Below are positions 1-64,000 of a stretch of DNA of 64,000 nucleotides, piece by piece; within the stretch, counting starts at the first letter, position 1, and the number at the start of each line of letters is the position of its first letter. The translations under genes and the position numbers were made by a program. The DNA lies in assembly GCA_963745745.1 (NCBI GenBank), contig CAVUYS010000072.1, positions 5,167 through 69,166 on the forward strand. Reading direction: 5' to 3'. The notes beneath the pieces were generated by a model. That model worked only from the letters and a program-made list of their open reading frames with translations. It made no database searches and was not told where the DNA came from. This DNA comes from an uncultured Spirochaetota bacterium. Lineage in GTDB: Bacteria > Spirochaetota > Spirochaetia > SZUA-6 > DRHE01.

Positions 1-126
1 AGCTCCGAACGTCCACGTGGGAGTTCCGAACGTCCACGCGAAAGTTCCGAACGTTCACGTGGACGCAATTTACGTCCAAATGGAAGTAATTTACGTCCAG
101 GTGGAAGATCTGAACGTCTAATCGAA
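1..126. repeat. Six phased ~21-bp direct repeats with an ACGTCCA core (iteron-like or protein-binding array), cut by the window edge
   Basis: Read directly. Units start at 1, 22, 43, 64, 85 and 106: agctccgaacgtccacgtggg / agttccgaacgtccacgcgaa / agttccgaacgttcacgtgga / cgcaatttacgtccaaatgga / agtaatttacgtccaggtgga / agatctgaacgtcta. The core recurs every 21 bp. Units 1 and 3 contain CACGTG-centred palindromes. The repeats are contiguous with no spacers. Confidence 0.75.
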
Positions 127-213
127 GGTTGTATTCGGAAAAGTTCAATTTTTTTTTCCTTTTTCTGTGCTTTCCGTGTGTTCCGTGGGCTCCTATTTTC
201 ATTAAACCCACAT

Positions 214-242
214 TTGATTTTTTAACCGAAATAAATTATACT
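214..242 (+). promoter_or_regulatory. Sigma70-like promoter candidate upstream of the first ATPase gene
   Basis: TTGATT (214-219), a 17-nt spacer, then TATACT (237-242). The context is AT-rich, so a chance match is possible. Confidence 0.35.
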
Positions 243-311
243 ACCCATATGAACAATAACAACATGCGCGCCAAAACCAAAGTGAAAGCCGATACAGGTC
301 CCCAAAACAAA

Positions 312-1475
312 ATGATAAGAAAAATCATTATCAAAAACTTCAAATCCATCGCCGGACTGAGCCTGGAACTGGGACGCTTTAACGTCCTGATCGGTGGAAA
401 CGGCAGCGGGAAAACCAATATCCTGGAAGCCATCGCTTTGGGCAGCGCAGCCGGCAGCCAATAAACTGGATAATGAGTTTCTTAGTTCCAGGGGCATCCG
501 CGTAGCCGATCCTGAATTGATGAGGTCCGCCTTTGACCCAAAAACAAAAAATGAAGAAATATCCCTGGAATATATCTTTGAAGATGAAGAAAAGGCTGCC
601 TTCAAGTTAAAAAACGATAACCGACCTTATTCAAAATGGGTGGATGTAGAACGCGAAAAGGATAAAACACGTTTACTTCAACTGCTTAAAAAGGAATTAG
701 AAGAGCAAAGCTCTTTAAAAGATAATAAATTAAACAATTTGACTTTTGAAGAATTATATAAAAAATTCAACACCCCATTAGATTCATATATTCGAGGAAG
801 GCTGGATGGAATGGCTTTAACGAATTTCATTATATATTCCCCGGAAAATACAACCCTTAGAATATTCGAACAGGAAGGCCAAATCCTCCCTCTCTTGGCA
901 TAAGGGGCGAGGGACTGTTTAAATTGATAAAAACCTTCCTGCTGGCCAAAGATAAAAAGCCAATCCTGGAAATTAAGGAAAACCTGAAACTCTTCGACTG
1001 GTTCGATGATTTTAATCTCCCAGAAGTGGCTTCGGCCAATGAATTTGTTCTTAAAATTAAAGACCGGTTTTTAAGTTCTCAATTGAACGAGTTCGATCAG
1101 AGAAGCGCAAACGAAGGGTTCCTGTTTCTATTATTTTATTTGAGCTTATTCATCAGCAAAGACACCCCCGTTTTTTTTGCCATCGATAACCTGGAAGCAT
1201 CGTTTAACCCAAAACTCTGCGTTGAAATTTCAAAAATGTTAATCCGCCTTTGTAAGGAGAAAAAAAAGCAAGTGATTGTTACCACGCATAATCCGTCGAT
1301 ACTGGATGGATTCAATCTACATGACCCGGAAGAACGGCTTTTCGTTATCAAACGAAACACAAATGGCCACACCATTGCCAAACGAATAACCGAAAAACCC
1401 AAGGCGGAAAGCGCGGTAAAACTGTCCGAAGCCTGGACACGCGGTTACATCGGCGGGTTACCGATGAATTTTTAA
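312..1475 (+). pseudogene. AAA_15/AAA_21-type SMC-like ATPase (OLD/AbiLi-like), frameshifted twice as assembled
   Basis: The N-terminus MIRKIIIKNFKSIAGL...LIGGNGSGKTNILEAI carries a Walker A motif. The C-terminus FFAIDNLEASFNP...QVIVTTHNPSILDG carries Walker B and the H-loop. The frame changes near 455 and 895, across ORF pieces 129-464, 394-903 and 924-1475. Total length is 1164 nt, so it is net in frame. Confidence 0.75.
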
Positions 1476-1477
1476 CC

Positions 1478-2146
1478 ATGTTTTCTTTCCGTTTAATTAC
1501 AGAAGGAGTTACAGATCAATTTACATTAAAAGAAATCTTATCGATTTTTTATAAGGATCCCGATATAGATGTCGAACCCCTGCAACCAACCAGCGATGAA
1601 ACCGATAGATACACGCAAAAAGATCATGGCGGTTGGGAAATGGTTTTTAAATATTTGAAAAGTAAGGAATTTAAAGAAGCCATTGATTTTGCGGATTATT
1701 TCATTATCCAGATCGATACGGATGTATCACCGAAATTCGGCATCCCCCACCGGGAAACCGGGATTGATCTAACACCGGAAGAACTCTACAAACGGGTTAA
1801 AGAAAAGCTAATTTCATTAATGGATAAGGATTTTTACAATAAGCACAAAGAGAGATTTATCTTCGCAATCAGCATCCATTCTATCGAATGCTGGTTTTTG
1901 CCCCTCTATTACGACAATAAACGGAAATTGAAACCAAACAATTGTTTATACAAACTTAATCAAAGGCTTATATCTAAAGAGCGCTTTACAATTGATAGAA
2001 AGAGCCCCCAATATTATGAAACGATTTCAAAAAAATTCAAAACCAAAAAAAACCTGGTTAAGTTGGCAGCCAATAGTCCGAGCTTTAAAATGTTTTTAGA
2101 AAATTTACCGGACAGTGGCCTCCGCGCATCTTTCGGGAGAACCTAA
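1478..2146 (+). CDS. TOPRIM-like DUF4276/RloB-like protein, partner of the upstream ATPase
   Basis: Intact 222-aa ORF starting 3 nt after the ATPase stop. Motifs LITEGVTDQF, FIIQIDTDV and SIHSIECWFL fit the E / DxD / E..W pattern of TOPRIM-derived partners of AAA_21 ATPases. The family call is from memory of motifs only. Confidence 0.5.
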   Translation: MFSFRLITEGVTDQFTLKEILSIFYKDPDIDVEPLQPTSDETDRYTQKDHGGWEMVFKYLKSKEFKEAIDFADYFIIQIDTDVSPKFGIPHRETGIDLTPEELYKRVKEKLISLMDKDFYNKHKERFIFAISIHSIECWFLPLYYDNKRKLKPNNCLYKLNQRLISKERFTIDRKSPQYYETISKKFKTKKNLVKLAANSPSFKMFLENLPDSGLRASFGRT

Positions 2147-3259
2147 TTAAAGTGGGGGGGAATCAATGGTCAGGAAGTTGGAGATCAATTCGGTTTCATC
2201 CAGCTTTTTAAAAAGAGAACATTTTTTCTTTTCGTCGCGCTCAACGACAGTGATTACGTTGGCGTCGGATTTCATCTACCAAACGCGGCGACTGCGTCGC
2301 GATGATAACCTGGGAATATTCGGATGCGCTGTGAATCATTCCCGCCAGGGCGAATATCGCCACCGGGTGCAATCCCAGTTCAGGTTCATCGATAAGAATC
2401 GCGCCGGGTATTAGCTCCGGGGGTTGCAGCAGCAGGGTCGCCATTGCCATAAAACGCAGCCCCCCATCGGATAATTGGTGCGCCAAACCGATAGTCGCTG
2501 CCGCTCTCATTCCAATCCAACCGAATTTGATTGTCATTCAATGGAGAAGGCTTCAGGATAAAATCACCGAATTGGGGAATGATCATTCGGATATGCCTGA
2601 CAATTCGTTCATAATATTTTTCCCATTCTTTCTTGTTCCGCATCACATGAAGAAATGCCGCCAAATTCCCGGCATCGCTGCGAAGATATTCATGGTCTCC
2701 GATATAACCGAAATTCCTGATTTTTGCCAGGTTGGAAGTATCGTGAAATTGGTACACTCGACATGACCGAAGTAGATTCAATAGAATTTTACAGGATTTT
2801 GATTTCTTTTCTTCCTGGGATAATTTCGCGTTTTCAGGCAATTTCGATTCGCTGTGCCCAACGCCCAAATTAATTTCAAAAGGCTTCGTGATTTTATGTT
2901 GGTGTTGCCGCCAGGTCACATTTTCCCTGGGTAAAAATCAATGTGTCGCCGCTGGCATGAGCAAGTGTGAAATCATAGGTATCCGTATTTAACTTTTCAT
3001 CTTCAAATATTAATTTTGCACGAATGACCGGTGTGGTTTTGCGCCATAGTGGAGTAAACTATCCGCATAACCTTCTTGCCCGATAAACACCTGAAGGCTG
3101 CCGGTTGTCATGTAATTCAACAGCTTGAAAAAAAGTACCAGGTTTACTTTTACAGGCCCCATTCGCCCCCAGTAAGACGGTTACATCGCCGAACTCGATC
3201 GATTGGCCTCTGCTGTCGATAGATTTGTAACCATTGATTTCGATTTTTTTTAGTTTCAT
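2147..3259 (-). pseudogene. Second AAA_21-type ATPase, at least five frameshifts as assembled
   Basis: Motifs seen: MKLKKIEINGYKSID...VTVLLGANGA.KS (Walker A), VYQFHDTS, AILIDEPELGLHP (Walker B) and VIIATQSPRLVDE. The pieces lie in ORFs 3059-3295, 2386-2919 and 2241-2537 plus unlisted frames. Its stop at 2147-2149 directly abuts the stop of the 1478-2146 gene (taatta). Confidence 0.7.
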
Positions 3260-3380
3260 ACGGTTTATATTCTCTCCTGTCGATTGGATGTCCATTTCAA
3301 TCCTCCTGGGAAAAATAGTCCACGGTTTACACTGATTACGGGAAAAGAAACAGGTTGAGATAGAAAAAATATCCGGGTTT

Positions 3381-3584
3381 TCATAGGGCTATTATACTAC
3401 ATTGCAGACCAAGGATGCAAATCCAGGACGGGCGGTCACCCTGGCGAAACTCGCCGACGTCGGCGTCGATGGCATGATAGTTCGCGTGATGCCGCCAGAT
3501 TTGCCGTCGAGCTTTCGCCAGCAACTCGGCTAGCTCCTGGTCGGTCGGCTGCTCGGGCAGCTGCGCATTAGTTTTGTCGTTCAT
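3381..3584 (-). CDS. Small hypothetical protein (mobile-element-like); 3' end probably not native
   Basis: 67-aa ORF. The first ~55 codons are GC-rich. The ORF then reads into the AT-rich block at about 3415. Confidence 0.3.
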   Translation of the reverse strand: MNDKTNAQLPEQPTDQELAELLAKARRQIWRHHANYHAIDADVGEFRQGDRPSWICILGLQCSIIAL

Positions 3585-3673
3585 GAGTTAAGCCCCTCCG
3601 TGATGATTATGGGTTGAAAGGTGTCAGGTGACTCAGCGTGAGGCAGGAGCAAAGGACTCAACTTCCGGTTGCG

Positions 3674-3823
3674 CTGACCGACATGACGGACATGACCAAC
3701 TTTCTATGGAGGGTCCAAAACGCGCTATCGGTTGTATAGCGCTGTCAAATACCCCCAAAACCCATGTTTTAAAGTCGCGTGGGAAAGTTGGTCATAAGGG
3801 CTAAAGTCGGTCATGTCGGTCAT
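3674..3823. repeat. Symmetric 3+3 array of 9-bp iterons around a hairpin (ori-like or operator-like)
   Basis: Left arm: CTGACCGAC, ATGACGGAC, ATGACCAAC (3674-3700). Right arm, in inverted orientation: GTTGGTCAT (3787-3795), GTCGGTCAT (3806-3814), GTCGGTCAT (3815-3823). ATGACCAACTTTC (3692-3704) and GAAAGTTGGTCAT (3783-3795) form a perfect 13-bp inverted pair. A central hairpin GCGCTAT..ATAGCGC lies at 3722-3742. Confidence 0.6.
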
Positions 3824-4826
3824 GGTTTTATCCATGGCCGACCCGCCATAGTCCTCTTACACCGGACCCATCCGAGGTCGGTCAGGATGGCCGTAATGCG
3901 GTTCTGTTCAACCCTGCCTTGTCGGCTGTTGGACAGGTCGAGCGCCCGAGAATATCTCGCCGACCGTGACCTGCGACCGGGTCTCGACATATTCGGCGAC
4001 CTTGTCGTGCCATGGGTCAGGCTCATATCGCGCCGCCTGTTCGTCGGTCGCGGTGGCGATGCCCGCTTCGTCGTCGGTCAACCACCATTTTTCGCCAGTA
4101 GATCGGTGTTTAGCCTCGGCCCATAGCTGGTCGCGGTCGCGGGTCAGGGCCTCGATATGAATGACACCGACCTGGACCGGCCAGAACCGACGGTTACCGG
4201 TCTCATCGGGCAAATAGGTCGACTTGTTGGTCGTGCCGCCGAATATGCACTGCCTCGGGTAGACGGTTTCGTGTCTGCCATAGGCGGCGCGGAACCTTTC
4301 GTCGCGGCGAGTGATGAACGCTTTCAGGGTCTCGACGCTCGACCTGCTTGATCTGACCCAGCTCGGCCAGCTCTAAAATCCACTTGCCCCTTACGTGGTC
4401 GGACGCATCCTTTGAGTGGAGGTCGCCGGGGAGGTTATCGCTAAACCATTCACCAGCGAGCACCCGATAGGCCGACGATTTGCTGTTGCCCTGAGGACTC
4501 TCCATCACCAGGACATGGTCGACTTGGCGACCCGGCCGATAGATTCTAGCGATACCCGAGATGAGAAACTTGGCTCCGGCCGACCTAACGAACCGACCGT
4601 GAGCATCATCGTTGATGACGGCACGGCAGTAGGACACGAGCCAATTGTCGAGCCTCGGGTGCTTGTCCCATATCAACCCGCCGACATAGACCTTCGCCGG
4701 ATGGATTCGATACTTGCTGGCGGCGACGCTCCGAATGGCAAGGTCAATCGCATCTATGCCGAGCCTCGGATAATCGCCGAGTTGAAACCACCGCAACGCC
4801 GCCGTGGTATCGGTGTCTCGCCACAC
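3820..4826 (-). pseudogene. VirE-family (virulence-associated protein E / primase-helicase type) P-loop protein; frameshifted and apparently 5'-truncated
   Basis: Motifs seen: WRDTDTTAALRWFQ, IHPAKVYVGGLIWDKHPRLDNWL, VLVMESPQGNSKSS, GNRRFWPV and NRITAILTDLGWVR. They are collinear with VirE-domain proteins of phages and integrative elements. The pieces occupy three frames (4203-4826, 3908-4213, 3820-4026). The homology begins at the junction with the SDR gene. Confidence 0.65.
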
Positions 4827-4837
4827 TCCCCTGGACC

Positions 4838-5673
4838 TCAGACGTTGTCGACCAGGAAGCCCCCGTCGACCGGGAGGCAGACGCCGGTGACGAAACCGGA
4901 GGCCCGCGGGCTGGCCAGGAACAGCAGGGCCCCGGCCAGCTCCGCCGCCTCCCCGAAGCGGCCGAAGGGGGTGCGGGCGATGATCGTACCGCCCGCCGCG
5001 CGGTCAGCTCGCCGGTTTCCTGGTCCACCAGCAGGGCCCGGTTCTGCTTGCCCAGGAAGAAGCCGGGAGCCAGGGCGTTGACCCGGATGCCGTGCGGGGC
5101 CAGCTCCTTGGCCGCCGCCTGGGTCAGGTTGAGCACGCCGGCCTTGGCCGCGTCGTAGCCCCAGACCCCGGAAAGCGGCACATAGGAGGCCATGGAGGCG
5201 ATGTTGACGATCGCGCCCTTCTGCTTCCGCTCGATCCAGCGGGCGGCGAAAACCTTGGTGGGCACCAGCAGGCCGGCCACCAGGTTCAGCCGCAGCACCT
5301 GCTGGAAGCCTTCCGCATCCTCCTCGAGCAACGGGCGCTTGCCGCGCGTTCCTCCCACCCCGTTGACCAGCAGGTTGGGCGGGCCCAGCTCCGCCTCGGT
5401 GGCCGCGAAGGCCTCCCGGCAGGCCTCCTCCTGGCCCGCGTCCACTTCCCGGCCGTACAGCCTGGCGGAAGCCCCCGGGACGGAGGCTTCCAGCCGCCGG
5501 GCGGCCTCGTTGATGTGGCTGCCGTGCAGGCCCCACAGGGCCACCCTGGCCCCGGCCTGGAGCAGGGCTTCCGCCATCGCCCCGGCGATCACCCCGGCCC
5601 CGCCGGTGATCACCGCCACCGTGGCCTCCAGGCCGAACAGGTCCTGCAGGTAGACGGCGCTTCGCTCGTCCAT
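4838..5673 (-). CDS. SDR-family oxidoreductase (one frameshift near 4990)
   Basis: Motifs seen: TGGAGVIAGAMAEAL (Rossmann fold), NIASMASY...YDAAKAGVLNLT (catalytic YxxxK) and IRVNALAPGFF. The C-terminus RTPFGRFGEAAELAGALLFLASPRASGFVTGVCLPVDGGF lies in the frame of ORF 4838-5536. Confidence 0.85.
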
Positions 5674-5691
5674 GGTGCCCGCCTCGCCCGC

Positions 5692-6360
5692 CTAGCCCGC
5701 GTCCCGGGAAGCCGCCTCCAGGGCGGCCAGGTAGGCGGGAAGCTCCTTGATGTCGCCCAGGGTGGGCACGCCGTCCTGCGCGGAGCCGTCCCCGCCCTCG
5801 TCGATCAGCAGCACCTGCCCTCCCATGGCCCGGAAGGGGGCCAGGTAGTCCAGGTGGTTGTCCACCAGCAGCACCTCGGCAGCGCGCCGGCCCAGCGCCC
5901 CCAGGGCCCGGTTGTACACGGCGGGATCCGGCTTGCCCGATGAAAGCCGTTGAAGCGCAGGTCGAAGACCCGCTCGAACCGGCCCCGGATGCCCAGGCGC
6001 TTCAGGACCCGCTCGGCGTGCTCCAGCGGGGAGTTGGTGAGCACCGACTTGGGCAGGGGGATGGAGGCCAGGGCCTCGGAGAGGCAGCGGGTCCTCGGCC
6101 AGGAAGTCCGCCACCGGCACGTCGTGGGTGTAGGCCAGGTACTGCTCGGCCACCTGCAGGCCGTACTCGCGCATCAGGCCGGTGAGGGTGGTCCCGTAGG
6201 TCACTCGCAGCCGGGAGCGGATGCGGGCGGCCTCCTCCCGGTCCACCCGCAGGTACTCGGCCACGAAGGCGGACATCCGCGCGGACACCGCCTGCATCAG
6301 CCCGCAGGAAGTGGGGTACAGCGTCTCGTCCAGGTCGCAGAGCAGGTAGGCGGGGGGCAT
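5692..6360 (-). CDS. HAD-IA hydrolase, pyrimidine 5'-nucleotidase-like (two compensating frameshifts)
   Basis: Motifs seen: LLCDLDETLYP (HAD motif I), TNSPLEHAERVLKRLGI (in the shifted piece 5805-6044) and GKPDPAVYNRAL...LLVDN. Length is 669 nt, net in frame. Confidence 0.75.
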   Translation of the reverse strand: MPPAYLLCDLDETLYPTSCGLMQAVSARMSAFVAEYLRVDREEAARIRSRLRVTYGTTLTGLMREYGLQVAEQYLAYTHDVPVADFLAEDPLPLRGPGLHPPAQVGAHQLPAGARRAGPEAPGHPGPVRAGLRPALQRLSSGKPDPAVYNRALGALGRRAAEVLLVDNHLDYLAPFRAMGGQVLLIDEGGDGSAQDGVPTLGDIKELPAYLAALEAASRDAG

Positions 6361-6414
6361 TGGCGCACTCTACGGGGTTTACTTGGGGCCTGTCTACCCT
6401 TTACAGTAATCGAC

Positions 6415-6765
6415 ATGATCCCGGGACTGGCGATTCTGTTCTGCTTCCTGGCCGTGGGAGAGGCGGCCGCCGGGCTGTCCCGCCTTCCTGTGCCGGGCAG
6501 CGTGCTGGGCATGCTGCTGCTGGCCGCCTCCCTGCGCCTGGGCCTGCTGCACCCGGAAAGCGTGCAGGCGGCCGCCGACGCGCTGCTGGACAACCTGTCG
6601 CTGCTGTTCGTGCCGGCGGGCGTGGGGCTGATGCTGTACTTCGGCCTGCCCGCGCGGGACTGGTGGGCCCTGCTGGCGGCCCTGGTGCCGGGTACCTTCC
6701 TGGTGCTGGCCGCGGTGGGCTGGCTGGAGCAGCTTCTGGAGCGCCCGGCCGCCAGGAAGGAATAG
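6415..6765 (+). CDS. lrgA: CidA/LrgA family holin-like membrane protein
   Basis: MIPGLAILFCFLAVGEAAAGLSRLPVPGSVLGMLLL...LLFVPAGVG. About 116 aa with four hydrophobic segments. It sits immediately upstream of lrgB. Confidence 0.8.
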   Translation: MIPGLAILFCFLAVGEAAAGLSRLPVPGSVLGMLLLAASLRLGLLHPESVQAAADALLDNLSLLFVPAGVGLMLYFGLPARDWWALLAALVPGTFLVLAAVGWLEQLLERPAARKE

Positions 6766-6769
6766 CGCG

Positions 6770-7474
6770 GTGCTGGAGCCTTCCCCGGTATTGAGCGCGG
6801 CCGCCACCCTGGCGGTGTTCGCGGCGGCGCGCGCCCTGCACCGCAAAACGCGCTTCTTCCTCCTGAATCCCGTGCTGCTCTCGGTGGCGGTCCTGATCGC
6901 CGTCCTGAGCCTGACCCGGGTCCCGTACGAATCCTACATGAAGGGCGGGCAGGTCTTCAGCTTTTTCCTGGCCCCGGCGGTGGTCGCCCTGGGGCTGCCC
7001 CTGTACCGCCAGCTCCGGCGCCTGTCCCGGGCCAGCCTGCCGATCCTGGCCAGCACCGCCGCGGGCAGCCTGGTGGGGGTGCTGTCCGCCGTGCTGCCGG
7101 CCGGCCTGCTGGGCGCCTCCCCGGCGCTGCTGGCCTCGCTGGCCCCCAAGTCCGTCACCACTCCGATTGCCATCGGCGTCTCCGAGGTCCTGGGCGGACT
7201 GCCTCCGCTCACCGCCGCCGTGGTGATCGGCACCGGCATCCTGGGCGCGGTGCTGGGCCCGCCGTTCCTGCGGGCCATCGGGGTGCGCAGCCCCACCGCC
7301 TTCGGCCTGGCCATGGGCGCCGCCGCCCACGGCATCGGCACGGCCCGGGCCCTGGAGGAAGGGGAGGCGGCCGGAGCGGCTTCCGGGCTGGCCCTCGGGC
7401 TGAACGGCGCGCTCACCGCCCTGGCCGCCCCCTGGCTGCTGAAGCTGGCCCTGGGCCTGCTGGGGCTTCCATGA
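6770..7474 (+). CDS. lrgB: LrgB/CidB family membrane protein
   Basis: Intact 234-aa polytopic ORF with a GTG start. It carries LrgB-type segments: YMKGGQVFSFFLAPAVVALGLPLY and APKSVTTPIAIGVSE. Confidence 0.85.
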   Translation: MLEPSPVLSAAATLAVFAAARALHRKTRFFLLNPVLLSVAVLIAVLSLTRVPYESYMKGGQVFSFFLAPAVVALGLPLYRQLRRLSRASLPILASTAAGSLVGVLSAVLPAGLLGASPALLASLAPKSVTTPIAIGVSEVLGGLPPLTAAVVIGTGILGAVLGPPFLRAIGVRSPTAFGLAMGAAAHGIGTARALEEGEAAGAASGLALGLNGALTALAAPWLLKLALGLLGLP

Positions 7475-8829
7475 AGATCATCGTCGGCCACAGCAACATG
7501 GACCTGGACAGCATCGGCTCCATGGTGCTGGCCCGCTGCCTGTTCCCCGATCATCAGCTGGTGGCCAGCCGGCAGATCCATCCCGTGGCCCGCCACCTCT
7601 ACAACCTGTACCAGGAGCGGCTGGGCTTCCTGCCCGCCGCCGGGTTGAGCGGGCAGCGGGTGGAGCGGATCGTGGTGGTGGACACCCGCGTGCGAAAGCG
7701 CGTGGAGGAGTACCTGCAGCACCTGCGGGAGCCGCCCGCCGACATCCTGGTCTTCGACCACCACGCCGGCGACACCTCCGACATCCCGGGCGCCGTGGTG
7801 CGGGAGAAGGCCGTGGGGGCCAACACCACCCTGCTGGGGCTGGAGCTGCTGCGGCGCAGCGCGACCCTGCACCCGGACGACGCCACGGTGGCCCTCACCG
7901 GCATCTATGCCGACACGGGCAACTTCACCCACGAAAACGTGGAGTACGCCGACTTCCAGGTGGCCTCCCTGTGCCTGCAGCACGGCGCCTCCCTGCCCCT
8001 GGTGCGGCAATTCCTGCGCCCCCTGGCCGAGGGACGCCAGCTGGCCCTGTTCCACGAGTCCCTGAACCACCTGTCCGCGCGCAGCTACGGCGGGCACCTG
8101 CTGCAATTCTGCTACCTGGAGCTGGAGCACCAGAGCGCGGGGCTGGCCGCCGTGGTGGAGCAGGTGTTCGAGGTGGAAGGTCCGGACGCCCTGTTCGCCG
8201 TCTTCTCGATCCCTTCGGAAAGCCAGAGCCTCCTGATCGCCCGCAGCCGCGGCCTGGACATCGACCTGCTGCAGGCCCTGGCCGCCTTTGGGGCCGCGGG
8301 CCACGCCCTGGCCGCCTCCGCCCAGCTCAAGGGCCGCTGGGGTCCGGCCGTGCTGGAGGAGCTGGATCGCCACCTTGCCGCGGTGCTTCAGCCGGCCCCG
8401 ACCGCCAGCAGGATCATGCGCCACGATTTCCCCGCCCTGCGCGAGGACATGAGCCTGCTGGCGGCGGCCGAAGAGCTGGAGAAAGCGGGCCGCACCGGGG
8501 CGCCGGTGGCCGGCCCGGGCGGCGAGCTGCTGGGATTCCTCAGCCTGAGGGACATCATGAAGGGCCGCCAGGCCGGGCAGATGAAAGCGCCGGTGCGGGC
8601 CTATATGACCCGCAACCTGATCAGCGCCTCACCGCTTACCCCGCTGCGCGAGATCGGCGAGCTTTTCCTGAGCCGCCCCATGGGGCAGGTGCCGCTGGTG
8701 GAGGCGGGGCGCCTGGTGGGCCTGGCCAGCCGCGCCGACTACCTGGCCTACCTGGAGGAGCGCCGCCGGCAGGACGCCGGGTTCCTGCAGCGCCTCCGCG
8801 AGAAAGCCGCCCCGGCGAGGGACTCTTGA
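7471..8829 (+). CDS. DHH-family phosphoesterase with C-terminal CBS pair
   Basis: Motifs seen: GHSNMDLDSIGS, VVVDTR, LVFDHH and LTGIYADTGNFT (DHH motifs I-IV). The C-terminus carries CBS-like repeats (LLGFLSLRDIMKG, LVGLASRADYL). Confidence 0.8.
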   Translation: MKIIVGHSNMDLDSIGSMVLARCLFPDHQLVASRQIHPVARHLYNLYQERLGFLPAAGLSGQRVERIVVVDTRVRKRVEEYLQHLREPPADILVFDHHAGDTSDIPGAVVREKAVGANTTLLGLELLRRSATLHPDDATVALTGIYADTGNFTHENVEYADFQVASLCLQHGASLPLVRQFLRPLAEGRQLALFHESLNHLSARSYGGHLLQFCYLELEHQSAGLAAVVEQVFEVEGPDALFAVFSIPSESQSLLIARSRGLDIDLLQALAAFGAAGHALAASAQLKGRWGPAVLEELDRHLAAVLQPAPTASRIMRHDFPALREDMSLLAAAEELEKAGRTGAPVAGPGGELLGFLSLRDIMKGRQAGQMKAPVRAYMTRNLISASPLTPLREIGELFLSRPMGQVPLVEAGRLVGLASRADYLAYLEERRRQDAGFLQRLREKAAPARDS

Positions 8830-9554
8830 AGGCCAGCGAGGCCTCCCGCCGGCTCTGCCGCGCGGTGGAAGGACTGTCCTTCGGCCCTCCCGTGGCCCGG
8901 GTGTACAACCCCCTGCGATACGCGAGGAAGGGACACGAAGCCTACCTCGCCCGTTACGGGCAACCTCCCCGCCGGGTGGTCTTCCTGGGCATGAATCCCG
9001 GCCCCTGGGGCATGGCCCAGACCGGCGTGCCCTTCGGCGAGGTGCGGGCCGTGCGCGACTGGCTGGGCATCTGCGTGCCCGTGGACCGGCCGGCGCACGA
9101 GCACCCCCGGCGCCCGGTGCTGGGCTTCGCCTGCCCCCGCAGCGAGGTGAGCGGGCGCCGGTTGTGGGGCCTGATGCGGGAAGTCTTCGGAACGCCCGAG
9201 GCCTTCTTCACCGACCATTTCGTGGCCAACTACTGCCCCCTGCTCTTCCTGGGCGCCGGCGGGGCCAACCTCACCCCGGACCGCCTGCGCGCGGCCGAGC
9301 GGGACCGCCTGTTCGAGCTCTGCGATGTCCACCTGGCCGGCCTCCTGGAGCTGTTCGAGGCGGAGTGGGGCATCGGGGTGGGGCGCTTCGCCGAAGGTTG
9401 CCTGCGGCGGGCCCGGGAGAGGCTCCCCGCCAGGATTTCGGCCCGCCTGCGCCTGGGCGCCATCCCCCACCCCAGTCCCGCCAGCCCCGCGGCCAACCGG
9501 GACTGGGCGGGGAGCGCCCGGCGGGCCCTGGTCGAGCTGGGAGTATGGGCCTGA
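8826..9554 (+). CDS. SMUG1-type (family 3) uracil-DNA glycosylase
   Basis: Motifs seen: FLGMNPGPWGMAQTGVPFG and HPSPASPAANR. The proposed TTG start at 8826 overlaps the upstream stop. The ORF track shows this gene only as the tail of 7971-9554. Confidence 0.8.
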   Translation: MKASEASRRLCRAVEGLSFGPPVARVYNPLRYARKGHEAYLARYGQPPRRVVFLGMNPGPWGMAQTGVPFGEVRAVRDWLGICVPVDRPAHEHPRRPVLGFACPRSEVSGRRLWGLMREVFGTPEAFFTDHFVANYCPLLFLGAGGANLTPDRLRAAERDRLFELCDVHLAGLLELFEAEWGIGVGRFAEGCLRRARERLPARISARLRLGAIPHPSPASPAANRDWAGSARRALVELGVWA

Positions 9555-10387
9555 AAGCGGCGACCCGCGCCCGCACCCCCCGGCTGCGTTCACGCCCGCA
9601 GCCCCCCGCGCCCTTCGCGTTGATCACGGGGGCCAGCCAGGGATTGGGCCGGGCCCTGGCCGAGGCCTGCGCCCGGCGAGGCCGGAACCTGGCGCTGGTC
9701 GCCCTTCCCGGCTCGGGGCTGCCCGGGGCGGCCGCCGCGCTGGCGGCGAGCTACCCGATCCGCGTGGAGCTGCTGGAGACGGATCTGGCCGAAGGCGGCG
9801 GCAGCCAGCGCGTTATGAACTGGCTGGCCCGCCGCCGCGTCCCGGTGGACACCCTGATCAACAACGCGGGCATCAGCCACCACGGACCCTTCCGCCAGGC
9901 TCCGCCCGAACGCCTCAAGGACCTGGTGGACCTGAACATCAGGGCCCTGGTCCTGCTGACCCGCCGGCTGCTGCCCGAGCTGGAGCGCCACCCGCGGGCG
10001 CGCATCCTGAACGTGGCCAGCCTGGCCGCCTTCCACGCCATGCCCCACAAGGCGGTCTACGCGCCCTCCAAGACCTTCGTGCTGAACTTCACCCTGGCGC
10101 TGCGCGAGGAGCTGCGCGGCACCGGCGTGCGGGCCAGCGCCCTGTGTCCGGGAGGCATCCGCACCAACCCCGAGGTGCGCGCGCTCATCGTGGGCCTCGG
10201 GCGCCTGGCCCGCCTGAGCAGCCAGGAGCCCGCGGAGGTGGCCGAGTACGCGCTTCACCAACTGGAACGCGGTCGGGCGGTGATCGTGCCCGGCGCCTTC
10301 AACCGGCTCACGCGCCTGGCCGGCAGCCTGGTGCCCAGGCCGCTGGCGCTGGCCTTCATCCGCCGCCGCCTGCGAGGCCCCGGCTGA
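9545..10387 (+). CDS. SDR-family oxidoreductase
   Basis: Motifs seen: ALITGASQGLGRALA, NNAGI and LNVASLAA...YAPSKTFVLNFT. The ATG at 9545 lies in the frame of ORF 9164-10387. Confidence 0.85.
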   Translation: MGLKAATRARTPRLRSRPQPPAPFALITGASQGLGRALAEACARRGRNLALVALPGSGLPGAAAALAASYPIRVELLETDLAEGGGSQRVMNWLARRRVPVDTLINNAGISHHGPFRQAPPERLKDLVDLNIRALVLLTRRLLPELERHPRARILNVASLAAFHAMPHKAVYAPSKTFVLNFTLALREELRGTGVRASALCPGGIRTNPEVRALIVGLGRLARLSSQEPAEVAEYALHQLERGRAVIVPGAFNRLTRLAGSLVPRPLALAFIRRRLRGPG

Positions 10388-10405
10388 GGCCGCGGTGCAA
10401 TCGCA

Positions 10406-11542
10406 GTGAGCCGGGTCGCCCTGCTGCCCTGCCCCTCCTATGAACCGGCCGCCGTCGAGCGGGCCCTGCGCCGGGGCATCCAGATCCTGGGCGGGATGCG
10501 CCGTTTCGTGCGGCCCGGCGAGCGCATCCTGCTGAAGCCCAACATCCTGACCGGCGCGGCCCCGGAGAAGGCCGTCACTACCCACCCGGTCGTGCTTTCC
10601 ACGCTGGGCGGCCTGCTGCGGGAAGCCGGGGCTTCGGTGGCCTTCGGCGATTCGTCGGGCATCGTCGACTCCCGCCAGGCCGCCGCCGGCTGTGGCCTCT
10701 TGGCCGCCGGGGAGCAGGCCGGCCTGGCCTACGAGGATTTCGACCAGGGCCGGCCCCTGGCCCGTTTCCCCGTGGCCCGCTGCCTGCCGGGCTACGACGG
10801 CATCAGCAGCCTGCCCAAGATGAAGACCCACCAGCTCACCCGCTTGAGCGGCGCGGTGAAGAACCTGTTCGGCTGCATCCCAGGGAGGCTGAAACCCCTG
10901 ATGCACCTGCGCCACCCGGACGTGCTGGACTTCAGCCGTATGTTGGCCGGACTGCACCTCCACCTGAAGCCGCGCCTGCACGTGCTGGATGCCGTGACGG
11001 TCATGGAGGGCAACGGGCCGCGCAACGGCGACCCCCGGGCCCTGGGAGCGCTGCTGCTGTCCGAAGACCCCGTGGCCGCCGACGCCACCTTCTGCCGGCT
11101 GATCGACCTCGACCCCGAGCACGTCCCGACCTGCACGGAAGGAGCCCAGGCCGGGCTGGGCTGCTGGCAGGCGGGGGAAATCGAGCTGAAAGAGGGCATC
11201 CCCGCGGATTTCCTCCTGTCCGATTTCCGGGTGATCCGCCACCGGGTGACGCGAGACGGGCTGCTGCGCTACTACCCGCGCCTCCGGCACCTCCTGTTTG
11301 CCCACCCCGTGATCGACCCGGCGCTGTGCCGGCGCTGCGGAGACTGCGTGCGCGTCTGCCCGGTTCCGGACAAGGCGGTGCGCTTCGAGGAGCGCCGCGA
11401 TCCGCCGGTGTTCGACTACCGCCGCTGCATCCGCTGCTGGTGCTGCCAGGAGTCCTGTCCGCATCGGGCCATCCGCGCCGCCTCCCCCTGGCTGGGCAGG
11501 CTGGCAGGCCTGGGCCGGCCTGCCGGCCTGGGCCGCGCTTGA
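10406..11542 (+). CDS. DUF362 domain protein with C-terminal 2x[4Fe-4S] ferredoxin motif
   Basis: Motifs seen: ILLKPNIL, PKMKTHQLT and VMEGNGP, all typical of DUF362. The C-terminus has CRRCGDCVRVCP and CIRCWCCQESCP. Confidence 0.85.
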   Translation: MSRVALLPCPSYEPAAVERALRRGIQILGGMRRFVRPGERILLKPNILTGAAPEKAVTTHPVVLSTLGGLLREAGASVAFGDSSGIVDSRQAAAGCGLLAAGEQAGLAYEDFDQGRPLARFPVARCLPGYDGISSLPKMKTHQLTRLSGAVKNLFGCIPGRLKPLMHLRHPDVLDFSRMLAGLHLHLKPRLHVLDAVTVMEGNGPRNGDPRALGALLLSEDPVAADATFCRLIDLDPEHVPTCTEGAQAGLGCWQAGEIELKEGIPADFLLSDFRVIRHRVTRDGLLRYYPRLRHLLFAHPVIDPALCRRCGDCVRVCPVPDKAVRFEERRDPPVFDYRRCIRCWCCQESCPHRAIRAASPWLGRLAGLGRPAGLGRA

Positions 11543-11555
11543 ACGCTCTCCCGGC

Positions 11556-11584
11556 TTGACAAACCACTCCCGGCACGGTAGATT
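11556..11584 (+). promoter_or_regulatory. Sigma70-like promoter candidate for the RNHCP-rsgA unit
   Basis: TTGACA (11556-11561), a 17-nt spacer, then TAGATT (11579-11584). It lies in a 244-bp intergenic gap. Confidence 0.4.
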
Positions 11585-11786
11585 TCCCAGTACTACCTGC
11601 TTCAAAGGAGGTCGTTCATGTCCATTGCCGCTCCTCGGGATGCCCTGCAATAGGGAGCGAATCCTTCTTCGCTGAATCTCCCGCCGGTTTCGCCGCTCCC
11701 TGACAGGACATCCATCCAGTACAACTCGTTCTACATCGTAGCAGGACGGCCGTTCGCCGTCCTGCGGGCAACATCGAGGTACTTGA

Positions 11787-12236
11787 ATGGAACATTTTGT
11801 CTGCGGCCACTGTGGGCGCACGGTGCCGCCGAGCCTGTTGGGTTCGCATTACCGCAACCACTGTCCGGCCTGCCTGCGCAGCCTTCACCTGGACATCCGC
11901 ACCGGCGACCGCCGCAGCGGCTGCCGTGGGGTCATGGATCCCATCGGCATCTGGGTCAAGGACAAGCGCGAGTGGGCCCTGCTGCATCGCTGCCGCAAGT
12001 GCGGCTTCATCCGGGCCAACCGCATCGCCGGGGATGACAACGAAGTCCTGCTGCTCACCCTGGCCGCGCTGCCGATGAGCCAGCTGCCCTTCCCCGCCGG
12101 CAGGACCCTGCAGCTGCTGCGAGGAGCGCGAAATCGGGGGAGGCGCATCATGAGCCTGCAGGACTGGGGCTGGAGCGCGGAGCGCGAGGCGGAGGCGGCC
12201 GCGCTGCCGCCGCGGGGCTGCGCCTCGCCCGGGTGA
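11787..12236 (+). CDS. RNHCP domain protein (3' end uncertain)
   Basis: CGHCG...YRNHCPACLRSLH...CRGVMDPIGIW...LLHRCRKCGF is the RNHCP zinc-ribbon pattern. The tail of the ORF (from 12150) actually encodes the rsgA N-terminus in the same frame. Confidence 0.7.
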   Translation: MEHFVCGHCGRTVPPSLLGSHYRNHCPACLRSLHLDIRTGDRRSGCRGVMDPIGIWVKDKREWALLHRCRKCGFIRANRIAGDDNEVLLLTLAALPMSQLPFPAGRTLQLLRGARNRGRRIMSLQDWGWSAEREAEAAALPPRGCASPG

Positions 12237-13225
12237 TCGGGCGGGGCCGCGGGCTGTACGCCCTGAGCGACGGGGAGGACACCCGCCTGGCAGCGGTCTC
12301 CGGGGCCTTCGGCTACCGGGCCGCGCTGCCCTCCGACTATCCGGCCGCCGGGGACTTCGTGGCCTGCCGGGAGGAGCAGGGCACCTGGGTCATCGAACAG
12401 GTGCTCCCGCGCCGGGGCGTGCTCTCCCGCCTGGCGGCGGGACCCAGGGCCGAGGAGCAGGTGCTGGCGGCGAACCTGGACGCGGTATTCCTGGTCTTCG
12501 CCGCCGGCACCCAGCGCGGCTTCCCGCCCCGCCTGGTGGAGCGCCTCTTGGCCCAGGTGCGGGAAAGCGGGGCCGCGCCGCTCATCCTCCTGAACAAGGC
12601 CGACCTGGCGCAGGACCGGAGGGAGCTGCAGGAGCAGGCCGAGTCCTGCGCACCGGGGGTGCCGCTGCTGTTCACCTCCGCCCTGAGCGGGGAGAACCTG
12701 GAGGGCTTGAGGGCGAGCCTGGAGCCCGGCAGGACCTACTACTTCCTGGGCAAGTCAGGGGTGGGCAAGTCCTCCCTGCTCAACGCCCTGTTCGGCAGGG
12801 AGGTGATGCGCACCGCCGAGATCCGGGCCGCGGACGGCCGGGGACGCCACACCACCACCAGCCGGGAGCTGTTCCTCCTTCCCGGCGGGGCCATCCTGGT
12901 GGACTCCCCGGGCCTGCGGGAGGCCGCGCTCTGGGCCGGGGAGGACAGCGTGGAAGACGCCTTCCCGGAGGTGAGCGCCCTGGCCGAAGGGTGCCGCTTC
13001 CGGGACTGCAGCCACGAGGGGGAGCCGGGCTGCGCCGTGCAGGAAGCGCTGGTCGAGGGCAGCCTGGAGCTGGGCCGCTACGAGAGCTACCTGGCCTTTC
13101 GGCGGGAGGCCCGCTACCACCGCCTGCGCGGCGACCAGAACGCCCAGCGCGTGGAACGGCTGCGATGGAAGAAGATCGCCAAGTCGGTGAAGGAGTTGTA
13201 TCGGGAGAGGGGGAAACCCGGCTGA
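12150..13225 (+). CDS. rsgA: Ribosome small-subunit-dependent GTPase A (one frameshift near 12205)
   Basis: MSLQDWGW... then LARVIGRGRGLYAL in the next frame. Further motifs: LNKADL, GKSGVGKSSLLNAL, DSPG and the zinc motif CRFRDCSHEGEPGC. Confidence 0.85.
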
Positions 13226-13249
13226 GCGGGGAGCCGCGCCTTACCCGCC

Positions 13250-14236
13250 TTACCGCCCCGGGGAGCCCTCCGGAGGACCCTCTGCAGGTTCCTGCGCCGC
13301 CTCGGCGCCCGCTTCGGCCGCCGGGGCTCCCGCCCCCAGGGGGGCCCGCCGGCGCGCCAGCCGGCTCTCCAGCACCGCGTAGAGGATCAGGGCCAGGACC
13401 GTGGCGAAAAAGGGCATGGCCAGCAGGAGCCCGGCCGGGATGCTGGAGGTGGTCTGCAGCAGGTTGCTCAGGTACTCCACGAAGCCGAACACCAGGGAGC
13501 CGATCAGGATGCCCAGGGGCGTGCGGTTGCCCAGGTAGATGATCACCAGGGCGATCCAGCCCCGCCCGGAGGTGACGTTGGGCACGAAGGCGCCCAGCGT
13601 CAAGGTCAGGGAGGCGCCCCCCAGGGCGCAGGCGAAGCCCGAGATCAGCAGCGCGGCGATGTGCATCCCGCGCACGTTGATGCCCAGCGCCCGCGAGGCC
13701 TCCGGGTCCTGGCCGACGGCCCGCAGCCGCATGCCGAACGGCAGGCGGTAGATGACCAGGTAGGCCGCCCCCAGCAGGACCCAGGAAAAGTAGGTGAGCA
13801 GGTTGTGGCCCGACAGCAGCTCGCCCAGGACGGGGATGGAGGAGATCCCGGGGATGACCAGCGGCTCCAGGGTCGGCATGCCGGGGAAGGTCACCGAACC
13901 GGTCTGGCCGTAAATCTTGAAGGAGAGCACGATCGAGAGCGCCGCGGCCAGCAGGTTGGTGGCCAGCCCGCAGATGAAGATGTTGGCCCGCAGCCCCAGA
14001 GCGATGCCGCCGAAAACGGCGGTGAGCAGGAGGGTGGCCGCCACGCCCGCCAGCACCCCCAGGAACAGGTTGCCGGTGGCCACGGTGAACACCACGGAGA
14101 AGAACGCCGAGTTCAGCATCAGGCCCTCGAGGGCGATGTTCAGCATGCCCGCCAGGGAGGAGAACAAGCCGCCGGTGGCGGCCAGCAGGAACGGGGTCAT
14201 GATGGCGATGGTGTCGCCGATGGCCTGCAGGCTCAC
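13250..14236 (-). CDS. ABC transporter permease (BMP/nucleoside-type, second permease)
   Basis: The GTG start at 14236 overlaps the upstream stop (GTGA). The 328-aa polytopic protein contains NIALEGLML and RLRAVGQDPEASRALGINV. Confidence 0.9.
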   Translation of the reverse strand: MSLQAIGDTIAIMTPFLLAATGGLFSSLAGMLNIALEGLMLNSAFFSVVFTVATGNLFLGVLAGVAATLLLTAVFGGIALGLRANIFICGLATNLLAAALSIVLSFKIYGQTGSVTFPGMPTLEPLVIPGISSIPVLGELLSGHNLLTYFSWVLLGAAYLVIYRLPFGMRLRAVGQDPEASRALGINVRGMHIAALLISGFACALGGASLTLTLGAFVPNVTSGRGWIALVIIYLGNRTPLGILIGSLVFGFVEYLSNLLQTTSSIPAGLLLAMPFFATVLALILYAVLESRLARRRAPLGAGAPAAEAGAEAAQEPAEGPPEGSPGR

Positions 14237-15273
14237 CCGTTCAACCTCCGCCGGAAAAAAGCCATCGCCGCCTCGGCGGTGATGAGGTAGAAGATCACCG
14301 ACTGGATGATCGCCGCCAGCTCGAAGGTCACGTCCGAGTTGATCATGGCCGCCTTGGCCCCGGCGGACAGGTAGGCGTACAGCAGCGCGGCGGGGACCAC
14401 GGCCAGCGGGTTGTTGCGGGCGATCAGGGCCACGGCGATCCCGTTCCAACCCAGGCCGGCGGTCAGGTCGGTGAAGCAGGACTGGTAGCGGCCCACGACC
14501 TGCACCGCGCCGCCCAGGCCGGTGAGCCCGCCGGAAAGGACCAGGGGCAGCACGAAGTACTGGCCGACGTTGATCCCGCCGTAGCGGGCGAACTGCCGGT
14601 TGGAGCCGGAGGCCCGCAGCTCGTAGCCCAGGTGCGTGCGGTAGACCAGGAAATACACCGCGCCCGCGGCGGCCAGGGCCAGCAGCAGGCCGGAGTGCAG
14701 GAACGACGGCGGGGCCAGGCGGGCCAGCATGAAGCGGGCCGGTATGGACACCGACTCGATGGTCATTTTCTGCGGGTTGCGCAGGGGTCCGAGGATCAGG
14801 TAGTTGATCACGTAGACCACGCCGCTGGACAGCAGGTAGGTGGTCAGCAGCTCGCTGACGTTCCAGCGCCGGCGCAGCACCCCGGAGAAGCCCGCCAGCA
14901 GCCCCCCGGCCAGGGTCCCGCCGGCCAGGATGGCCAGGACCCCGAGGGCCCGGGGCGCGGCAGGGATGGCGATCCCCAGGACCACGGCCACGAGGGCGCC
15001 GGAGAAGATCTGCCCTTCCCCCCCCAGGTTGGTCACCCCGCTGTTGAAGGCCAGGGCGATGCCCAGCCCGGTGAACATCAGGGGAACGCTGGATTCCAGC
15101 ATGTTGAACAGGGCGTAGCGGCTCAGGAAGGGCCCGAGGAAGTAGTAGTACAGAGTCTGGCCCGGGTTCTTCGAGAAGACGAAGATCAGGGCCACGGCGA
15201 TGGCGAAGGAGGCCAGGATGGCGGCCAGCACCGTGAGGAAGGAGGCCAGCCCGAGCTGGCGGTTGCGGTTCAC
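14233..15273 (-). CDS. ABC transporter permease (BMP/nucleoside-type, first permease)
   Basis: Intact 346-aa polytopic ORF containing TNLGGEGQIFSGA and ELRASGSNRQFARYGGINV. Confidence 0.9.
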   Translation of the reverse strand: MNRNRQLGLASFLTVLAAILASFAIAVALIFVFSKNPGQTLYYYFLGPFLSRYALFNMLESSVPLMFTGLGIALAFNSGVTNLGGEGQIFSGALVAVVLGIAIPAAPRALGVLAILAGGTLAGGLLAGFSGVLRRRWNVSELLTTYLLSSGVVYVINYLILGPLRNPQKMTIESVSIPARFMLARLAPPSFLHSGLLLALAAAGAVYFLVYRTHLGYELRASGSNRQFARYGGINVGQYFVLPLVLSGGLTGLGGAVQVVGRYQSCFTDLTAGLGWNGIAVALIARNNPLAVVPAALLYAYLSAGAKAAMINSDVTFELAAIIQSVIFYLITAEAAMAFFRRRLNG

Positions 15274-16823
15274 GCGCCGCGCTCCGCGGCGTCCTGGCGC
15301 CGGAGGCCGAGCATGTAGCCGCCCAGGAACTCCCGGTCCAGGCCCTCGTTGCGGAAGCAGCCGGCCACCTCGCCCCTGTACAGCACCGCCACCGTGTCGG
15401 AAAGGGCCAGGACCTCATCGAGGTTGGAGGAGATCAGCAGGATCGCCGTGCCCGCGTCGCGCATGGCCACGATTTCCCGGTAGACGAACTCCGAGGACAG
15501 GATGTCCAGGCCCCAGGTGGGCTCGGAGATCACCAGCAGCCCCGGTTTCCCGGAGAGCTCCCGGGACAGCACCGCCCGCTGGATGTTGCCCCCCGACAGC
15601 ATCCGGATGGGGGCGCTCATGTGCCCCTTGATGTCGAAGCGGTGGATGAGATCGCGGGAGAAATCGGCGATCGTCCGCCGCCGCAGGATCCCGTTCCAGA
15701 GGAAATGATGATGGTCCTTCACGATCAGGTTGTCGGAAAGCTTCATGGAAAGCGAGGAGCCGCGATGCAGGCGGTCGGCCGGCACGTAGGCCAGCCCCAG
15801 CCGCCGCAGGCGCGCGGAGGAGGCGCCGAGGATGTCCCGGCCGTCCAGGCTGACCTCGCCCTGCAGCTGCCCGGCGGGAGTCATGCCCGTCAGGGCGTCC
15901 TCCAGCTCGGCCAACCCGTTGCCGGCGACCCCCGCCACGCCGAGGATCTCCCCCGAGCGGATGTCCAGGCTGACCTGCTTCAACAGCGGCCGGGGCGATA
16001 GCGGGGAGAGCAGGGTCAGCCCCCGCACGCTCAAGCGCGGCCGCCCCGGGGCGAAGGGGCCTTTGCGCACCTGCAGCAGCACCTCCTTGCCCACCATCAT
16101 CCGCGCCAGGCTGGCGGGGTCCGCCTCCGCCGCCCCGCGGGTGTCCACCACCTGCCCGCCGCGCATGACGGTGACCCGGTCGGCGATCTGGCCGACCTCC
16201 TCCAGCTTGTGGGTGATGATGACGATGGTGTGCCCCAGGCGCTTCAACTGGCGCAGCACCTCGAAGAACGCGCGCACTTCCTGCTCGGTGAGCAGCGAGG
16301 TCGGCTCGTCGAGGACCAGCACCCGGGAACCGCGGTACAGGATCCTCAGGATCTCCACCCGCTGCTTCTGGCCGACGCTCAGGGAGGCCACCGACGCATC
16401 CGGGTCGACCTCCAGGCCGTAGCGCCCGGCCAGCTCCCGCACCAGGCGGCGGCTGCCTTCCCGGTCGAAGAACCGCAGCCGCGAGCGCGGCTCGCGCATG
16501 AGCACGATGTTCTCGGCGACCGTGAAGCCGTCGATCAGGCAGAAGCGCTGGTGCACCATGCCGATGCCCAGGCGATCCGCGTCCGCGGTGGAGCGGATGC
16601 GGACCGGGGCGCCGCGGAACAGGATGGCCCCCCGATCCGCCGACTCCAGACCGCAGAGAATGCGCATCAGGGTGGTCTTGCCCGCCCCGTTCTCGCCCAC
16701 CAGGGCGTGGATCTCCCCCTCGACCAGGGCGAAGTGGACGTCGCGGTTGGCGGTGACGCCGTTGTCGGCGAACCGCTTGGTGACTCCCCGCAGCTCCAGC
16801 AGGAAGGGATCGGGACCCGGCAC
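15270..16823 (-). CDS. ABC transporter ATP-binding protein with duplicated ATPase domains
   Basis: 517 aa. Motifs seen: GENGAGKTTL, LSVGQKQRVEILR, LVLDEPTS, and in the second domain LSGGNIQRAVLSREL. Confidence 0.92.
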   Translation of the reverse strand: MPGPDPFLLELRGVTKRFADNGVTANRDVHFALVEGEIHALVGENGAGKTTLMRILCGLESADRGAILFRGAPVRIRSTADADRLGIGMVHQRFCLIDGFTVAENIVLMREPRSRLRFFDREGSRRLVRELAGRYGLEVDPDASVASLSVGQKQRVEILRILYRGSRVLVLDEPTSLLTEQEVRAFFEVLRQLKRLGHTIVIITHKLEEVGQIADRVTVMRGGQVVDTRGAAEADPASLARMMVGKEVLLQVRKGPFAPGRPRLSVRGLTLLSPLSPRPLLKQVSLDIRSGEILGVAGVAGNGLAELEDALTGMTPAGQLQGEVSLDGRDILGASSARLRRLGLAYVPADRLHRGSSLSMKLSDNLIVKDHHHFLWNGILRRRTIADFSRDLIHRFDIKGHMSAPIRMLSGGNIQRAVLSRELSGKPGLLVISEPTWGLDILSSEFVYREIVAMRDAGTAILLISSNLDEVLALSDTVAVLYRGEVAGCFRNEGLDREFLGGYMLGLRRQDAAERGA

Positions 16824-16845
16824 TGCGCGCGGTCTGCTTGCTGCT

Positions 16846-17955
16846 CTATTGCCCCACCGAGGCGTTGTGGATCTTGTCCAGCACCGCCTGCGGCACGGGC
16901 AGGGAAAGCTCGCCGGACAGCACGCGGTTGTACAGCTCCTCGAACCTCTTGCGGGCGGCCTCCGGGACGGCGCTCACCCAGCCGGGGGCGCGCAGCGGCA
17001 CGGTCACGTAACCCTGCCGCAGGCCCACCACGTCCGGCTTGCCCCAGGGGATCTTGCCGTCGGCCAGCTTCTGCAGAATGTCGAAGGACAGCTCGGAGTT
17101 CTGGGCGGTCACGCTGCCGACGACCGTACCGGGGGCCTTGTCGAAGGCGGCCACGTCGTAATAGACCACGTAGCTCTTGCGGTTGGCGGCGGCCCTCAGG
17201 ACCCCCGGGTTTCCGCTGCCGGCGATGGCTCCCAGGCAGTCCACCCCCGCGTCGATGAGGTTGCTGGCCAGAGACTCGGCCTTCTTGGCGTCAAACCAGT
17301 TGCCCAGCATGGCGGACTTCAGCTCGAAGCCCGGGTCCAGGGCCTTGGCCCCCTCCAGCATGCCGGGCATGATCAGATCGTCCATCATGGTGTAATGCTG
17401 CCCGAACACCAGGCCGATCAGCTTGTCCGGGTTGGTGCCCTCCATGCCGCTCTGCGACACCAGGGCCATCATGTAGCCGTACAGGAAGGACTGCTCGTAC
17501 TTGTTCACGAAGGCCGTGTAGATCCGCTCGTGGCCGCGGACATAGGCGTCGTTGACCAGGAACTTCACCTTCGGCACCTGCTGCGCCGCCTGCCAGGCCA
17601 GGCCGCCCATGACCTCGTTGGAGGTGTAGACCACGTCGTATTTCCCCGACGCGGCGAAGGAGACCAGCTGCTCGATCCACTTGGACTGGTCGAAGCCGGC
17701 CTCGAAGGTGTTCACCAGCTTCACCCGGGGGTCGCGCAGGCTGAAGCGCTCCGCCGCCCCGGCCAGCCCGTCGTACGGGGGGCTGTCTCCCAGGCGACCG
17801 GGCACGAATACGCCCAAGCGGATCGGCTGCTCGGCCGTGGGCGCCGCCGGAGCTTCCGGGGCCGCCGGGGGAGCGGACTCCTGACCGCCGGAGCCGAAAC
17901 CCAGCGCCGCGACCATCGCCAGCAGCGCAGCTATCAGCAAGGTTCTGATTTTCAT
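16846..17955 (-). CDS. BMP-family (PnrA/Med-like) ABC substrate-binding lipoprotein
   Basis: 369 aa with signal peptide MKIRTLLIAALLAMVAALGFGSGG. It has a BMP-type fold pattern and is the first gene of the four-gene transporter operon. Confidence 0.88.
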   Translation of the reverse strand: MKIRTLLIAALLAMVAALGFGSGGQESAPPAAPEAPAAPTAEQPIRLGVFVPGRLGDSPPYDGLAGAAERFSLRDPRVKLVNTFEAGFDQSKWIEQLVSFAASGKYDVVYTSNEVMGGLAWQAAQQVPKVKFLVNDAYVRGHERIYTAFVNKYEQSFLYGYMMALVSQSGMEGTNPDKLIGLVFGQHYTMMDDLIMPGMLEGAKALDPGFELKSAMLGNWFDAKKAESLASNLIDAGVDCLGAIAGSGNPGVLRAAANRKSYVVYYDVAAFDKAPGTVVGSVTAQNSELSFDILQKLADGKIPWGKPDVVGLRQGYVTVPLRAPGWVSAVPEAARKRFEELYNRVLSGELSLPVPQAVLDKIHNASVGQ

Positions 17956-17975
17956 GTTTCCTCCTCGAGCCGACC

Positions 17976-18004
17976 AGTGTAGAACATCCGGCGGCAGCCG
18001 TCAA
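17976..18004 (-). promoter_or_regulatory. Sigma70-like promoter candidate for the ABC transporter operon
   Basis: On the minus strand: TTGACG (18004-17999), a 17-nt spacer, then TACACT (17981-17976). This is followed by GAGGAGG and the ATG at 17955. Confidence 0.4.
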
Positions 18005-18011
18005 ATGCCGC

Positions 18012-18427
18012 CTAATCCGGCTCCGGCTTTTGGGCGCGCAGGCGCTTGTCCTGGGAGCGGCGCCTCTTGGCCGAGAGGCGCCGCTCGCGGGAGCCGGCCG
18101 AGGGGCGGGTGGGTCGCCGGCGGTGAGGCTCGCGCAGGGCGGCGGCCAGCAGGGCGGCCAGGCGGCGGACGGCGATCTCCCGGTTGCGGGCCTGGTCGCG
18201 GGTGTCCCGCACGCTCAACTGCAGCAGGCCCTCGGCGTTCACCCTGCGGCCCAGGCGCGCGGCCAGGCGGGCCCGGGCTTCCGCCGCGAGGCCCGGCAGG
18301 GCGGCCAGGGGCAGGCGGGCGGTGACGCGCGAGGAGACCTTGTTCACGTTCTGTCCGCCCGGCCCGCCGGCGCGGCTGAAGTGGAACTCGGCCAGCCGGC
18401 GCACCAGCTCCTCCAGCTCCCGGGGGT

Positions 18428-18431
<4 letters not shown>
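18012..18431 (-). CDS. arfB: Alternative ribosome-rescue factor ArfB (GGQ peptidyl-tRNA hydrolase)
   Basis: [34 protein letters not shown], followed by a basic C-terminal tail. The ATG overlaps the carB stop (ATGA). Confidence 0.85.
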
Positions 18432-21622
<3,191 letters not shown>

Positions 21623-21630
<8 letters not shown>

Positions 21631-22811
21631 GGGGCCTGGCCTCCCGCGCCAGCGCCAGGAAGTCGTCGAACAGGAAGAGGGTGTCGTGCGGCCCGGGGGC
21701 GGCCTCCGGGTGGAACTGCACGCCCAGCGCCGGCAGGCTGCGGTGACGCAGGCCCTCGTTGGTCCGGTCGTTCAGGTTGAGCAGGGTGGCCTGGGCCCGG
21801 CCCCCGGTGAAGCTGTCGGGGTCCACGGCGAAACCGTGGTTCTGGGTGGTGATGAACACCCTGCCGGAAGCCTCTTCCCGCACCGGGTGGTTGGAGCCGT
21901 GATGCCCGAAAGGCAGCTTGAAGGTCCTGGCCCCCAGGGCCTGGGCCAGGATCTGGTGCCCCAGGCAGATGCCGAAGACCGGCAGCCTCTCCAGCAGCTC
22001 GGAGACGACGGCCACGATTTCCGGCAGGGTGGCCGGATCGCCGGGACCGTTGGACAGGAGCACCCCCTGCGGGTGGGAGCGCAGCAGCTCGCGGGCGCCG
22101 GTGTAGGCGGGAAACACCTCCACCCGGCAGCCGCGGCGGGCCAGCTCGTGCAGGCTGCGGGCCTTGACCCCGCAGTCCAGCACCGCGATGCGCGGGCCGG
22201 GTCCGTCGGCGTACAGGTAGGGCTCGGGGGTGGAGACCTCCCGCACCAGGCTGCGCCCCATCATCGAGGGGGAGGCGCGGACCCTGGCCAGGAAGGCCTG
22301 CGGGTCGGCGGTGTCGGTGGTCAGCCCGCAGCGCATGGCGCCCTTGTCCCGGATGTGGCGGGTCAGGGCCCGGGTGTCCACGCCCTCCACCCCCGGCACG
22401 CGGCTTCCGGCCAGGCAGTCGGCCAGGCTGCCGGTGACCGGGTTGTACTGGGCGCTGGCGTCCTGGCGGGCCTCCTGCGGGATCGTAGGAGGGCCGGGCG
22501 AATACGGACCGCCTCTCAGCGGGCTGCGGGGCGTCCTCGGACAGCGGCCGGCCGCCGTACTCCCGCACCACCAGGCCTTCGGTCCAGACCCGCGCGGACT
22601 CCTCCTCCCGCCGGCGGATGCCGTAGGTGCCGATCATGGGCGCGGTGAGCAGCACGATCTGTCCGGCGTAGGAAGGGTCGCTGATCACCTCCTGGTAGCC
22701 GGTGAGGCCGGTGTTGAACACCAGCTCCCCGAAGGCCTCCCCCGGCCCGGTGAAGCTGTGCCCGTGGTGCAGGGTCCCGTCCTCGAGCATCAGCATGGCG
22801 TCCATGGGCAT
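21623..22811 (-). CDS. carA: Carbamoyl-phosphate synthase small subunit (frameshifted between about 22400 and 22540)
   Basis: N-terminus: [47 protein letters not shown]-terminal part: [12 protein letters not shown]...[10 protein letters not shown]...HGFAV...QFHPEA. Confidence 0.9.
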
Positions 22812-22877
22812 CCGGTTGACGATATTCGCCGCTCTGGACAGTGTCAAGGCGCGCCGCCCGCGGAGTATACTGGGCCC

Positions 22878-23780
22878 ATGCAGATCGGAATCATCGGTTT
22901 GGGGAAAATGGGCGGCAACATGGCCAGGCGACTGGCCGCCGCGGGGCATCGGGTGGCGGTCCACGACCTGGACCCCGCCCGGATCGAGGAGCTGCGGCGG
23001 GCGGGCGCCGACGGGGCGGGCTCCGCTCGCGAGCTGGTGGAGCATCTGGCCCCGCGGCGGGTGGTTCTCCTGATGCTTCCGGCCGGGGAGCCGACCGAGG
23101 CCCTGGTCCAGGGCCTGGCCGGCCTGCTGGCCTCCGGGGACATCCTGATCGACGGGGGCAACGGCTTTTACCGGGACGACGTGCGGCGCGCGGCGGCCCT
23201 GGCTCCCCGCGGCATCCGCTATCTGGATGCGGGGGTGTCCGGCGGGATCTGGGGGCTCAAAGAGGGCTACTGCACCATGGTGGGCGGGGAGAAGGAAGCC
23301 TTCCAGCACGTCGAGCCGCTGCTGCGGGACCTGGCCCCGCCGGGCGGCTACCTGCATTGCGGTCCGGCCGGCGCCGGGCATTTCCTGAAGATGGTCCACA
23401 ACGGCATCGAGTACGCGCTCATGGAGGCCTACGCCGAGGGCTTCGAGCTGCTGGAGGCCTCCCCGTACGGCCAGTCCCTGGATTTCGCCGGGGTGGCCGC
23501 CCTGTGGAACCGGGGCAGTGTGATCCGCTCCTGGCTGCTGGAGCTGCTGGAAGGGGCCTTCCGGAAGGATTCCCGATTGGAGCGGATCCGCGGCCACGTG
23601 GAGGACACCGGCGAGGGGCGCTGGACCGTGCAGCAGGCCGTGGAATCCGGGGTGCAGGCCACGGCGATCGCCCACGCCCTGTTCCGGCGCTTCGACTCCC
23701 GCAAGCCCGACCCGTTCGGCAACCGGGTGCTGGCGGCGCTGCGCGCCGAGTTCGGCGGCCACGCGGTGAAAAAGGCATGA
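22878..23780 (+). CDS. gnd: Short-type 6-phosphogluconate dehydrogenase (decarboxylating)
   Basis: Motifs seen: MQIGIIGLGKMGGNMARRL, GGNGFYRDD and GAGHFLKMVHNGIEYALMEAYAEG. About 300 aa. Its stop overlaps the zwf start. Confidence 0.85.
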   Translation: MQIGIIGLGKMGGNMARRLAAAGHRVAVHDLDPARIEELRRAGADGAGSARELVEHLAPRRVVLLMLPAGEPTEALVQGLAGLLASGDILIDGGNGFYRDDVRRAAALAPRGIRYLDAGVSGGIWGLKEGYCTMVGGEKEAFQHVEPLLRDLAPPGGYLHCGPAGAGHFLKMVHNGIEYALMEAYAEGFELLEASPYGQSLDFAGVAALWNRGSVIRSWLLELLEGAFRKDSRLERIRGHVEDTGEGRWTVQQAVESGVQATAIAHALFRRFDSRKPDPFGNRVLAALRAEFGGHAVKKA

Positions 23781-25302
23781 GCCTGCCTCTGGAGACCAGC
23801 CTGCCGCCGGGGGACATGCGCGGCTCCTTCTGCATCGAGGAAATCCCCCGGGAGGCCGGCCTGGTGATCTTCGGGGCCTCGGGGGACCTCACCTCGCGCA
23901 AGCTGGTGCCGGCGCTGTTCAGCCTGTATCGCAAGAACCGCCTGCCCCAGGGCTTCTTCCTGGTCGGCTGCGCCCGCAGCGCCTTCCAGGAGAGCGCCTG
24001 GCGCTCCAGCCTGGCCGCCGGCCTCCGGCGGCAGGCCCCGCCGGAGGAGGTCCTGTCCGGCTTCCTGCAGCGCTGCTTCTACCTGGGCGGCGACTACCGC
24101 GACCCCGGCCTGTACGCGCGACTGGCCTCCCGCCTGAAGGAGCTGGACCGCCGCCTGCGGGGCCAGGCCAACCACGTGTTCTACCTGGCCACCCCGCCGG
24201 ACCTGTACCAGCCGGTGGTCGAGGGCCTGGCCGCCGCCGGCCTGGCCCGCGATCGCCCGGAGGCCACCGCGCGGGCCATCTTCGAGAAGCCCTTCGGCCG
24301 GGACCTGGCCAGCGCCCTGGAGCTGGACCGCGTCCTGCGCGCCGTGCTGGCCGAGCACCAGATCTACCGCATCGACCACTACCTGGGCAAGGAGACCGTG
24401 CAGAACATCCTGGTGTTCCGCTTCGCCAACGCGATCTTCGAGCCGCTCTGGAACCGCAGCTACATCGACCACGTGCAGATCACCGTGGCCGAGGAGCGTG
24501 GGCGTGGAGCACCGCGGCCGGCTACTACGAGCAGGCCGGCGTGCTGCGCGACATGTTCCAGAACCACCTGCTGCAGCTGCTGGCCCTGGTGGCCATGGAG
24601 CCGCCCGCCTCCTTCGACGCCGACGCGGTGCGCGACGAGAAGGTCAAGGTGCTGCGCTCGATCCGCCCCTACCAGCGGCAGGAGGTGGCGGGCAACTTCG
24701 TGCGCGGCCAGTACGAAGGCTACCGGCGGGAGCCCGGGGTGGCGCCGGATTCCGCGACGGAGACCTTCGCGGCCGCCCGCCTGTTCATCGACAACTGGCG
24801 CTGGCAAGGCGTGCCGTTCTACCTGCGGGCCGGCAAGCGCCTGGCGCGCAAGACCAGCGTGATCGTGGTCAGCTTCAAGAGCGTGCCCCACTCCATGTTC
24901 CATCCCCTCACTCCGGCGGACCTGCGGCCCAACACCCTGCTGTTCCACGTCCAGCCGGAGGAGGGCATCTGCCTGCGCTTCCAGGCCAAGCGGCCCGGGC
25001 CCCGCCTGTGCATGGACACCACGGAGATGACCTTCTACTACCGGGACATGGTCAAGGAAGAGCTGCCCGACGCCTACGAGCGGCTCCTGCTGGACTGCCT
25101 GAACGCCGACCCGACCCTGTTCATCCGGCACGATGCGGTGGAGGTTTCCTGGTCCCTGCTCATGCCGGTGCTGGACCTCTGGGCGGAAGAGCGCGCGCCG
25201 GACTCCTCGGCAGCCTTGCACCCCTACCCGGCCGGTTCCTGGGGGCCCGAGGCCACGGAGGCGCTGCCCGCCGCCGACGGGCGCTCCTGGGCGGCCGTCT
25301 GA
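23777..25302 (+). CDS. zwf: Glucose-6-phosphate dehydrogenase (one frameshift near 24500)
   Basis: Motifs seen: VIFGASGDLTSRKL, EKPFGRDL and RIDHYLGKE. Then, in frame 24541-25302, LRDMFQNHLLQLLALVAMEPP. Confidence 0.92.
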
Positions 25303-25378
25303 TTCCCGGCCTGCTGGGCCGCCTCCCTTGCGCCGGCGGGCCCTGGCAGGTAAACTCGGGATCGGCCAGGAGGCCCCC

Positions 25379-26755
25379 ATGCCCGAATCCGTCAATGAAG
25401 TGCGTCCCTTCCGCGTGCTGCACTACAACCCGGACAAGATCCCCGACCTGGGCTCCTGCCTGAGCCAGCCTTATGACGTGATTTCCGCCGAAAGGCAGGA
25501 AGCCTACTACCGGCAGCACCCGCACAACGTGATCCGCCTCATCCTGGGCCGGGAACGGCCCGGGGACGGCCCGGCCGACAACCGCTACACCCGGGCCCGG
25601 GCCGAGCTGGAGCGCTGGCGCAGCGAAGGGGTGCTGCACTACACGCGGACCCCTTCGTTCTGGGTGCTGGAGCAGGAGTTCGAGCTGCCGGAGATCGGGC
25701 GGCGCAAGGTCAAGGGCTTCATCGGCCTGGTGCGCCTGCAGGACTACGGCAGCGGCCGGATCCTGCCCCACGAGAAGATCATGGACCGCCCCCTGGCCGA
25801 CCGCCTCCGCCTGACCGAGGCCACCGGCGCGCAGTTCGAGTACATCTGGAGCATCTACCGGGACCAGGCCTACGTCGTGGACAACGTCCTGGACCAGGCT
25901 GAAGCCAGCCGGCCCATCCTGGACTACCTGGAGCCGGAGACCCAGGTGCGGCACCGCCTGTGGCGCCTCAAGGATCCGGAGGCCTGCGCGGCCATCCGGC
26001 GCACCATGGAGCGCCTGCCGATCTACATCGCCGACGGGCACCACCGCTACCAGGCCATGCTCACCCATCGCGACCGGATGCGCGCCCTGCATCCCGAAGC
26101 CGGCCCGGAGGCGCCGTGGGAGTACATCATGATGTTCCTGGTGAACTCCCGCCACGAGGGCCTCACCGTGCTGCCCACCCACCGCCTGCTGCACGATCTG
26201 GACCTGCGGCGCAGGGGGCTTTCGGACCTGCACCTGGGCATCCTGGAGCACTTCCACGTGAAGAGCTACTCCTTCAACGGCGGCGGCGACGACACCTCCG
26301 CCCGCCGGCGCTGGCTGCGCGATCTGCGCGACGTGGAGCCGGGAGTGCACAAGTTCGGGGCCCTGATCGCCGGCATGAACCGCTACTTCCTGATCACCCT
26401 GCGGGACGCGGAGGCCTACGAGGAGATGATGGAGATCGACTCCAGCTCCGCCTGGAAGACCCTGGACGTGAACATCCTGAACACCCTGATCCTGAACCGC
26501 ATCGTCGGCATCACCGAGGAGGAGCTGGCCGCCCAGGTGAACGTGGAGTACACCAAGGATCTGGAGGAGGCCCTGGAGGCGGTGCGCGCCGGGCGGAGGC
26601 AGGTGGCTTTGATCCTGAACGCCACGCGCCTGGAGGACATCTTCACCATCGCGGACGGAGGGGAGAAGATGCCGCGCAAGTCCACCTACTTCTACCCCAA
26701 GCCGCTCTCCGGCCTGGTCTTCTACCCGATGGAGGAGGGGCTGGGGCCCGGATAG
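25379..26755 (+). CDS. DUF1015 domain protein
   Basis: Motifs seen: VRPFRVLHYNP, ILPHEKIM and IYIADGHHRY, the characteristic DUF1015 pattern. The ATG at 25379 lies inside ORF 25133-26755. Confidence 0.85.
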   Translation: MPESVNEVRPFRVLHYNPDKIPDLGSCLSQPYDVISAERQEAYYRQHPHNVIRLILGRERPGDGPADNRYTRARAELERWRSEGVLHYTRTPSFWVLEQEFELPEIGRRKVKGFIGLVRLQDYGSGRILPHEKIMDRPLADRLRLTEATGAQFEYIWSIYRDQAYVVDNVLDQAEASRPILDYLEPETQVRHRLWRLKDPEACAAIRRTMERLPIYIADGHHRYQAMLTHRDRMRALHPEAGPEAPWEYIMMFLVNSRHEGLTVLPTHRLLHDLDLRRRGLSDLHLGILEHFHVKSYSFNGGGDDTSARRRWLRDLRDVEPGVHKFGALIAGMNRYFLITLRDAEAYEEMMEIDSSSAWKTLDVNILNTLILNRIVGITEEELAAQVNVEYTKDLEEALEAVRAGRRQVALILNATRLEDIFTIADGGEKMPRKSTYFYPKPLSGLVFYPMEEGLGPG

Positions 26756-26935
26756 CCCTGGTCCGCGGCAAGCTGCGCCGCCGCTGATGGCGCCATCCTC
26801 GCGGCTTCCCGGACGTGCCGCGGCTCATCCTCATCGAAATTTGGCACCTTGTCAGAAGAATTCTACATCGAATTGGCCGCACCAGGCCGGGAGGAAAATT
26901 GCCGCCTGCGGCAAAGCCTTATTACTATAGCAACC

Positions 26936-27850
26936 ATGAAAACCTCAATCAGCCGTCTGGTCCTCGTGCTGTGCGTGCTGACCGGTTCCCTCGTGGCTGC
27001 CCAGGAAGGCGACCCAAGCGGCATCCGGCCCGCTCAACTCACCTTTGCCTACCCCTTGGGGACGAATGGGGTGAACGCGCTGAACTACTCCAACCACCTC
27101 TCCTTCAACATTCTCTTCGGACTGAATGGGGGAGTGGATGGAGCAGAGTTTGGCGGCGTTTTCAACTTCACCAAAGGGGATGTCCGGTGGGCGCAATTGG
27201 CCGGTGTCTTCAATATGAATACGGGGGATACCCGAGGAGTTCAGCTGGCCGGTGTTTTCAATGTGAACTTCAATGAGTTCAGCGGCCTTCAGGCGGCGGT
27301 GTTGAACTACTCCAGAAGGGTGAAAGGCGTGCAGCTCGGGGTGGTCAACATCGCGGAAAGTCCCGAAGGAGTGGTGCCCGTTGGGCTGATAAATATCATC
27401 AAAGGCGGCCATTACGAGGTCGAAATGAGCGGAGGCGACGTCGTTTATGCGAACTTGAACTACAAGATGGGCGTGGAAAGGTTCTATTCGATTATCAAAG
27501 CAGGCTTTTCCTCGTTCAATAGTGCACCGGTCTATTCCGCCGGGGTGGGCCTCGGGGGGGCCATCAGGATCAGCGAAAAACATAGTATCAATATCGATGC
27601 CTCGACCAGCAGCATTATCTACAACAACACCTTGCCGATCGATAAGAGGAATGCTCTCCATAAACTGGACGTCAATTACAAGCTTGAGCTCTTGCCCAAC
27701 GTCTTCTTGCTGCTCGGCCCTTCGCTGAATGTCTACCTGGCAGAAGGTGACACGTTGCCTGTCCCCTATACCATCTATTCTGCCGCCTCAGCGGGGACGA
27801 ACACCAGCGTCTGGGTGGGCGCGAATGCGGGGCTGGCCTATAAGTTCTAG
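26936..27850 (+). CDS. Exported repeat protein (G-x-Q-L-A-G-V-F-N repeats, LA_2272-like surface-repeat type) with a beta-barrel-like C-terminus
   Basis: Signal peptide MKTSISRLVLVLCVLTGSLVAAQ. It has about six tandem 14-19-aa repeats: AEFGGVFNF, AQLAGVFNM, VQLAGVFNV, LQAAVLNY, VQLGVVNI, VPVGLINI. The C-terminus ends GLAYKF. GC is lower than in the flanks. Confidence 0.55.
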   Translation: MKTSISRLVLVLCVLTGSLVAAQEGDPSGIRPAQLTFAYPLGTNGVNALNYSNHLSFNILFGLNGGVDGAEFGGVFNFTKGDVRWAQLAGVFNMNTGDTRGVQLAGVFNVNFNEFSGLQAAVLNYSRRVKGVQLGVVNIAESPEGVVPVGLINIIKGGHYEVEMSGGDVVYANLNYKMGVERFYSIIKAGFSSFNSAPVYSAGVGLGGAIRISEKHSINIDASTSSIIYNNTLPIDKRNALHKLDVNYKLELLPNVFLLLGPSLNVYLAEGDTLPVPYTIYSAASAGTNTSVWVGANAGLAYKF

Positions 27851-27980
27851 CTGATCAGGGGCACCGGCTGCAGGGTGCTCAATTTTCAGCCCCTGCTGGA
27901 CGGCTCCCCGATATGGGGCTATCTTGCTGGGAGCCGCTGCGGGTGGAAAACATGTTTCGAAAGCCCACGAGGATTGACTC

Positions 27981-29237
27981 ATGAAGAAGCCCCAAGAACG
28001 CTACGACTTCGGCGGAGTCCCTGGCAACCTGGTGCTCCTCGTCCTTCTCCCCGCCATCGTGTATTACCTGTACTTCTGTCTGCGCTTCAACGACGGCAGG
28101 CTCTTTCCAGCGGGGGTGAGCCGCCAGGAGCTGCTGGCATTCTGGAAGGACATCGTCCCCACGGGCAGGGCCTTCATGACCTACGGGATCTGGATCGGTT
28201 TCCAGGCGCTGCTCCAGGTTCTCTTGCCCGGCAGGAAGGTGCACGGCCGCCTGCTCGAAGCGGGAATGCGTCTGAGCTACCGCCTGAACGGCCTGGCCTC
28301 GTTGCTCATCACCATCGGGGCGTATTGGACGCTGGTTCTGACCGGAGTCGTCGATCCAAGGGCGGTGTTCCGCGGAATCGGCCCCTTGATTTCGGCAGCC
28401 ATGATTTTCGCCTATTCCTTCAGCCTCTTTCTATACCTCTATGGCCGCCTGGGCTCCCCAAAGCAGGCAGTCCCCGCGAGCGAGCTTCACCGCTTCTTCA
28501 TGGGATACTCCCTCAACCCCCGGATCGGGAGCTTCGACCTCAAGCTTTTCTTCGAAGCCAGGCCGAGCCTCATCGGCTGGATCATCCTCACCTGGGTGTA
28601 TGCGGCCGTGCAGTACCAGAACACGGGGGTCGTGAGCAGGTCCATGGTGCTGGTCTGCCTGTTCCAGTTCGCGTACGTCCTGGACTACTTCATTCACGAA
28701 GAGGCGATTCTCTCCACCATGGACATAGTGCACGATCACTTCGGGTTCATGCTCTGTTTCGGCGATACCGTGTGGGTGCCCTTCACCTACTCGGTGCAGG
28801 CCTATTACCTGATCAGCCGGGGGAAGACCCTCGCCCCATGGGCGATGGTCCTCTTTGGCCTTCTTTTCGCGGCCGGCTATCTGTTCTTCCGGGTCACCAA
28901 TCTTCAGAAGCATCGCTTCCGGAAGGATCCGTCCCGTCCGATATGGGGACGTCCGCCGGAGTACATTCAGACCGCTCAGGGCAACAGGCTGCTGGTGTCC
29001 GGGTTCTGGGGGTGGTCCCGGCACTTCAACTACGTGGGAGACATCCTGATGGCAGCGGCTTGGTCTCTTCCCTGCCTGTTTGGCTCGCTCCTGCCTTATT
29101 TCTATCCCCTGTACTTCGCCGTCCTGCTGATCCACCGGGAACGGAGGGACTACCGGCGCTGCCTGTCGAGGTACGGGAAGGCCTGGGAGGAGTACTGCCG
29201 GCGGGTGCGGTGGAGAATCCTCCCGGGGATCTATTAG
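27981..29237 (+). CDS. ERG4/ERG24-family sterol reductase, closest in pattern to C-14 sterol reductases (ERG24/TM7SF2/LBR)
   Basis: Intact 418-aa polytopic ORF with N-terminal YDFGGVPGNL. The C-terminus LLVSGFWGWSRHFNYVGDILMAAAWSLPC...LLPYFYPLYFAVLLIHRERRDYRRCLSRYGKAWEEYCRRVRWRILPGIY is nearly collinear with the animal TM7SF2/LBR C-terminus as I recall it. Confidence 0.85.
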   Translation: MKKPQERYDFGGVPGNLVLLVLLPAIVYYLYFCLRFNDGRLFPAGVSRQELLAFWKDIVPTGRAFMTYGIWIGFQALLQVLLPGRKVHGRLLEAGMRLSYRLNGLASLLITIGAYWTLVLTGVVDPRAVFRGIGPLISAAMIFAYSFSLFLYLYGRLGSPKQAVPASELHRFFMGYSLNPRIGSFDLKLFFEARPSLIGWIILTWVYAAVQYQNTGVVSRSMVLVCLFQFAYVLDYFIHEEAILSTMDIVHDHFGFMLCFGDTVWVPFTYSVQAYYLISRGKTLAPWAMVLFGLLFAAGYLFFRVTNLQKHRFRKDPSRPIWGRPPEYIQTAQGNRLLVSGFWGWSRHFNYVGDILMAAAWSLPCLFGSLLPYFYPLYFAVLLIHRERRDYRRCLSRYGKAWEEYCRRVRWRILPGIY

Positions 29238-29815
29238 GCGAATCCTCGCGAGAAGGGGTTCGGGCGCCACATCCGCACCGCCAGGAGCAGGGGGATCAGC
29301 TTGTAGGGGAGGTTGTACAGCAGGAACTTCCCCGGGCGAAGCACGGCCAGCGACGGGGTGAGGCCCTTCTGCGCCAGCTCCGCCGCAGACTTCACCCCCC
29401 CGGCGCCCATCATCTCGAACAGCGCCAGGTCGCCGGCAAACTCCACGACCAGCAGAACGATCATGCTCTCGATGATCATCCCCGCGTAGAGCAGAGCAAA
29501 GGGGCGGATCCAGTTTTTCCCTGTGACGAAGGCCACGACCAGTACGATGTAGAAGGGCCCGAAGAGAAACGCGGAGATGGCGGTCATCGCCCGCAGGAAG
29601 GTGGGGTTGGCGATGAGCAAGGGATCGTTGCCCAGGGCGTAGGAATGATACACCGCCCGAGCCCAGAAGTAGCTGCTGTTGGGGTCGGGCCTGGCCACGG
29701 CGTTGACCAGGTCCGCCGCGAACGAGGTGAACACGAAGGCGGAAAAGACGATGATGAAGATCCAGTCGTAGCCGCGCTGCCTCAGTGGCAGGCTCTTCGC
29801 ACTGACAGTTTCCAT
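29234..29815 (-). CDS. EXPERA-domain (TMEM97/sigma-2, EBP-like; DUF2781) four-TM protein
   Basis: 193 aa. GNDPLLIANPTFLRAMTAISAFLFGPFYIVLVVAFVTGKNWIRPFALLYAGMIIESMIVLL aligns by eye to human TMEM97 [61 protein letters not shown]. The C-terminal YNLPYKLIPLLLAVRMWR matches YAPYLLIPFILLIFMLR. Confidence 0.7.
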   Translation of the reverse strand: METVSAKSLPLRQRGYDWIFIIVFSAFVFTSFAADLVNAVARPDPNSSYFWARAVYHSYALGNDPLLIANPTFLRAMTAISAFLFGPFYIVLVVAFVTGKNWIRPFALLYAGMIIESMIVLLVVEFAGDLALFEMMGAGGVKSAAELAQKGLTPSLAVLRPGKFLLYNLPYKLIPLLLAVRMWRPNPFSRGFA

Positions 29816-29824
29816 AATACCTCC

Positions 29825-29844
29825 GCAGCCTATGCATAGGCTGC
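29825..29844. promoter_or_regulatory. Perfect 20-bp palindrome abutting the EXPERA gene ribosome-binding site
   Basis: GCAGCCTATGCATAGGCTGC equals its own reverse complement. On the minus strand it is followed directly by GGAGG, tatt and the ATG at 29815. A second inverted repeat, CCATAG..CTATGG, lies at 29844-29869. Confidence 0.6.
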
Positions 29845-29890
29845 CATAGTATCGGGCTTGTGTCTATGGCTACTGCGTGAGGCCCGGCTC

Positions 29891-31213
29891 CTACGCCGGC
29901 TGGGCCAACCGCCGGATGATGTTGTAGGTGCCCAGCCGGGGGGCGCGGCTGAAGCCGTTGAAGGCGGCGCGGGCCAGCGCCCCGGAAGCCAGCAGCTCGA
30001 AGAACCAGCTCTCGAAGTCGCGCATGTCCCCCTGGTCGATGCCCGCCTCCAGCCCCAGCAGCCATTCCCGGTTGAAGTCCTCCTGGGAACCGATCGTGGG
30101 CGCCATGAGGATGGGCAGGCCCAGGGCGGCGTAGAAGGAAAGCTCCGAAGGCTTGGTCCAGAGGATGTCGGTTTCCCGCAGGGTCCGGTTGAAGGTCTGG
30201 AAGTAGCGCTGCTTGTCCGGCTCGAAGAGGATCTCCAGGCCGCGGCCCTCCAGCTCGGCGAGGCCCGCGGCCGCCAGGCCCTCCCGGAAGATCTCCCGCA
30301 CCCGGGCGCTCACCCCGGCCACCAGCACCAGGCGCAGCTCCCCGCCGCGGATGCGCCGGGCCAGGATCGAGGCGGCCTGCAGGCCGATGTCCGCCTGGGC
30401 GCCCGCCCCGCCCACCGCGAACAGCACGGTGAGGGGCCGGGGCGGCTGCTCGGGCCGCCGGTCCGGCGCCAGGGCGGCCAGTACCTGCTCGGCGTTGGGG
30501 CCCAGGAAGCTGCGCCGGGGATCCAGCTTGGCCAGGCGGAAGGCGGTGTCGGCGCGCAGGATGTCGAAATCCGGCCAGCCCAGGTTCTCCTCCGGCAGGG
30601 GGAAACCGGTGAGCTGGATGCGCTCCGCGGGAACCCCGTAGAGCTTCAGGCGCTCGCACACCCGGGGGGTCGGGGCGAAGTAGAAGATGCGGCTGGAGCG
30701 CGGGTTGGCGGCCACCCAGTCGCGACTGCAGTCCGCGTCGCAGACCACGCAGTAGATGAGGCCCGGATAGCCGTGCAGGTCCGCCATGTGGGCCGTGGAA
30801 AAGAAGGTGGAAAGGTAGGGCAGATGCTCCCGGGCCCAGAGCCCCTCGATCAGGCTGCGCCCCCAGTTCCTGCGGCGGATCAGGCGCGTGGCCCCCAGCA
30901 CCTGCAGGGTCGGCCGGGACAGGTCCCGGTTCGGGTCGAAGGGCGGGATGGCCTGGAAGCGGTCGTAGAGGCGGAAGGCCAGCGGCCCGAGCAGGGGCAC
31001 GCGCTTGAAGCGCGACACGGTGTTGTAGAAGCGCTCCAGGTCGGCGAAGACCTGCCGGTCGGAATCCGGCATGCCCGGGTAGTGGTTGGCATTGATCACC
31101 CCGCCCTGGGCGATGCGGGCCAGCGGGTAGGCGGCCCGCTGGTGGCCGTAACCCATGTCCACGGTGACCAGCCAGGCCCTGGCGTCCGGAAGCTCTCTTT
31201 GCCCTTCGCTCAC
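29891..31213 (-). CDS. Glycosyltransferase, MGDG-synthase/MurG-like (GT28-type) fold
   Basis: GTG start at 31213 preceded by AGGAGGG. The N-terminal motif VTVDMGYGHQRAAYPL (G-x-G-H) is typical of MGDG-synthase-type lipid glycosyltransferases. 440 aa, intact. Confidence 0.65.
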   Translation of the reverse strand: MSEGQRELPDARAWLVTVDMGYGHQRAAYPLARIAQGGVINANHYPGMPDSDRQVFADLERFYNTVSRFKRVPLLGPLAFRLYDRFQAIPPFDPNRDLSRPTLQVLGATRLIRRRNWGRSLIEGLWAREHLPYLSTFFSTAHMADLHGYPGLIYCVVCDADCSRDWVAANPRSSRIFYFAPTPRVCERLKLYGVPAERIQLTGFPLPEENLGWPDFDILRADTAFRLAKLDPRRSFLGPNAEQVLAALAPDRRPEQPPRPLTVLFAVGGAGAQADIGLQAASILARRIRGGELRLVLVAGVSARVREIFREGLAAAGLAELEGRGLEILFEPDKQRYFQTFNRTLRETDILWTKPSELSFYAALGLPILMAPTIGSQEDFNREWLLGLEAGIDQGDMRDFESWFFELLASGALARAAFNGFSRAPRLGTYNIIRRLAQPA

Positions 31214-31233
31214 TTCGTGTCCCTCCTGTACGC

Positions 31234-32330
31234 CTAGCGCATGACCTGGTATTCGCCCTGGCCGCCCAGCTGCAGGATCACCTGGCTGCCGTCCGCCTCT
31301 TCCAGGATGCCGGAGAATCCTCCCTCCAGGCGGTAGATGACCGGCCGCCGGATCAGGGCCTCCGCGATCGCCCGGAAGGCCGGCGGCAGCTTTTTCAATA
31401 TATCGTTGATGTAGTACAGCCGCGACACGGTGAACACTCCTTCCAGGGTGCGGCCGTCCTGCCGGGCCCTGAGGTGGAAACGGTGCGGAAAGGGGAAGGG
31501 CGCGCCTTCCTCCTTGCGGTACTCCTCGGCCTGGAACTCGTGGTCGGAGGTGGCCATCAGCCACTCCCCGCCCCTGGCCAGCAGCAGGGTCGCCGACCTC
31601 TGCGAGCCGTAGGCCCGATGGGCCGCCGACTCCGACACGCTGAGCATCCAGGGCTCTCCCTGCCCGGCGGGGCCGAACACCCGGAAGGTGCTCTGCTCGG
31701 GATTGATGCGGGACATGGGCATGGACACCACGCCCCGGTCGGCGTAGCCCCAGCCCAGCACGGGGCGCCATCGCCCGCGCACCGTCATGCTGCCGGAGAC
31801 CTCGGCGAACGGGGAGGTGACCGAAAGGCGCGTGTACACGTCCCCGCGCCGGTTCAGGCGGGTGAACCCGTCGCCGGGCTTCCAGGGATTGAGCAGGTTG
31901 CGAAACTCCAGGTCGCAGGAAAAATCCGGCAGCCGCAGGCGGAGGCGGGCCCCTTCCCGGTCACCCTCCAGGACGCTCTCGCCGAAGCTGTAGCGCAGCC
32001 GGTCGGGGGCGGCCTCCAGCTCCTCCAGCTTGGTCTCCAGGGCGAAGGTCTCGGCGCCGGGCTCCGTGCTGAGCACCAGCAGGCCGGCCTCCCCGATCGG
32101 GCCGTAGCGCCACTGGAACAGGCTCAGGGTGAGGGCCTGACCCGTCGACCAGCGCGGCGTTGAAGTACCAGAAACGGCTTCGGAAATGGCCGGCGTAGGG
32201 ATCGTCGAGGAGAAGATCCTCGTCGCTCAGGGTCACCTGCTCCGGCGGGGGCCAGGCGGGAGAGCAATGGGGGGCGGCGACCGCCGCCAGGAGCAGGGCA
32301 AGGATCGCTCGCAGATATCCGCGGCCGCAT
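31234..32330 (-). CDS. Exported hypothetical protein (possibly lipocalin/AttH-like), two frameshifts as assembled
   Basis: ATG at 32330 (MRPR...), then a frame slip into LRAILALLLAAVAAPHCSPAWPPPEQVTLSDEDLLLDDPYAGHFRSRFWYFNAALVDGSG. A further slip near 32150 leads into ORF 31234-32076. No family is recognised with confidence. Confidence 0.45.
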
Positions 32331-32385
32331 GGTTGAGGCCCAGCATAAGGGCAGGGCGGCCGCCGGTCAAGGAAGGAGGCGGCGG

Positions 32386-33100
32386 CTAGGCCGGCGCGGC
32401 TCGCCTGCTCTGCCGGCTCCGCCGGCATGATCCGCAGCCGGTAGCCGACGCCCGGCTCGGTGACGATGAGCTGCGGCATCTGCGGCCGGAGCTCGATCTT
32501 CTTCCGCAGCCCCGTGATGTAGACCCGCAGGTAGTTGGTCTCCTCCTCGGCGTGCGGTCCCCAGACCTCGCGCAGGATGTGGGCGTGGGTCAGGATCCGG
32601 CCGGCGTGCTGCACGAAAAGGCGCACCAGCGCGTACTCGGTGGGGGTGAGCTTCAGCGGCTGCCCGGCGACGCGGACCTGGCGCTGGTACAGGTCCACCT
32701 CCAGCCGGCCGGAGGCGAACACCTCGCGGGCCTCCTCCGGAGCGTGGTGGCGGATGGCCACGCGCAGCCTGGCGATCAACTCGCCGGTGTTGAAGGGCTT
32801 GGTGAGGTAGTCGTCGGCCCCGGCGTTGAGCAGCGCCACGATGTCCTCCTCGGCATTGCGCACCGAAAGCACGATCACCGGCACGCTGGACCACTGCCGC
32901 AGGGCGGCCAGGACTTGCGCCCCGTCCCGGTCCGGCAAGCCCAGGTCCAGCAGCACGACATCGGGCTTGAGCCCCTGCAGGGCCCGCAGGCCGTCTTCGC
33001 CGTTGGCCGCCTCGTGCACCGCGAAGCCCTGGCTTTCCAGGCTCACCCGCAAGAGGCGGCGGATCTGCCGCTCGTCGTCGATCACCAGCACGCTGCTCAA
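32386..33100 (-). CDS. kdpE: KdpE-type OmpR-family response regulator (3' end reconstructed)
   Basis: The TTG start overlaps the kdpD stop. Motifs seen: VLVIDDERQIRRLL, VLLDLGLPDRDG, LTKPF, LTPTEYALVRLF and EPGVGYRL. As assembled the frame has no stop and runs on to 31961. A TAG at 32386-32388 in the adjacent frame fits a normal ~237-aa length. Confidence 0.85.
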
Positions 33101-35663
33101 GACGGGCCTCCCGGCAGGTCGATGGCTACGGACAGGCCCCCGCTGGCATTCGGAAAGGCGGCGATCCTGCCGCCATGGGCCTCCACGATCCCCTTGCAGA
33201 TGGCCAGCCCCAGCCCCACCCCGCCCGCCGCCGCCCGGCTGCCCCGGAAGAAGGTCTCGAACAGCCGGGGCAGCTCATCGGCCGGCACTCCGGGTCCCGC
33301 ATCCGCAACGACGATGCGGATGCCACTCCCAAATCTGGCCACGTCCAGCTCGATGGGCGTGCCCGCCGGGGTATGGTTGGCGGCGTTCTGGAGGACATTG
33401 GCCAGGGCCTGCACGAACAGCACGAAATCCACCTCCACCGCAGGCAGCTCCTCTTCGACCCGGACCTCCAGGGGGTGCCCGGCCAGGGATACGGACCCGG
33501 CCGCCACGCTGGCCAGGTCAGCCGGGTCGGCGGCGACCTTTTTCAGCCTCAGCCTCCCCGCTTCCAGGCGGCTCATGCTCAGCAGGTTGTCCACGATCCC
33601 GTTCAGCCGGTCGGTGGCCTCCAGGGTCTCCGCCAGCAGGATGCTCCTGGCTTCCGGATCGCCGCCCGCGGACTGGTCCAGGAGGGCCGTGATCGAACCC
33701 TTGATGGTTGTCAGCGGGGTGCGCAGCTCGTGGGAGATCGTGTTGAGCAGCACCCGCCCCAGCCGCTCCGATTCCCGGGCCAGCGCGTGGCGGCGGCCGG
33801 CTTCCGCCAGCAGCTCCCTCTCCAGCGAGAGGGCCAGGCTGCGGCCCAGCATCTGCAGCAGGTCCTCCTGATCCGCCATCCGCCGGGTGCTCAGGCGCAC
33901 ACCCAGCACTCCGACCGCCGTCTCCGGGGTCAACAGCGGAATCCAGCGGTATGCGGCGCCGGAAGGATCGGGCAGGCGGGGGCCCGGCCGCCGGTTCTGG
34001 AAACTCCACCGCGCGGCCTCCAGCTCACCCGCCTCCAGGCGCAGGCCCGCCAGGGAGCGGGGTTCAGCCTGCAGGCCGCCCGAGCCATCCCGCAGCAGCA
34101 CCAGCGCCGGGGCTTCGAAATGCCGGCTCAGATGCTCCAACGCCGTCTGCAGGATCTTCTCCAGACCCGTGCTCACGGAAAGGGCCTGGGAAAAAGAGAA
34201 CAACAACGACAGGCGGTGCTCGCGCGCCAACAGCAGGAGCTGGCTGGAGCGGAGGCGGGACATCAGGAAGCCCAGCGCCGAGGCGGTCAGCAGGAAGAGG
34301 GCGAACATCAGCACGTCCTCCAGGCGGCCGATCGTAAAGACGAAACGGGGGGGAATGAACAGCAGGTCCCAAAGCAGGGCCAGCAGCACCGAGGCCAGCA
34401 GGACCGCCGGCCTGCTCACCCAGAAAGCCAGGGCGATGATCGCCAGGAGGAACAGGATGGAAACCGAGCGGTAGCCGATGTAGGGCAGCAGGAGCAGGCT
34501 CCCGCCGGTGACCAGCCCGGCGACCGCCAGGGCTTTGGCCAGCGACACGGCCTCCGCGCCGAGCCAGGAGGACAGCCTGGTCACGGCGGGCAGCAGGGCC
34601 ATGCCCCGCTCCTTGAGCACGACGACGTCGATATCCCCGCTGCCGCTCACGAAGCGGTCGGTGAGCGAGCGACGGCGGATCGCCCCCGGGCGGCGCCGCG
34701 GCCGCTTTTTCCCACGACGATCTGGGCCACCCCGTTGGCATGGGCGTAGCGCAGAACCCCCTCGGTCACGCTTTCGGCCGGAAGGATCACCACTTCGGCG
34801 CCGAGCTGGCGGGCCAGGCCCAGGTTCGCGCCCAGCGCCTCCTGTTGCGCCCGGGACAGCGGCTGGCGGGTTTTCACGTGCAGGGCCACCCACTCCGCGC
34901 GTGCGTCCAGCGCCCTGCGGTGGGTCCAGCGGACCAGGTGCGTGGAGTTCGGGCTCGCGCTCACCGCCACCAACAGGCGCAGCGGTTCCGGCGCTGATTC
35001 CCCGACACGAACCCGGCCGCCTCCCGTGCTCCCGGAGCGCAGCCCGGTGAAGCGCACCGCCTGGCGCAGAGCCATGATACGCAGCCGCTCCAGGACCTCC
35101 TGGCGGTACAAAATCGTCGTCGCGCCGGCCGGCAGACGGCCGGCATTCACCTCCCCGGCGGCAAAACGCCGGGCGAGCTCCTCGGCCGGCAGGTCGCAGA
35201 GCACCACCTGCTCCGCCGCCTCGATGACCGCATCCGGAACCCGCTCGGCAATTCGCGTGCCCGCGAACTCCTCGACCAGGGCCGCCTGGCTTTCCAACTC
35301 GAAGAGATTCGCGGTGGCGATCACGTCGATGCCCCGGCCCAGCAGCTCCAGCACGTCCTGGAAGCGATGGCGGTTGGCCGCTCCTTCCACATTGGCGCCG
35401 GCCAGCCCAGCGACCAGCGCCACCTGCGGTGCGCGCCGGACCAGGGCTTCCACGTCCATTCCCTCACCGAGCGCCGGCACCTGCTCCAGGGCCGGCAGGT
35501 CAGCGGGCAATGCCTTCCCCCGGGCCAGGAATCCGAGGACCACATCCTGACCGGCGGCTTTTCTGCGCCGCCCCTCTTCCAGCATCCTGCGGGTCTTGCC
35601 GGTCCCGGGGGCCATGCCGAGATAGATCAGCAGCCTGCCTCGCACGCCTGCCTCCCCCCGCAA
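33097..35663 (-). CDS. kdpD: KdpD sensor histidine kinase (one frameshift near 34680)
   Basis: N-terminal KdpD domain: LLIYLGMAPGTGKTRRML plus a USP-like region (ORF 34647-35663). Next come four TM segments, a GAF-like region, HELRTPLTTIKG and GGVGLGLAICKGIVEAHGG (ORF 33097-34893). Confidence 0.9.
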
Positions 35664-35706
35664 AATGGTAGCACCGCCGCAGGAGGGCTGTATATGGTAC
35701 CGCGGA

Positions 35707-35883
35707 TCACCTGCAGCGAGGGTGCGGCGGTCCCTTGTCCAGTTGCGCCTGCCGGCGGCGCCTGCGCTTCCCGGAAGCCAGATCGTACATTTTCCTGCGC
35801 TCCAGCGGCCTGCGGATCAGGATGTAGCCGCCGATCAGCAGCAGCAGCACCGCCCCGGTTTGCAGCCAGCCCTGTGACTCCAT
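35707..35883 (-). CDS. Possible 58-aa single-TM peptide
   Basis: Hand translation: MESQGWLQTGAVLLLLIGGYILIRRPLERRKMYDL... Not in the ORF track because it is under 60 aa. It sits between the exported protein gene and kdpD. Confidence 0.2.
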   Translation of the reverse strand: MESQGWLQTGAVLLLLIGGYILIRRPLERRKMYDLASGKRRRRRQAQLDKGPPHPRCR

Positions 35884-35898
35884 GCGCTTCCCCCCGCC

Positions 35899-36380
35899 TC
35901 AGGCCCGCGCTCTGGCCTTCTGCTTCCGGCGCCACGACAGGAAGACCGCCGCGGCAGCCAGCAGCAGCCCGGCCGCCAGGGCCATCCTCCCGGCGTGGAG
36001 CGTTTCCCGCTTCAGCTCCCCCCGCGCAGCCACCTCCAGCGCTGCCGCGTGGATGTCCAGGTCCCCTCCGTGCTCCGGGCAGCTGCGGTGGAAGATCCCT
36101 CGGACCCGCAGCGTGTCCCCACGCGCCGCGGCCGAGCCGAAGTAGCGGATTGCGGGCAGGTCCGCGCCCTTGGCCCAGATCCCGATCGCTCCGCCGGCGT
36201 CCAGCAGATTGAGCCAAACGTGGCTCCCCCGGCGCATGGACTCGCCGATGGCCTCCCCCACGAACTCCACCTCCCGCCCATCCAGCTCCCTGGCCCGCTC
36301 GATCAGCTCGACGCTCCCCGCCTGGCCGAACAGGCAGGCGGAGGCAAGAGCAAAAAGCTGCTAAGCGCTCCGATTTTCAT
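35899..36380 (-). CDS. Exported, C-terminally membrane-anchored hypothetical protein (frameshift at an A5/T5 run near 36355)
   Basis: The ATG at 36380 overlaps the trkH stop (ATGA). MKIGALSSF, then in the next frame LALASACLFGQAGSVELIERARELDGREVEFVGEAIGE..., ending in the TM segment MALAAGLLLAAAAVFLSWRRKQK. Confidence 0.5.
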
Positions 36381-37892
36381 GCCACCCCCCTGCGGCGCAT
36401 TGCGGCCGCAACGAATCCGAACAATGCCAGCACCGCCATGAACTCCAGCCTTCCGGCCCACATGTTGAAGATGTAGGTGGCCTTCAGGACCGCGGGCATC
36501 GCGGCGGCCGTGACCCCTACGGACAGGCCGACGTTGCCGGATACGGAGGCCGCCTCGAAGGCCGCTTCCAGCAAGGGATAGCCGCAGAGGCTGCCGACCA
36601 GGGTGGCCAGGGCGAAGATGGCCAGGTACATCAGGACCACCAGCGCGGCGCTGCGCACCTGCGCCTCACCCAGGATCCGGGGCCCAGGTAGTGGAAGCGC
36701 TGGGCGAACACGGCGGAGCCCGGGCTTCAGGAGGCGGCGGGTCTCCTGCACGATCGGCCTTCGAAAAGGATCCCGACGCGCAGCGCCTTGAAGCCGCCCG
36801 CCGTCGAACAGGCGCTGCCCCCCAGCAGCATCGCCAGGATCATGGCCAGCAGCGCGACCTCGCCCCACTCCAGGACCAGCTGGCGCGCAGTACAAGGTCA
36901 TGAAACCCGGTGGTGGTGTGGCCGGAGATGAGCTGGTAGAAGCCCTTGCGGAACAGGGCCACGGCCCCGGGGTACACGTCCAGCTTCAGCAGGCCCCAGC
37001 AGGCGATCACGGTGAGGACGGCGACGCTGCCGGCGAAGGAAACGGTTTCGATGTTGCGGAACATTTCCTTGCGGTCACCGCTCCACACGGCGTGATGCAG
37101 GGCGAAGTTGAAGGAACCGGTCACGAAGAAAAGCAGCGTCACGACCTCGTAGCCCAGGCTGTGGTAGTAGAGGATGTTCTGGGACATGGGCGCGAAGCCG
37201 CCCGTGCTCCAGGCCGCCAGGTACACCCACAGGCCGTGCAGCAGGGCCCGCAGGGGAGAGAGCCCGATCGCCATCCCGACCACCCAGAAGGCCGCGGTGC
37301 CGACCACCAGGTAGACCAGGCTGATCTTCCAGATCGTCTTGGCCGTGTGCAGGACGCTGGGGAACAGCTTCTCGTCCTTGGCCTCGCCCACGTACAGCGG
37401 GTACCCTCCCCCGCCGGCGCTGGACAGGAAGGCCAGCGCGAGCACGATGATGCCCTGCCCGCCGACGAAGGTGAGCAGGTGGCGCCAGGTGTTGAGGCTT
37501 ACCGTGACGTGATCCAGGTCCTGGATGAGGGTGAGCCCGGTGGTGGTCAGCCCGCTCATCACGTCGAACATGCAGTCCAGGTAGCTCAGGTAATGTCCGC
37601 TCAGCCAATACGGAACCGCGGCTACCGCCATCGCGGCCAGCCACGAGATGGCCGCCGTTACCATGCCGTGGATCCAGGAGGACCTCCCCTCCCCTTCCCC
37701 GAGCCAGGCCAGCGAACAGCCGGCCAGCAGGGCAGCCCCCAGGCCGACCAGGAAGTCGACGGCCGCGGCCCATTCCCGGAAGGCCAGGGCCGTCAGGAGG
37801 GGCAAAACCATCAGCAGTCCCACGCCGATCAGGACCTTGCCGGTATAGGAACAGATCAGCTGCAGGTCGCGCAGGCGCGGCTTGGCGAGCAT
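36377..37892 (-). CDS. trkH: TrkH/KtrB-family potassium transporter subunit (at least two frameshifts between 36650 and 36900)
   Basis: Motifs seen: MSGLTTTGLT, TFVGGQGI, AAWSTGGF and ISGHTTTGF (selectivity-filter-like repeats) in ORF 36840-37892. The C-terminus SVSGNVGLSVGVT lies in ORF 36377-36901. Confidence 0.85.
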
Positions 37893-37895
37893 GGC

Positions 37896-38015
37896 TCAAA
37901 CCAGAGAGAACAGAAAGCTCACCAGGAGGCCGGCAGCCGCCAGCAAAGCCACGAAGGCCAGCTCCGTCAGGATCCCGGCAATCAGGCCCGACCGGCTTCG
38001 CGGACGTGCGTTCAA
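37896..38015 (-). CDS. Possible 39-aa single-TM peptide between trkA and trkH
   Basis: The TTG at 38015 overlaps the trkA stop (TTGA). Translation: LNARPRSRSGLIAGILTELAFVALLAAAGLLVSFLFSLV. It appears in the track only as the tail of ORF 37896-38159. Confidence 0.2.
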   Translation of the reverse strand: MNARPRSRSGLIAGILTELAFVALLAAAGLLVSFLFSLV

Positions 38016-38677
38016 CGCGCGCCTCCCAGAAGCACCGCCTCCAGGGACTCCACCTCCTGCCGTCGGGCCAGGGCGAAGACCCGGTCCCCCGCCTGGAGCA
38101 CCGTACCGCCTCGGGGGAAGTCGATCCGCCCATTGCGGATGACCGCGATCAGCACGCATTCCTGCGGCAGCGCGAGCTGGGAGACCGCCAGCCCCGCCAC
38201 GGGGGAATCCTCTCTGAGCTGGGCCTCGATGATCTCCACCTCCCCCTGCTGGAAGATCGAGAAGATGCGCAAGCCGTTGAGCGGCAGGGCGTTCTGGATC
38301 ATCTGCGCGGCCAGGGCGGTGGAGCTGACCGTCGCGTCCACCCCCAGGGCCTTGAAGACGGCTTCATTTTTCGGGTCATTGACCCGGGCGATGGTCAGGG
38401 GCGCCCGGAAATAGCGCTTGGCCAGCTGGCAGATCACCAGGTTGTCCGCGTCCCGGTCGGTTACGGCCACCACGTACTGCGCTTCCTCGGCGCCGGCATC
38501 CCGCAGCACGTTGAGATCCGAGCCGTCGCCGTTGACCACCGTGATATCCAGCTTTTCGGCCAGCTCCCGGCAGCGCTCCGCATCCCCTTCCACCAGGCCG
38601 ACGTGATTGCCATCCGACAGCAGGGTCTTGGCCAGGTGATAGCCGATTTCCCCGCCCCCCACGATCAGGATGTACAT
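38012..38677 (-). CDS. trkA: TrkA/KtrA-type K+ transport NAD-binding regulatory subunit
   Basis: MYILIVGGGEIGYHLAKTL (RCK_N Rossmann fold) plus an RCK_C domain. 221 aa, intact. Confidence 0.9.
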   Translation of the reverse strand: MYILIVGGGEIGYHLAKTLLSDGNHVGLVEGDAERCRELAEKLDITVVNGDGSDLNVLRDAGAEEAQYVVAVTDRDADNLVICQLAKRYFRAPLTIARVNDPKNEAVFKALGVDATVSSTALAAQMIQNALPLNGLRIFSIFQQGEVEIIEAQLREDSPVAGLAVSQLALPQECVLIAVIRNGRIDFPRGGTVLQAGDRVFALARRQEVESLEAVLLGGAR

Positions 38678-38686
38678 ATGCCGGGC

Positions 38687-39296
38687 TCAGGAAGCCCGCT
38701 TGCGGGTCAGGATCAGCGTGTCGTTCTTCTCGATGATCCTGTCGGGATTCGCGGCCGCCAGCTGGCCGTCGAAGGCGATCCCGATCAGCTTCCGGCCCTC
38801 CGGGATGTCGATCCGGCCCGCCGCCCGGCCGACCCACTCGGCCAGGGGCTTCACCCCGACGAGGTCCACGTCGATGGTTCCAGCCAGCGCCGAATACTGG
38901 CTGCGCTGGATCAGGCCCAGCATCTGGTTGATGCCGGTGCTCGTCGGGCACACGGTGTCCAGCCCCAGGCCCCGATAAAACCTCTCCCGCTCGGGATCCG
39001 TGATGCGGGTCAGGGTCAGCGGAACCTGGTAGATCTTCCTGGCCAGCTGCACCACCAGGACGTTGACGTTGTCATCCGCGGTGGCGGCCACCACCAGCTC
39101 AGCGCGCTCCACGCCCGCCTTGAGCAGCACGTCCTGTTCCGCGGGGTCCCCGCGGATCGTGACCCCGTCAAAATCGCTGCCCAGCCGGGCTCAGATCGAT
39201 GTCCTCGCCCACGACCACCACGTCGTGTCCCTTGGCCGAAAGGGCCTTGGCCAGGCCCGCGCCCAGTCGGCCGCAGCCTGCAATGATTACGAACAT
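38687..39296 (-). CDS. trkA: Second TrkA/KtrA-type regulatory subunit (one inserted base near 39190)
   Basis: MFVIIAGCGRLGAGLAKAL...DVVVVGEDIDLS then, in the frame of ORF 38687-39130, DVLLKAGVERAELVVAATADDNVN. Length is 610 nt, one base more than a multiple of 3. Confidence 0.85.
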
Positions 39297-39380
39297 ACAT
39301 TGCTGAACCTAAGCGGAAGGCGGCAGGATATGATATTAAGAGGGCGCTAAAATCGGGGTTCGACCCGCTAAGAAGGCGAT

Positions 39381-39411
39381 AAAAAAACCGGGGAGGCGTC
39401 AGCCTCCCCGG
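39381..39411 (-). terminator. Rho-independent terminator downstream of groEL
   Basis: Minus strand: CCGGGGAGG-ctgacg-CCTCCCCGG followed by TTTTTTT, about 20 nt after the groEL stop. Confidence 0.75.
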
Positions 39412-39431
39412 TGCTCAAGCGCTTGATTAGC

Positions 39432-41084
<1,653 letters not shown>

Positions 41085-41239
41085 TTAGGTCCCCTTTGCG
41101 GCGGCGCCGGCGGGACGCACACGGTCCCAACGCCGGCGGCACAGAGGACGGATGTTCAAGAGTATCCGGCTTAATGTAACGAGAAATCGTCGCAACGGCA
41201 AGGGTCCCCGGCCGGCTGCGGCCGGCGGTCTGGGGCCGG

Positions 41240-41448
41240 ACTACGCGGGCAGCATCCTGCGATCCGCTCCAGGCTGTTTTTCCAGCGGGCCCGCATCGCC
41301 TCCCGGGCCCCGGCATCCCTGCACAGCGGGTTGCGATGCGGCTTCTGGAAAAATCCGGGCGCGCCGCCCCCGCCTTGTCCAGCAGGGTGCGCCACTGCCG
41401 CCAGCTCCTGCCCGTGGCTTTCAGGACCTCTTCATCGGAGGGGGGCAT
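41240..41448 (-). pseudogene. Possible DUF4287-like small protein, broken by frameshifts
   Basis: MPPSDEEVLKATGRSWRQWRTLLDKAG resembles the DUF4287 N-terminus. Later pieces (WKNSLERIAG) lie in other frames. Weak, motif-level call only. Confidence 0.25.
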
Positions 41449-41452
41449 GCCT

Positions 41453-42223
41453 TCAGGATACGGACGGACGGCCTCCGGCGGCAAGGCTCCACAGCCCGCC
41501 CAGGACCTGCTCCAGCCGCTTTCCCAGGGCTTCCCCGCCGGGGGTGGTCAGGTCGTCCTCGTTCTCGAACACTGCGTACGGCACCCGCCGCTCCCCCATC
41601 GCCAGGAAGCGGGGATCGGCGGCGGCCAGCAGGTCCCAGTCGTCCTCCCCGTACAACCTGGCCAGCTTCTCGTCCGGCAGGGCGTGCTCCAGGATGCTGT
41701 GCGGACGAGCGGGGTTGAAACGGCGGCGGTTCTTACGCAGGGACTCCTGGAAGCTCACGCGCACGTACAGCACGGCCAGGCGCTCGAGCACGGCCTCGGA
41801 GAGGTGGGCGAAGGCCCGGGCGTAGCCCCCATGCTCGCTGCCCCGGGAGAACTCCAGCAGGACGGTGGTGTGCTCGCCCAGACGCGGGTTCCCGCGGACC
41901 AGCTTGTCGTATTCCAGGCACAGCCGGCGCACCAACAGGTCCCAGAGATGGGGCTCGAGGAAATAGCCGTCGGGGGTGGTGTGCAGCCGCCCGTGACCCA
42001 TTTCGGCCAGCAGGTGGTCCTCCTCGAACCAGGCCCACAGCAGCGGGAAGTCGTCCAGTACGACCGGCTCGCCGATGTGGAAGCGCCGGCGGCGCTCGGC
42101 GGCCGGGGTCCGGCGCAGGTATTCCAGGATCTCGCTCTTGCCGGAGGCCGGCCGGCCGGTCAACAGGAGCAGGGGCAGGATGCCGCCGGCTGTCGGCCGG
42201 CCGCCGCGGGACGGCGCGCTCAC
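41453..42223 (-). CDS. P-loop kinase-like hypothetical protein
   Basis: LLLLTGRPASGKSEILEYL is a Walker A motif. 256 aa, intact. No finer family is recognised. Confidence 0.55.
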   Translation of the reverse strand: MSAPSRGGRPTAGGILPLLLLTGRPASGKSEILEYLRRTPAAERRRRFHIGEPVVLDDFPLLWAWFEEDHLLAEMGHGRLHTTPDGYFLEPHLWDLLVRRLCLEYDKLVRGNPRLGEHTTVLLEFSRGSEHGGYARAFAHLSEAVLERLAVLYVRVSFQESLRKNRRRFNPARPHSILEHALPDEKLARLYGEDDWDLLAAADPRFLAMGERRVPYAVFENEDDLTTPGGEALGKRLEQVLGGLWSLAAGGRPSVS

Positions 42224-43152
42224 AATCCCAGCCTCCGGGCCGTTCCCGGCTCCAGGTCCAGCAGGCCCAGCTCGCGCAGTCGGCGGGCCAGCGCTTTCCA
42301 GGCGGGGCGGCCGCGGAAGAAGCGGCGTAGCCGGCCCGCGCCCTCGGGCCGGCCCGCGGCGGCCAGGGTGGCCGCGTGCCAGAAGCGGGCCTCCGGATTG
42401 CGGGGGCAGAGGGCCAGGGCCTGCCCGTATTCCTCCACGGCCCGTTCCGGCTGGGAGCGCTCCAGCGCCAGGTCGCCGCGGTTCATCCGCTCGTAGCAGC
42501 GGTGCACGACCAGCAGGCGGGCCAGCTCGTCCAGGGGCCGGGGGTGGTCCTCGACGCGCAGGTCCACCAGCCGGTCCTCCCAGGGCCGCTGCGAGGCGGC
42601 GGTCCGGACCACCAGCAGCGCCGCAGATTGCTGCCCGCGCAGGTCCCCGCCCTCGGCCTGGCCGGCGGCCAGCGCCTTCAGCAGGCGCTCGGCCAGGGGC
42701 CCGCCGGCGCGTTCGTAGGCTTCGGCCATGGCCGGCCAGACCGAGGGGCTGGTCATCATGTTGGCCTGGACCGAATAGGCGGCCGCGGCTTGGACGCCGG
42801 ACGGCAGGCGGCCGACCCGGTGCCCGGCTTCCGGCACGCAGCGGGTACCGGTGTGGGCCGCCGCCCCGCCGCGCGCGTCCAGCACGGCCGCCTGCCGCAG
42901 CTCCCGCCCCGGGTCCTCGGCCAGCAGCGCCTCCAGCACCCTGCTGGCGGCCAGGCCCTGCCTCAGCAGCCCCAGGCCGCGCGGCCCGAAGGAGAGATTG
43001 GCAAAGGACTGGGTGACCACCACCCCCGCCCCGCTCTCCGCCCAGGGCACGACCGAGCCCACGGAAAACCAGTGAGACTGCACGGCCGCCCCCATTTCTC
43101 CGGCCTCGGGATCCAGGGCGGCGATGGAGTAGGTGTGGCAGGGTCGGATCAC
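42220..43152 (-). CDS. DUF1028 (Ntn-hydrolase-like) protein with a C-terminal TPR-like extension
   Basis: [44 protein letters not shown] is the DUF1028 signature. The GTG at 43152 overlaps the upstream stop. Confidence 0.85.
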
Positions 43153-44036
43153 GGGGTGTTCAGGCGCTCGAACAGCTTGTACAGGCTGTGGGTGCCCAGG
43201 TTCTCCTGTCCCACGGCCATGGCCGCCACGTAGAACTGGTGGGCCAGGGCTAGTCCGGGCAGGCTCAGCTTCATGCGCCGGGCCTCCTTCAAGGCGATGT
43301 CCATGTCCTTGACGAAGTGCTTGATGAAGAAGCCGGGGTCGAAGTTGCCCTTGGCGATGCGCGGGCCATAGTTGTTGAGGCTCCAGGAGCCGGCCGCCCC
43401 CTTGCCGATGACCTCGATCACCTTCTCCAGGTCGAGTCCCGCGTGGTGGGCGTACAGCAGGCACTCCACCACCCCGATCATGGTGGTGGCGATGTGGATC
43501 TGGTTGACCATCTTGGTGTGCTGCCCGGCGCCGGGGGGTCCGAAGAAGGCGATGTTCTCCCCCATGTGCCGCAGCAGCGGCAGCACGCGCTCGAAGACCG
43601 GGCGCTCTCCGCCTACCATGATCGCCAGCTTGGCGTTGCGCGCGCCCACGTCCCCGCCGGACACCGGGGCATCCAGGGCCTCCACGCCCTTCTTCTTGGC
43701 CTCGGCGTGGATGCGCTGGGCCAGGGTGGGCTCGGAGGTGGTCATCTCCACGATCACCGCGCCGGGAGCGGCTCCCGCCAAGGCCCCGCGCTCGCCCAGC
43801 ACCACCTCTTCCACGTCCGCGGGATAGCCCACGATCGTGAAGATGCAGTCGCTGCCGCGGGCCACCTCCAGCGGACTGTCGCACCAGACCGCCCCGGCCT
43901 CCAGCAGGTCCCGGGCCTTTTCCCGGGTGCGGTTGTACACGCGGGCTTTCAGGCCGCCCTTGTTCATCACGTGCAGGCACATGGAACGGCCCATCACGCC
44001 GGTGCCGATCCAGCCGACGCTGCGGATCTCTTTCAC
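43149..44036 (-). CDS. NAD(P)-dependent 3-hydroxyisobutyrate dehydrogenase-family oxidoreductase
   Basis: Motifs seen: [20 protein letters not shown] and [11 protein letters not shown]. 295 aa, intact. Confidence 0.9.
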
Positions 44037-44549
44037 GATTGCCTCCCGGAAGCTGACGCTACGACGATTTTAGCAGGAGTATAGCGGAAAAGCGCGGACA
44101 GGAACAACCGAAGAAAAACGGCTTCTACGACCGGGGGCAGCGGGAGTTCTGGGGCTCGGTAAGGTGACCAGCCGTTTCGCCGACACCTCCGAGCGGGTGG
44201 TGCACTACCACAACCAGGACCACTACCGGCGCGGCCTGGCCTACCTGACGGAGATCCGCGGCCCAGCGGGGATTCCCCTTCGGCCCTGGAGCGGGAGCAC
44301 AGCCGCACCACCGCGGCATAGACCCATGAGCTCCGTGAATACCTGGGGCGTGCGTGAGGGATGCGCAGGGCTGCGGGTCCGAGCCCCAACAGGGGCGAGG
44401 ACCGGAGCGAAGCGAAGCCCGCAGCAGCCCGACCCCTCCCCCAGCGTGCGGGGAGGCGGCGGCGCCTCATGAAGGGCCGGCTGGGGGAGGGGGCACGCCC
44501 AGCGACAAAGGCTATCCCGCGACGGGCGGTATGAGTATTTTCCCCTCCT

Positions 44550-46294
44550 ATGAATCTCACTGCCTCACAGAAGAACTTCACGCTGGTCGGGGTCCTGCTG
44601 GCGCTTTTCCTGGGCGCCCTGGATCAGACCATCGTGGCCACGGCGCTGCCCAGGATCGTCCAGGACCTGCGGGGCCTGGACCGCTACACCTGGGTGGCCA
44701 CCGCCTACCTGCTGGCCACCACCATCATGGTCCCGATCTACGGCAAGCTGGCCGACACCCTGAACCGCAAGAGCATCGAGCTGGCGGCGGCCTCCCTGTT
44801 CCTGGCCGGCTCGTTCCTCTGCGGCCTGAGCGGGGCGGTCCCCTTCCTGTCCTTCCTGGGCGACGGCATGAGCCAGCTGATCCTGTTCCGGGTCATCCAG
44901 GGCCTGGGCGGGGCCGGGCTTTTCGCCATGGCCTTCATCGTCATCGCCGACCTGTTCCCGCCCGCGCAGCGCGGCCGCTACCAGGGCCTGGTGGGCGCCG
45001 TGTTCGGCTTGGCCAGCGTGCTGGGCCCCCTGGCGGGCGGCTTCCTTACCGACTACGCCGGCGGCCTGATCCCGGGCGTCGAAGGCTGGCACTGGGTGTT
45101 CTACGTGAACCTGCCATTCGGCGCCCTGGCCCTCTGGTTCATCGCCCGATGGATGCCGCCCCTGCGCCCGCCTGCCGACAAGGTGCGGCTGGACTTTCCC
45201 AGCATGGCCCTGCTGGTGGCCGGGTTCCTGCCGCTGGTGCTGGCCCTGCAGCTGGACAAGGCCCGCTTCCCCTGGAACTCCCCCTGGACCCTGGGGCTGC
45301 TGGCCGCCTCCGCCCTCGGCTGGCCGTTTTCGCGCTCTCGGCGCTGCGGTCGGCCAATCCCGCCCTGGAGCTGCGCCTGTTCCGCAACCGGGTCTACGCC
45401 ACTTCCATCCCGGCCCTTTTCTTCACCGGAGCCGCGTTCCTCAGCCTGGTGGTCTTCCTGCCCCTGTTCATGGTCAACGTGGTCGGGGTGTCCTCCACCC
45501 GGGCCGGCGTGAGCCTGATCCCGGTTTCCGCCGGCCTGGTGTTCGGCTCCGCGCTGACCGGCCAGCTGGTGTCGCGCTTCGGGCACTACAAGCTGCAGAT
45601 GCTGGCCGGGGGCGCCCTTCTGGCGGTGGGGCTGTTCCTGCTGTCCCGCCTGAGCGTCGACAGCGGATACTGGCAGGTCACCTTCTACATGCTGCTTTGC
45701 GGCCTGGGCCTGGGCCCGACCTTCCCGCTGTACACCCTGGCCGTGCAGAACGCCGTGGAGCCGCGCCACCTCGGGCAGGCCACCGGCACGAGCATCTTCT
45801 TCCGGCAGATCGGGGGCACGGTGGGAGTGGCCGTGATGGGCACCGTATTGGCCGGCGTATTGGCGGCTTCGCTCTCCGGCCTGCCGGGCTTCGACCCTCG
45901 GAACCCCGGGGAGCCGGGTAGGGCCGTCCGCGCGGAGTCCGACCGGCAGTACGCCCTGGCCGAGCGCGCCTTGCGCTCCCGGGACCTGGGGGCGCTGGAG
46001 GAATTGATGGCCGACCGGCGCTTTCCGACCGAGACAAAAAAAAGGTTGATCACCGGGGCGCTGGCCGGCGGGGCGGGCGCGGAGCAGGCGCTGGCAGGGA
46101 TCCGCGACCTGCTGACCCTGCGGGCCGAGCGGGCCGCGACCGCGGCGAGCCTGGCCGTGCGCACGGCCTTTGCCCGGGCCGTGAGCCGCATCTTCTTCTA
46201 TGCCATCTTCGCAGCGCTGGCGGCGATGGCGATCACCCTCTTCATCCCGGAACTGCCGCTGCGCCGCAGCCAGGATTCCCCTGGCCCGGCCTGA
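44550..46294 (+). CDS. MFS transporter, DHA2 (EmrB/QacA-like, 14-TM) family (one frameshift near 45320)
   Basis: Motifs seen: LGALDQTIVATALPRI, GKLADTLNRK and LFRVIQGLGGAG in ORF 44550-45512. The later TM segments lie in the frame of ORF 44354-46294. Confidence 0.85.
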
Positions 46295-46320
46295 TCGCCA
46301 GGCGGGCCCGGCCTGGCGGC

Positions 46321-47673
46321 CTACCCCGGCAGCAGCCAGCGCAAGGCGAACTGCCAGAGGGTCACCCCGGCCAGCACCAGCAGGGCGGGGGCGATCAGGC
46401 TGGACAGGCTGCGCAGCAGCCGGATCTTGAAGTACTCCGCGGTGACCACCAGGCAGATGTGCACGGGGGACAGCAGCTCCCCCATGAAGCCGAAGCCGTA
46501 GGCCAGCACCGTGGTGGCGGCCAGCCTGCCGAAGGACGGGGAAGGACCCAGCAGGCTCAGGGCCAGGGGGAAGGTGGCCCCGACGTAGCCCACCGTGCTG
46601 CCCATGGTGAACCCGGCGATGAAGGGCAGGAAGGCGATCAGCAGCGCATCCGGGATGCCGAACAGGGCCAGCTCGCTGCGCAGCAGGGCCACGGGGAACA
46701 CTCCGTCGGGAAGAGGCGCCTCGATCACCGCGCCGTAGACGCGCACGACCACCACCAGCAGGGTGATCTGCAGCGCGCGCCAGGAGAAAACGGCCTGCAC
46801 CCAGGCGCTGAGCGGCAGGCGCCGCTGCCACTGCAGCACCGCCAGCGCCAGGACCAGCCCCGCGGCCATGGGCACGTAGCGGCTCAGCCTCCGCAGGCCC
46901 GGGGAGAGCAGCTGCAGCAGGGCGAAGACCACCACCACGACCAGGATCGGAGCCACCAGGCTCAGGAAGGAGCGGCGGGGACCGGGCGCCGGCGCGAGCG
47001 GCCCGCGTGCGGCCGTGCCTTCGGCCCCGCGCTCCCTGCCCTGCCCGCCCCGCCCTGGGATGCGGCGCAGCAGGAGCAGCGCCCCGCTGCCGGCGGCGAT
47101 CAGGGTCACCGGCAGCTGGACCAGGATGAACTGCCAGATCTCCAGGCGGGTCAGCTCCAGGGCCAGGATCACGCCGGGGTACAGCGGCCACCAGTACTCC
47201 CAGATGTGCCGGAACCAGTGGTTGGTCTGCGTTTTCAGCAGGCCGCTCAGGGAGCGCTGCGGGTCGGCGCTGTCCACCATCGGGGCGGAAAACAGCGCCC
47301 CGCCGGGCATGGGCAGGAAGCCGATCACCGCGGGCAGCGCGGCGAAGGCCAGGCGCCGGGGCACGCGCGAGCGCACCGCCTCCACCAGGTCGCGCATCAC
47401 CCCGCCTTCGGCCATCAGGCTGCTCAGCCAGATCACCAGCAGGAGCACCGCGATCAGCAGCAGGTTGTCCGGCGAGCGGAAGCGCTCCCAGGCGATCGCC
47501 CCCACGTCGGGCAGGCGGTGCCCGAACCAGAGTCCCAGCAGGAGCGTGCCGGCCAGCACCGAGACCAGCAGCTCCTTGACCAGGCGGTTGACCAGCAGGA
47601 TCAGGGCCAGGGTGACCAGCACCTTGACCAGCACGGGCACGGCCGACAGGGAGGTCCAGAGCGTCCAGGGCAT
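46321..47673 (-). CDS. DUF401 family membrane protein
   Basis: 450-aa polytopic ORF containing GFLPMPGGALFSAPMV and TQTNHWFRHIWEYWWP, typical of DUF401. Confidence 0.75.
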   Translation of the reverse strand: MPWTLWTSLSAVPVLVKVLVTLALILLVNRLVKELLVSVLAGTLLLGLWFGHRLPDVGAIAWERFRSPDNLLLIAVLLLVIWLSSLMAEGGVMRDLVEAVRSRVPRRLAFAALPAVIGFLPMPGGALFSAPMVDSADPQRSLSGLLKTQTNHWFRHIWEYWWPLYPGVILALELTRLEIWQFILVQLPVTLIAAGSGALLLLRRIPGRGGQGRERGAEGTAARGPLAPAPGPRRSFLSLVAPILVVVVVFALLQLLSPGLRRLSRYVPMAAGLVLALAVLQWQRRLPLSAWVQAVFSWRALQITLLVVVVRVYGAVIEAPLPDGVFPVALLRSELALFGIPDALLIAFLPFIAGFTMGSTVGYVGATFPLALSLLGPSPSFGRLAATTVLAYGFGFMGELLSPVHICLVVTAEYFKIRLLRSLSSLIAPALLVLAGVTLWQFALRWLLPG

Positions 47674-47736
47674 AGATAGCGTCCAGTTATAGCAGAACCG
47701 GGACGAAAGGTCAGCGGTCCGCCTGGAACGGTCCGC

Positions 47737-50700
47737 CTAAAACTGCAGCCGCGCGCTCAGGCGCAGCTCCAGGCCCAGCGCCGGCTGGCGGGTGCTCCTG
47801 CCGCCTTCGATGCGCTCCTCCACCCCGCCCATGGCCTTGAACGAGAAGCCCAGCTCCACGCCCCGGTCCACGGTGAGACGGCTCTGGTGGGTCACCGCCA
47901 CGCGCAGCGGCACGACGCGGGTGAGAGCGGTGGCCGCGCGGTCGGTGGCCAGCAGCTGGTTTTCCACCTCCAGCCACTCCTCGTGCACGATGCGCTCCTG
48001 CGCGCCCGGCCCCCGCAGCAGGGAACGCAGGCGGGAGGCCCGGGAGGCCACCGGCTGCTCCCAGAGGTAGCGCAGGTCCAGCACGCTGCGCAAGCTGTCG
48101 CTGTCCGGTCGCGACGCGACGGGCAGCTCGCCGGCCGGCTGGCCCGGGAACAGGTACAGCCGCTCGTCCCCCACCCGCTGACGCTCCTGCGAGTAGCGCA
48201 AGCTGTGCTCCGCCCGCAGCCTGCCCCGCAGCCGCCCTCCCGGTCCGGGGGCCAGCTCCAACCGGGTGATCGTGTCCAGGCTGCGGGAGCGCACCTTGCT
48301 CGAATAGTCCCAGGACTCCTCCCAGGCGGCGTCGAGGGCCAGCCGGTTGCCCTCGGCCTTCGGCTGGACCAGGTCCTTGCCCAGGCTGAAGCGCAGCCGG
48401 CGCTTCTGGGCGTGGGCGGCGCCGTCGCGGGAGGTGTCCCCGATGGCCAGGGCCCCGGCGCGCGAAGGCAGGAACCAGGGCTCCGAGCGCAGCCGGACTT
48501 CCAGCCCGAGGGTTTCCTGGAACCCCGCCGACGAGCCGCCCGCCACTCGGGCGCTGCCGGTCAGGGCCTCGACGGCCTGGTGCTCGTGCAGGCGCCCCAG
48601 GTCCAGCCGGGGGCTCAGGTAGTACAGGGGCAGGCGGAAGAGAGGCAGGAGGCCCTCCGCCAGCAGCGGCGCCTCGCCCAGCCCCTGGTCCACGCGACGG
48701 TAGCTGCCGCTGAGATTCCGCGAAGCCTTGGGCGTGAGCTCCAGCAGCCCCTGTCCGCCGGGGCTGAACGGCAAGGCCAGGCCGAGGGCGCCTTGAACGC
48801 TCGCATCCCGCGCGCCCGCCGCCCGGTCCGCGTTCCACTCCGCGTAGCCGCCCTCCAGGTCCAGGTTCGCCCCCAGGTACCGCTGCCGCGGCAGCTCCAG
48901 CCGGAGGCTGGCCTTGTCCGAGCGGCCGCTGCGCCAGGCGCCCGGGAGGGCCTCTGCCGCCGGGAGGAACAGCGAGGCCAGCTTGTCTGCGTAGGACTTC
49001 CCCAACCCCGGAGGCGGCGCGGGGCTGTCCGTGACCAGCAGGTCCTCTCGCAGCGCCTCCACCGCCAGCGCCCCCGCCGCCAGGGCCAGGGTGGCGCTGC
49101 CCTGCAGGCGCTGGGTGAGGCTCTGGGATTGGCCGGTCGAAACCACGGGCCCCCCCTCGGCCTGCTCGCTTTGGCCCTCGTAGCGCCAGGTGCGGGAATA
49201 GGAGTAGGACTGCACCAGGGACTCGGGAAAGCGGTAGTCGGCGGAGAAGGCCAGGGACTCGCTCACCGTCCGGGCCTGCCGGTACACGTACTCCGTCTGG
49301 GTCAAGGCCAGGCGGTCGTCGGTGCCCTGCGTGCGCTGGTAGGAGTGCTCCAGCGCGGGCAGCCAGGCGATGCCCGTGTCCAGCCCCAGTCGCTGGGAAA
49401 AGGTGCCGGTCTGCGTCCCGCTTTGCGCGGAGCGGGACTCGGCGCCAGAAAGCTGCAGGGATACCGGCATCACCCCCAGGAGCCGGGCTTCCAGGCCGCC
49501 GGAGTACCTCTGCTGGCTCCGGCCGGGCTGGTCGGCCAGGCCGCCCTCCGCCCGCTCGTAGGCGCCGCTGAGGTACGGATCGCTCACCAGCGGCACCTGG
49601 CCCGCCGACAGCAGGTCGCCGCGGAAGCCGATCCGGCCTTGTCCGTAGACGCCCGCCTCCAGGCCCCAGCGGCTCTCCCGCAGGTGCCATTCATCCAGCC
49701 AGAATTCGAAATCCGTGCCGGCGCCCAAGGGGACGCCCGGCGGCGCGGCGATGGTGAAAAGGACTTCCGTGACCGTACGCCAGACTTCCAGGCTGCCGGT
49801 GCGCTGCAAGGTGCCGGTCAGGGTGCCGTCGACGCGCACATTCGTAGGGTTCCTCCAGGCGGACGCTCACCTCGTTCCAGCCCTCGTGGAAATCCGTCGG
49901 GCTGAAGGCCGCCGAAGCCCTTTCCAGCGCGTTGGCCAGGAACTCCAGGCGGAGCTCCGCGGCGGCGGGAAAGCTCTGCCCCGCCGGCAGGTACACGTAC
50001 AGGCGGAACTCGCGGTAGGGGGAGAAGTCGGTCGGCACCGGGAAGCGGCGGCGGACGCTCACCGACTGCCCCGCGGCCAGCGTCGGGGTGAACACCGCCG
50101 CCAGGCTCTTCTCCACGTAACCCTGCTCCTCGCGGTAGGCCGGCCGCCCGTGCAGCTCCGCGTACACCTCGGGGTAAGCTGCCGAGAAGGAGGCGCTGTC
50201 CTTCTCGGTCAGCGCCAGCCGGGCGGTATCGGTGCTTTCCGGGCCGGCCGCGGAAAACCAGATGCCGTTCACCAGCAGCTGGCCCGTCACTTCGGCCGCC
50301 CCCGGAGTGACGGGCTTCACCGTCAGGCGCAGCGCCTTGGCTCGCTGGAAGGCCGCGGCCTTGGCGGGGTCGGCGATCAGCTCGCTCAAGTCCAGGCTGA
50401 CCAGCCTCCAGTCGCTGTCGCCCAGCGCCACCGAGCCCAGCTCCAGGGGCCCCAACGCCGGGGCCAGCACGGCCCCTTTCTCCTGGTCCAGGGCGAACGG
50501 CCCTACCGGGTCCAGGGTCGCGCTGCCGTCCAGGTCCTCGGAGTCCAGGCGCCCGTCAGCCTCCCCGAGACGGTCGCTGCCCAGCATCGTAGCCGACCCG
50601 TCCAGCGGGGTGATCGCGAAGCCCGCCTGGGCGCTGGAGGATTCCCCGTCCAGCGCGTCGTCCCCGTCCAGGTCCTCCTGGTAGGCCTGGAGCAGCTCGG

Positions 50701-52843
50701 CGTACAGCAGCACGGCGTCCCCGCTCAGGCCGCGGCCTCGCAGCAGCACGTTGAGGTGGGTGTAGTCCTGGAGGTTCACCGCGGGCAGCCCGGTGGCGGC
50801 GGTGACGTAGCCCTCGGGAGCGGCTGCCGGGATGCGGAAGTCCAGCACCAGGGAGCGGTCCTCTCCTCCCGTGGTCTGGTCCGCGCTGTTGTACGGTCCC
50901 GCCTTGCGGAAATAGTCCAACTGGGGATTGCCCGAGTTGTCCCAGAATACCTCGTGCAGCAGGTCCCCCCCCAGCAGCCGGCGCTCCCAGAGGTTCTCGT
51001 AGCGCAGCTCCCCCCGGCTTTCCAGCGCAACGGCGGCGGCGGGTAGCAGGCCGGAGCGCGAGCCCAGGGTCCAGCCGCTTTCCCGGATGCTCACCGTGTA
51101 CCGGCGCCCGTCCTCCATGTCGGCCACGACGGCCTCCCCGCGGCTGTTGGTCGTGGCCAGGGAAAGTGCGGCTCCGGCGCGCAGCTCCCCCTCCGGGCCC
51201 CGGCCCTCGCACGGCCCGAAGCGCAGGCTCAAGTCCGTGCTGTTGGACAGGTCGCTGGCCCGTTCCTCGCCCAATTGGGGGGCGACCGGTTCGCGCACCG
51301 GCAACGTGTAGGTCGTCAGGTTGGCCGCCTGCAGCCAGCCCCGGTCGTACCCCACCCGCACGGCGGCGAACAGCTCCCCGTCGCCCTCCCCGGTGGGCGC
51401 GTAGCGATAGCTCACCTCCACCTCGCTGGCCGGCCCGAGCACGCCCGGGTGGAAGGAAAGGATGCCCGCGGCGTAGTCCGCCGTGTAGGCGGAAGCCCCG
51501 GCGGGCACCCCGTCGACGGTCACCTTCAGGCTGCCTTCGACCAGGTCGAACTCCAGGAAAAAGCTGTCCGCGCTCGCCGTGTAGCGCAGGAGCAGGGTGT
51601 TCAGCGAGGCGGACTGCCCCGGGTAGCCCAGGCCTCCGTAGACCGGGTTGTCCTCCGCGAAGGGGTTGTCCGCCGGGAAGGGCTGGTCCCCCGGGAAGGG
51701 ACGCGGATAGAAACCCGCGGCGTCGCGGAAGGCGAACAGCAGCGCCCCGAAGTACGGGTCCACCGTGAAGTCCGCCAGCAGCCCGGCGTAATTCTCATTG
51801 GCCGCGCCGGTTCCGGTGAAGAAGAGGCTCACCGTGAGGTCCGCGGGCGTTCCCCCTCCGGCCAGCTCCCCCAGGAAGTAGGCGTTGCGCATTTCCCAGT
51901 AGCTGTTCAGGTCGTTCTTTTTCAGGTACAGGAACAGGGGCGGGATCCCGGCGTCGAAATACTGCGGGTGGCTGGCGGAGCTGAAATCGGCGCGCGTGCC
52001 GGCGGGATCGATGATCGCCTCCTGTCCCAGCACGGGATCGCCGACTCCGACCCCGGCCTTGGTGTAGGTCACGGCCAGTTCCTCCGTCGCGGCCAGGGAG
52101 CGCTGCAGCGAAAGGCGCGCGGTGGCGTTGTCGAAAAAGTAATCCGTCTGGCGGGCCAGCAGGGCGAAGGGCTTGCCGTCGATCAGCGCATCGGGAATCC
52201 CGGTGGGGCTGCTGCGGTACACCCGCAGGCTGGCCTCCTCCAGCCCCGCATCCGGCAGAAGGAAGAAACGCGCCCGGGCATAGTCCACGTCCAGCAGCCG
52301 GGTTTCCAGCACCCGGCGGCTGCCGCGGAAGCTCTTGCGCCCCTCCTGGGATACCCCGTAGCGCAGCAGCGCGTCCCCGCTGAACCTCCCTTTGGCCAGG
52401 CTGACCCGCAGCGCGAAGGTCTGCGGGTTGCCCGCGTCAATGGGCACGAAGCGGGTGCCCGGTATGGAGAGGTACTTGTTGCCGATGGTTACCTCGCGCA
52501 GCAGCTCCCCTTCCTCGCCACGATAGCGCAGGGAATAGAGATTGCCGCCCAGGAGCGAGAAGTAATCGTTGCGCGTTGCGTCGAAGTCGATCTCGGCTAC
52601 GAGGCGCTCGTGCAGCGCCCTTTGCAGCAGCACGCGCCGGATCAGGTGGTCCAGGTCCAGGCCTTCCAGGATGCCCTCGGCCGCATCGGCGGCCAGGAAG
52701 CCAGAGCCCGCGGGCACGCCGAAACCGTAGCCCAGGTCCAGCTCGATGATCCCCAGAGAGGCCAGCTCCCCGTCCTCGGCCTCTGCGGGGAAGATGGCCG
52801 CGGCGCACAGCGCCGCGGCCGCCAGGAAAGTGCGGGCTTTCAG
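47737..52843 (-). CDS. Giant (~1,700 aa) exported outer-membrane protein. The function call is tentative: a possible distant SprA/Sov-like T9SS translocon relative. One frameshift near 49842.
   Basis: A signal-peptide-like N-terminus LKARTFLAAAALCAAAIFPAEA precedes the first listed start. ORFs 49691-52717 and 47737-49839 join at VRLEEP.. / VRVDGTL. Acidic DxDGDD-type loops are present. The C-terminus ends ...LGLELRLSARLQF, a beta-signal-like ending. Length is 5107 nt, one base more than a multiple of 3. Confidence 0.55.
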
Positions 52844-55203
52844 AAGCTGATCGACACCCCGATGGTGTGCTGCAGGCCGTAGTCCGGCAAGGGCCGGAAG
52901 GAATAGTCGACTGTGTATTCGGTGAATCCCAGAGCAAGGCGGATTCCCGCCCCCGCGGAGAAGCTGCGGTCCACCGCGCCGAAGGTGTATCCCAGGCGCG
53001 CGTAGGCCAGGTCGGCGAACACGTATTCCAGGCCCGCTCCCACCGACAGCGCGTCATGGAACGGCAGGTTGAACTGGCCGGCCAGCTTCAGGTTGTGGTT
53101 CTGCACGTTCACCAGGGCGTAGCCCACCGCGGTGCTGAAGGAGGCCGGCAGCGGGTAGGCCTCGCTCACGAAGGTCATGGGCGAGCCGCCGTTGCGCACC
53201 CCCAGGTTCACCGAGGTGTTCAGGTAGGGCTTGTCGGTCTGCAGGTAGACCAGGCGCATCCTGCGCCGCTCCTCCTTGATGTCCGCCAAGGCCCGCTCCA
53301 GGCCCTTGTCCTGCGTTGCGGAGAACTCCGCGGCCTGCTCGTCCAGGTCCGCCAGGGCCTGCTTGTAGGCCGCCTCCTTCTGCTTCTGCTCCTCCTTGAG
53401 GGAGGGGTCGTCGGGGGATTCCCGCAGCCCTCCGGGCCAGCAGCCGCTGGTCGAAGGCCTGGTCGTCCTCCAGGGTCTCGCGGGTCTTCTGCTGCTCGGC
53501 CTCGAAATCCAGTCAGGCGCAGCTCCGCCTCCTCCCTGGCCGAGGCGATGCGCGCCTGGAAGATCTTCTCCTCGTTGCCGTACATGGCGGCCAGCAGGCG
53601 CAGGTACAGCCGCTTCTCGGCCTGCTTATAATCGGCCTGCGCCTTGTCCAGTCCCTTCTGCTTGCGGGCGCTCAGGAGGTCCAGCTCCCGCCTCAGCTTG
53701 GCCTTCTTCAGCTCGCGGGCCAGCTCCGCGCGCAGCTCCTCGAAGCGCTTGATCTCCTTTTCCACCCTGGCCCCGGCTTCCTGGATTTCCTGCTCGCTGG
53801 CCTGGTCCATGGCGGCCATGTCCGCCTCGCTCTGCTGGATCTCCGCGTTCTTGACGGTCACGCGGTCCCCGAGGCGCTTCAGGTAGGGATCGGTCAGCAG
53901 CCCTTGCAGCTCCTTGTCGCTTGCAGCGATCTGCTTGTCCAGCTCCGTGATCCGCGGCTTGTTGGCCTTGGGATCGGCCCGCTCCAGGGAGGCCTTCTCT
54001 TCCTTCAGGGCCTGGATCTCGCCGGAAAGCTCGGCGCGGCGCGGCCCGACCTCGGCCTGGATCTTCTCCTCGTAGCCGGCGATGGCCTGGCGGGCGCCTT
54101 CGATGCGCTCGCCCCGCCGCTGGTCATAGGCTTCATTGCGCGCCTGCACCGCCGTGGTCTTCTCCTCCAGCAGCTCCCGGGTCCTGGCGATGCTGGAGTC
54201 CACGTTGTCATTCAGCATTTCCTCCGCGAGCTCCTGGGCCGGGTCGTCGATCACCGCGAACAGCCGCTGCCGCTCCTGTTGGATCCAGTCCAGGTTCTGC
54301 ACCTTGGCGTCGAAGCGGGCCTGGGCCGCGGCGACATCCGCCTCGTACCACTGCTGGATTTCCGCCACGGCGGCCTGCTCCTCTTCCTGGGCCGCGGCCA
54401 GCTCCTGCCGTTTCTGCGCGAGGGCTGCCTCGTTTTCATCCTTTTTCGCCTGCAGGGCGGGCAGCTTGGCCTCGTCGGCTTTCTGGAGCTGGGCGCTCAA
54501 GTCCCCGGAGGTCTTTTCCAGCCCCGCGACCTCCTTCTGCACCAGTGCCGACTTCCGGGTGGCCTCGGCGGTCTTCTTGGCCTTCTCCGCTTCAATGCCC
54601 TTCTGGTCCTTCTCCAGCTCGGCCTCCAGCTGCTTGAGCGTCGGCGGCTTGGGACGCTGGCCGATGTGCGGGGTCTCGAACCAGGCGGCCGCCCCGGCGT
54701 CGCCGGCAAAGGCGAAGGCATTGTAGTCGCCCAGGGTGCTGTAGATGCCCTTGGCGCTCAGGCCCACGGAGACGCTCTTCCATATGTAGCGGGAATAGCT
54801 CAGGATCGCGGCCGCGTCGTAGATGCTGACCGTAGCTTCCGCCTGCCCGCTCCCGTTGACGAAAGTAAACCCGCCGGTGTTCAGCAGCTGAACGCCAGCA
54901 GCCGCAGTTCCCCCGAGCAGCGGAAAGCCCAGCGCCAGCGCGCTGTGGGTCACCTCGTTGGGCAGCGGGCTCATGTTGAGGAGCAGTCGGAACTTCGGGC
55001 ACGGCCGCGAGCACCGCCGGATTGTAGTACAGGCCCTCCAGCTGCGTGCCCAGGGCGTCCAGGACCCCGCCCATGGAGTCGGAGCGGGCGGCCGGCGGGG
55101 CGATCAGGAAGTCCGCGGCGGTGGTCCCTTGTGCCATCAGCAAGCCGGGAACCCAGGCCAGGATCAAAGCCAGCCAGTTGGCCTTCAGCAGGTTGCGCTT
55201 CAT
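52840..55203 (-). CDS. PorV/PorQ-family-like outer-membrane barrel interrupted by a ~470-aa coiled-coil insertion (three frameshifts, net in frame)
   Basis: Signal peptide MKRNLLKANWLALILAWVPGLLMAQ. Then TAADFLIAPPAARSDSMGGVLDAL...LYYNPAVLA, the PorV-type N-terminal motif. The C-terminus is TEYTVDYSFRPLPDYGLQHTIGVSISF. The middle region (about 53256-54660) is E/K/Q/A-rich heptad-like sequence. Frame changes occur near 54985, 53513 and 53435. Confidence 0.6.
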
Positions 55204-55219
55204 TGCTTGCTCCTATTCT

Positions 55220-57738
55220 TCAGCGGACGATCAAGACTTTTAGGGTCTGCTTGACCCCGGCCGCAATGATCTGCACGAAGTACAGCCCGGGACCGAGAGC
55301 CTGCCCCTTATCGTTGGTGCCGTCCCAGGGGATCGGCACGGTAACCGAGCTGAAGGCCCTGTTCTTGAAAAAGTGCGCACCAGCCTTCCGGAAGTGGTGA
55401 AGACCTGCACGCTGACCTTGTCCGTGGGGTTCACCTGCGGTACGAAGATCAGGCACTGGCTCGCGCCCCCATCGGCGCCCAGGCGGTTGTTGGTTATGGT
55501 GGCCTGGGTGAAGCCGAAGGTGGTGAAGGTCCAGGTCTTGCTCGCGCTCAGCGCCGTGCCCTCCGTATCGGTGATTCCCGTGCTCACCGTCACCCTATAT
55601 TGCTTGAGGTAATCCAGCGGCTCAGCCGGCGTGAAGGTGGCGGTGTTGCTGGAGCCGGCGCTGGGCGAGAGGGTCCCGGCAACCGGCGACGCCGTGGCCT
55701 CCTCCACGATTGTGATGTTGCCTGTCAGGCTCGAAGCCAGGACCTGCTTGGAGAACACCACCTGGATGGTGCTGGTGATCGGGATGGCGGCGGCGTTTTC
55801 GGCCGGCGTGACGCTCAGCACCTGGGGCGGCGTGGAGGGCATGGTCCAGAAGTCCCAGGTCTTGTTCGTGGGCGTGCCGCCGAGGATCTGGTCGGCGAGA
55901 TTCAGGCCATCACCGTCCGTGACCTGAGCGGATAGGATCCTGCAAAAGTAGTGAGTGTTGAAGAGCAGCTTGGTGCCAGGAGGATTCAGGCTCAGGGTGG
56001 CGACATAGCTCAGGTTGTCGTAGGCCGCGCTCACCGTGGCCACCTCGGTCCCGCCGGTATCCGGGTTGCCGTTGTAGAGCTTGAAGGCATTCCCCCAGTT
56101 GGCGGCGGACACATTCTCGGAGAAGGTGGCGGTGATCGTGGGTTCCAGCACGATATTGGTGTCCCCCTGGGCCGGCGAGGTGCTCAGCACGACCGGGTAC
56201 TGGGCCGGCTCCACCGTGAAGGTCCAAGTGTAGTCGGTACCCATGGCGTTGCCGTAGAAGTCCTGGACCGTGCCCTCGATCGTGGCTGTGTAGGTGATGC
56301 CCCAGTCCAGGGTCGGCAGGGTGATGACCAGGGTTTGCGTCGCTGCCGTATAGGTGAAGCTGCTCGGGGTGATCCCCCCGCTGATCGTGAAGTTAGCCGG
56401 ATTCTCCACCGAGGATTCCGTCATGTATTCGTTGAACAGCACCGTGATGTCCGCGCCCCGCAGTACTCCGGTGGCCAGGTTATCGGGCACCGTAGCGGCC
56501 ACCGATGGGGGGTTCCCGTCGTCCGCCGGGTTGATCAGGAAGGTGTTGCCCGCGATCGCCTCCGGGTCGGCGGTGGGGGAAACCACGTAGCCCTTCTGCA
56601 CATACTCCCAGGTGCCGGCAGCGGTGTAGACCAGGTAGGCGTACTCCGGGTCCGCGGCGTTGCCGATGGCATCATCGTCGATCTCATCAGCGAAGACGAT
56701 GTCCACGGACGGATCGTTGATGTTCAGGCCGAAGCTCTGCCCCACCTGGGCAGCGGCGCCGTTCATGTTGACCGCCACGAAGTAGGTCTTGCCCGCGGAG
56801 GTGATGGGGATATTGGCCGGATCCAGCAGGGCGTAGCCCCCGCTCAGGGTGGCCGACGCCACGTAGGCGCCATCACCCAGGCCGTCCGGCTCGAAAAGGC
56901 CATCTCCGTCATCAGCGTACAGGAGCACCCCCGCGGTTCCCACCCAGTTGTCCTGGCCGAAAGTCAGATGCACCCGGACCGTGTCCAGCTGCACGGGCGC
57001 GGTGGTGGCATTGACCGTGGAATCCAGGGCGTCGAAGTCCAGCCGGAGCAGCCCGACCTTGGAGGCGTTGGCAGCGGCCGTGGCCGGGCCGATCCAGGAG
57101 GCGTCCATGGTGGCCTCCAGGGTATCCGCGTTCCTCCTCTGGTTGTGAAGGATGAATTGCAGATCCGCACCTCCGACGGCCAGGGTGGTCCCCGTGCCAA
57201 CCCCGGCTGCGCCATAGGTGACGCTGGTCACCTCGCAGCCCACGGTCGTCGTGGTGTCAGCGGCATTCGTGAAGTCGAACACCACGTACAGGTACTTGTC
57301 GCCGCCGGCGAAGGGAAAGGTAACGCCGCCCGGGTTGGCAGGATTCAGCGGAATGGTGGCCGTGGTGCCGGTGAAGGTGTGCACCCCCCCGGTGTCCACT
57401 ACCACGTCGTCGATGCCCGCCCCATTGTCGTACTCGGCGTTGCCGCCGTTCTCGAAGTACACCCGGATGTCGCTGATGGCGGTGGAAGCGAAGGCGCCGT
57501 CGCTGGTCATGCTCACGGTGATCTGCGAAATGCTGGTGGTCTCCCCGGAGTTCTGCGGTTTCACCCCGAGGCGGACCATCCCGATGCCAGTGGCCCCCGC
57601 CGTAGGGTGGATGGGGATCGACAGAGGAGCGATCGAGATGTGGCTGCGCACGTCCAGGGTCTGGGCGGCGACCCAGCCGGCGGCGCACGACATGAGCAGC
57701 ACGACAAGCACGGCCCGTTTTCTTGACATACCTTGCAC
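55220..57738 (-). CDS. Surface protein with three SbsA/Big_5-like Ig domains and a T9SS/FlgD-Ig-type C-terminal sorting domain (one frameshift at a T-run near 55375)
   Basis: Signal peptide SRKRAVLVVLLMSCAAGWVAAQ. There are three ~95-aa modules, each ending WTFTV, WDFWT or WTFTT. The C-terminus VSVQVFTTSGRLV + RTFFKNRAFSSVTVPIPWDGTNDKGQALGPGLYFVQIIAAGVKQTLKVLIVR is recovered by adding one T to a T5 run. Confidence 0.75.
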
Positions 57739-57846
57739 TCCTTCCGGAGAACCAAAGAGAGACAGCGATGGCCTTGGCGCCTAATAGTAGCGCTTCTTAT
57801 TATCTCCTTCGGTTCTTTTTGAAAAAAACGTGAATGGAATGGCGAT

Positions 57847-59881
57847 TTAGCGGGCGGTGCGGATGTTGACCACCGACGGCACGGTGCGCAGGCTCTTCAT
57901 CACCTTGCCGAAGTCCCCGGCGTTGTCCAGCTCCACGGTGAAGAAGCCCTCCAGGACGTCCAGCCCGCCGTCCTCGAGCTTTCCCTCGATGAGGTGGCCC
58001 TTGAACTTCCGCAGCGCGCCCTCGATCTCGGAGAACAGGTTGCGCGCTCGCGCGGGCGGTGACCTGGAAGCGCCGGGTGGCTTTCGGGGACACGGTCTCC
58101 CACTCCACCTCGACGTGCCGCTCCTGCGAAGTCCTGGATGAGGCGCATGCTCGGGCAGTCGGCCCGGTGCACGATGATCCCCCGCCCGCGCGACACGTAG
58201 CCGACGATCGCGTCGCCGGGGCCGGCGGGCAGCAGCCGGCGATGCGGATCATGAGGTTGCGCTCCTCGCCGATGCGCACGCCGACCTTGCTCTGGTCGCA
58301 GGATGCGGGTTTCCGGCTCGGCGGGCTTCTCCGCGGCCGCTTGGGCGGGGCGGGCGCGGGCGGCGTCGGCGCTTCTTCGGGCCACGATGTTGCGGTCGAA
58401 GATCAGGTCCGGCTCGTTCAGGGCCAGCCAGTGCCGGATCTTCGAGCGGGCCCGGTGCGTCTTGGCCGAAGCGCAGCCAGTTCAGGTGCGGGCGCGCGTT
58501 GCTGGGCGGTCACGATCTCGATGACCTGGGTGTTCGCCAGCTGCTCCTTCAGCGGGATGATGCGCCCCGTCGGCCTTGGCCGCCAGCGCAGTGGTTGCCC
58601 GATCTCGGTGTGGATGTGGTAGGCGAAGTCCAGGGCGGTGGACCCCTAGGGCAGCTCGATCACGTCCCCCTTGGGGGTGAACACGTAGATCGAGTCCTTC
58701 GAGCAGCTCGCGCTTGATCTCGTCGAGGAACTCGCGGCGAGGCCGACGCCGCTGGGTCCCAGCTCCTTCAGCTTGTTGATGAGGGTGAGCTCGCTCGGCC
58801 TTGACGGCCCGCCCGGCGGCAGTCCGGCTCTTGTACAGCCAGTGGGCGGCGATGCCGTTCTCGGCGGTGCGGTGCATCGCCTGGGTGCGGATCTGGATCT
58901 CGATGCATCTTGCCGCTCGTAGCCCATGACCGTGGTGTGCAGGCTCTGGTAGCGGTTGGACTTCGGCATGGCGATGTAGTCCTTGAACCGGCCCTCGATG
59001 GGCATCCAGAGCTTGTGCACCAGTGCCCGAGCAGCTCGTAGCACTGGCCCGTGGTGTCGCACAGCAGGCGCATGCCCAGCAGGTCGTAGATCTCCTCCAG
59101 CGGCTTGCCCCGTCTGCCTCATCTTCTGGTAGATCGAGTAGAAGTGCTTGGCGCGGCGTCTCGACCTGCGATCGGGATGCCCGCCGCCGCGGCCTCCCGG
59201 TGATCGCCTCGCTCACCCGGCCTGCAGGTAGCCGCTCCCGGTCGCTCTTGCGCTCGGCCACGCAGCTGCCGGATCTGCTCGTAGACCCGGGGGTTGAGGT
59301 GCTTCAGCGACAGGTCCTCCAGCTCGTCCTTGATGCGCGAGATGCCCAGGCGCCCGGCCAGCGGCGCGTAGATGTCGAGGCATCTCGGTGGCGATGCGCT
59401 TGCGGCTGGTCCTCCTCGCAGGTACTCCGAGGGTGCGCATGTTGTGCAGCTTGTCGGCCAGCTTGATCAGGATCACCCGGATGTCCTTGACCATGGCGAA
59501 GAGCATCTTGCGGATGGTCTCGGCCTGCTGGGCGGTCTTGCTCATGCCCGCGGATCGGGAGATCTTGGTCACCCCCTGCACCAGGGCCTCCACCTCCTTG
59601 CCGAACTCCTTGCGCAGCTCGCGGCGGGTCAGGCTCGGTGTCCTCCAGCACGTCGTGCAGGAGCGCGGCGATCACCGTCTGGGCGTCCATGTGGGCGTCC
59701 ACCAGGATCGCGGCCACGGACAGCGGGTGCATGAAGAAGGGCTCGCCGGAGGCCCGCTTCTGCTCGTGGTGCAGGCCATCGGCCCAGCGCAGCGGCGGAA
59801 AGGATGCGCGCCCGGTCCTCCTCGGAGTAGCGCTCCGAGCTTCCCGGTGAAGCCCTGTTTCAGGGGGCCCAGATCGCTCAT
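57847..59881 (-). CDS. rel: Bifunctional (p)ppGpp synthetase/hydrolase RelA/SpoT homolog (at least six frameshifts as assembled)
   Basis: HD domain: [44 protein letters not shown]. Synthetase pieces: [17 protein letters not shown]. The TGS domain ([14 protein letters not shown]) and a C-terminal ACT-like end are scattered over ORFs 59304-59939, 59213-59593, 58482-59261, 58646-59122, 57900-58385 and 57800-58279. Confidence 0.85.
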
Positions 59882-60741
59882 CGGGAGCCTCCCGCGGATC
59901 ACCCGCGGCCTGTCCGCCCAGGTCCGGCACCACCTCCACCTCCTGGAAGCCCCAGGCGAGCAGGCGCTGGCGGACGAAGGCCGCCTGGGCGGGGTCGGCC
60001 TCCAGCAGCAGGAAACCGCGCGGGGCTCAGCCGGGCGGGGGCCTGGCGGATGAGCGGCGGCCAGCAGGGCCGTGCCGTCCCGGCCGCCGGCCAGGGCCTC
60101 CCGGGGCTCGGGCCAGCCGACCTTCCGCATGTCCTCCACCTCCCCGTCCCGCAGGTAGGGCGGATTGGCCGTGATCAGGTCATAGGGACCGGGCACCTGC
60201 TTCAAGCAGGTCGGAGCGGTAAGAAGGGCAGCTCGCGGCCCAGGAGGCGCCGGCAGTTGAGGCGGAACACCTCCTCGGCGCCGGGGGAGAGGTCGGAGGC
60301 GGAGACCTCCAGGCCGGCGCGGGAGTGCTGCAGGGCGATGGCCACGCAGCCGCTGCCCGTGCAGGCGTCGTGCACCCGCAGGGCCTGGCCCGCCGCCGCG
60401 CGAGCGTCCAGCAGGCGCAGGGCCTCCTCGACCAGCGCCTCGGTGTCCGGGCGGGGCACCAGCACCCGCTCGTCCACGTAGAACTCCAGGCCGAAGAACT
60501 CCTTTCGCCGCCGGATGTAGGAGACGGGGATGCCCCGGCAGCGCCGGTCCAGGAACTCCTGGAAGCGCTGCCAGCCCTCCTCCTGGACCGGGGCTCGTCG
60601 GGCAGCGGGCGAGCAGCTGCTCCTTGCGCAGGCCCAGCGCCTCGCGCCAGCAGCACCGTGGCGTCCAGCAGGGGCGTGTCGACCTCGGCGTAGAACAGGG
60701 TGGACTGGCCGCGCTGCGAGGGCGGCTTGCACGGTGATCAT
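59882..60741 (-). CDS. prmC: Release-factor glutamine N5-methyltransferase PrmC/HemK (frameshifted; 3' end unresolved)
   Basis: The ATG at 60741 overlaps the prfA stop. Motifs seen: GIPVSYIRRRKEFFGLEFYVDERVLVPRPDTE, DACTGSGCVAIAL and ITANPPYL. As assembled there is no in-frame stop before the rel start. Confidence 0.8.
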
Positions 60742-61817
60742 GTGCTCTCGCGCTTTTCGAGGTACTCCTCCCGGGCGTTGAGCTTCAGCGCCTCGATGAA
60801 CTCCTCGAGGCTGCCCTTCATGACCTGGTCGAGCTTGTAGAGGGTCAGGTTGATGCGGTGGTCGGTGAGCCGGTTCTGCGGGAAGTTGTAGGTGCGGATG
60901 CGCTCCGAGCGGTCGCCGCGAGCCGACCTGGCTGCGCCGGACCTGCGGCCCGCTCGGCCTGCTTGCTCTCCTCCTCCGCCTCGAACAGGCGGGCGCGCAG
61001 GACGCGCAGGGCCTTGGCCTTGTTCTTGTGCTGGCTCTTCTCGTCCTGGCAGATGCACCACCATGCCCGAGGGCAGGTGGGTGATGCGCACCGCCGAGTC
61101 GGTGGTGTTCACGCTCTGGCCGCCCGGGCCGCCGGAGCGGAACACGTCGATGCGCAGGTCCTCCTGCTTGATGTCGATCTCGGTCTCCTCCACCTCCGGC
61201 AGCACCGCCACGGTCACCGCGGAGGTGTGGATCCGCCCCCCCGCCTCGGTCACGGGCACGCGCTGCACCCGGTGCACGCCGCTCTCGTAGCGCAGGTTCT
61301 CGTACACGCTCTTGCCGGTGATCGAGAAGACGATCTCCTTGAAGCCGCCGATCTCGGTCTGGTGCGAGGACAGGATTTCCACCGTCCAGCCGCGCCCTTC
61401 GGCGAAGCGGCTGTACATGCGGAACAGGTCGGCCGCGAACAGGGCCGCCTCCTCGCCGCCGGTGCCGGCCCGGATCTCCACGATGATGTTCTTCAAGTCC
61501 AGCGGGTCCTTGGGGATCAGCAGGTTGCGCAGCCGGGCGGCCAGCGCCTCCTCCTGCTCCGCGAGGCCCTTCAGCTCCTCGCGGGCCAGGCCGGCCATCT
61601 CGTTGTCCCCGCCCTCCTGGGCCAGCTCGCGGGCCTGGGCCATCTCCTCCAGCAGGCGCCGGTAGCGCCCGTACTCCTCCACCAGCTCGCTCAGGCCCCC
61701 CAGCTCCCGCATCAGCTCGGCGTACCTCTTCTGGTCCCGTATCACCGCCGGGTCGGCGGTCAGGACGGTGAGTTCCTCGTAACGTTTGGCGCGCGCTTCC
61801 AGCTTGTCCAGCATCAA
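60738..61817 (-). CDS. prfA: Peptide chain release factor 1 (three single-base insertions, net in frame)
   Basis: The motifs [25 protein letters not shown] and [12 protein letters not shown] are intact. The segment [17 protein letters not shown]...ARSARGD reads correctly ([36 protein letters not shown]...SQVGS) only in the other frames. Confidence 0.95.
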
Positions 61818-61934
61818 TTGTCAAGGTACCAAGAAAACAGGAGGCTGTTCAATCGACCGGCCCCAGGGCCGGCCCGGGGCCCCCTGCTTGCGCCCGCCCC
61901 CGCGCATGCGCTACGATCCAGACAGGAGCCAGTG

Positions 61935-62714
61935 ATGCAGGACAAATCGATCATCCAGCCGGTACTGCGGGCGGTGGAGCACATGCAGTCCTCTCCAGAA
62001 GAGCTGGCCGCGCTGTACCGGATCGTGGACCAGTTCTCCTCCGAATGGCTGGGCCGGCCCCGGGAGGAAATGCGCTTCGAGGGGGACGCGGTCCTGTACC
62101 TGATCCACGACCTGCTGGGGGAGTACCTGCGTCTGGAGGAGAACCACAAGCGCCTGGCCTTCTGGCTGCTGACCCTGAACCGCTGCTGCCTGAACTTCAC
62201 CGCCGACCTGCGCCAGACCCGCGCCGAGCTCCAGCAGGCGCTGGCCGGCACGGACCTGAGCCTGGACACCACGCTGCTGGAGCCGGTGTTCGAGACCGTC
62301 CACGAGTACGAGGAAGGCCACCGCCTGGCCGTGCAGGAGAAGCTGGGCCGGGGCGACCGCCTGGGCGGCTTCCTGCAGTGGGTGGGCACCTACTGCGGCT
62401 ACATCTATCCCATATACATCCGGGGCAGCGACCCGGTGAACCGCACGGTGATCAGCTCCATCACCTTCCTGACCGCCGAGTACATCAAGCTGCGCTCCAA
62501 CGTCTACCGCGTGGCCGCGCTGCTGTTGGGGATCAAGGAGGCCTGCGCCATCGGCACCGCCCTGGCCCGGGTCCAGGCCGGCCTGGCCGCGGCCGAGCCC
62601 CTCGCCGGGGAACCGGGGGGGGAGGAGGAGGCCTCCGTCATGGCCGGACAGGATCGCGAGTACGTGGAGGCCCTGCTGGGGCGTCTGCGGCAGGAAGGGG
62701 GGCGCAACGGATGA
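61935..62714 (+). CDS. Hypothetical alpha-helical protein
   Basis: ATG at 61935 preceded by AGGAG. 259 aa. Its stop overlaps the DUF302 start. No family is recognised. Confidence 0.55.
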   Translation: MQDKSIIQPVLRAVEHMQSSPEELAALYRIVDQFSSEWLGRPREEMRFEGDAVLYLIHDLLGEYLRLEENHKRLAFWLLTLNRCCLNFTADLRQTRAELQQALAGTDLSLDTTLLEPVFETVHEYEEGHRLAVQEKLGRGDRLGGFLQWVGTYCGYIYPIYIRGSDPVNRTVISSITFLTAEYIKLRSNVYRVAALLLGIKEACAIGTALARVQAGLAAAEPLAGEPGGEEEASVMAGQDREYVEALLGRLRQEGGRNG

Positions 62715-63100
62715 GCTACTACCTGGCCAAGACGGTGACGGGGAAATTCGATGAAGTTCTGGCCCGGGTCGTGGAAGCTTTCAAGAAAGAAGGCTTCGGG
62801 GTCCTGACCGAGATCGACGTACGCGAGACCCTCAAAAAAAAGCTGGGAGTGGAGTTCCGACGCTACCGGATCCTGGGCATGTGCAACCCGCCGTTCGCCT
62901 ACCAGGCCCTTCAGGCCGAGGACAAGATCGGCACCATGCTGCCCTGCAGCGTGGTGGTCCAGGAGACACCCGCGGGCCAGGTAGAAGTGGCCGCCATCGA
63001 TCCAGCGGCCTCCATGCAGGCGGTGGGCAATCCTGCCCTCGCCGGGATCGCCGCCGAGGTGCGGGAAAAGCTGGCGCGGGCCGTAGCCGGGCTGGGTTAA
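62711..63100 (+). CDS. DUF302 domain protein
   Basis: MSYYLAKTVTGKFDEVLARVVEAFKKEGFGVLTEIDVRETLKKKLG...YRILGMCNP is the DUF302 pattern. Confidence 0.85.
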   Translation: MSYYLAKTVTGKFDEVLARVVEAFKKEGFGVLTEIDVRETLKKKLGVEFRRYRILGMCNPPFAYQALQAEDKIGTMLPCSVVVQETPAGQVEVAAIDPAASMQAVGNPALAGIAAEVREKLARAVAGLG

Positions 63101-63128
63101 GCCCTCTCCGGCCGGCGCGCGGCCCGGC

Positions 63129-64000
63129 TCAATCCCCGGCCAGCAGGCGCTTCACCTCCGCGGTGCGCCTGTCCAGGGCTTCCCGGTCGCGCGCCTCCAG
63201 CCGCACCCGCAGCAGGGGCTCGGTGTTGCTGGCCCGCACGTTGAACCAGCAGTCCTCCAGCTCCACGCCGATGCCGTCCAGGCGGTCCAGGCGAGCCGCG
63301 GCGAAATGCCTGGTCACCCGGGCCAGGGCGGCATCCTTGTCCCGGATCTCGATGTTGATCTCCTCGGACTGCACGTAGCGGCCGGCCAGCGGGGCCACCA
63401 GCTCGGAGAGGGGGCGCCCGCGCTTGGCCAGCAGCTTCAGCAGCACCACCAGGGCGTAGGCCGCCGACTCGGTGTAGAAGCGGTCGGTCACCTTGAAGTA
63501 CACGTGGCCGGAGGTTTCCGCGCCGAACAGGGCCCCTTCGGCCACCATGGCGTCATAGATGAAGGTATAGCCCACCTTGGAGACCACCGGCTTGCCGCCC
63601 AGCTCGCGGATGCGCTCCGGCAGGGCCCGGGAGGAAATCAGGTCGTAGACCACCGCCGCGCCGGGGCGGTGGGCCAGCAGCTCTTCCGCGATCAGGGCGG
63701 CGATGAAGTAGTTCGGGACCGCCTCGCCGCGTTCGTCCAGGAAGACCACCCGGTCCCCGTCCCCGTCCAGCAGCGCGCCCAGCTCCGCCCCGCCCTCGCG
63801 CAGGCGGAGGGCGGCGGCCCGGCGACTGTCGGGATGAAGGGGATTGGGGCCGCGGTTGGGAAAGCGGCCATCGGGCTCCCCGTTCAGGATCACCGCCTCC
63901 AGGCCCAGGCGCTCGGCAAGGCGGCGGAACACCCGCCCGGCGGAGCCGTTGCCCACGTCGATCACCACCCGGCGGGCGAGCTTCTCCTTGCCGGCGACCT
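63129..64000 (-). CDS. Phosphomannomutase/phosphoglucomutase (C-terminal ~290 aa; the gene continues beyond the window)
   Basis: Motifs seen: VIDVGNGSAG, DGDGDRVVFLDE, GAETSGHVYF and RASNTEPLLRVRLEA. The frame is open to position 64000. Confidence 0.88.
   Translation of the reverse strand, partial: VAGKEKLARRVVIDVGNGSAGRVFRRLAERLGLEAVILNGEPDGRFPNRGPNPLHPDSRRAAALRLREGGAELGALLDGDGDRVVFLDERGEAVPNYFIAALIAEELLAHRPGAAVVYDLISSRALPERIRELGGKPVVSKVGYTFIYDAMVAEGALFGAETSGHVYFKVTDRFYTESAAYALVVLLKLLAKRGRPLSELVAPLAGRYVQSEEINIEIRDKDAALARVTRHFAAARLDRLDGIGVELEDCWFNVRASNTEPLLRVRLEARDREALDRRTAEVKRLLAGD

Follow-up and report, generated by a model that had tools for sequence, protein, structure and literature searches.

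The two-gene locus we describe, found in a 64,000-nucleotide window (the whole stretch of DNA analysed) from an uncultured Spirochaetota bacterium (GenBank assembly GCA_963745745.1, contig CAVUYS010000072.1), associates a sterol reductase of the ERG4/ERG24 family with a small membrane protein of the EXPERA family (Table 1). We consider it probable that these two genes constitute a functionally linked, sterol-type tailoring unit. The explanation we favour, for which the balance of evidence is modestly positive, is that they form a native, conserved two-gene module of the Spirochaetota whose role would be to tailor the tetracyclic core of a sterol or sterol-like triterpenoid. It combines the family membership of the two proteins, the conservation of their key residues, the fold, the native status and adjacency of the genes, and the replacement of one partner by a non-homologous protein in other bacteria, each of which is documented here. 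By analogy, the pairing would mirror the reductase-isomerase pair of sterol-making methanotrophs, and may offer a testable clue to the original role of the TMEM97 family.

Table 1. Features of the reductase-EXPERA locus (window coordinates).
Feature	Position	Strand	Basis
GAGGA Shine-Dalgarno-like motif	27970..27974	+	7-11 nt 5' of the reductase ATG; consensus resemblance only
ERG4/ERG24-family NADPH-dependent sterol reductase, 418 aa	27981..29237	+	Pfam; nearest characterised homolog is delta14-type
Convergent stop codons, 4-bp overlap TTAG	29234..29237	.	read from sequence
TMEM97/sigma-2-like EXPERA membrane protein, 193 aa	29234..29815	-	Pfam, AF2/Foldseek, hhalign

The product of the first gene, which an earlier note on this DNA had recognized by its ERG4/ERG24 signature, is, as judged from its sequence, a full-length member of this family. 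The coordinates of the open reading frame and all the quoted motifs (LLVSGFWGWSRHFNYVGD, AWSLPC, LLPYFYPLYF and HRERRDYRRCLSRYGKAWEEYCRRVRWRILPGIY) were confirmed, and residues 6-418 of 418 match positions 3-432 of the 432-position Pfam profile PF01222 (ERG4_ERG24) with a score of 386.4 bits (E 2e-115), the curated cutoff being 27. The nearest characterised relative is MaSR1 (PDB 4QUV), the crystallised bacterial delta14-sterol reductase, which aligns with 398 bits and 46.1% identity over 410 residues; the fungal delta14-sterol reductase 9L5R scores 225 bits. The protein thus falls within the ERG4/ERG24 family and not among the DUF1295 or ICMT enzymes: its DUF1295 score of 19.6 bits lies under the Pfam cutoff of 20.4, and the NCBIfam isoprenylcysteine methyltransferase model gives no match to it. 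The predicted catalytic Tyr and Asp are Y241/D363 in MaSR1 and Y257/D374 in ScERG24 (PMC12489058), and the NADPH-pocket residues are N359/R395 in MaSR1 and N547/R583 in LBR (PMC4951196); in the alignment with MaSR1 all these catalytic and NADPH-binding positions are kept, Y241, D363, N359 and R395 corresponding to Y232, D354, N350 and R386 of the window reductase. Relatives of the enzyme carry the JGI name 'delta14-sterol reductase', and from its nearest characterised homologs it would itself be of the delta14 type, the alternatives being delta7 and delta24(28). The description of the reductase as eukaryote-like stands at the family level only, the closest relatives of both genes being bacterial. 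The newly described 8,14-Bsr reductase (J Bacteriol 2026) was also considered and set aside, since it has an NTF2 fold and no relationship to the window reductase.

The protein encoded on the opposite strand matches PF05241 (EXPERA/EBP) over residues 56-182 with 55.8 bits against a Pfam cutoff of 25.7, and all its listed relatives carry the same domain. Its AF2 model (pLDDT 79.5, pTM 0.72) contains long helices at residues 17-40, 72-98, 101-127 and 161-181. The best Foldseek matches of this model are to the sigma-2 receptor (TM 0.58-0.72, probability 1.00), followed by EBP (TM 0.52-0.60, probability 1.00), with subsequent matches at a probability of 0.15 or less. By hhalign, 158 columns of the family profile match human TMEM97 in a full-length alignment (probability 91.6%, E 8e-7), and EBP reaches a probability of only 6.6%. 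The EXPERA assignment and the alignment with TMEM97 suggested by eye are therefore borne out; within the proposed TMEM97/EBP type, the resemblance is to TMEM97 rather than to EBP, and the His76 and Glu122 of EBP are absent. By predicted fold and by profile the protein is nearer to sigma-2/TMEM97 than to EBP, and its sequence would place it as TMEM97-like in a distinct bacterial clade.

The two acidic residues common to the superfamily, E80 and D108 in EBP (PMC4263179) and D29 and D56 in sigma-2, are kept as D35 and D64. D64 is invariant, D35 is found in all the bacterial clades and in TMEM97, and N168 and Y171 are likewise kept in all the bacterial clades. Of the sigma-2 ligand-site residues, D29, D56 and Y150 persist as D35, D64 and Y171, while E73 and Y147 are changed to Ser81 and Asn168. 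The essential His76 and Glu122 of EBP are replaced by Ser31 and Thr78, the second pairing being given by hhalign and the first assigned from the helical register, one turn before D35; the essential Asn193 corresponds to N168, and the aromatic Trp196 to Y171, a Tyr and not a Trp (the human EBP sequence was checked against 6OHT). The EXPERA family is rare: a search at E<=1e-3 matched 502 sequences among 1.84 billion representatives. In Mycobacteria and Competibacteraceae, the partners of the EXPERA homologs are CrtI/CrtO-like FAD oxidoreductases and enzymes of the FA-desaturase family.

In the window the two genes converge and, as had been noticed, share the four bases TTAG at their ends, the TAG stop of the reductase occupying 29235-29237 (+) and the TAA stop of the EXPERA gene 29234-29236 (-). 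Being convergent, they are not co-transcribed, which counts against a linked module. The promoter/terminator scan found no terminator-like hairpin between them, and searches of the window for Rfam families and tRNAs gave no match. The local GC falls to 0.60-0.62 against about 0.70 for the window, a dip that sits in codon positions 1 and 2 and reflects membrane-protein composition; GC3 is 0.83 for the reductase and 0.85 for the EXPERA gene, like the genome. The genes flanking the pair are bacterial, the window GroEL groups with a Spirochaetes MAG, and two independent Logan assemblies contain the same arrangement with identical reductase and EXPERA protein sequences. Because its GC3 is genome-like and the GroEL spirochaetal, the pair is native to the spirochaete and not chimeric, which settles the earlier concern about a eukaryote-bacterium chimera; recent horizontal transfer or a chimera as the origin of the GC dip at 26-30 kb was discarded on these same grounds and on the identity of the independent assemblies. 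The statement that the window is full of frameshifts is correct at least in part: G6PD is split across frames at about 24502-24517, RF-1 has a scrambled middle, and carA, carB, TrkA and TrkH are present as fragments only. The reductase and EXPERA reading frames are both intact, as claimed, with their functional residues kept.

The co-occurrence of the two families in related genomes is strong. The reductase adjoins the EXPERA gene in 15 of the 16 informative GTDB Spirochaetota species loci and, counted by distinct contexts, in 17 of 18, across locus GC values of 0.35-0.58, and of 0.70 in the window; in 14 contexts the genes form a reductase -> EXPERA tandem with gaps of 1-349 bp. Since the EXPERA family is rare, such repeated adjacency by chance is implausible. 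Across the compared contexts no third gene is conserved around the pair, and several candidates were rejected as further partners. The HDOD, cNMP-binding and adenylate cyclase neighbours are subclade-specific signalling genes with no sterol link. The pentose-phosphate genes 6PGD and G6PD, as suppliers of NADPH, were dropped because they accompany the pair nowhere but in the window and loci L001-L003. The flanking LA_2272-repeat protein, the DUF6938 626-aa ORF and the Svf1/lipocalin-like ORF are not kept near the pair elsewhere, and none of the three has an informative PDB match. The convergent 194-aa neighbour in locus L046, considered as a third type of partner, is a soluble protein of no Pfam family, unrelated to EXPERA or ERG2, so that the identical 4-bp stop-overlap geometry seen there is a coincidence. 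The spirochaetes that carry the pair are widespread and come from sediment, groundwater and digesters.

In other bacteria, the position beside the reductase is occupied by a protein of a different fold. An ERG2_Sigma1R gene lies directly upstream of the reductase in M. alcaliphilum (where the reductase is MaSR1 itself), in a Ca. Methylomirabilis MAG and in a Myxococcales MAG. In Supplementary Data 1 of Lee et al. 2023, these genes bear successive locus tags in four Methylomicrobium genomes, under the names 'C-14 reductase' and 'C-8 isomerase'. This 'C-8 isomerase' is of the ERG2/sigma-1 type (PF04622), unrelated in fold to EXPERA, and neither the window nor any of the Spirochaetota loci compared contains an ERG2-like sequence. 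This non-homologous replacement beside the reductase suggests for the EXPERA protein an isomerase-type job, or that of a sterol escort. The closest parallel, MEALZ_1311/MEALZ_1312 of Methylotuvimicrobium alcaliphilum, which encode the ERG2-type 'C-8 isomerase' and MaSR1, is likewise a two-gene unit of an ERG4/ERG24 reductase, with the same functional residues as ours, and a small membrane-associated partner of the sterol-isomerase/sigma-receptor families, located away from the OSC/CYP51 cluster. It differs from the Spirochaetota pair in the fold of the partner and in the gene order, isomerase->reductase instead of reductase->EXPERA, and the hosts of the Methylotuvimicrobium type produce sterols or are suspected of doing so. 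The reductases of the two types form separate groups, with 46-52% identity between them and 52-74% within. Furthermore, a close myxobacterial reductase belongs to a GMC-oxidoreductase -> 3beta-HSD -> ERG24 operon, a context of sterol chemistry. The suggestion that the pairing is an undescribed bacterial module can be retained for the EXPERA version, of which our literature search found no description, and not for the analogous ERG2-type adjacency, already tabulated (Lee et al. 2023).

In the model we propose, by analogy with ERG24 and MaSR1, the substrate of the reductase would be a 14-demethylated delta8,14 sterol, whose double bond would be protonated by Tyr232 with the assistance of Asp354, the hydride being delivered by an NADPH molecule held by Asn350 and Arg386. 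As the EXPERA protein fills the slot that ERG2/sigma-1 occupies in methanotrophs, Methylomirabilis and Myxococcota, it would most likely perform the next double-bond operation, an isomerisation of the delta8->delta7 type proceeding via a carbocation, in which Asp35 and Asp64 would act as acid and base and Tyr171 and Asn168 would line the pocket. The sterol would either be synthesised by genes located elsewhere in the genome or come from uptake. Many Spirochaetota scavenge sterols. In agreement with the earlier remark that no squalene epoxidase or oxidosqualene cyclase is visible, the Pfam scan detected no OSC, SQMO, CYP51 or SdmAB among 37 window ORFs, including all the long ORFs with coding-like GC3, nor did any appear in 17 other lineages at distances of up to 10 kb from the pair. 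The Spirochaetota are also missing from the table published for bacteria that carry sterol genes, and both points count against the model. A CYP51-ferredoxin fusion is catalogued in a 'Spirochaeta sp.' (PMC7947880), so that the delta8,14 substrate could be within reach of at least some species of the phylum.

Whether the EXPERA protein is itself catalytic appears to us almost evenly poised, with a slight inclination towards the negative. The absence of the EBP residues His76 and Glu122 counts against an isomerase, and TMEM97 has no demonstrated isomerase activity (PMC13382799), which also weighs against catalysis. These two points would fit a different role, which we hold to be rather unlikely, in which the protein is a TMEM97-like sterol-binding partner and not an enzyme: it would capture the hydrophobic substrate or product of the reductase, hand it over or let it go, or else regulate the reductase, which alone would carry out the chemistry. 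The proximity to sigma-2/TMEM97 by profile and fold, the retention of the sigma-2 ligand pair as D35/D64 and the cholesterol bound by TMEM97 in a crystal (7MFI) agree with such an escort, as does the build-up of FF-MAS, the substrate of the delta14-reductase, upon TMEM97 knockout in human cells (PMC13382799). It accords poorly, however, with the bona fide isomerase family ERG2 in the same genomic slot of other bacteria, with Asn168, which matches the essential Asn193 of EBP and not the Tyr147 of sigma-2, and with human cells, where co-immunoprecipitation of TMEM97 and TM7SF2 was not seen (PMC13382799); moreover, related bacterial EXPERA genes lie beside other C=C-modifying enzymes, which a catalytic role fits equally well.

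The nature of the substrate raises another question. No O2-dependent sterol genes occur in the window or close to the pair in any of the lineages, Spirochaetota are reported to carry uncharacterised SHC-like cyclases (PMC12324236), and the EXPERA partners in Mycobacteria and Competibacteraceae point to carotenoid- or lipid-type chemistry. All this would be explained if the substrate of the pair were not a sterol but another isoprenoid, polycyclic or linear, whose synthesis needs no oxygen, for instance an SHC-like cyclase product, in a sterol-surrogate pathway. We regard this as improbable: every functional residue of the delta14-sterol reductases that was tested is kept, the enzyme shares 46-52% identity with reductases found in sterol contexts, and the CYP51-ferredoxin fusion of the 'Spirochaeta sp.' also speaks against it. 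As for the possibility that the juxtaposition is meaningless, whether it arose by chance, through faulty assembly, as a chimera or from foreign DNA in decay, it could invoke the low local GC, the frameshifted genes of the window and the convergent, non-operonic arrangement. It is effectively refuted by the confinement of the GC dip to codon positions 1 and 2, the integrity of both genes, the agreement of the two independent assemblies, and the adjacency of members of so rare a family in 17 independent MAGs and metagenomes. A native module for the tailoring of a sterol-type nucleus is the reading we favour.

Compared with the known eukaryotic proteins, the bacterial EXPERA protein most resembles human and bovine sigma-2 TMEM97 (PDB 7M93-7MFI), its best structural and profile match, with which it has in common a four-helix EXPERA fold, a similar size, a PY..IP motif in TM4 and a tie to the delta14-reduction step. 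It differs from it by an identity of about 24%, by the two ligand-site changes mentioned above and by a longer TM3-TM4 loop; TMEM97, in turn, has no neighbouring-gene logic. With EBP, the animal and plant sterol delta8-delta7 isomerase (PDB 6OHT, 8W0R), it shares the Pfam family, the fold, the residues D108, N193 and P200 (D64, N168 and P175) and an aromatic residue at the W196 position, but the sequence relation is very weak, and EBP, with 230 residues instead of 193, possesses an extra N-terminal helix. De Medina and colleagues are said to have described, in PNAS in 2010, EBP and DHCR7 as the mammalian antiestrogen-binding site/cholesterol-epoxide hydrolase complex. There an EXPERA protein is paired, physically and functionally, with an ERG4/ERG24-family reductase; that complex resides in the eukaryotic ER and involves a different (delta7) reductase subfamily, and the bacterial pairing is one of adjacent genes. 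Coxiella-type ERG4/ERG24 reductases are thought to modify host-derived sterols, and Gilk and colleagues reportedly described, in 2010, eukaryote-like sterol reductases in Coxiella burnetii, which does not produce sterols. They provide a precedent, in a bacterium without evident sterol synthesis, for a role of the Spirochaetota pair in salvage. The Coxiella-type enzymes, however, belong to intracellular pathogens, are seemingly recent acquisitions from eukaryotes and have no EXPERA partner, in contrast to the pair of the Spirochaetota, which has a long history in its lineage and occurs in free-living environmental organisms.

Our observations extend the genes for sterol-nucleus tailoring to the Spirochaetota, a phylum missing from the published bacterial sterol-gene catalogues. 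Fungi use ERG2, and animals and plants EBP. Since the slot beside the bacterial delta14-reductase is likewise filled by a sigma-1/ERG2 fold in some bacteria and by a sigma-2/EBP fold in others, this dichotomy may predate the eukaryotes, which would bear on the published view that the evolution of EBP took place inside them (PMC8237579). If the spirochaetes that carry the pair make or remodel sterols, the reading of sterane and stanol biomarkers would also be affected. TMEM97/sigma-2 is a drug target. A small bacterial homolog tied genomically to one defined enzyme makes the question of catalysis in this family tractable, and its pairing fits the 2026 observation that the loss of TMEM97 blocks cells at the delta14-reductase substrate (PMC13382799). 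Could the EXPERA superfamily (EBP, TMEM97/sigma-2 and TM6SF2) be of bacterial origin, and not eukaryotic as is currently inferred, having begun as a catalyst that shifts double bonds in partnership with lipid C=C oxidoreductases? The TMEM97-like protein of the Spirochaetota, which are not known to make sterols, would then be a working C-8 isomerase that serves, beside the delta14-reductase, a sterol or sterol-surrogate pathway. We think this unlikely. If so, however, the ancestral role of sigma-2/TMEM97 would be an enzymatic cooperation with the delta14-reduction step, and the accumulation of FF-MAS in TMEM97-deficient human cells would be explained.

The 418-aa protein is matched over its whole length by the Pfam ERG4_ERG24 model (386 bits, E 2e-115), whereas its DUF1295 score lies under the cutoff of that family, and the C-terminal ERG4/ERG24 motifs quoted in the earlier note are all found in it. 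Its best solved relative is MaSR1, the crystallised delta14-sterol reductase of Methylotuvimicrobium alcaliphilum (PDB 4QUV; 398 bits, 46.1% identity over 410 aligned residues), followed by the fungal delta14-reductase 9L5R (225 bits). In the alignment, MaSR1 Y241 and D363, predicted to be catalytic (PMC12489058), correspond to Y232 and D354 of the window protein, and N359 and R395, which belong to the NADPH pocket and are the equivalents of N547 and R583, residues linked to disease in LBR (PMC4951196), correspond to N350 and R386. Because MaSR1 is the nearest characterised homolog and the residues singled out in it are all kept, the window protein is filed as an ERG4/ERG24 reductase of putative delta14 type, with a presumed regiospecificity.

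The convergent 193-aa protein matches PF05241 (EXPERA/EBP) with 55.8 bits for a gathering score of 25.7. A single-sequence search barely reaches the sigma-2 receptor (E 0.39), a profile of 19 family sequences reaches it at E 1e-5, and the resemblance to human TMEM97 previously seen by eye along most of the protein is recovered by the profile over 158 columns (probability 91.6%); the match to human EBP is weak (probability 6.6%). The EBP and TMEM97 query sequences were checked against 6OHT and 7M93, respectively. The only high-probability structural matches of the AlphaFold model (pLDDT 79.5, pTM 0.72) are sigma-2 (TM 0.58-0.72) and EBP (TM 0.52-0.60). Residue mapping aligns D35 with sigma-2 D29 and EBP E80, D64, invariant across all aligned sequences, with D56 and D108, Y171 with Y150 and W196, P175 with P154 and P200, and N168 with EBP N193, a position held by Tyr147 in sigma-2. 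The essential His76 and Glu122 of EBP are absent and Ser31 and Thr78 stand in their place; sigma-2 Glu73 is likewise absent, with Ser81 there. The profile and fold matches and this mapping point to a distinct TMEM97-like bacterial EXPERA clade, which retains the two acidic residues to which Sanchez-Pulido and Ponting drew attention in the superfamily (PMC4263179), but only part of the EBP catalytic set. The family is rare, its profile matching 502 of 1.84 billion representative proteins at E<=1e-3 and 14 at E<=1e-30.

Features of the window and of the numbered loci (L) retrieved around homologues of the pair
Feature	Position	Strand	Remarks
Reductase ORF	27981-29237	+	418 aa, Pfam ERG4_ERG24 match
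EXPERA ORF	29234-29815	-	193 aa, PF05241 match
DUF6938-containing ORF and 280-aa ORF	29891-32076	-	75 bp upstream of EXPERA gene, same strand; 280-aa ORF with weak Svf1-like lipocalin match
Disrupted G6PD	23861-25290		
Disrupted RF-1	60738-61817		
Disrupted carA/carB/TrkA/TrkH	18428-22633; 36840-39190		
Three large consecutive ORFs	47737-55103	-	709, 1120 and 627 aa; strongly coding-like GC3
Mycobacterial-type EXPERA loci	L023-L034, L037		e.g. L034:8434-9864 + 9905-10534
Competibacteraceae pair	L038:8751-9914 + 9974-10477; L041 likewise		PF00487 + EXPERA
Sandaracinaceae MAG cluster	L047:6378-10269 and 10263-13498		GMC-oxidoreductase, 3beta-HSD, ERG4/ERG24, then GDSL lipase and MBOAT on other strand

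The EXPERA profile, run against a single genome of each GTDB species, yielded 34 loci: 17 in Spirochaetota, Leptospirales or Spirochaetia MAGs (65-82% identity), 13 in Mycobacterium, Mycolicibacterium or an Actinomycetota MAG (43-54%), and four in Competibacteraceae, Sandaracinaceae and a 'delta proteobacterium' (34-38%). The two families do co-occur in related genomes: the reductase gene directly adjoins the EXPERA gene in 15 of the 16 informative spirochaetal species loci (L020 is the exception without adjacent reductase; L036 ends at a contig edge and stands outside the 16), and in 17/18 when the window and two more metagenomic contexts are counted. The arrangement is a reductase-EXPERA tandem in 14 contexts, with gaps of 1-349 bp, and convergent in three, the window among them. 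The locus GC of the hosts spans 0.35-0.58, against 0.70 in the window, and from this wide span it follows that the pair is old within the lineage and has been ameliorated in each genome. Within the same genomes, the EXPERA protein is more conserved (65-78% identity to the window protein) than the reductase (51-65%). All-against-all clustering of the neighbouring ORFs revealed no third gene kept near the pair across the lineage; one subclade shares signalling neighbours (HDOD, cNMP-binding, adenylate cyclase). The NADPH-generating 6-phosphogluconate dehydrogenase and G6PD lie near the pair in the window (22878-25290) and, in different order, in one marine-sediment lineage (L001:10728-13927), and are absent near it in the other 15 lineages; a link with NADPH supply or a synteny relic is possible. 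The DUF6938-containing ORF, 626 aa as listed with a true start that is probably later, and its Svf1-like neighbour may be co-transcribed with the EXPERA gene in the window; they are not kept near the pair in other loci, and their PDB matches are uninformative.

An artefact or a chance association is effectively excluded. The Pfam matches of both ORFs are far beyond chance, their coordinates and strands are exactly those first reported, and the stop-codon overlap at 29234-29237 consists of the four bases TTAG that the convergent stops have in common. The window had been described as full of frameshifts, which is true of several neighbours: the reading frame of G6PD shifts at about 24502-24517, the centre of RF-1 is scrambled and its domain is matched in part only, and carA, carB, TrkA and TrkH are present as fragments. 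These disruptions are consistent with assembly indel errors or pseudogenisation. The focal genes are indeed intact, identical proteins in the same geometry being found in two independent Logan assemblies. The lower GC of the pair region (0.60-0.62 against about 0.70 for the window) stems from the composition of codon positions 1 and 2, as is typical for hydrophobic membrane proteins; GC3 of the focal genes (0.83-0.85) is like that of the remaining window. The genes on either side of the pair are ordinary bacterial ones (for GroEL, RsgA, Kdp and Trk proteins, ABC transporters, pentose-phosphate enzymes), the GroEL shares a 90%-identity cluster with that of 'Spirochaetes bacterium GWB1_66_5' (OHD20001.1), and among named sequences both focal proteins have their nearest relatives in MAGs of Spirochaetia, Leptospirales and Spirochaetota. 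This evidence identifies the host as a high-GC spirochaete and excludes a eukaryote-bacterium chimera.

The key comparison is provided by MaSR1 itself. An ERG2_Sigma1R gene (PF04622, 176 bits; L042:9301-9981) lies 20 bp upstream of it in M. alcaliphilum, and its product has the fold of the fungal-type C-8 isomerase/sigma-1 receptor, which bears no relation to that of the EXPERA partner in the window. The ERG2-ERG24 tandem is also found in a Ca. Methylomirabilis MAG (4-bp overlap; ERG2 at L044:7444-8004) and in a Myxococcales MAG (ERG2 at L045:7392-7955), while neither the window nor any spirochaetal locus contains an ERG2-like sequence. By identity, the reductases form two groups that correspond to the type of partner (52-74% among EXPERA-linked spirochaetal and 56-60% among ERG2-linked reductases, 46-52% between groups). 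Eukaryotes employ the same two folds for C-8 isomerisation, ERG2 in fungi and EBP in animals and plants; hence one conserved slot by the delta14-reductase holds either of two unrelated families that eukaryotes use for this step. The replacement of one family by a non-homologous one argues most strongly for the spirochaetal EXPERA protein performing the equivalent step, or a mechanistically adjacent one. Reduction and isomerisation both run via carbocationic intermediates, and the two enzymes are the classical morpholine-fungicide targets. The tandem in Methylomirabilis suggests that this nitrite-dependent methane oxidiser is able to tailor sterols. At L046:8001-9874, an ERG24-type reductase gene has a convergent neighbour with a 4-bp stop overlap, the geometry of the window; the 194-aa neighbour is soluble, without Pfam family and without similarity to EXPERA or ERG2.

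As the best reading, we consider it somewhat more probable than not that the reductase and an isomerase-type EXPERA protein would together tailor a 14-demethylated delta8,14 sterol nucleus. The main alternative, less likely, is that the EXPERA protein would bind and escort the sterol without catalysis, the role that TMEM97 seems to have; the missing EBP His and Glu speak for it, as does the 2026 finding that FF-MAS, the delta14-reductase substrate, builds up upon TMEM97 loss, with no sign of TMEM97 itself acting as an enzyme (PMC13382799). A non-sterol isoprenoid substrate seems less likely still; it is kept as a possibility by the varied lipid C=C partners, each bacterial lineage coupling its EXPERA gene with a different such enzyme. 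A 476-aa CrtI/CrtO-like FAD oxidoreductase is encoded directly upstream of EXPERA in 13/13 mycobacterial-type loci, the unit being inserted between serA and ilvC (ilvC-ilvN-ilvB), and a PF00487 fatty-acid-desaturase-family gene, whose product bears a weak likeness to the carotene hydroxylase CrtR, precedes it in both Competibacteraceae loci. D35, D64, N168 and Y171 are kept in every one of the bacterial clades, and a general handling or shifting of double bonds in hydrophobic substrates fits the bacterial EXPERA proteins. The oxidoreductase-EXPERA unit is an uncharacterised conserved pair of environmental mycobacteria. The Sandaracinaceae reductase, 51% identical to that of the window, lies in a GMC-oxidoreductase, 3beta-HSD, ERG24 operon of plainly sterol-type chemistry, and the whole cluster looks like sterol A-ring/nucleus modification and esterification.

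As to the origin of the substrate, OSC, SQMO, CYP51 and SdmAB are not found among the 37 window ORFs, in line with the earlier note as to OSC and SQMO, nor within 10 kb of the pair in the other lineages. Spirochaetes such as Borrelia and Brachyspira are known sterol scavengers. The hints in the literature point different ways, a CYP51-ferredoxin fusion being catalogued in a 'Spirochaeta sp.' (PMC7947880) and uncharacterised 'SHC-like' cyclases in Spirochaetota (PMC12324236), so that a de novo product, a sterol surrogate and a scavenged sterol are all options.

The observation and the interpretation of the earlier note are thus supported, with refinements, one of which concerns novelty. Homologs of ERG24 and of C-8 isomerases have already been recorded in bacteria, as has the adjacency of the two in Methylomicrobium: in Supplementary Data 1 of Lee, Wei and Welander 2023, 'C-14 reductase' and 'C-8 isomerase' bear consecutive locus tags in four Methylomicrobium genomes, one pair being MEALZ_1312 (MaSR1) and MEALZ_1311, distant from the SMO-OSC-CYP51 cluster, and the table includes no spirochaete. 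This kind of system is therefore known, and the claim of an undescribed bacterial module stands for the EXPERA version only: no description of an EXPERA-type partner, of its conservation as a two-gene unit or of its presence in Spirochaetota was found in the literature searched. The existence in bacteria of a rare EXPERA clade linked with ERG24 bears directly on the proposal of Hoshino and Gaucher that EBP evolved within eukaryotes, ERG2 and ERG24 having bacterial roots (PMC8237579).

Elsewhere in the window, the three large consecutive ORFs have no Pfam match whatever and are followed by a Big_5 surface protein. Positions 1-4000 have a GC of 0.40-0.47 against about 0.70 elsewhere and carry short ORFs, one of which contains an AAA_21/AbiEii-type ATPase fragment; this segment probably represents either a defence or mobile island of foreign origin or an assembly join.

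Follow-up and report, generated by a model that had tools for sequence, protein, structure and literature searches.

The T9SS translocon core has so far been described only in Bacteroidota and relatives, and its reference form is that of F. johnsoniae, in which the giant barrel SprA (~2,400 aa) works with PorV and a type-A C-terminal sorting domain (CTD) substrate (PDB 6H3I, 8GL6, 8GL8; Lauber et al. 2018, 2024; PMC10994853). Energy input is required in this canonical system to extract the PorV-cargo complex from SprA (PMC10994853). T9SS genes are dispersed in Bacteroidota, with sprA mostly standing alone (PMC4793230). Related barrels without a known link to an SprA-like gene or CTD cargo are found in spirochaetes as NF033709/UPF0164 (PF03687) proteins, such as Brachyspira pilosicoli BP951000_RS08455, which have 14 strands, are FadL-like and carry an N-terminal plug region. 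Spirochaete barrels of this PorV/UPF0164 family have been interpreted as FadL-like transporters (bioRxiv 10.1101/2025.01.03.631275). The FadL-family channels (TodX, TbuX, FadL) belong to the same 14-strand barrel superfamily and come without an associated giant barrel or sorting-domain protein.

The window examined here is 64 kb long, part of a contig that measures at least 178 kb, and comes from an uncultured high-GC Spirochaetota. ORF and frame analysis of positions 47737-57738 confirmed the three consecutive minus-strand genes of the original prediction, although the ORFs of all three are interrupted in the window. We read them, with a probability of about 0.7, as an outer-membrane export/display operon homologous to the T9SS translocon core. 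G1 (55220..57729) would encode a secreted surface protein, the cargo; G2 (52840..55203) a PorV/PorQ-family outer-membrane barrel; and G3 (47737..52843) a remote SprA/Sov-like giant outer-membrane barrel protein. As in F. johnsoniae, the three roles fall to a homologous giant barrel, a PorV-family carrier and a type-A CTD cargo, and all three proteins have Sec signal peptides (signal-peptide-like N-termini were recognized by inspection in 3/3). A C-terminal Phe is common to G2 and G3. The locus differs from the F. johnsoniae core in its host phylum, Spirochaetota and not Bacteroidota, in uniting cargo, carrier and pore in one tight operon, and in having no PPI, Plug, SprE, Skp, GldKLMN or PorU/Z genes near the triad. 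It would probably represent a new, operon-encoded form of the translocon core outside the Bacteroidota/FCB group, here in a spirochaete.

Once stitched, G2 has 786 aa including a signal peptide. It scored 103.3 bits against NF033709 PorV_fam (cut-off 90), in two stretches flanking an insertion; the PorV and PorQ equivalog models scored far under their cut-offs. G2 could be aligned end to end with intact orthologues of 788-823 aa, and a barrel-only profile retrieved F. johnsoniae PorV (6h3i_F) at E 5.1e-33. The next FadL-family protein, TodX, followed at E 5e-5, 28 orders of magnitude weaker, and FadL-family matches as a whole (E 5e-5 to 2e-3) were far weaker than that to PorV. The two halves of G2 also align over ~90% of length with the spirochaete NF033709/UPF0164 barrels, at 23-28% identity to PF19572 or PF03687 proteins of 300-350 aa. 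These profile matches identify G2 as a PorV/PorQ-family barrel, as had been proposed.

G2 reaches 786 aa because a conserved alpha-helical, coiled-coil-like insertion of ~460 aa, located at 53266..54650 by alignment to relatives and overlooked in the original prediction, splits the barrel. In F. johnsoniae PorV the insertion site corresponds to residues ~189-199, which places the insertion at the periplasmic turn 193-199, the loop that touches SkpA, the Skp chaperone of the extended translocon, in F. johnsoniae (PMC10994853). Regular PorV/UPF0164-type relatives of 300-350 aa, the spirochaete barrels among them, have a short turn of 0-10 residues instead. Searches with the insertion gave only weak coiled-coil/SMC-type family matches, and many aromatic and charged residues in it are invariant among the orthologues. 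The insertion is predicted to project into the periplasm.

G3 has 1,702 aa once stitched, with a signal peptide and the C-terminal end ...RLSARLQF, which agrees with the ~1,700-aa exported protein with C-terminal Phe first proposed and makes it ~700 residues shorter than F. johnsoniae SprA. It had no direct Pfam, NCBIfam or PDB-sequence match, and unlike F. johnsoniae SprA it was invisible to TIGR04189 and the Pfam SprA models, so the direct SprA HMM check suggested in the original prediction came out negative. An intact orthologue, 93% identical, reached just 12.9 bits (E 0.011) against TIGR04189, and P0001 residues 79-195 matched positions 148-256 of that model at E 0.011. A transitive chain of HMM matches was found instead. 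A profile built on the N-terminal part of G3 recovered 1,467 representative proteins, and the G3 profile reached P0097, P0103, P0147 and others at E 1e-50 to 1e-66. Distant members of the family tested against TIGR04189 scored 98-168 bits (E 1e-28 to 1e-49), below the cut-off of 200 bits. The SprA-like "hypothetical proteins" P0103, P0133 and P0097 (Leptospiraceae, Spirochaetia and Hydrogenedentota MAGs) are of the same wider family as G3 and link it to this curated SprA model. They are unannotated, longer than G3 (~1,900-2,100 aa) and encoded by solo genes, each with a small STAS-domain gene before it and no adjoining PorV-like or CTD gene. We found 31 full-length G3 homologues of ~1,700 aa, all "hypothetical" and all from Spirochaetes/Spirochaetota MAGs.

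The two halves of G3 were modeled separately with AF2. The N-terminal 967 aa (residues 35-1001; 49841..52741) gave pLDDT 64 and pTM 0.37, so the global arrangement is of low confidence. This model has ~8 strands at its N-terminus and 4 long ones at model residues 456-529; scattered among these strands are beta-sandwich, CBM-like and Asp-rich domains, presumably a cap or inserted domains. The top four Foldseek matches were all SprA chains (8gl8_A, 8gl6_A, 6h3i_A and 6h3j_A; E 1.6e-22 to 9.4e-13, probability 1.0; TM about 0.28), and the next match had E 1.9e-5 and probability 0.23. The C-terminal 700 aa (47740..49839), the predicted bulk of the barrel wall, were modeled from a 22-sequence alignment with pLDDT 85.5 and pTM 0.74 as a beta-sheet of ~24-26 long antiparallel strands. 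Their best PDB match was again SprA (8gl8_A, E 1.9e-6, TMq 0.38), with TonB-dependent receptors and MtrB giving E-values close to it. The strand tally, ~8 + 4 + 24-26, is roughly 36-38 when summed over two separate half-models; SprA has 36. The Foldseek matches and the HMM chain to TIGR04189 support an SprA-type giant outer-membrane protein, and we regard G3 as a very divergent, remote SprA/Sov homologue whose giant barrel is predicted from half-models.

The putative cargo G1 has ~836 aa counted from ATG 57729 and read through one frameshift. It begins with a signal peptide (~57729-57660, by inspection), followed by an N-terminal region of ~430 aa for which no family match was found. Three Big_5 Ig-like domains lie at ~56511-55510 (PF13205, E 2.9e-49, three stretches), and a type-A T9SS CTD of FlgD-Ig-like fold occupies 55223..55491, ending in ...GPGLYFVQIIAAGVKQTLKVLIVR. 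The CTD lies just above the cut-off of TIGR04183 Por_Secre_tail (25.6 bits; cut-off 23) but below that of PF13860 FlgD_ig (24.3 bits; cut-off 27). The CTD is strongly conserved across seven G1 orthologues, and weaker database relatives carry PF18962 together with PF13860. With its Big_5 repeats and a tail accepted by TIGR04183, G1 matches the predicted Ig-repeat protein ending in a T9SS-type sorting domain.

Physical clustering of the three genes was found well beyond this genome. The G1-G2-G3 triad, with G1 upstream of G2, is also present in loci L001, L003, L005, L013, L017, L021 and L024, and L009 holds a G2-G3 pair at a contig edge. In total, at least eight further Spirochaetota loci (counting L009 as G2-G3) keep the arrangement with tight junctions and G3 identities of 29-93%. 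Since it recurs in loci where G3 identity falls to 29-33%, the triad is, judged from these sequences, not a chance arrangement and has been kept across deep divergence. We regard it as shown that all three parts are homologous to those of the T9SS core, that the triad is conserved and where the insertion lies. The G3 homologues of one sister clade come without G1 and G2 and adjoin flagellar rod genes, and the ~2,000-aa relatives are encoded singly. The 64-kb window contains no motor, ring or sortase genes (GldL/M, GldK/N, PorU/Z and SprE were all looked for), in line with the earlier statement that it has no other por/gld genes, and none were found in the 10 kb flanking G3 homologues on each side in at least 20 related loci.

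We infer secretion of G1 through G3, a role for the G2 arm and a source of energy. By analogy with F. johnsoniae (PMC10994853), G1 would cross the inner membrane via Sec, its type-A sorting domain would bind inside the G3 barrel on the extracellular loops of the docked G2 carrier, and the carrier-cargo complex would then exit the pore, leaving the Ig-repeat protein at the cell surface. The ~460-residue arm probably has a periplasmic function, such as chaperone/docking, tethering or force transmission, and probably one that separate proteins provide in Bacteroidota. Several observations speak against this explanation: the curated SprA models are all non-significant on G3 itself; canonical T9SS transport needs a motor and the window has no motor genes; the CTD score is barely over its cut-off, with the PorV/PorQ equivalogs far below theirs; spirochaete barrels of the PorV/UPF0164 family have been taken for FadL-like transporters; the N-terminal G3 model is of low confidence and generic large barrels come near SprA for the C-terminal half; the barrel comes as two half-models, in which its closure, strand number, cap and lateral opening are putative; and the window offers no canonical start codon for G3.

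The triad could instead be one piece of a canonical complete T9SS, with the GldLM/PorLM motor, GldKN/PorKN ring, SprE/PorW, PorU/Z and many CTD cargos encoded elsewhere in the genome; the locus would then belong to a T9SS that is ordinary except for its unexpected phylum, and not to the possible self-contained or minimal module of the original prediction. The scattered T9SS genes and mostly lone sprA of Bacteroidota, the energy needed for PorV-cargo extraction and the fact that the window covers only part of its contig all favor this idea. We nevertheless consider it unlikely, as the literature searched reports T9SS from Bacteroidota/FCB only and from no other clades, as such genes are absent from the window and from the 10-kb flanks of the G3 homologues in at least 20 related loci, and as canonical systems have neither the carrier insertion nor a fixed operon of cargo, carrier and pore. 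It is quite improbable that the outer-membrane proteins G2 and G3 have nothing to do with protein secretion, G2 being a FadL/UPF0164-type hydrophobic-solute channel, G3 a giant porin, structural protein or adhesin platform, and the terminal domain of G1 a FlgD-Ig-like domain without a sorting role. The PF13860 score under gathering, the G3 homologues beside flagellar rod genes without G1/G2 and the solo ~2,000-aa relatives would fit such a picture. However, among solved structures PorV matches the G2 barrel profile best, by 28 orders of magnitude over TodX; only SprA gives a strong structural match to the N-terminal part of G3; the sorting domain scores above the TIGR04183 cut-off and lies at the very C-terminal end; and co-inheritance of exactly these three homologues over deep divergence would otherwise be hard to account for.

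A decaying operon, with genuine frameshifts and all three genes reduced to pseudogenes in the host, is scarcely credible. Its appeal comes from at least five 1-nt indels, absent from the original prediction, that break G1, G2 and G3 within 10 kb, and from the missing canonical start of G3. Read-through requires frame changes at ~55369-55373 (a T-run in the G1 tail, from frame analysis), 54994, 53515 and 53433 (G2) and 49840 (G3), the last four being 1-nt insertions relative to L024, the indel reference, a colinear short-read contig ~90% identical to the window. Yet all three genes are intact in L024, GC3 is steady at 0.84-0.93 in every stitched segment, and the same 1-nt insertions occur far more densely in essential prfA and relA and other genes of the window: prfA, prmC and relA (58000-61100) hold ~60 further ones versus L024, and RF-1, carB and trkA/trkH are likewise split. 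Because the L024 genes are intact and prfA and relA carry like insertions, the frameshifts are best read as assembly errors.

The junctions are tight, although the claim of a translationally coupled unit stands only in part. The G1-G2 spacer measures 16 nt, not 17, and has GGAG inside. The 4-nt overlap of G2 and G3 (CTGA, 52843), and with it their coupling, requires the non-canonical CTG 52843 as the G3 start; no ATG, GTG or TTG adjoins the signal peptide in the window. In L024 the G3 start is TTG, 11 nt past the G2 stop, where the window reads TTC. For G1, ATG 57729 is the more likely start over GTG 57738, the ORF-list call, as it is preceded by the SD-like AAGGAG.

The three adjacent minus-strand genes at 47737-57738 in the window are best read as the core of a T9SS-type translocon gathered into one spirochaete operon, with G1 encoding a cargo that ends in a type-A C-terminal sorting domain (CTD), G2 a PorV-like carrier and G3 a SprA-like pore. 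The window has a GC content of ~70%, and third-position GC traced a single coding path through this region; the path makes several frame jumps, and its longest uninterrupted pieces are 846, 627, 261, 1120 and 709 codons. Translation across the overlaps placed G1 from 57729 or 57738 to 55220, with a frame shift in the T-run at 55369-55373; G2 from 55203 to 52840, with frame shifts at 54994, 53515 and 53433; and G3 from 52843 to 47737, with a frame shift at 49840. The three proteins of the original prediction were recovered, but only with frame corrections that it had made silently, as none of the genes is an intact ORF.

Frame shifts of this kind could be real, which would make G1-G3 pseudogenes. 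The window was aligned to L024, a close relative represented by a short-read contig (~90% nucleotide identity; 93% identity for the G3 protein) that is colinear over prfA-prmC-relA-G1-G2-G3-membrane protein and in which all genes are intact. All the uncompensated indels of G2 and G3 proved to be 1-nt insertions in the window, and prfA, prmC and relA (58000-61100) were broken by ~60 more. RF-1, carB and trkA/trkH are also split in the window. Because the L024 genes are intact and 1-nt insertions also riddle prfA, prmC and relA, the sequence comparison indicates that the G1-G3 frame shifts are assembly errors and not gene decay; on the same observations the pseudogene reading is rejected, and we give it almost no weight. 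The comparison with L024 also showed the source assembly to be error-prone with an insertion bias, and ORF-based annotation of this contig is therefore unreliable.

The spacer between G1 and G2 measured 16 nt, not the 17 nt first reported, and includes GGAG. The proposed 4-nt overlap of G2 and G3 holds with a CTG start (CTGA) and with no other start codon. For G3, a TTG start within this overlap was rejected, as the DNA there reads CTG; no ATG, GTG or TTG adjoins the G3 signal peptide in the window, where the TTG start used by the L024 gene reads TTC. A scan for promoters and terminators at the junctions gave nothing beyond shuffled expectation, and no RNA families were found in the window with Rfam. 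A TIGR00529-family (AF0261-like) polytopic membrane protein is encoded on the same strand 63 nt downstream of G3 (46321-47673); it scored 182 bits against a cut-off of 378, and L024 has it in the same position.

G1 has an N-terminal signal peptide followed by three Ig-like domains of the Big_5 family (E 3e-49), and its extreme C-terminus passes the TIGR04183 Por_Secre_tail model (25.6 bits; cut-off 23), in agreement with the T9SS sorting domain originally proposed. The second model suggested for this domain, PF13860, was narrowly missed (24.3 bits against 27), and the G1 orthologue of locus L021 scored 22.2 bits on TIGR04183. The CTD is strongly conserved among 7 orthologues and ends in LKV(L/M)(I/V)VR. 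A profile search with the CTD for further cargos returned almost only short fragments.

The assignment of G2 to the PorV/PorQ family was borne out by NF033709, which it matched with 103.3 bits (cut-off 90) in two stretches covering both barrel halves (110.4 bits for the L021 orthologue). G2 met only this broader subfamily model and not the equivalogs, scoring 22.1 bits against 250 on the PorV model NF033710 and 61.2 bits against 220 on the PorQ model NF033711. The protein departs from the compact 14-strand PorV/PorQ form (~330-400 aa, with short periplasmic turns), its length of 786 aa being due to a ~460-residue alpha-helical segment that interrupts the barrel. Charged residues are abundant in it, many of its aromatic and charged positions are invariant, and all G2 orthologues (788-823 aa) have it at the same site and with similar length. 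The barrel halves jointly align over ~90% of regular PorV/UPF0164-type proteins of 300-350 aa, which have a mere short turn at the insertion site. For the full-length G2 profile, a search of the PDB yielded nothing but coiled-coil noise; a usable match required removal of the insertion and addition of regular PorV-like sequences. A barrel-only profile, built from the G2 barrel halves and regular PorV/UPF0164-type proteins, matched F. johnsoniae PorV best (6h3i_F, E 5.1e-33), followed by TodX (E 5e-5), and its alignment placed the insertion at PorV residues ~189-199. From this alignment and the alternation of loops, the helical arm is predicted to lie in the periplasm.

The expected direct match of G3 to SprA models did not materialize. 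Stitched G3 matched neither Pfam SprA_N nor any other Pfam or NCBIfam model, and P0001, an intact orthologue with 93% identity, reached only 12.9 bits (E 0.011) on the curated SprA/Sov model TIGR04189, whose cut-off is 200 bits. A 28-sequence G3 family profile gave one chance match to PDB sequences (E 1.8). The full-length homologues of ~1,700 aa, 31 in number, are all 'hypothetical' proteins of Spirochaetes MAGs, and all named close homologues, together with 16 of the 16 genome loci, come from Spirochaetes/Spirochaetota MAGs. A profile of G3 residues 35-1001, however, retrieved 1,467 representative proteins at E ≤ 1e-3; of the 150 matches listed, leaving aside truncated proteins, most had lengths of 1,550-2,100 aa. 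Six distant members of the family (P0103, P0097, P0147, P0088, P0056 and P0133) matched this N-terminal profile with E 1e-50 to 1e-98 and TIGR04189 with 98-168 bits (E 3e-28 to 2e-49), while Pfam found nothing in five distant relatives. By source, the TIGR04189 score was 168 bits in Leptospiraceae (E 2e-49), 142 in Hydrogenedentota, 98 in Spirochaetia and 105-150 in others, dropping to 13-14 bits in the G3-family forms of 1,600-1,700 aa. Sequence continuity therefore runs from G3 to bona fide SprA through these intermediates, and the distant members have stayed unannotated because all of them fall below the 200-bit cut-off.

Structure prediction pointed in the same direction. The AF2 model of G3 residues 35-1001 is of moderate confidence only (pLDDT 64, pTM 0.37), and its top four Foldseek matches in the PDB were all SprA chains (E 1.6e-22, 4.9e-22, 3.4e-18 and 9.4e-13), the first non-SprA match having E 1.9e-5 and a probability of 0.23. 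The model of the C-terminal 700 aa (pLDDT 85.5, pTM 0.74) has ~24-26 long antiparallel strands; SprA ranked first among its matches on E-value as well as on TM-score, with other large barrels close behind. Adding ~8 N-terminal and 4 internal long strands to these ~24-26 gives ~36-38 for G3, a sum over two separately built half-models of which the N-terminal one is of low confidence; SprA has 36 (PMC10994853). Sequence and models together support a remote homology of G3 to SprA. G2 and G3 might still be outer-membrane proteins of unrelated functions; set against the PorV match of the G2 barrel and the SprA matches of the N-terminal part of G3, this reading appears quite improbable.

The arrangement is conserved in relatives, with the full triad G1-G2-G3 in 7 loci (L001, L003, L005, L013, L017, L021 and L024) and the pair G2-G3 in L009, where it lies at the edge of a contig. 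Triad-bearing genes cover the deepest splits (29-32% identity) of a tree built from the G3 proteins by neighbour joining. The SprA-like genes of 11 further loci (L002, L004, L007, L010, L011/L019, L012, L014, L015, L016, L018 and L020) form a monophyletic sister clade, with neither G1 nor G2 nearby. The gene order of this clade is flgF-flgG-FlgJ-like-G3-like, and then come genes for an OMP (~450 aa) and a FecR/LipL45-like protein (~690 aa), so that in these spirochaetes a SprA-like pore stands beside flagellar rod genes. The G3-like gene lies at ~10001-15200 in most of these loci and overlaps the end of the FlgJ-like rod-binding gene. The C-terminal half of the FecR/LipL45-like protein is homologous to the adjoining ~450-aa OMP, which was considered as a divergent PorV and rejected (hhalign probability 0.15).

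Hydrogenedentota, Spirochaetia and Leptospiraceae have SprA-like relatives of ~2,000 aa, which are encoded by solo genes. A small STAS-domain gene (anti-sigma-antagonist-like) directly precedes such a gene in L023 (4051-4389), L025 (9608-9943) and L026 (9593-9865), and zapA follows it on the opposite strand in L025 and L026. Another record, L008 (CP070696.1), although labelled 'chromosome', consists of ~3.3-kb pieces with 100-N spacers and is not contiguous; only a G3 fragment is readable in it, and the annotation marks the G2-like proteins of this record as 'partial'.

If the locus is a T9SS-type translocon core, the G1 CTD would, by analogy with F. johnsoniae (PMC10994853), bind the loops of the G2 carrier inside the G3 pore and leave the pore together with the carrier. 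Several features would set such a system apart from the canonical T9SS. The host belongs to Spirochaetota and not to Bacteroidota/FCB; cargo, carrier and pore form a fixed operon; G3 is ~700 residues shorter than SprA and outside the reach of curated models; and G2 has its long predicted periplasmic helical arm where canonical PorV contacts Skp. Genes for motor, ring and sortase were not found nearby, in the window or the flanks examined. The original prediction had noted the lack of other por/gld genes in the window, and indeed the ~40 ORF fragments scanned, which are spread over its 64 kb and represent housekeeping or transport genes, included no por/gld/spr families. GldL/M (PorL/M) and GldK/N (PorK/N) were found neither in these fragments nor among the called genes of at least 20 related loci, and PorU, PorZ, PorQ and SprE/PorW were not found in the window or the flanks examined.

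Two further readings bear on this absence. A canonical T9SS could be encoded elsewhere in the genome, outside the window and flanks searched; we consider it unlikely. In the other reading, the triad would be a complete three-gene export machine needing neither the GldLM motor nor the GldKN ring, an ancestral or stripped-down T9SS in which the G2 arm would replace the Skp/SprE periplasmic assembly. In such a machine the arm would link the carrier to, for example, the inner membrane, peptidoglycan or the periplasmic flagellar apparatus, providing the coupling by which carrier and cargo are pulled off the SprA-like pore. We regard this proposal as doubtful. If it were true, the ~1,500 representative SprA-like clusters (Spirochaetota, Hydrogenedentota and others) would mark an unrecognised spread of T9SS-type translocons outside FCB.

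In the literature searched, the T9SS is confined to Bacteroidota/FCB, spirochaetal PorV-family proteins appear only as FadL-like barrels (bioRxiv 10.1101/2025.01.03.631275), and neither SprA-like proteins nor the triad operon are described in Spirochaetota. Standard models label the spirochaete pore proteins merely 'hypothetical', and the SprA relatives, with 1,467 representative clusters at E ≤ 1e-3, form a large family that has gone unrecognised. New profile models for it would improve the annotation of spirochaete outer membranes, including those of Leptospiraceae. One lineage inherits pore, carrier and cargo as a single operon, which could serve as a natural 'minimal set' in working out the requirements of core transport. 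The G2 arm, predicted to sit at the contact site of canonical PorV with the periplasmic portion of the extended translocon, is relevant to the route by which energy reaches the carrier for substrate extraction.

Elsewhere in the window, an ERG4/ERG24-family sterol reductase (PF01222, E 2e-115; 27978-29234, plus strand) and an EBP/EXPERA-family protein (PF05241; 29237-29863, minus strand) are encoded tail to tail in a patch of 60-62% GC, against ~70% for the genome. Bacteria do not usually have sterol-modifying genes, and this pair may have been acquired horizontally. The first 4000 nt (1-4000) have a GC content of 40-47%, against ~70% elsewhere, and include a fragment of an AAA_21/AAA_15 (Abi/OLD-like) ATPase on the plus strand (861-1472); a foreign island and an assembly chimera are both possible explanations of this low-GC segment.

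What the first reader, a model, noticed from the sequence alone, without database searches (positions are those of the whole stretch)
52840..55203. PorV-like beta-barrel split by a ~470-residue coiled-coil insertion
- The N-terminal ~165 aa carry the FL..aR..MGG...YYNPA..A motif. The C-terminal ~140 aa end YSFRPLPDYGLQHTIGVSISF. Together these look like the two halves of a PorV/FadL-type barrel.
- Between them (about 53256-54660) lies uninterrupted E/K/Q/A-rich heptad-like sequence, for example LKQLEAELEKDQKGIEAEKAKKTAEATRKSALVQKEVAGLEKT.
- A barrel loop carrying a ~70-nm-scale coiled coil is architecturally unusual for this family. It could act as a tether, ruler or periplasm-spanning strut.
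- The reconstruction requires three frame corrections (near 54985, 53513 and 53435). Total length is a multiple of three.
Basis: partly seen in the sequence, partly recalled or inferred. Interest (0 to 1): 0.7.

Follow-up and report, generated by a model that had tools for sequence, protein, structure and literature searches.

The report
PorV-type barrel with periplasmic coiled-coil arm
This is one real outer-membrane gene of an uncultured spirochaete: a PorV-like barrel (the carrier protein of type IX secretion) with a ~470-residue helical arm inserted into a periplasm-facing loop, encoded between a surface protein carrying a secretion tag and a SprA-like secretion pore. Together they suggest a compact type IX-like export and anchoring module outside the Bacteroidota.

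Summary
Three overlapping minus-strand ORFs (52840-55203) are one gene, broken by three single-base insertions. These are most likely assembly errors, because RelA, PrmC and both neighbouring genes are broken in the same way. About 45 intact homologues of 758-870 aa exist (84% to 33% identity). Every one that carries an organism name comes from a Spirochaetota MAG.

The rebuilt protein passes the NCBIfam PorV/PorQ family cutoff. An AlphaFold model of an 84%-identical homologue (pLDDT 86) is a single 14-strand barrel, and its best PDB matches are PorV in the solved T9SS translocon.

The insertion lies between strands 6 and 7. That position aligns with the periplasmic loop of Flavobacterium PorV (residues 193-199) that contacts SkpA. 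So the insertion faces the periplasm, not the outside.

It is not one 70-nm coil. It is six long helices whose lengths pair up as an antiparallel hairpin, with its tip at residues ~409-413. Length changes occur only at helix junctions. A sister clade carries LysM peptidoglycan-binding domains exactly at that tip.

Upstream lies a Big_5 protein with a T9SS type-A-like C-terminal domain. Downstream lies a ~1700-aa protein whose model matches SprA (Foldseek E 3e-27).

Best reading: a PorV-type carrier with a periplasmic tether arm. This is a new variant of a known kind.

The parts
52840..55203 (-). Whole PorV-like gene with helical insert. It is 785 aa after removing three +1 insertions. The stop codon is at 52840-52842.
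   Evidence: About 45 intact homologues of 758-870 aa exist.
55129..55203 (-). Signal peptide (MKRNLLKANWLALILAWVPGLLMAQ|G). The cleavage site is read by eye.
   Evidence: Sequence. The N-terminus is hydrophobic in all homologues. No signal-peptide predictor was run.
54663..55128 (-). N-terminal plug region (GTTAADFL...MGG...YYNPA) plus barrel strands 1-6. The long strand 3-4 hairpin is included.
   Evidence: NF033709 profile positions 1-157. AF2 strands 74-177 of P0001. Alignment to F. johnsoniae PorV residues 1-192.
53242..54662 (-). ~472-aa helical insert (GQRPKPPT...ERRRMR). It consists of six long helices, H1-H6, that pair as an antiparallel hairpin. Conserved motifs are ERxRLFxVIDDP, DPWLKRL and ELKKAKLKRELD.
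   Evidence: AF2 helices 191-655 of P0001, pLDDT ~85-95. Conservation and composition. No Pfam or PDB sequence homologue.
53964..53978 (-). Predicted distal tip of the hairpin (ADPKA, the loop between H3 and H4).
   Evidence: Indels cluster here. P0047 and P0049 are extended at this point. P0038, P0040 and P0041 lack residues 392-439 as one block. The sister-clade LysM domains are inserted here.
52843..53241 (-). Barrel strands 7-14, ending in the C-terminal Phe (...HTIGVSISF).
   Evidence: NF033709 profile positions 170-324. AF2 strands 664-787.
54994..54995 (-). Frame break 1: one extra base (GAAG in the window, G-AG in relatives).
53515..53515 (-). Frame break 2: one extra base.
53433..53436 (-). 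Frame break 3: one extra base.
55220..57738 (-). Upstream partner gene: a Big_5 (bacterial Ig-like) surface protein with a T9SS type-A / FlgD-Ig-like C-terminal domain (...WDGTNDKGQALGPGLYFVQIIAAGVKQTLKVLIVR). It is broken by a 1-base deletion near 55373.
   Evidence: A gene of this kind lies immediately upstream in every locus that has upstream flank.
47711..52835 (-). Downstream partner gene: a SprA/Sov-like giant outer-membrane protein (~1700 aa in relatives). It is broken by a +1 insertion near 49840. Its exact start was not resolved.
   Evidence: TIGR04189 hit, E 1.8e-17, on the L003 orthologue. The AF2 model of window ORF 49691-52717 matches SprA chains at Foldseek E 2.8e-27 to 1.6e-16, and the next best fold scores 4.6e-6. 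Homologues P0217-P0237.

Best explanation
SHOWN OR PREDICTED WITH GOOD SUPPORT
- This is one intact-in-nature gene for a 14-strand outer-membrane barrel of the PorV/PorQ family.
- Its periplasmic turn between strands 6 and 7 has been expanded into a ~470-residue all-helical arm. The equivalent loop of Flavobacterium PorV (residues 193-199) touches SkpA under the T9SS translocon.
- The arm is an antiparallel hairpin of three helix pairs (H1/H6, H2/H5, H3/H4). It has two elbows and a distal tip at ~409-413.
- The gene sits in a conserved cluster: a cargo gene (Big_5 surface protein with a type-A-like CTD), then the PorV-arm gene, then a SprA-like translocon gene.

INFERRED
- The barrel works like PorV. 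It docks on the SprA-like pore and captures the cargo's CTD through its extracellular strand 3-4 hairpin and loops.
- The barrel keeps the cargo on the cell surface.
- The periplasmic arm, whose length is conserved, reaches down to the cell wall or a periplasmic partner. It acts as a tether and spacer that mechanically couples the surface protein and translocon to the sacculus.
- In the sister clade this contact is made by LysM domains at the tip. In this clade the binding partner of the tip is unknown.
- The three frameshifts are assembly errors.
For: One gene, not three.
- About 45 full-length homologues exist, at 84% to 33% identity.
- The window differs from intact L005 and L006 by three +1 bases only.
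- RelA, PrmC, the Big_5 gene and the SprA-like gene in the same window are also frame-broken.

PorV family.
- NF033709 scores 102.7 bits against a cutoff of 90.
- The profile of insertion-less relatives (A2) hits F. johnsoniae PorV 6h3i_F at E 2.5e-39.
- The AF2 model (pLDDT 86.4) has 6 + 8 strands.
- The Foldseek top hits are PorV 8gl6_F and 6h3i_F, TMt 0.64-0.65.

True insertion.
- About 300-aa relatives match profile positions 1-175 and ~670-797 contiguously.
- The nearest insert-less relatives are only 23-28% identical.

Periplasmic side.
- Eight strands follow the insert, and the chain ends in a C-terminal Phe.
- The junction aligns to F. johnsoniae PorV 'IAYSDFN' 193-199.
- PMC10994853 calls that stretch the PorV periplasmic loop contacting the SkpA C-terminal helix.
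- The sister clade (P0094, P0111, P0149, P0151, P0210) has Pfam LysM inside the insert.

Hairpin geometry.
- Helix lengths pair up as 53/55, 71/80 and 83/97.
- Indels in 46 sequences occur only after residues 241, 414-419 and 597.
- Three members lack residues 392-439 as a single block. This removes 20 aa of H3, the loop and 23 aa of H4.
- Tip extensions and the LysM domains sit at positions 408-421.

Genomic context.
- The Big_5/CTD gene is upstream in all loci with flank, and the SprA-like gene is downstream in most.
- The CTD is conserved and is also found in the sister-clade upstream genes.
- The SprA-like fold matches SprA at E 2.8e-27.
Against: - No experiment supports any of this. Topology rests on a predicted model and on alignment to a solved homologue.
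- This clade has no recognisable peptidoglycan-binding domain, so the tether target is unknown.
- The scores for the PorV and PorQ equivalog models are far below cutoff (22-26 of 250 and 62-66 of 220). It is therefore not an orthologue of canonical PorV.
- The cargo CTD scores just under the TIGR04183 cutoff (19-20 of 23).
- The SprA-like model is of moderate quality (pLDDT 68.7, TM 0.2-0.37), and sequence-level similarity to SprA is weak for most members.
- In L001, L002 and L008 no SprA-like gene lies next door.
- Whether the genomes have motor or attachment components (GldKLMN, PorU, PorZ) was not tested.
- A PorV tied to the wall could not shuttle freely as canonical PorV does.
Extended versus folded geometry of the arm is therefore unresolved.
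Confidence: 0.55

Rival explanations
1. Same architecture, different job for the arm. It replaces the SkpA/SprE periplasmic 'dish' of the Bacteroidota Extended Translocon. It would be a built-in chaperone or funnel that holds the unfolded or folding cargo under the SprA-like pore, rather than a wall tether.
For: - The insertion point is exactly the PorV loop that contacts SkpA in F. johnsoniae.
- Skp-type chaperones also work through long helical hairpin arms (established knowledge).
- No SkpA or SprE gene is seen in the cluster.
Against: - No sequence or fold similarity of the insert to Skp or to TPR proteins was found.
- LysM at the tip in the sister clade points to the wall, not to a substrate.
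- The Big_5-PorV pair persists where no SprA-like gene is adjacent.
Confidence: 0.2
2. Same architecture, but the arm is a force-transmitting handle. A periplasmic or inner-membrane motor pulls on it to eject the PorV-cargo complex from the SprA-like pore. This would be analogous to SprF and PorG being hooked to the moving GldK/PorK track in Bacteroidota.
For: - The energy-requiring step of T9SS is ejection of the carrier-substrate complex.
- Bacteroidota outer-membrane carriers are coupled to a moving periplasmic track through periplasmic tails (PMC12635249; PMC10994853).
- The arm has conserved length and conserved motifs.
Against: - No motor genes lie in the cluster or in the part of the window that was scanned.
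- The protein has no cysteine, so disulfide coupling is impossible.
- LysM binding to peptidoglycan suggests a static anchor.
Confidence: 0.12
3. The helical insert is extracellular: a surface-exposed stalk or fibril displayed from a barrel loop.
For: - Coiled-coil stalks are common on bacterial surfaces.
- All inter-strand connections in the model are short, so loop length alone does not identify the side.
Against: - Strand parity places the insert on the same side as the C-terminus: 8 strands follow it, and the C-terminal Phe is periplasmic.
- The site aligns with a loop that is periplasmic in the solved T9SS translocon.
- The strand 3-4 hairpin that enters SprA from outside has the opposite parity.
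- LysM in the sister clade fits the periplasm.
Confidence: 0.06
4. The gene is a genuine pseudogene in this organism, or is really three separate genes: an N-terminal fragment, a coiled-coil protein and a C-terminal fragment.
For: - The deposited sequence has three frame breaks.
- A public annotation calls the 584-aa middle ORF as a protein (P0011).
Against: - Each break is a single extra base relative to two intact relatives, and no in-frame stop remains after correction.
- Third-codon-position G+C (GC3) is 0.84-0.85 in the two long ORF pieces covering the gene.
- RelA and PrmC in the same window are broken even more densely.
- About 45 homologues are single ORFs.
Confidence: 0.05

Closest known systems
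PorV (F. johnsoniae Fjoh_1555, PDB 6H3I/8GL6 chain F; P. gingivalis PorV/LptO), the T9SS type-A substrate carrier
   Same: - It is a 14-strand FadL-type barrel with an N-terminal plug and an NPA-type motif.
- It has a long strand 3-4 hairpin.
- PorV is the best structural match (TMt 0.64-0.65) and the best PDB sequence-profile match.
- The gene is adjacent to a SprA-like gene and to a CTD-bearing cargo gene.
   Different: - The T3 periplasmic turn is 7 residues in F. johnsoniae PorV and ~470 residues of helical hairpin here.
- Identity is only ~25%.
- It fails the PorV and PorQ equivalog cutoffs.
- Its extracellular loops are much shorter.
- The host phylum is Spirochaetota, not Bacteroidota.
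Treponema pallidum FadL-like OMPs TP0548/TP0859/TP0865 (UPF0164 relatives)
   Same: They are spirochaetal 14-strand FadL/PorV-like barrels carrying an alpha-helical domain that is presumed periplasmic (PMC8407342).
   Different: - There, the helical/TPR bundle is a short C-terminal appendage.
- Here, it is a ~470-aa hairpin inserted inside the barrel between strands 6 and 7.
- Those proteins have no SprA-like or CTD-cargo gene context.
SprF/PorP-family carriers and PorG of Bacteroidota
   Same: They are outer-membrane barrels that hold a T9SS-exported surface protein. They connect it, through a periplasmic extension, to an internal structure (PMC12635249).
   Different: - They belong to a different barrel family.
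- Coupling is by a short C-tail and a disulfide to GldK/PorK.
- Here there is no cysteine, and the extension is a long helical arm.
Outer membrane-peptidoglycan tethers and spacers (Braun's lipoprotein Lpp, OmpA, Pal; LysM-bearing intimin/invasin)
   Same: - The idea is shared: an OM-anchored protein reaches the sacculus through a helical spacer of defined length (Lpp) or a PG-binding module in the periplasm (LysM of intimin). This comparison rests on established knowledge.
- The sister clade has LysM at the arm tip.
   Different: - There is no homology.
- This clade has no recognisable PG-binding domain.
- The spacer is an intramolecular antiparallel hairpin inserted in a barrel turn.

Membership tests
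PorV/PorQ family (NCBIfam NF033709) | Whole-protein HMM score at or above the curated cutoff (90 bits) | tested here: met
   The reconstruction scores 102.7 bits and the barrel-only version 108.7 bits. The uncorrected fragments score 19, 42 and 42 bits.
PorV/PorQ family (NCBIfam NF033709) | 14-strand FadL-type barrel with the N-terminal segment plugging the lumen | tested here: met
   The AF2 model has 6 + 8 strands. Foldseek top hits are PorV 8gl6_F and 6h3i_F, followed by TbuX, FadL and TodX. This is a prediction, not a solved structure.
T9SS PorV proper (NF033710 equivalog) / PorQ (NF033711 equivalog) | Equivalog-level HMM score (250 / 220 bits) | tested here: not met
   PorV scores 22-26 bits and PorQ scores 62-66 bits.
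T9SS PorV proper | Works with a SprA/Sov translocon | tested here: inconclusive
   A SprA-like gene is adjacent in the window and in most loci. The fold match to SprA is E 2.8e-27. Physical interaction is not testable here, and three loci lack the neighbour.
T9SS PorV proper | Binds type-A CTD cargo | not testable with these tools
   The upstream gene always ends in a conserved FlgD-Ig / type-A-like CTD. It scores 19-20 bits on TIGR04183 against a cutoff of 23.
Complete type IX secretion system | Presence of the motor and ring (GldL/M/K/N = PorL/M/K/N) and of the attachment components (PorU, PorZ, PorQ) | not tested
   Ten other ORFs of the window are housekeeping genes.
FadL/TodX transporters (Pfam PF03349) | Pfam match; lateral opening and hatch for hydrophobic substrates | tested here: not met
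   There is no Pfam hit at E<=1. The structural match is weaker than to PorV (TMt 0.38-0.51).
Canonical heptad coiled coil | 3.5-residue hydrophobic periodicity along the helices | tested here: inconclusive
   A Fourier analysis of alignment-averaged hydropathy shows peaks near 3.6 only for H1 and H3. No dedicated coiled-coil predictor was available.
Peptidoglycan-binding OM tethers (LysM, OmpA_C, etc.) | A recognisable PG-binding domain | tested here: not met
   There is none in this clade. LysM is present in the sister clade at the equivalent tip position.

The most novel reading that the evidence does not exclude
A clade of Spirochaetota carries a self-contained three-gene type IX-like module: a CTD-tagged surface protein, a PorV carrier and a shortened SprA translocon. 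In it, the carrier's own ~470-residue periplasmic hairpin takes over the role of the Bacteroidota accessory machinery (the SkpA/SprE dish and/or the link to a track) by anchoring to the cell wall. This would mean the SprA-PorV translocon core is older or more mobile than the Bacteroidota/FCB lineage, and can work without the GldKLMN motor.
Probability: 0.3. Interest if true: 0.85.

Novelty: new variant of a known kind. Interest (0 to 1): 0.68.

Why it matters
T9SS is treated in the literature as specific to the Bacteroidota or FCB group (PMC4793230; reviews found). Searches of the held library found no report of a SprA-PorV-cargo cluster in Spirochaetota.

If the module is functional, three things follow.
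- It offers a minimal, three-gene version of the translocon-carrier-cargo core for mechanistic work.
- It shows that the PorV periplasmic loop that contacts SkpA is an evolutionary hot spot for coupling the carrier to periplasmic structures.
- It suggests how spirochaetes, whose outer membrane is poorly tied to the wall, could mechanically anchor a surface protein across a periplasm that also houses the flagella.

The strictly conserved helix lengths make a periplasmic 'ruler' hypothesis directly testable.

Tried and rejected
- Pfam on the fragments and on four intact homologues gave no domain for the insert, only noise hits.
- The PDB sequence search with the family profile returned only PorV (weak) and generic coiled-coil noise such as ApoA-I and XaxA.
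- The PDB sequence search with a single SprA-like protein found nothing. With an 8-sequence profile, SprA was the best hit but only at E 0.15. The structure route was needed.
- The exact-match lookup of the window's 584-aa ORF found no contig.
- The hydropathy Fourier test for heptads was inconclusive.
- The apparent ~4-kb interruption of the gene in L009 (CP070696.1) is a scaffolding artefact with 100-N runs, not a mobile element.
- The pseudogene and three-gene readings were considered and rejected.
- The extracellular placement of the insert was considered and rejected.
- I could not obtain model coordinates or PAE. Whether the arm is extended or folded is therefore inferred only from helix lengths and indel patterns.


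Full report
**What is in the sequence**

On the minus strand, three ORFs overlap in three frames: 54592-55203 (203 aa), 53220-54974 (584 aa) and 52840-53289 (149 aa). A three-frame read-through shows a signal peptide and the motif GTTAADFLIAPPAARSDSMGG...LYYNPAVLAA. About 100 residues of beta-rich sequence follow, then ~470 residues rich in A/E/L/Q/K/R. The last ~135 residues are beta-rich and end ...YSFRPLPDYGLQHTIGVSISF*.

**The frame breaks are assembly noise**

The window region was aligned to two intact relatives: L006 (Spirochaetes bacterium RBG_16_67_19) and L005 (a JGI metagenome contig). The window differs by exactly three single extra bases, at ~54994, ~53515 and ~53434. Removing them gives a 785-aa ORF with no internal stop.

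The same window has frame-breaking indels in other genes:
- RelA, with at least 7 in 650 bp;
- PrmC;
- the upstream gene, with a 1-base deletion at ~55373;
- the downstream gene, with a 1-base insertion at ~49840.

GC3 is 0.84-0.85 in the two long ORF pieces that cover the gene. A database search with the reconstruction returned 49 proteins. About 45 are single full-length ORFs of 758-870 aa, at 84% down to 33% identity. The gene is therefore one gene, and the breaks are almost certainly consensus errors.

**It is a PorV-family barrel**

- The reconstruction scores 102.7 bits on NCBIfam NF033709 'PorV/PorQ family' (cutoff 90). The match is to profile positions 1-157 before the insert and 170-324 after it.
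- It is far below the equivalog cutoffs for PorV and PorQ proper. It is a family member, not an orthologue.
- AlphaFold2 was run on a 46-sequence alignment headed by P0001, which is 84% identical to the window protein. It gave pLDDT 86.4 and pTM 0.66. The model has six strands (74-177), helices 191-655, then eight strands (664-787).
- Foldseek against the PDB put PorV from the solved T9SS translocon first: 8gl6_F at E 1.5e-6 and 6h3i_F, with TMt 0.64-0.65. The alignments span both halves. TbuX, FadL and TodX come next.

**It is a true insertion**

An exhaustive profile search of 1.84 billion representatives found about nine full-length representatives of this family. It also found thousands of ~300-aa PorV/PorQ-like barrels. 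In those, profile positions ~1-175 and ~670-797 match as two stretches that are contiguous in the protein. The closest insert-less relatives are only 23-28% identical. The insert-bearing proteins are therefore a discrete clade.

**Which side of the membrane**

Three lines of evidence agree on the periplasm.
1. Eight strands follow the insert and the chain ends in the usual C-terminal Phe. The insert is therefore on the same side as the C-terminus. The even-to-odd strand connections after the insert are 2-3 residues long, as periplasmic turns are.
2. A profile of insert-less relatives aligns F. johnsoniae PorV at E 2.5e-39. The junction GQRPK|EERHK falls on PorV 'YQSEE-IAYSDFN-GRW'. IAYSDFN is residues 193-199. 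Lauber et al. [quoted passage not shown]
3. A sister clade of 820-923-aa Spirochaetota proteins has the same barrel-plus-insert architecture with one or two Pfam LysM domains inside the insert (E down to 1.7e-8).

**Shape of the insert**

It is not one 70-nm helix. The model has six long helices of 53, 71, 83, 97 (kinked at 440), 80 and 55 residues. These lengths pair as H1/H6, H2/H5 and H3/H4.

- Across 46 sequences, some only ~32% identical to P0001, indels of 3 or more residues occur only after residues 241 (H1/H2 junction), 414-419 (H3/H4 loop) and 597 (H5/H6 junction).
- Three members lack residues 392-439 as one block. This removes 20 residues of H3, the loop and 23 residues of H4.
- Two members have a helix-loop-helix extension at position 414.
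- The sister-clade LysM domains sit at positions 408-421.

This is the signature of an antiparallel hairpin whose distal tip is at ~412-416 of P0001, which is window aa 409-413 (nt 53964-53978). Its reach is ~30 nm if the two elbows are straight and ~12 nm if they fold back. I could not decide between these without coordinates. Insert length is 475-490 residues in 40 of 46 members. The best-conserved motif is ELKKAKLKRELD. The insert has no Pfam or PDB sequence homologue. A simple heptad test was inconclusive.

**Genomic context**

In every locus with upstream flank, the preceding gene encodes a 700-1150-aa Big_5 (Ig-like) protein. That protein ends in a conserved ~80-aa FlgD-Ig / T9SS type-A-like CTD...VQVFTxTGxxVATL...WDGTNxxGxxLGPGLYFVQIRATNYKRVLKVMIVR. 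The CTD scores 19-20 bits on TIGR04183, just under the cutoff of 23. The sister-clade upstream genes, which are translationally coupled, end in the same kind of CTD.

Downstream in the window and in most loci lies a ~1700-aa protein.
- One orthologue hits TIGR04189 SprA/Sov at E 1.8e-17. Other orthologues hit only weakly.
- An AF2 model of the window's 1008-aa ORF, built with 21 homologues (pLDDT 68.7), matches SprA chains 8gl6_A, 8gl8_A, 6h3i_A and 6h3j_A at Foldseek E 2.8e-27 to 1.6e-16.
- The next best fold scores 4.6e-6.

The rest of the window that I scanned is housekeeping. All named members come from Spirochaetota MAGs.

**Mechanism**

Shown or predicted: a PorV-type barrel, a periplasmic hairpin arm, and a conserved cargo-carrier-translocon gene cluster.

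Inferred: the barrel docks on the SprA-like pore and binds the cargo CTD as PorV does. The arm ties the carrier, and through it the surface protein, to the wall or to a periplasmic partner, and acts as a spacer of fixed length. I prefer the tether reading for three reasons:
- LysM sits at the tip in the sister clade;
- the cargo-carrier pair persists even where no SprA-like gene is adjacent;
- the helix lengths are indel-free.

Two rival jobs for the arm remain open. One is a built-in substitute for the SkpA/SprE dish, suggested by the exact insertion site. The other is a force handle, analogous to the SprF/PorG coupling to the GldK track (PMC12635249).

**Comparison and novelty**

The closest known protein is PorV, but with a 7-residue turn replaced by ~470 residues. 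T. pallidum FadL-like proteins carry a C-terminal periplasmic helical/TPR appendage (PMC8407342). That is a different solution to the same design.

Literature searches found no description of a PorV with such an insert, nor of a SprA-PorV-cargo cluster in Spirochaetota. TXSScan reported T9SS only in Bacteroidetes. I rate it a new variant of a known kind, with moderately high interest.

Noticed in passing
window 57850-60740 (RelA, PrmC), ~55373 and ~49840: Frame-breaking single-base indels are frequent across this part of the window. There are at least 7 within 650 bp of RelA. The window sequence is a noisy consensus, and any ORF-based annotation of it will be fragmented.
   Followed up: partly
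window 47711-52835 (-): A ~1700-aa SprA/Sov-like outer-membrane protein in a spirochaete. It is about 700 residues shorter than Bacteroidota SprA. Its fold matches SprA at Foldseek E 2.8e-27, although sequence-profile similarity is weak. Only the N-terminal 1008 aa were modelled.
   Followed up: partly
window 55220-57738 (-): The Big_5 surface protein has a C-terminal ~80 aa (type-A-like CTD) that is far better conserved among orthologues than the rest of the protein (LGPGLYFVQI...LKVxIVR).
   Followed up: partly
P0094, P0111, P0149, P0151, P0210; loci L017-L019: A sister clade of Spirochaetota PorV-arm proteins (820-923 aa) carries one or two LysM domains at the hairpin tip. Each is translationally coupled to an upstream giant CTD protein (1118 aa, and more than 3300 aa). 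No SprA-like gene was seen next to them.
   Followed up: partly
L009 (CP070696.1, Spirochaetaceae bin59) 5959-9998: This 'complete chromosome' is scaffolded with 100-N runs every 2-3 kb. The PorV-arm gene appears split by ~4 kb of unrelated sequence, which is a scaffolding artefact.
   Followed up: yes
P0043, after P0001 residue 241: One family member has a 64-residue low-complexity insertion rich in P, A, T and E, exactly at the H1/H2 elbow of the arm.
   Followed up: no
P0133 (784 aa): This is another PorV/UPF0164-like barrel with a different appended module: a transglutaminase-core hit plus C-terminal TPR repeats. PorV-like barrels with periplasmic add-ons may therefore be a wider theme.
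   Followed up: no
window 46324-47736 (-): A DUF401 membrane protein gene lies directly downstream of the SprA-like gene on the same strand. Whether it belongs to the cluster was not examined.
   Followed up: no
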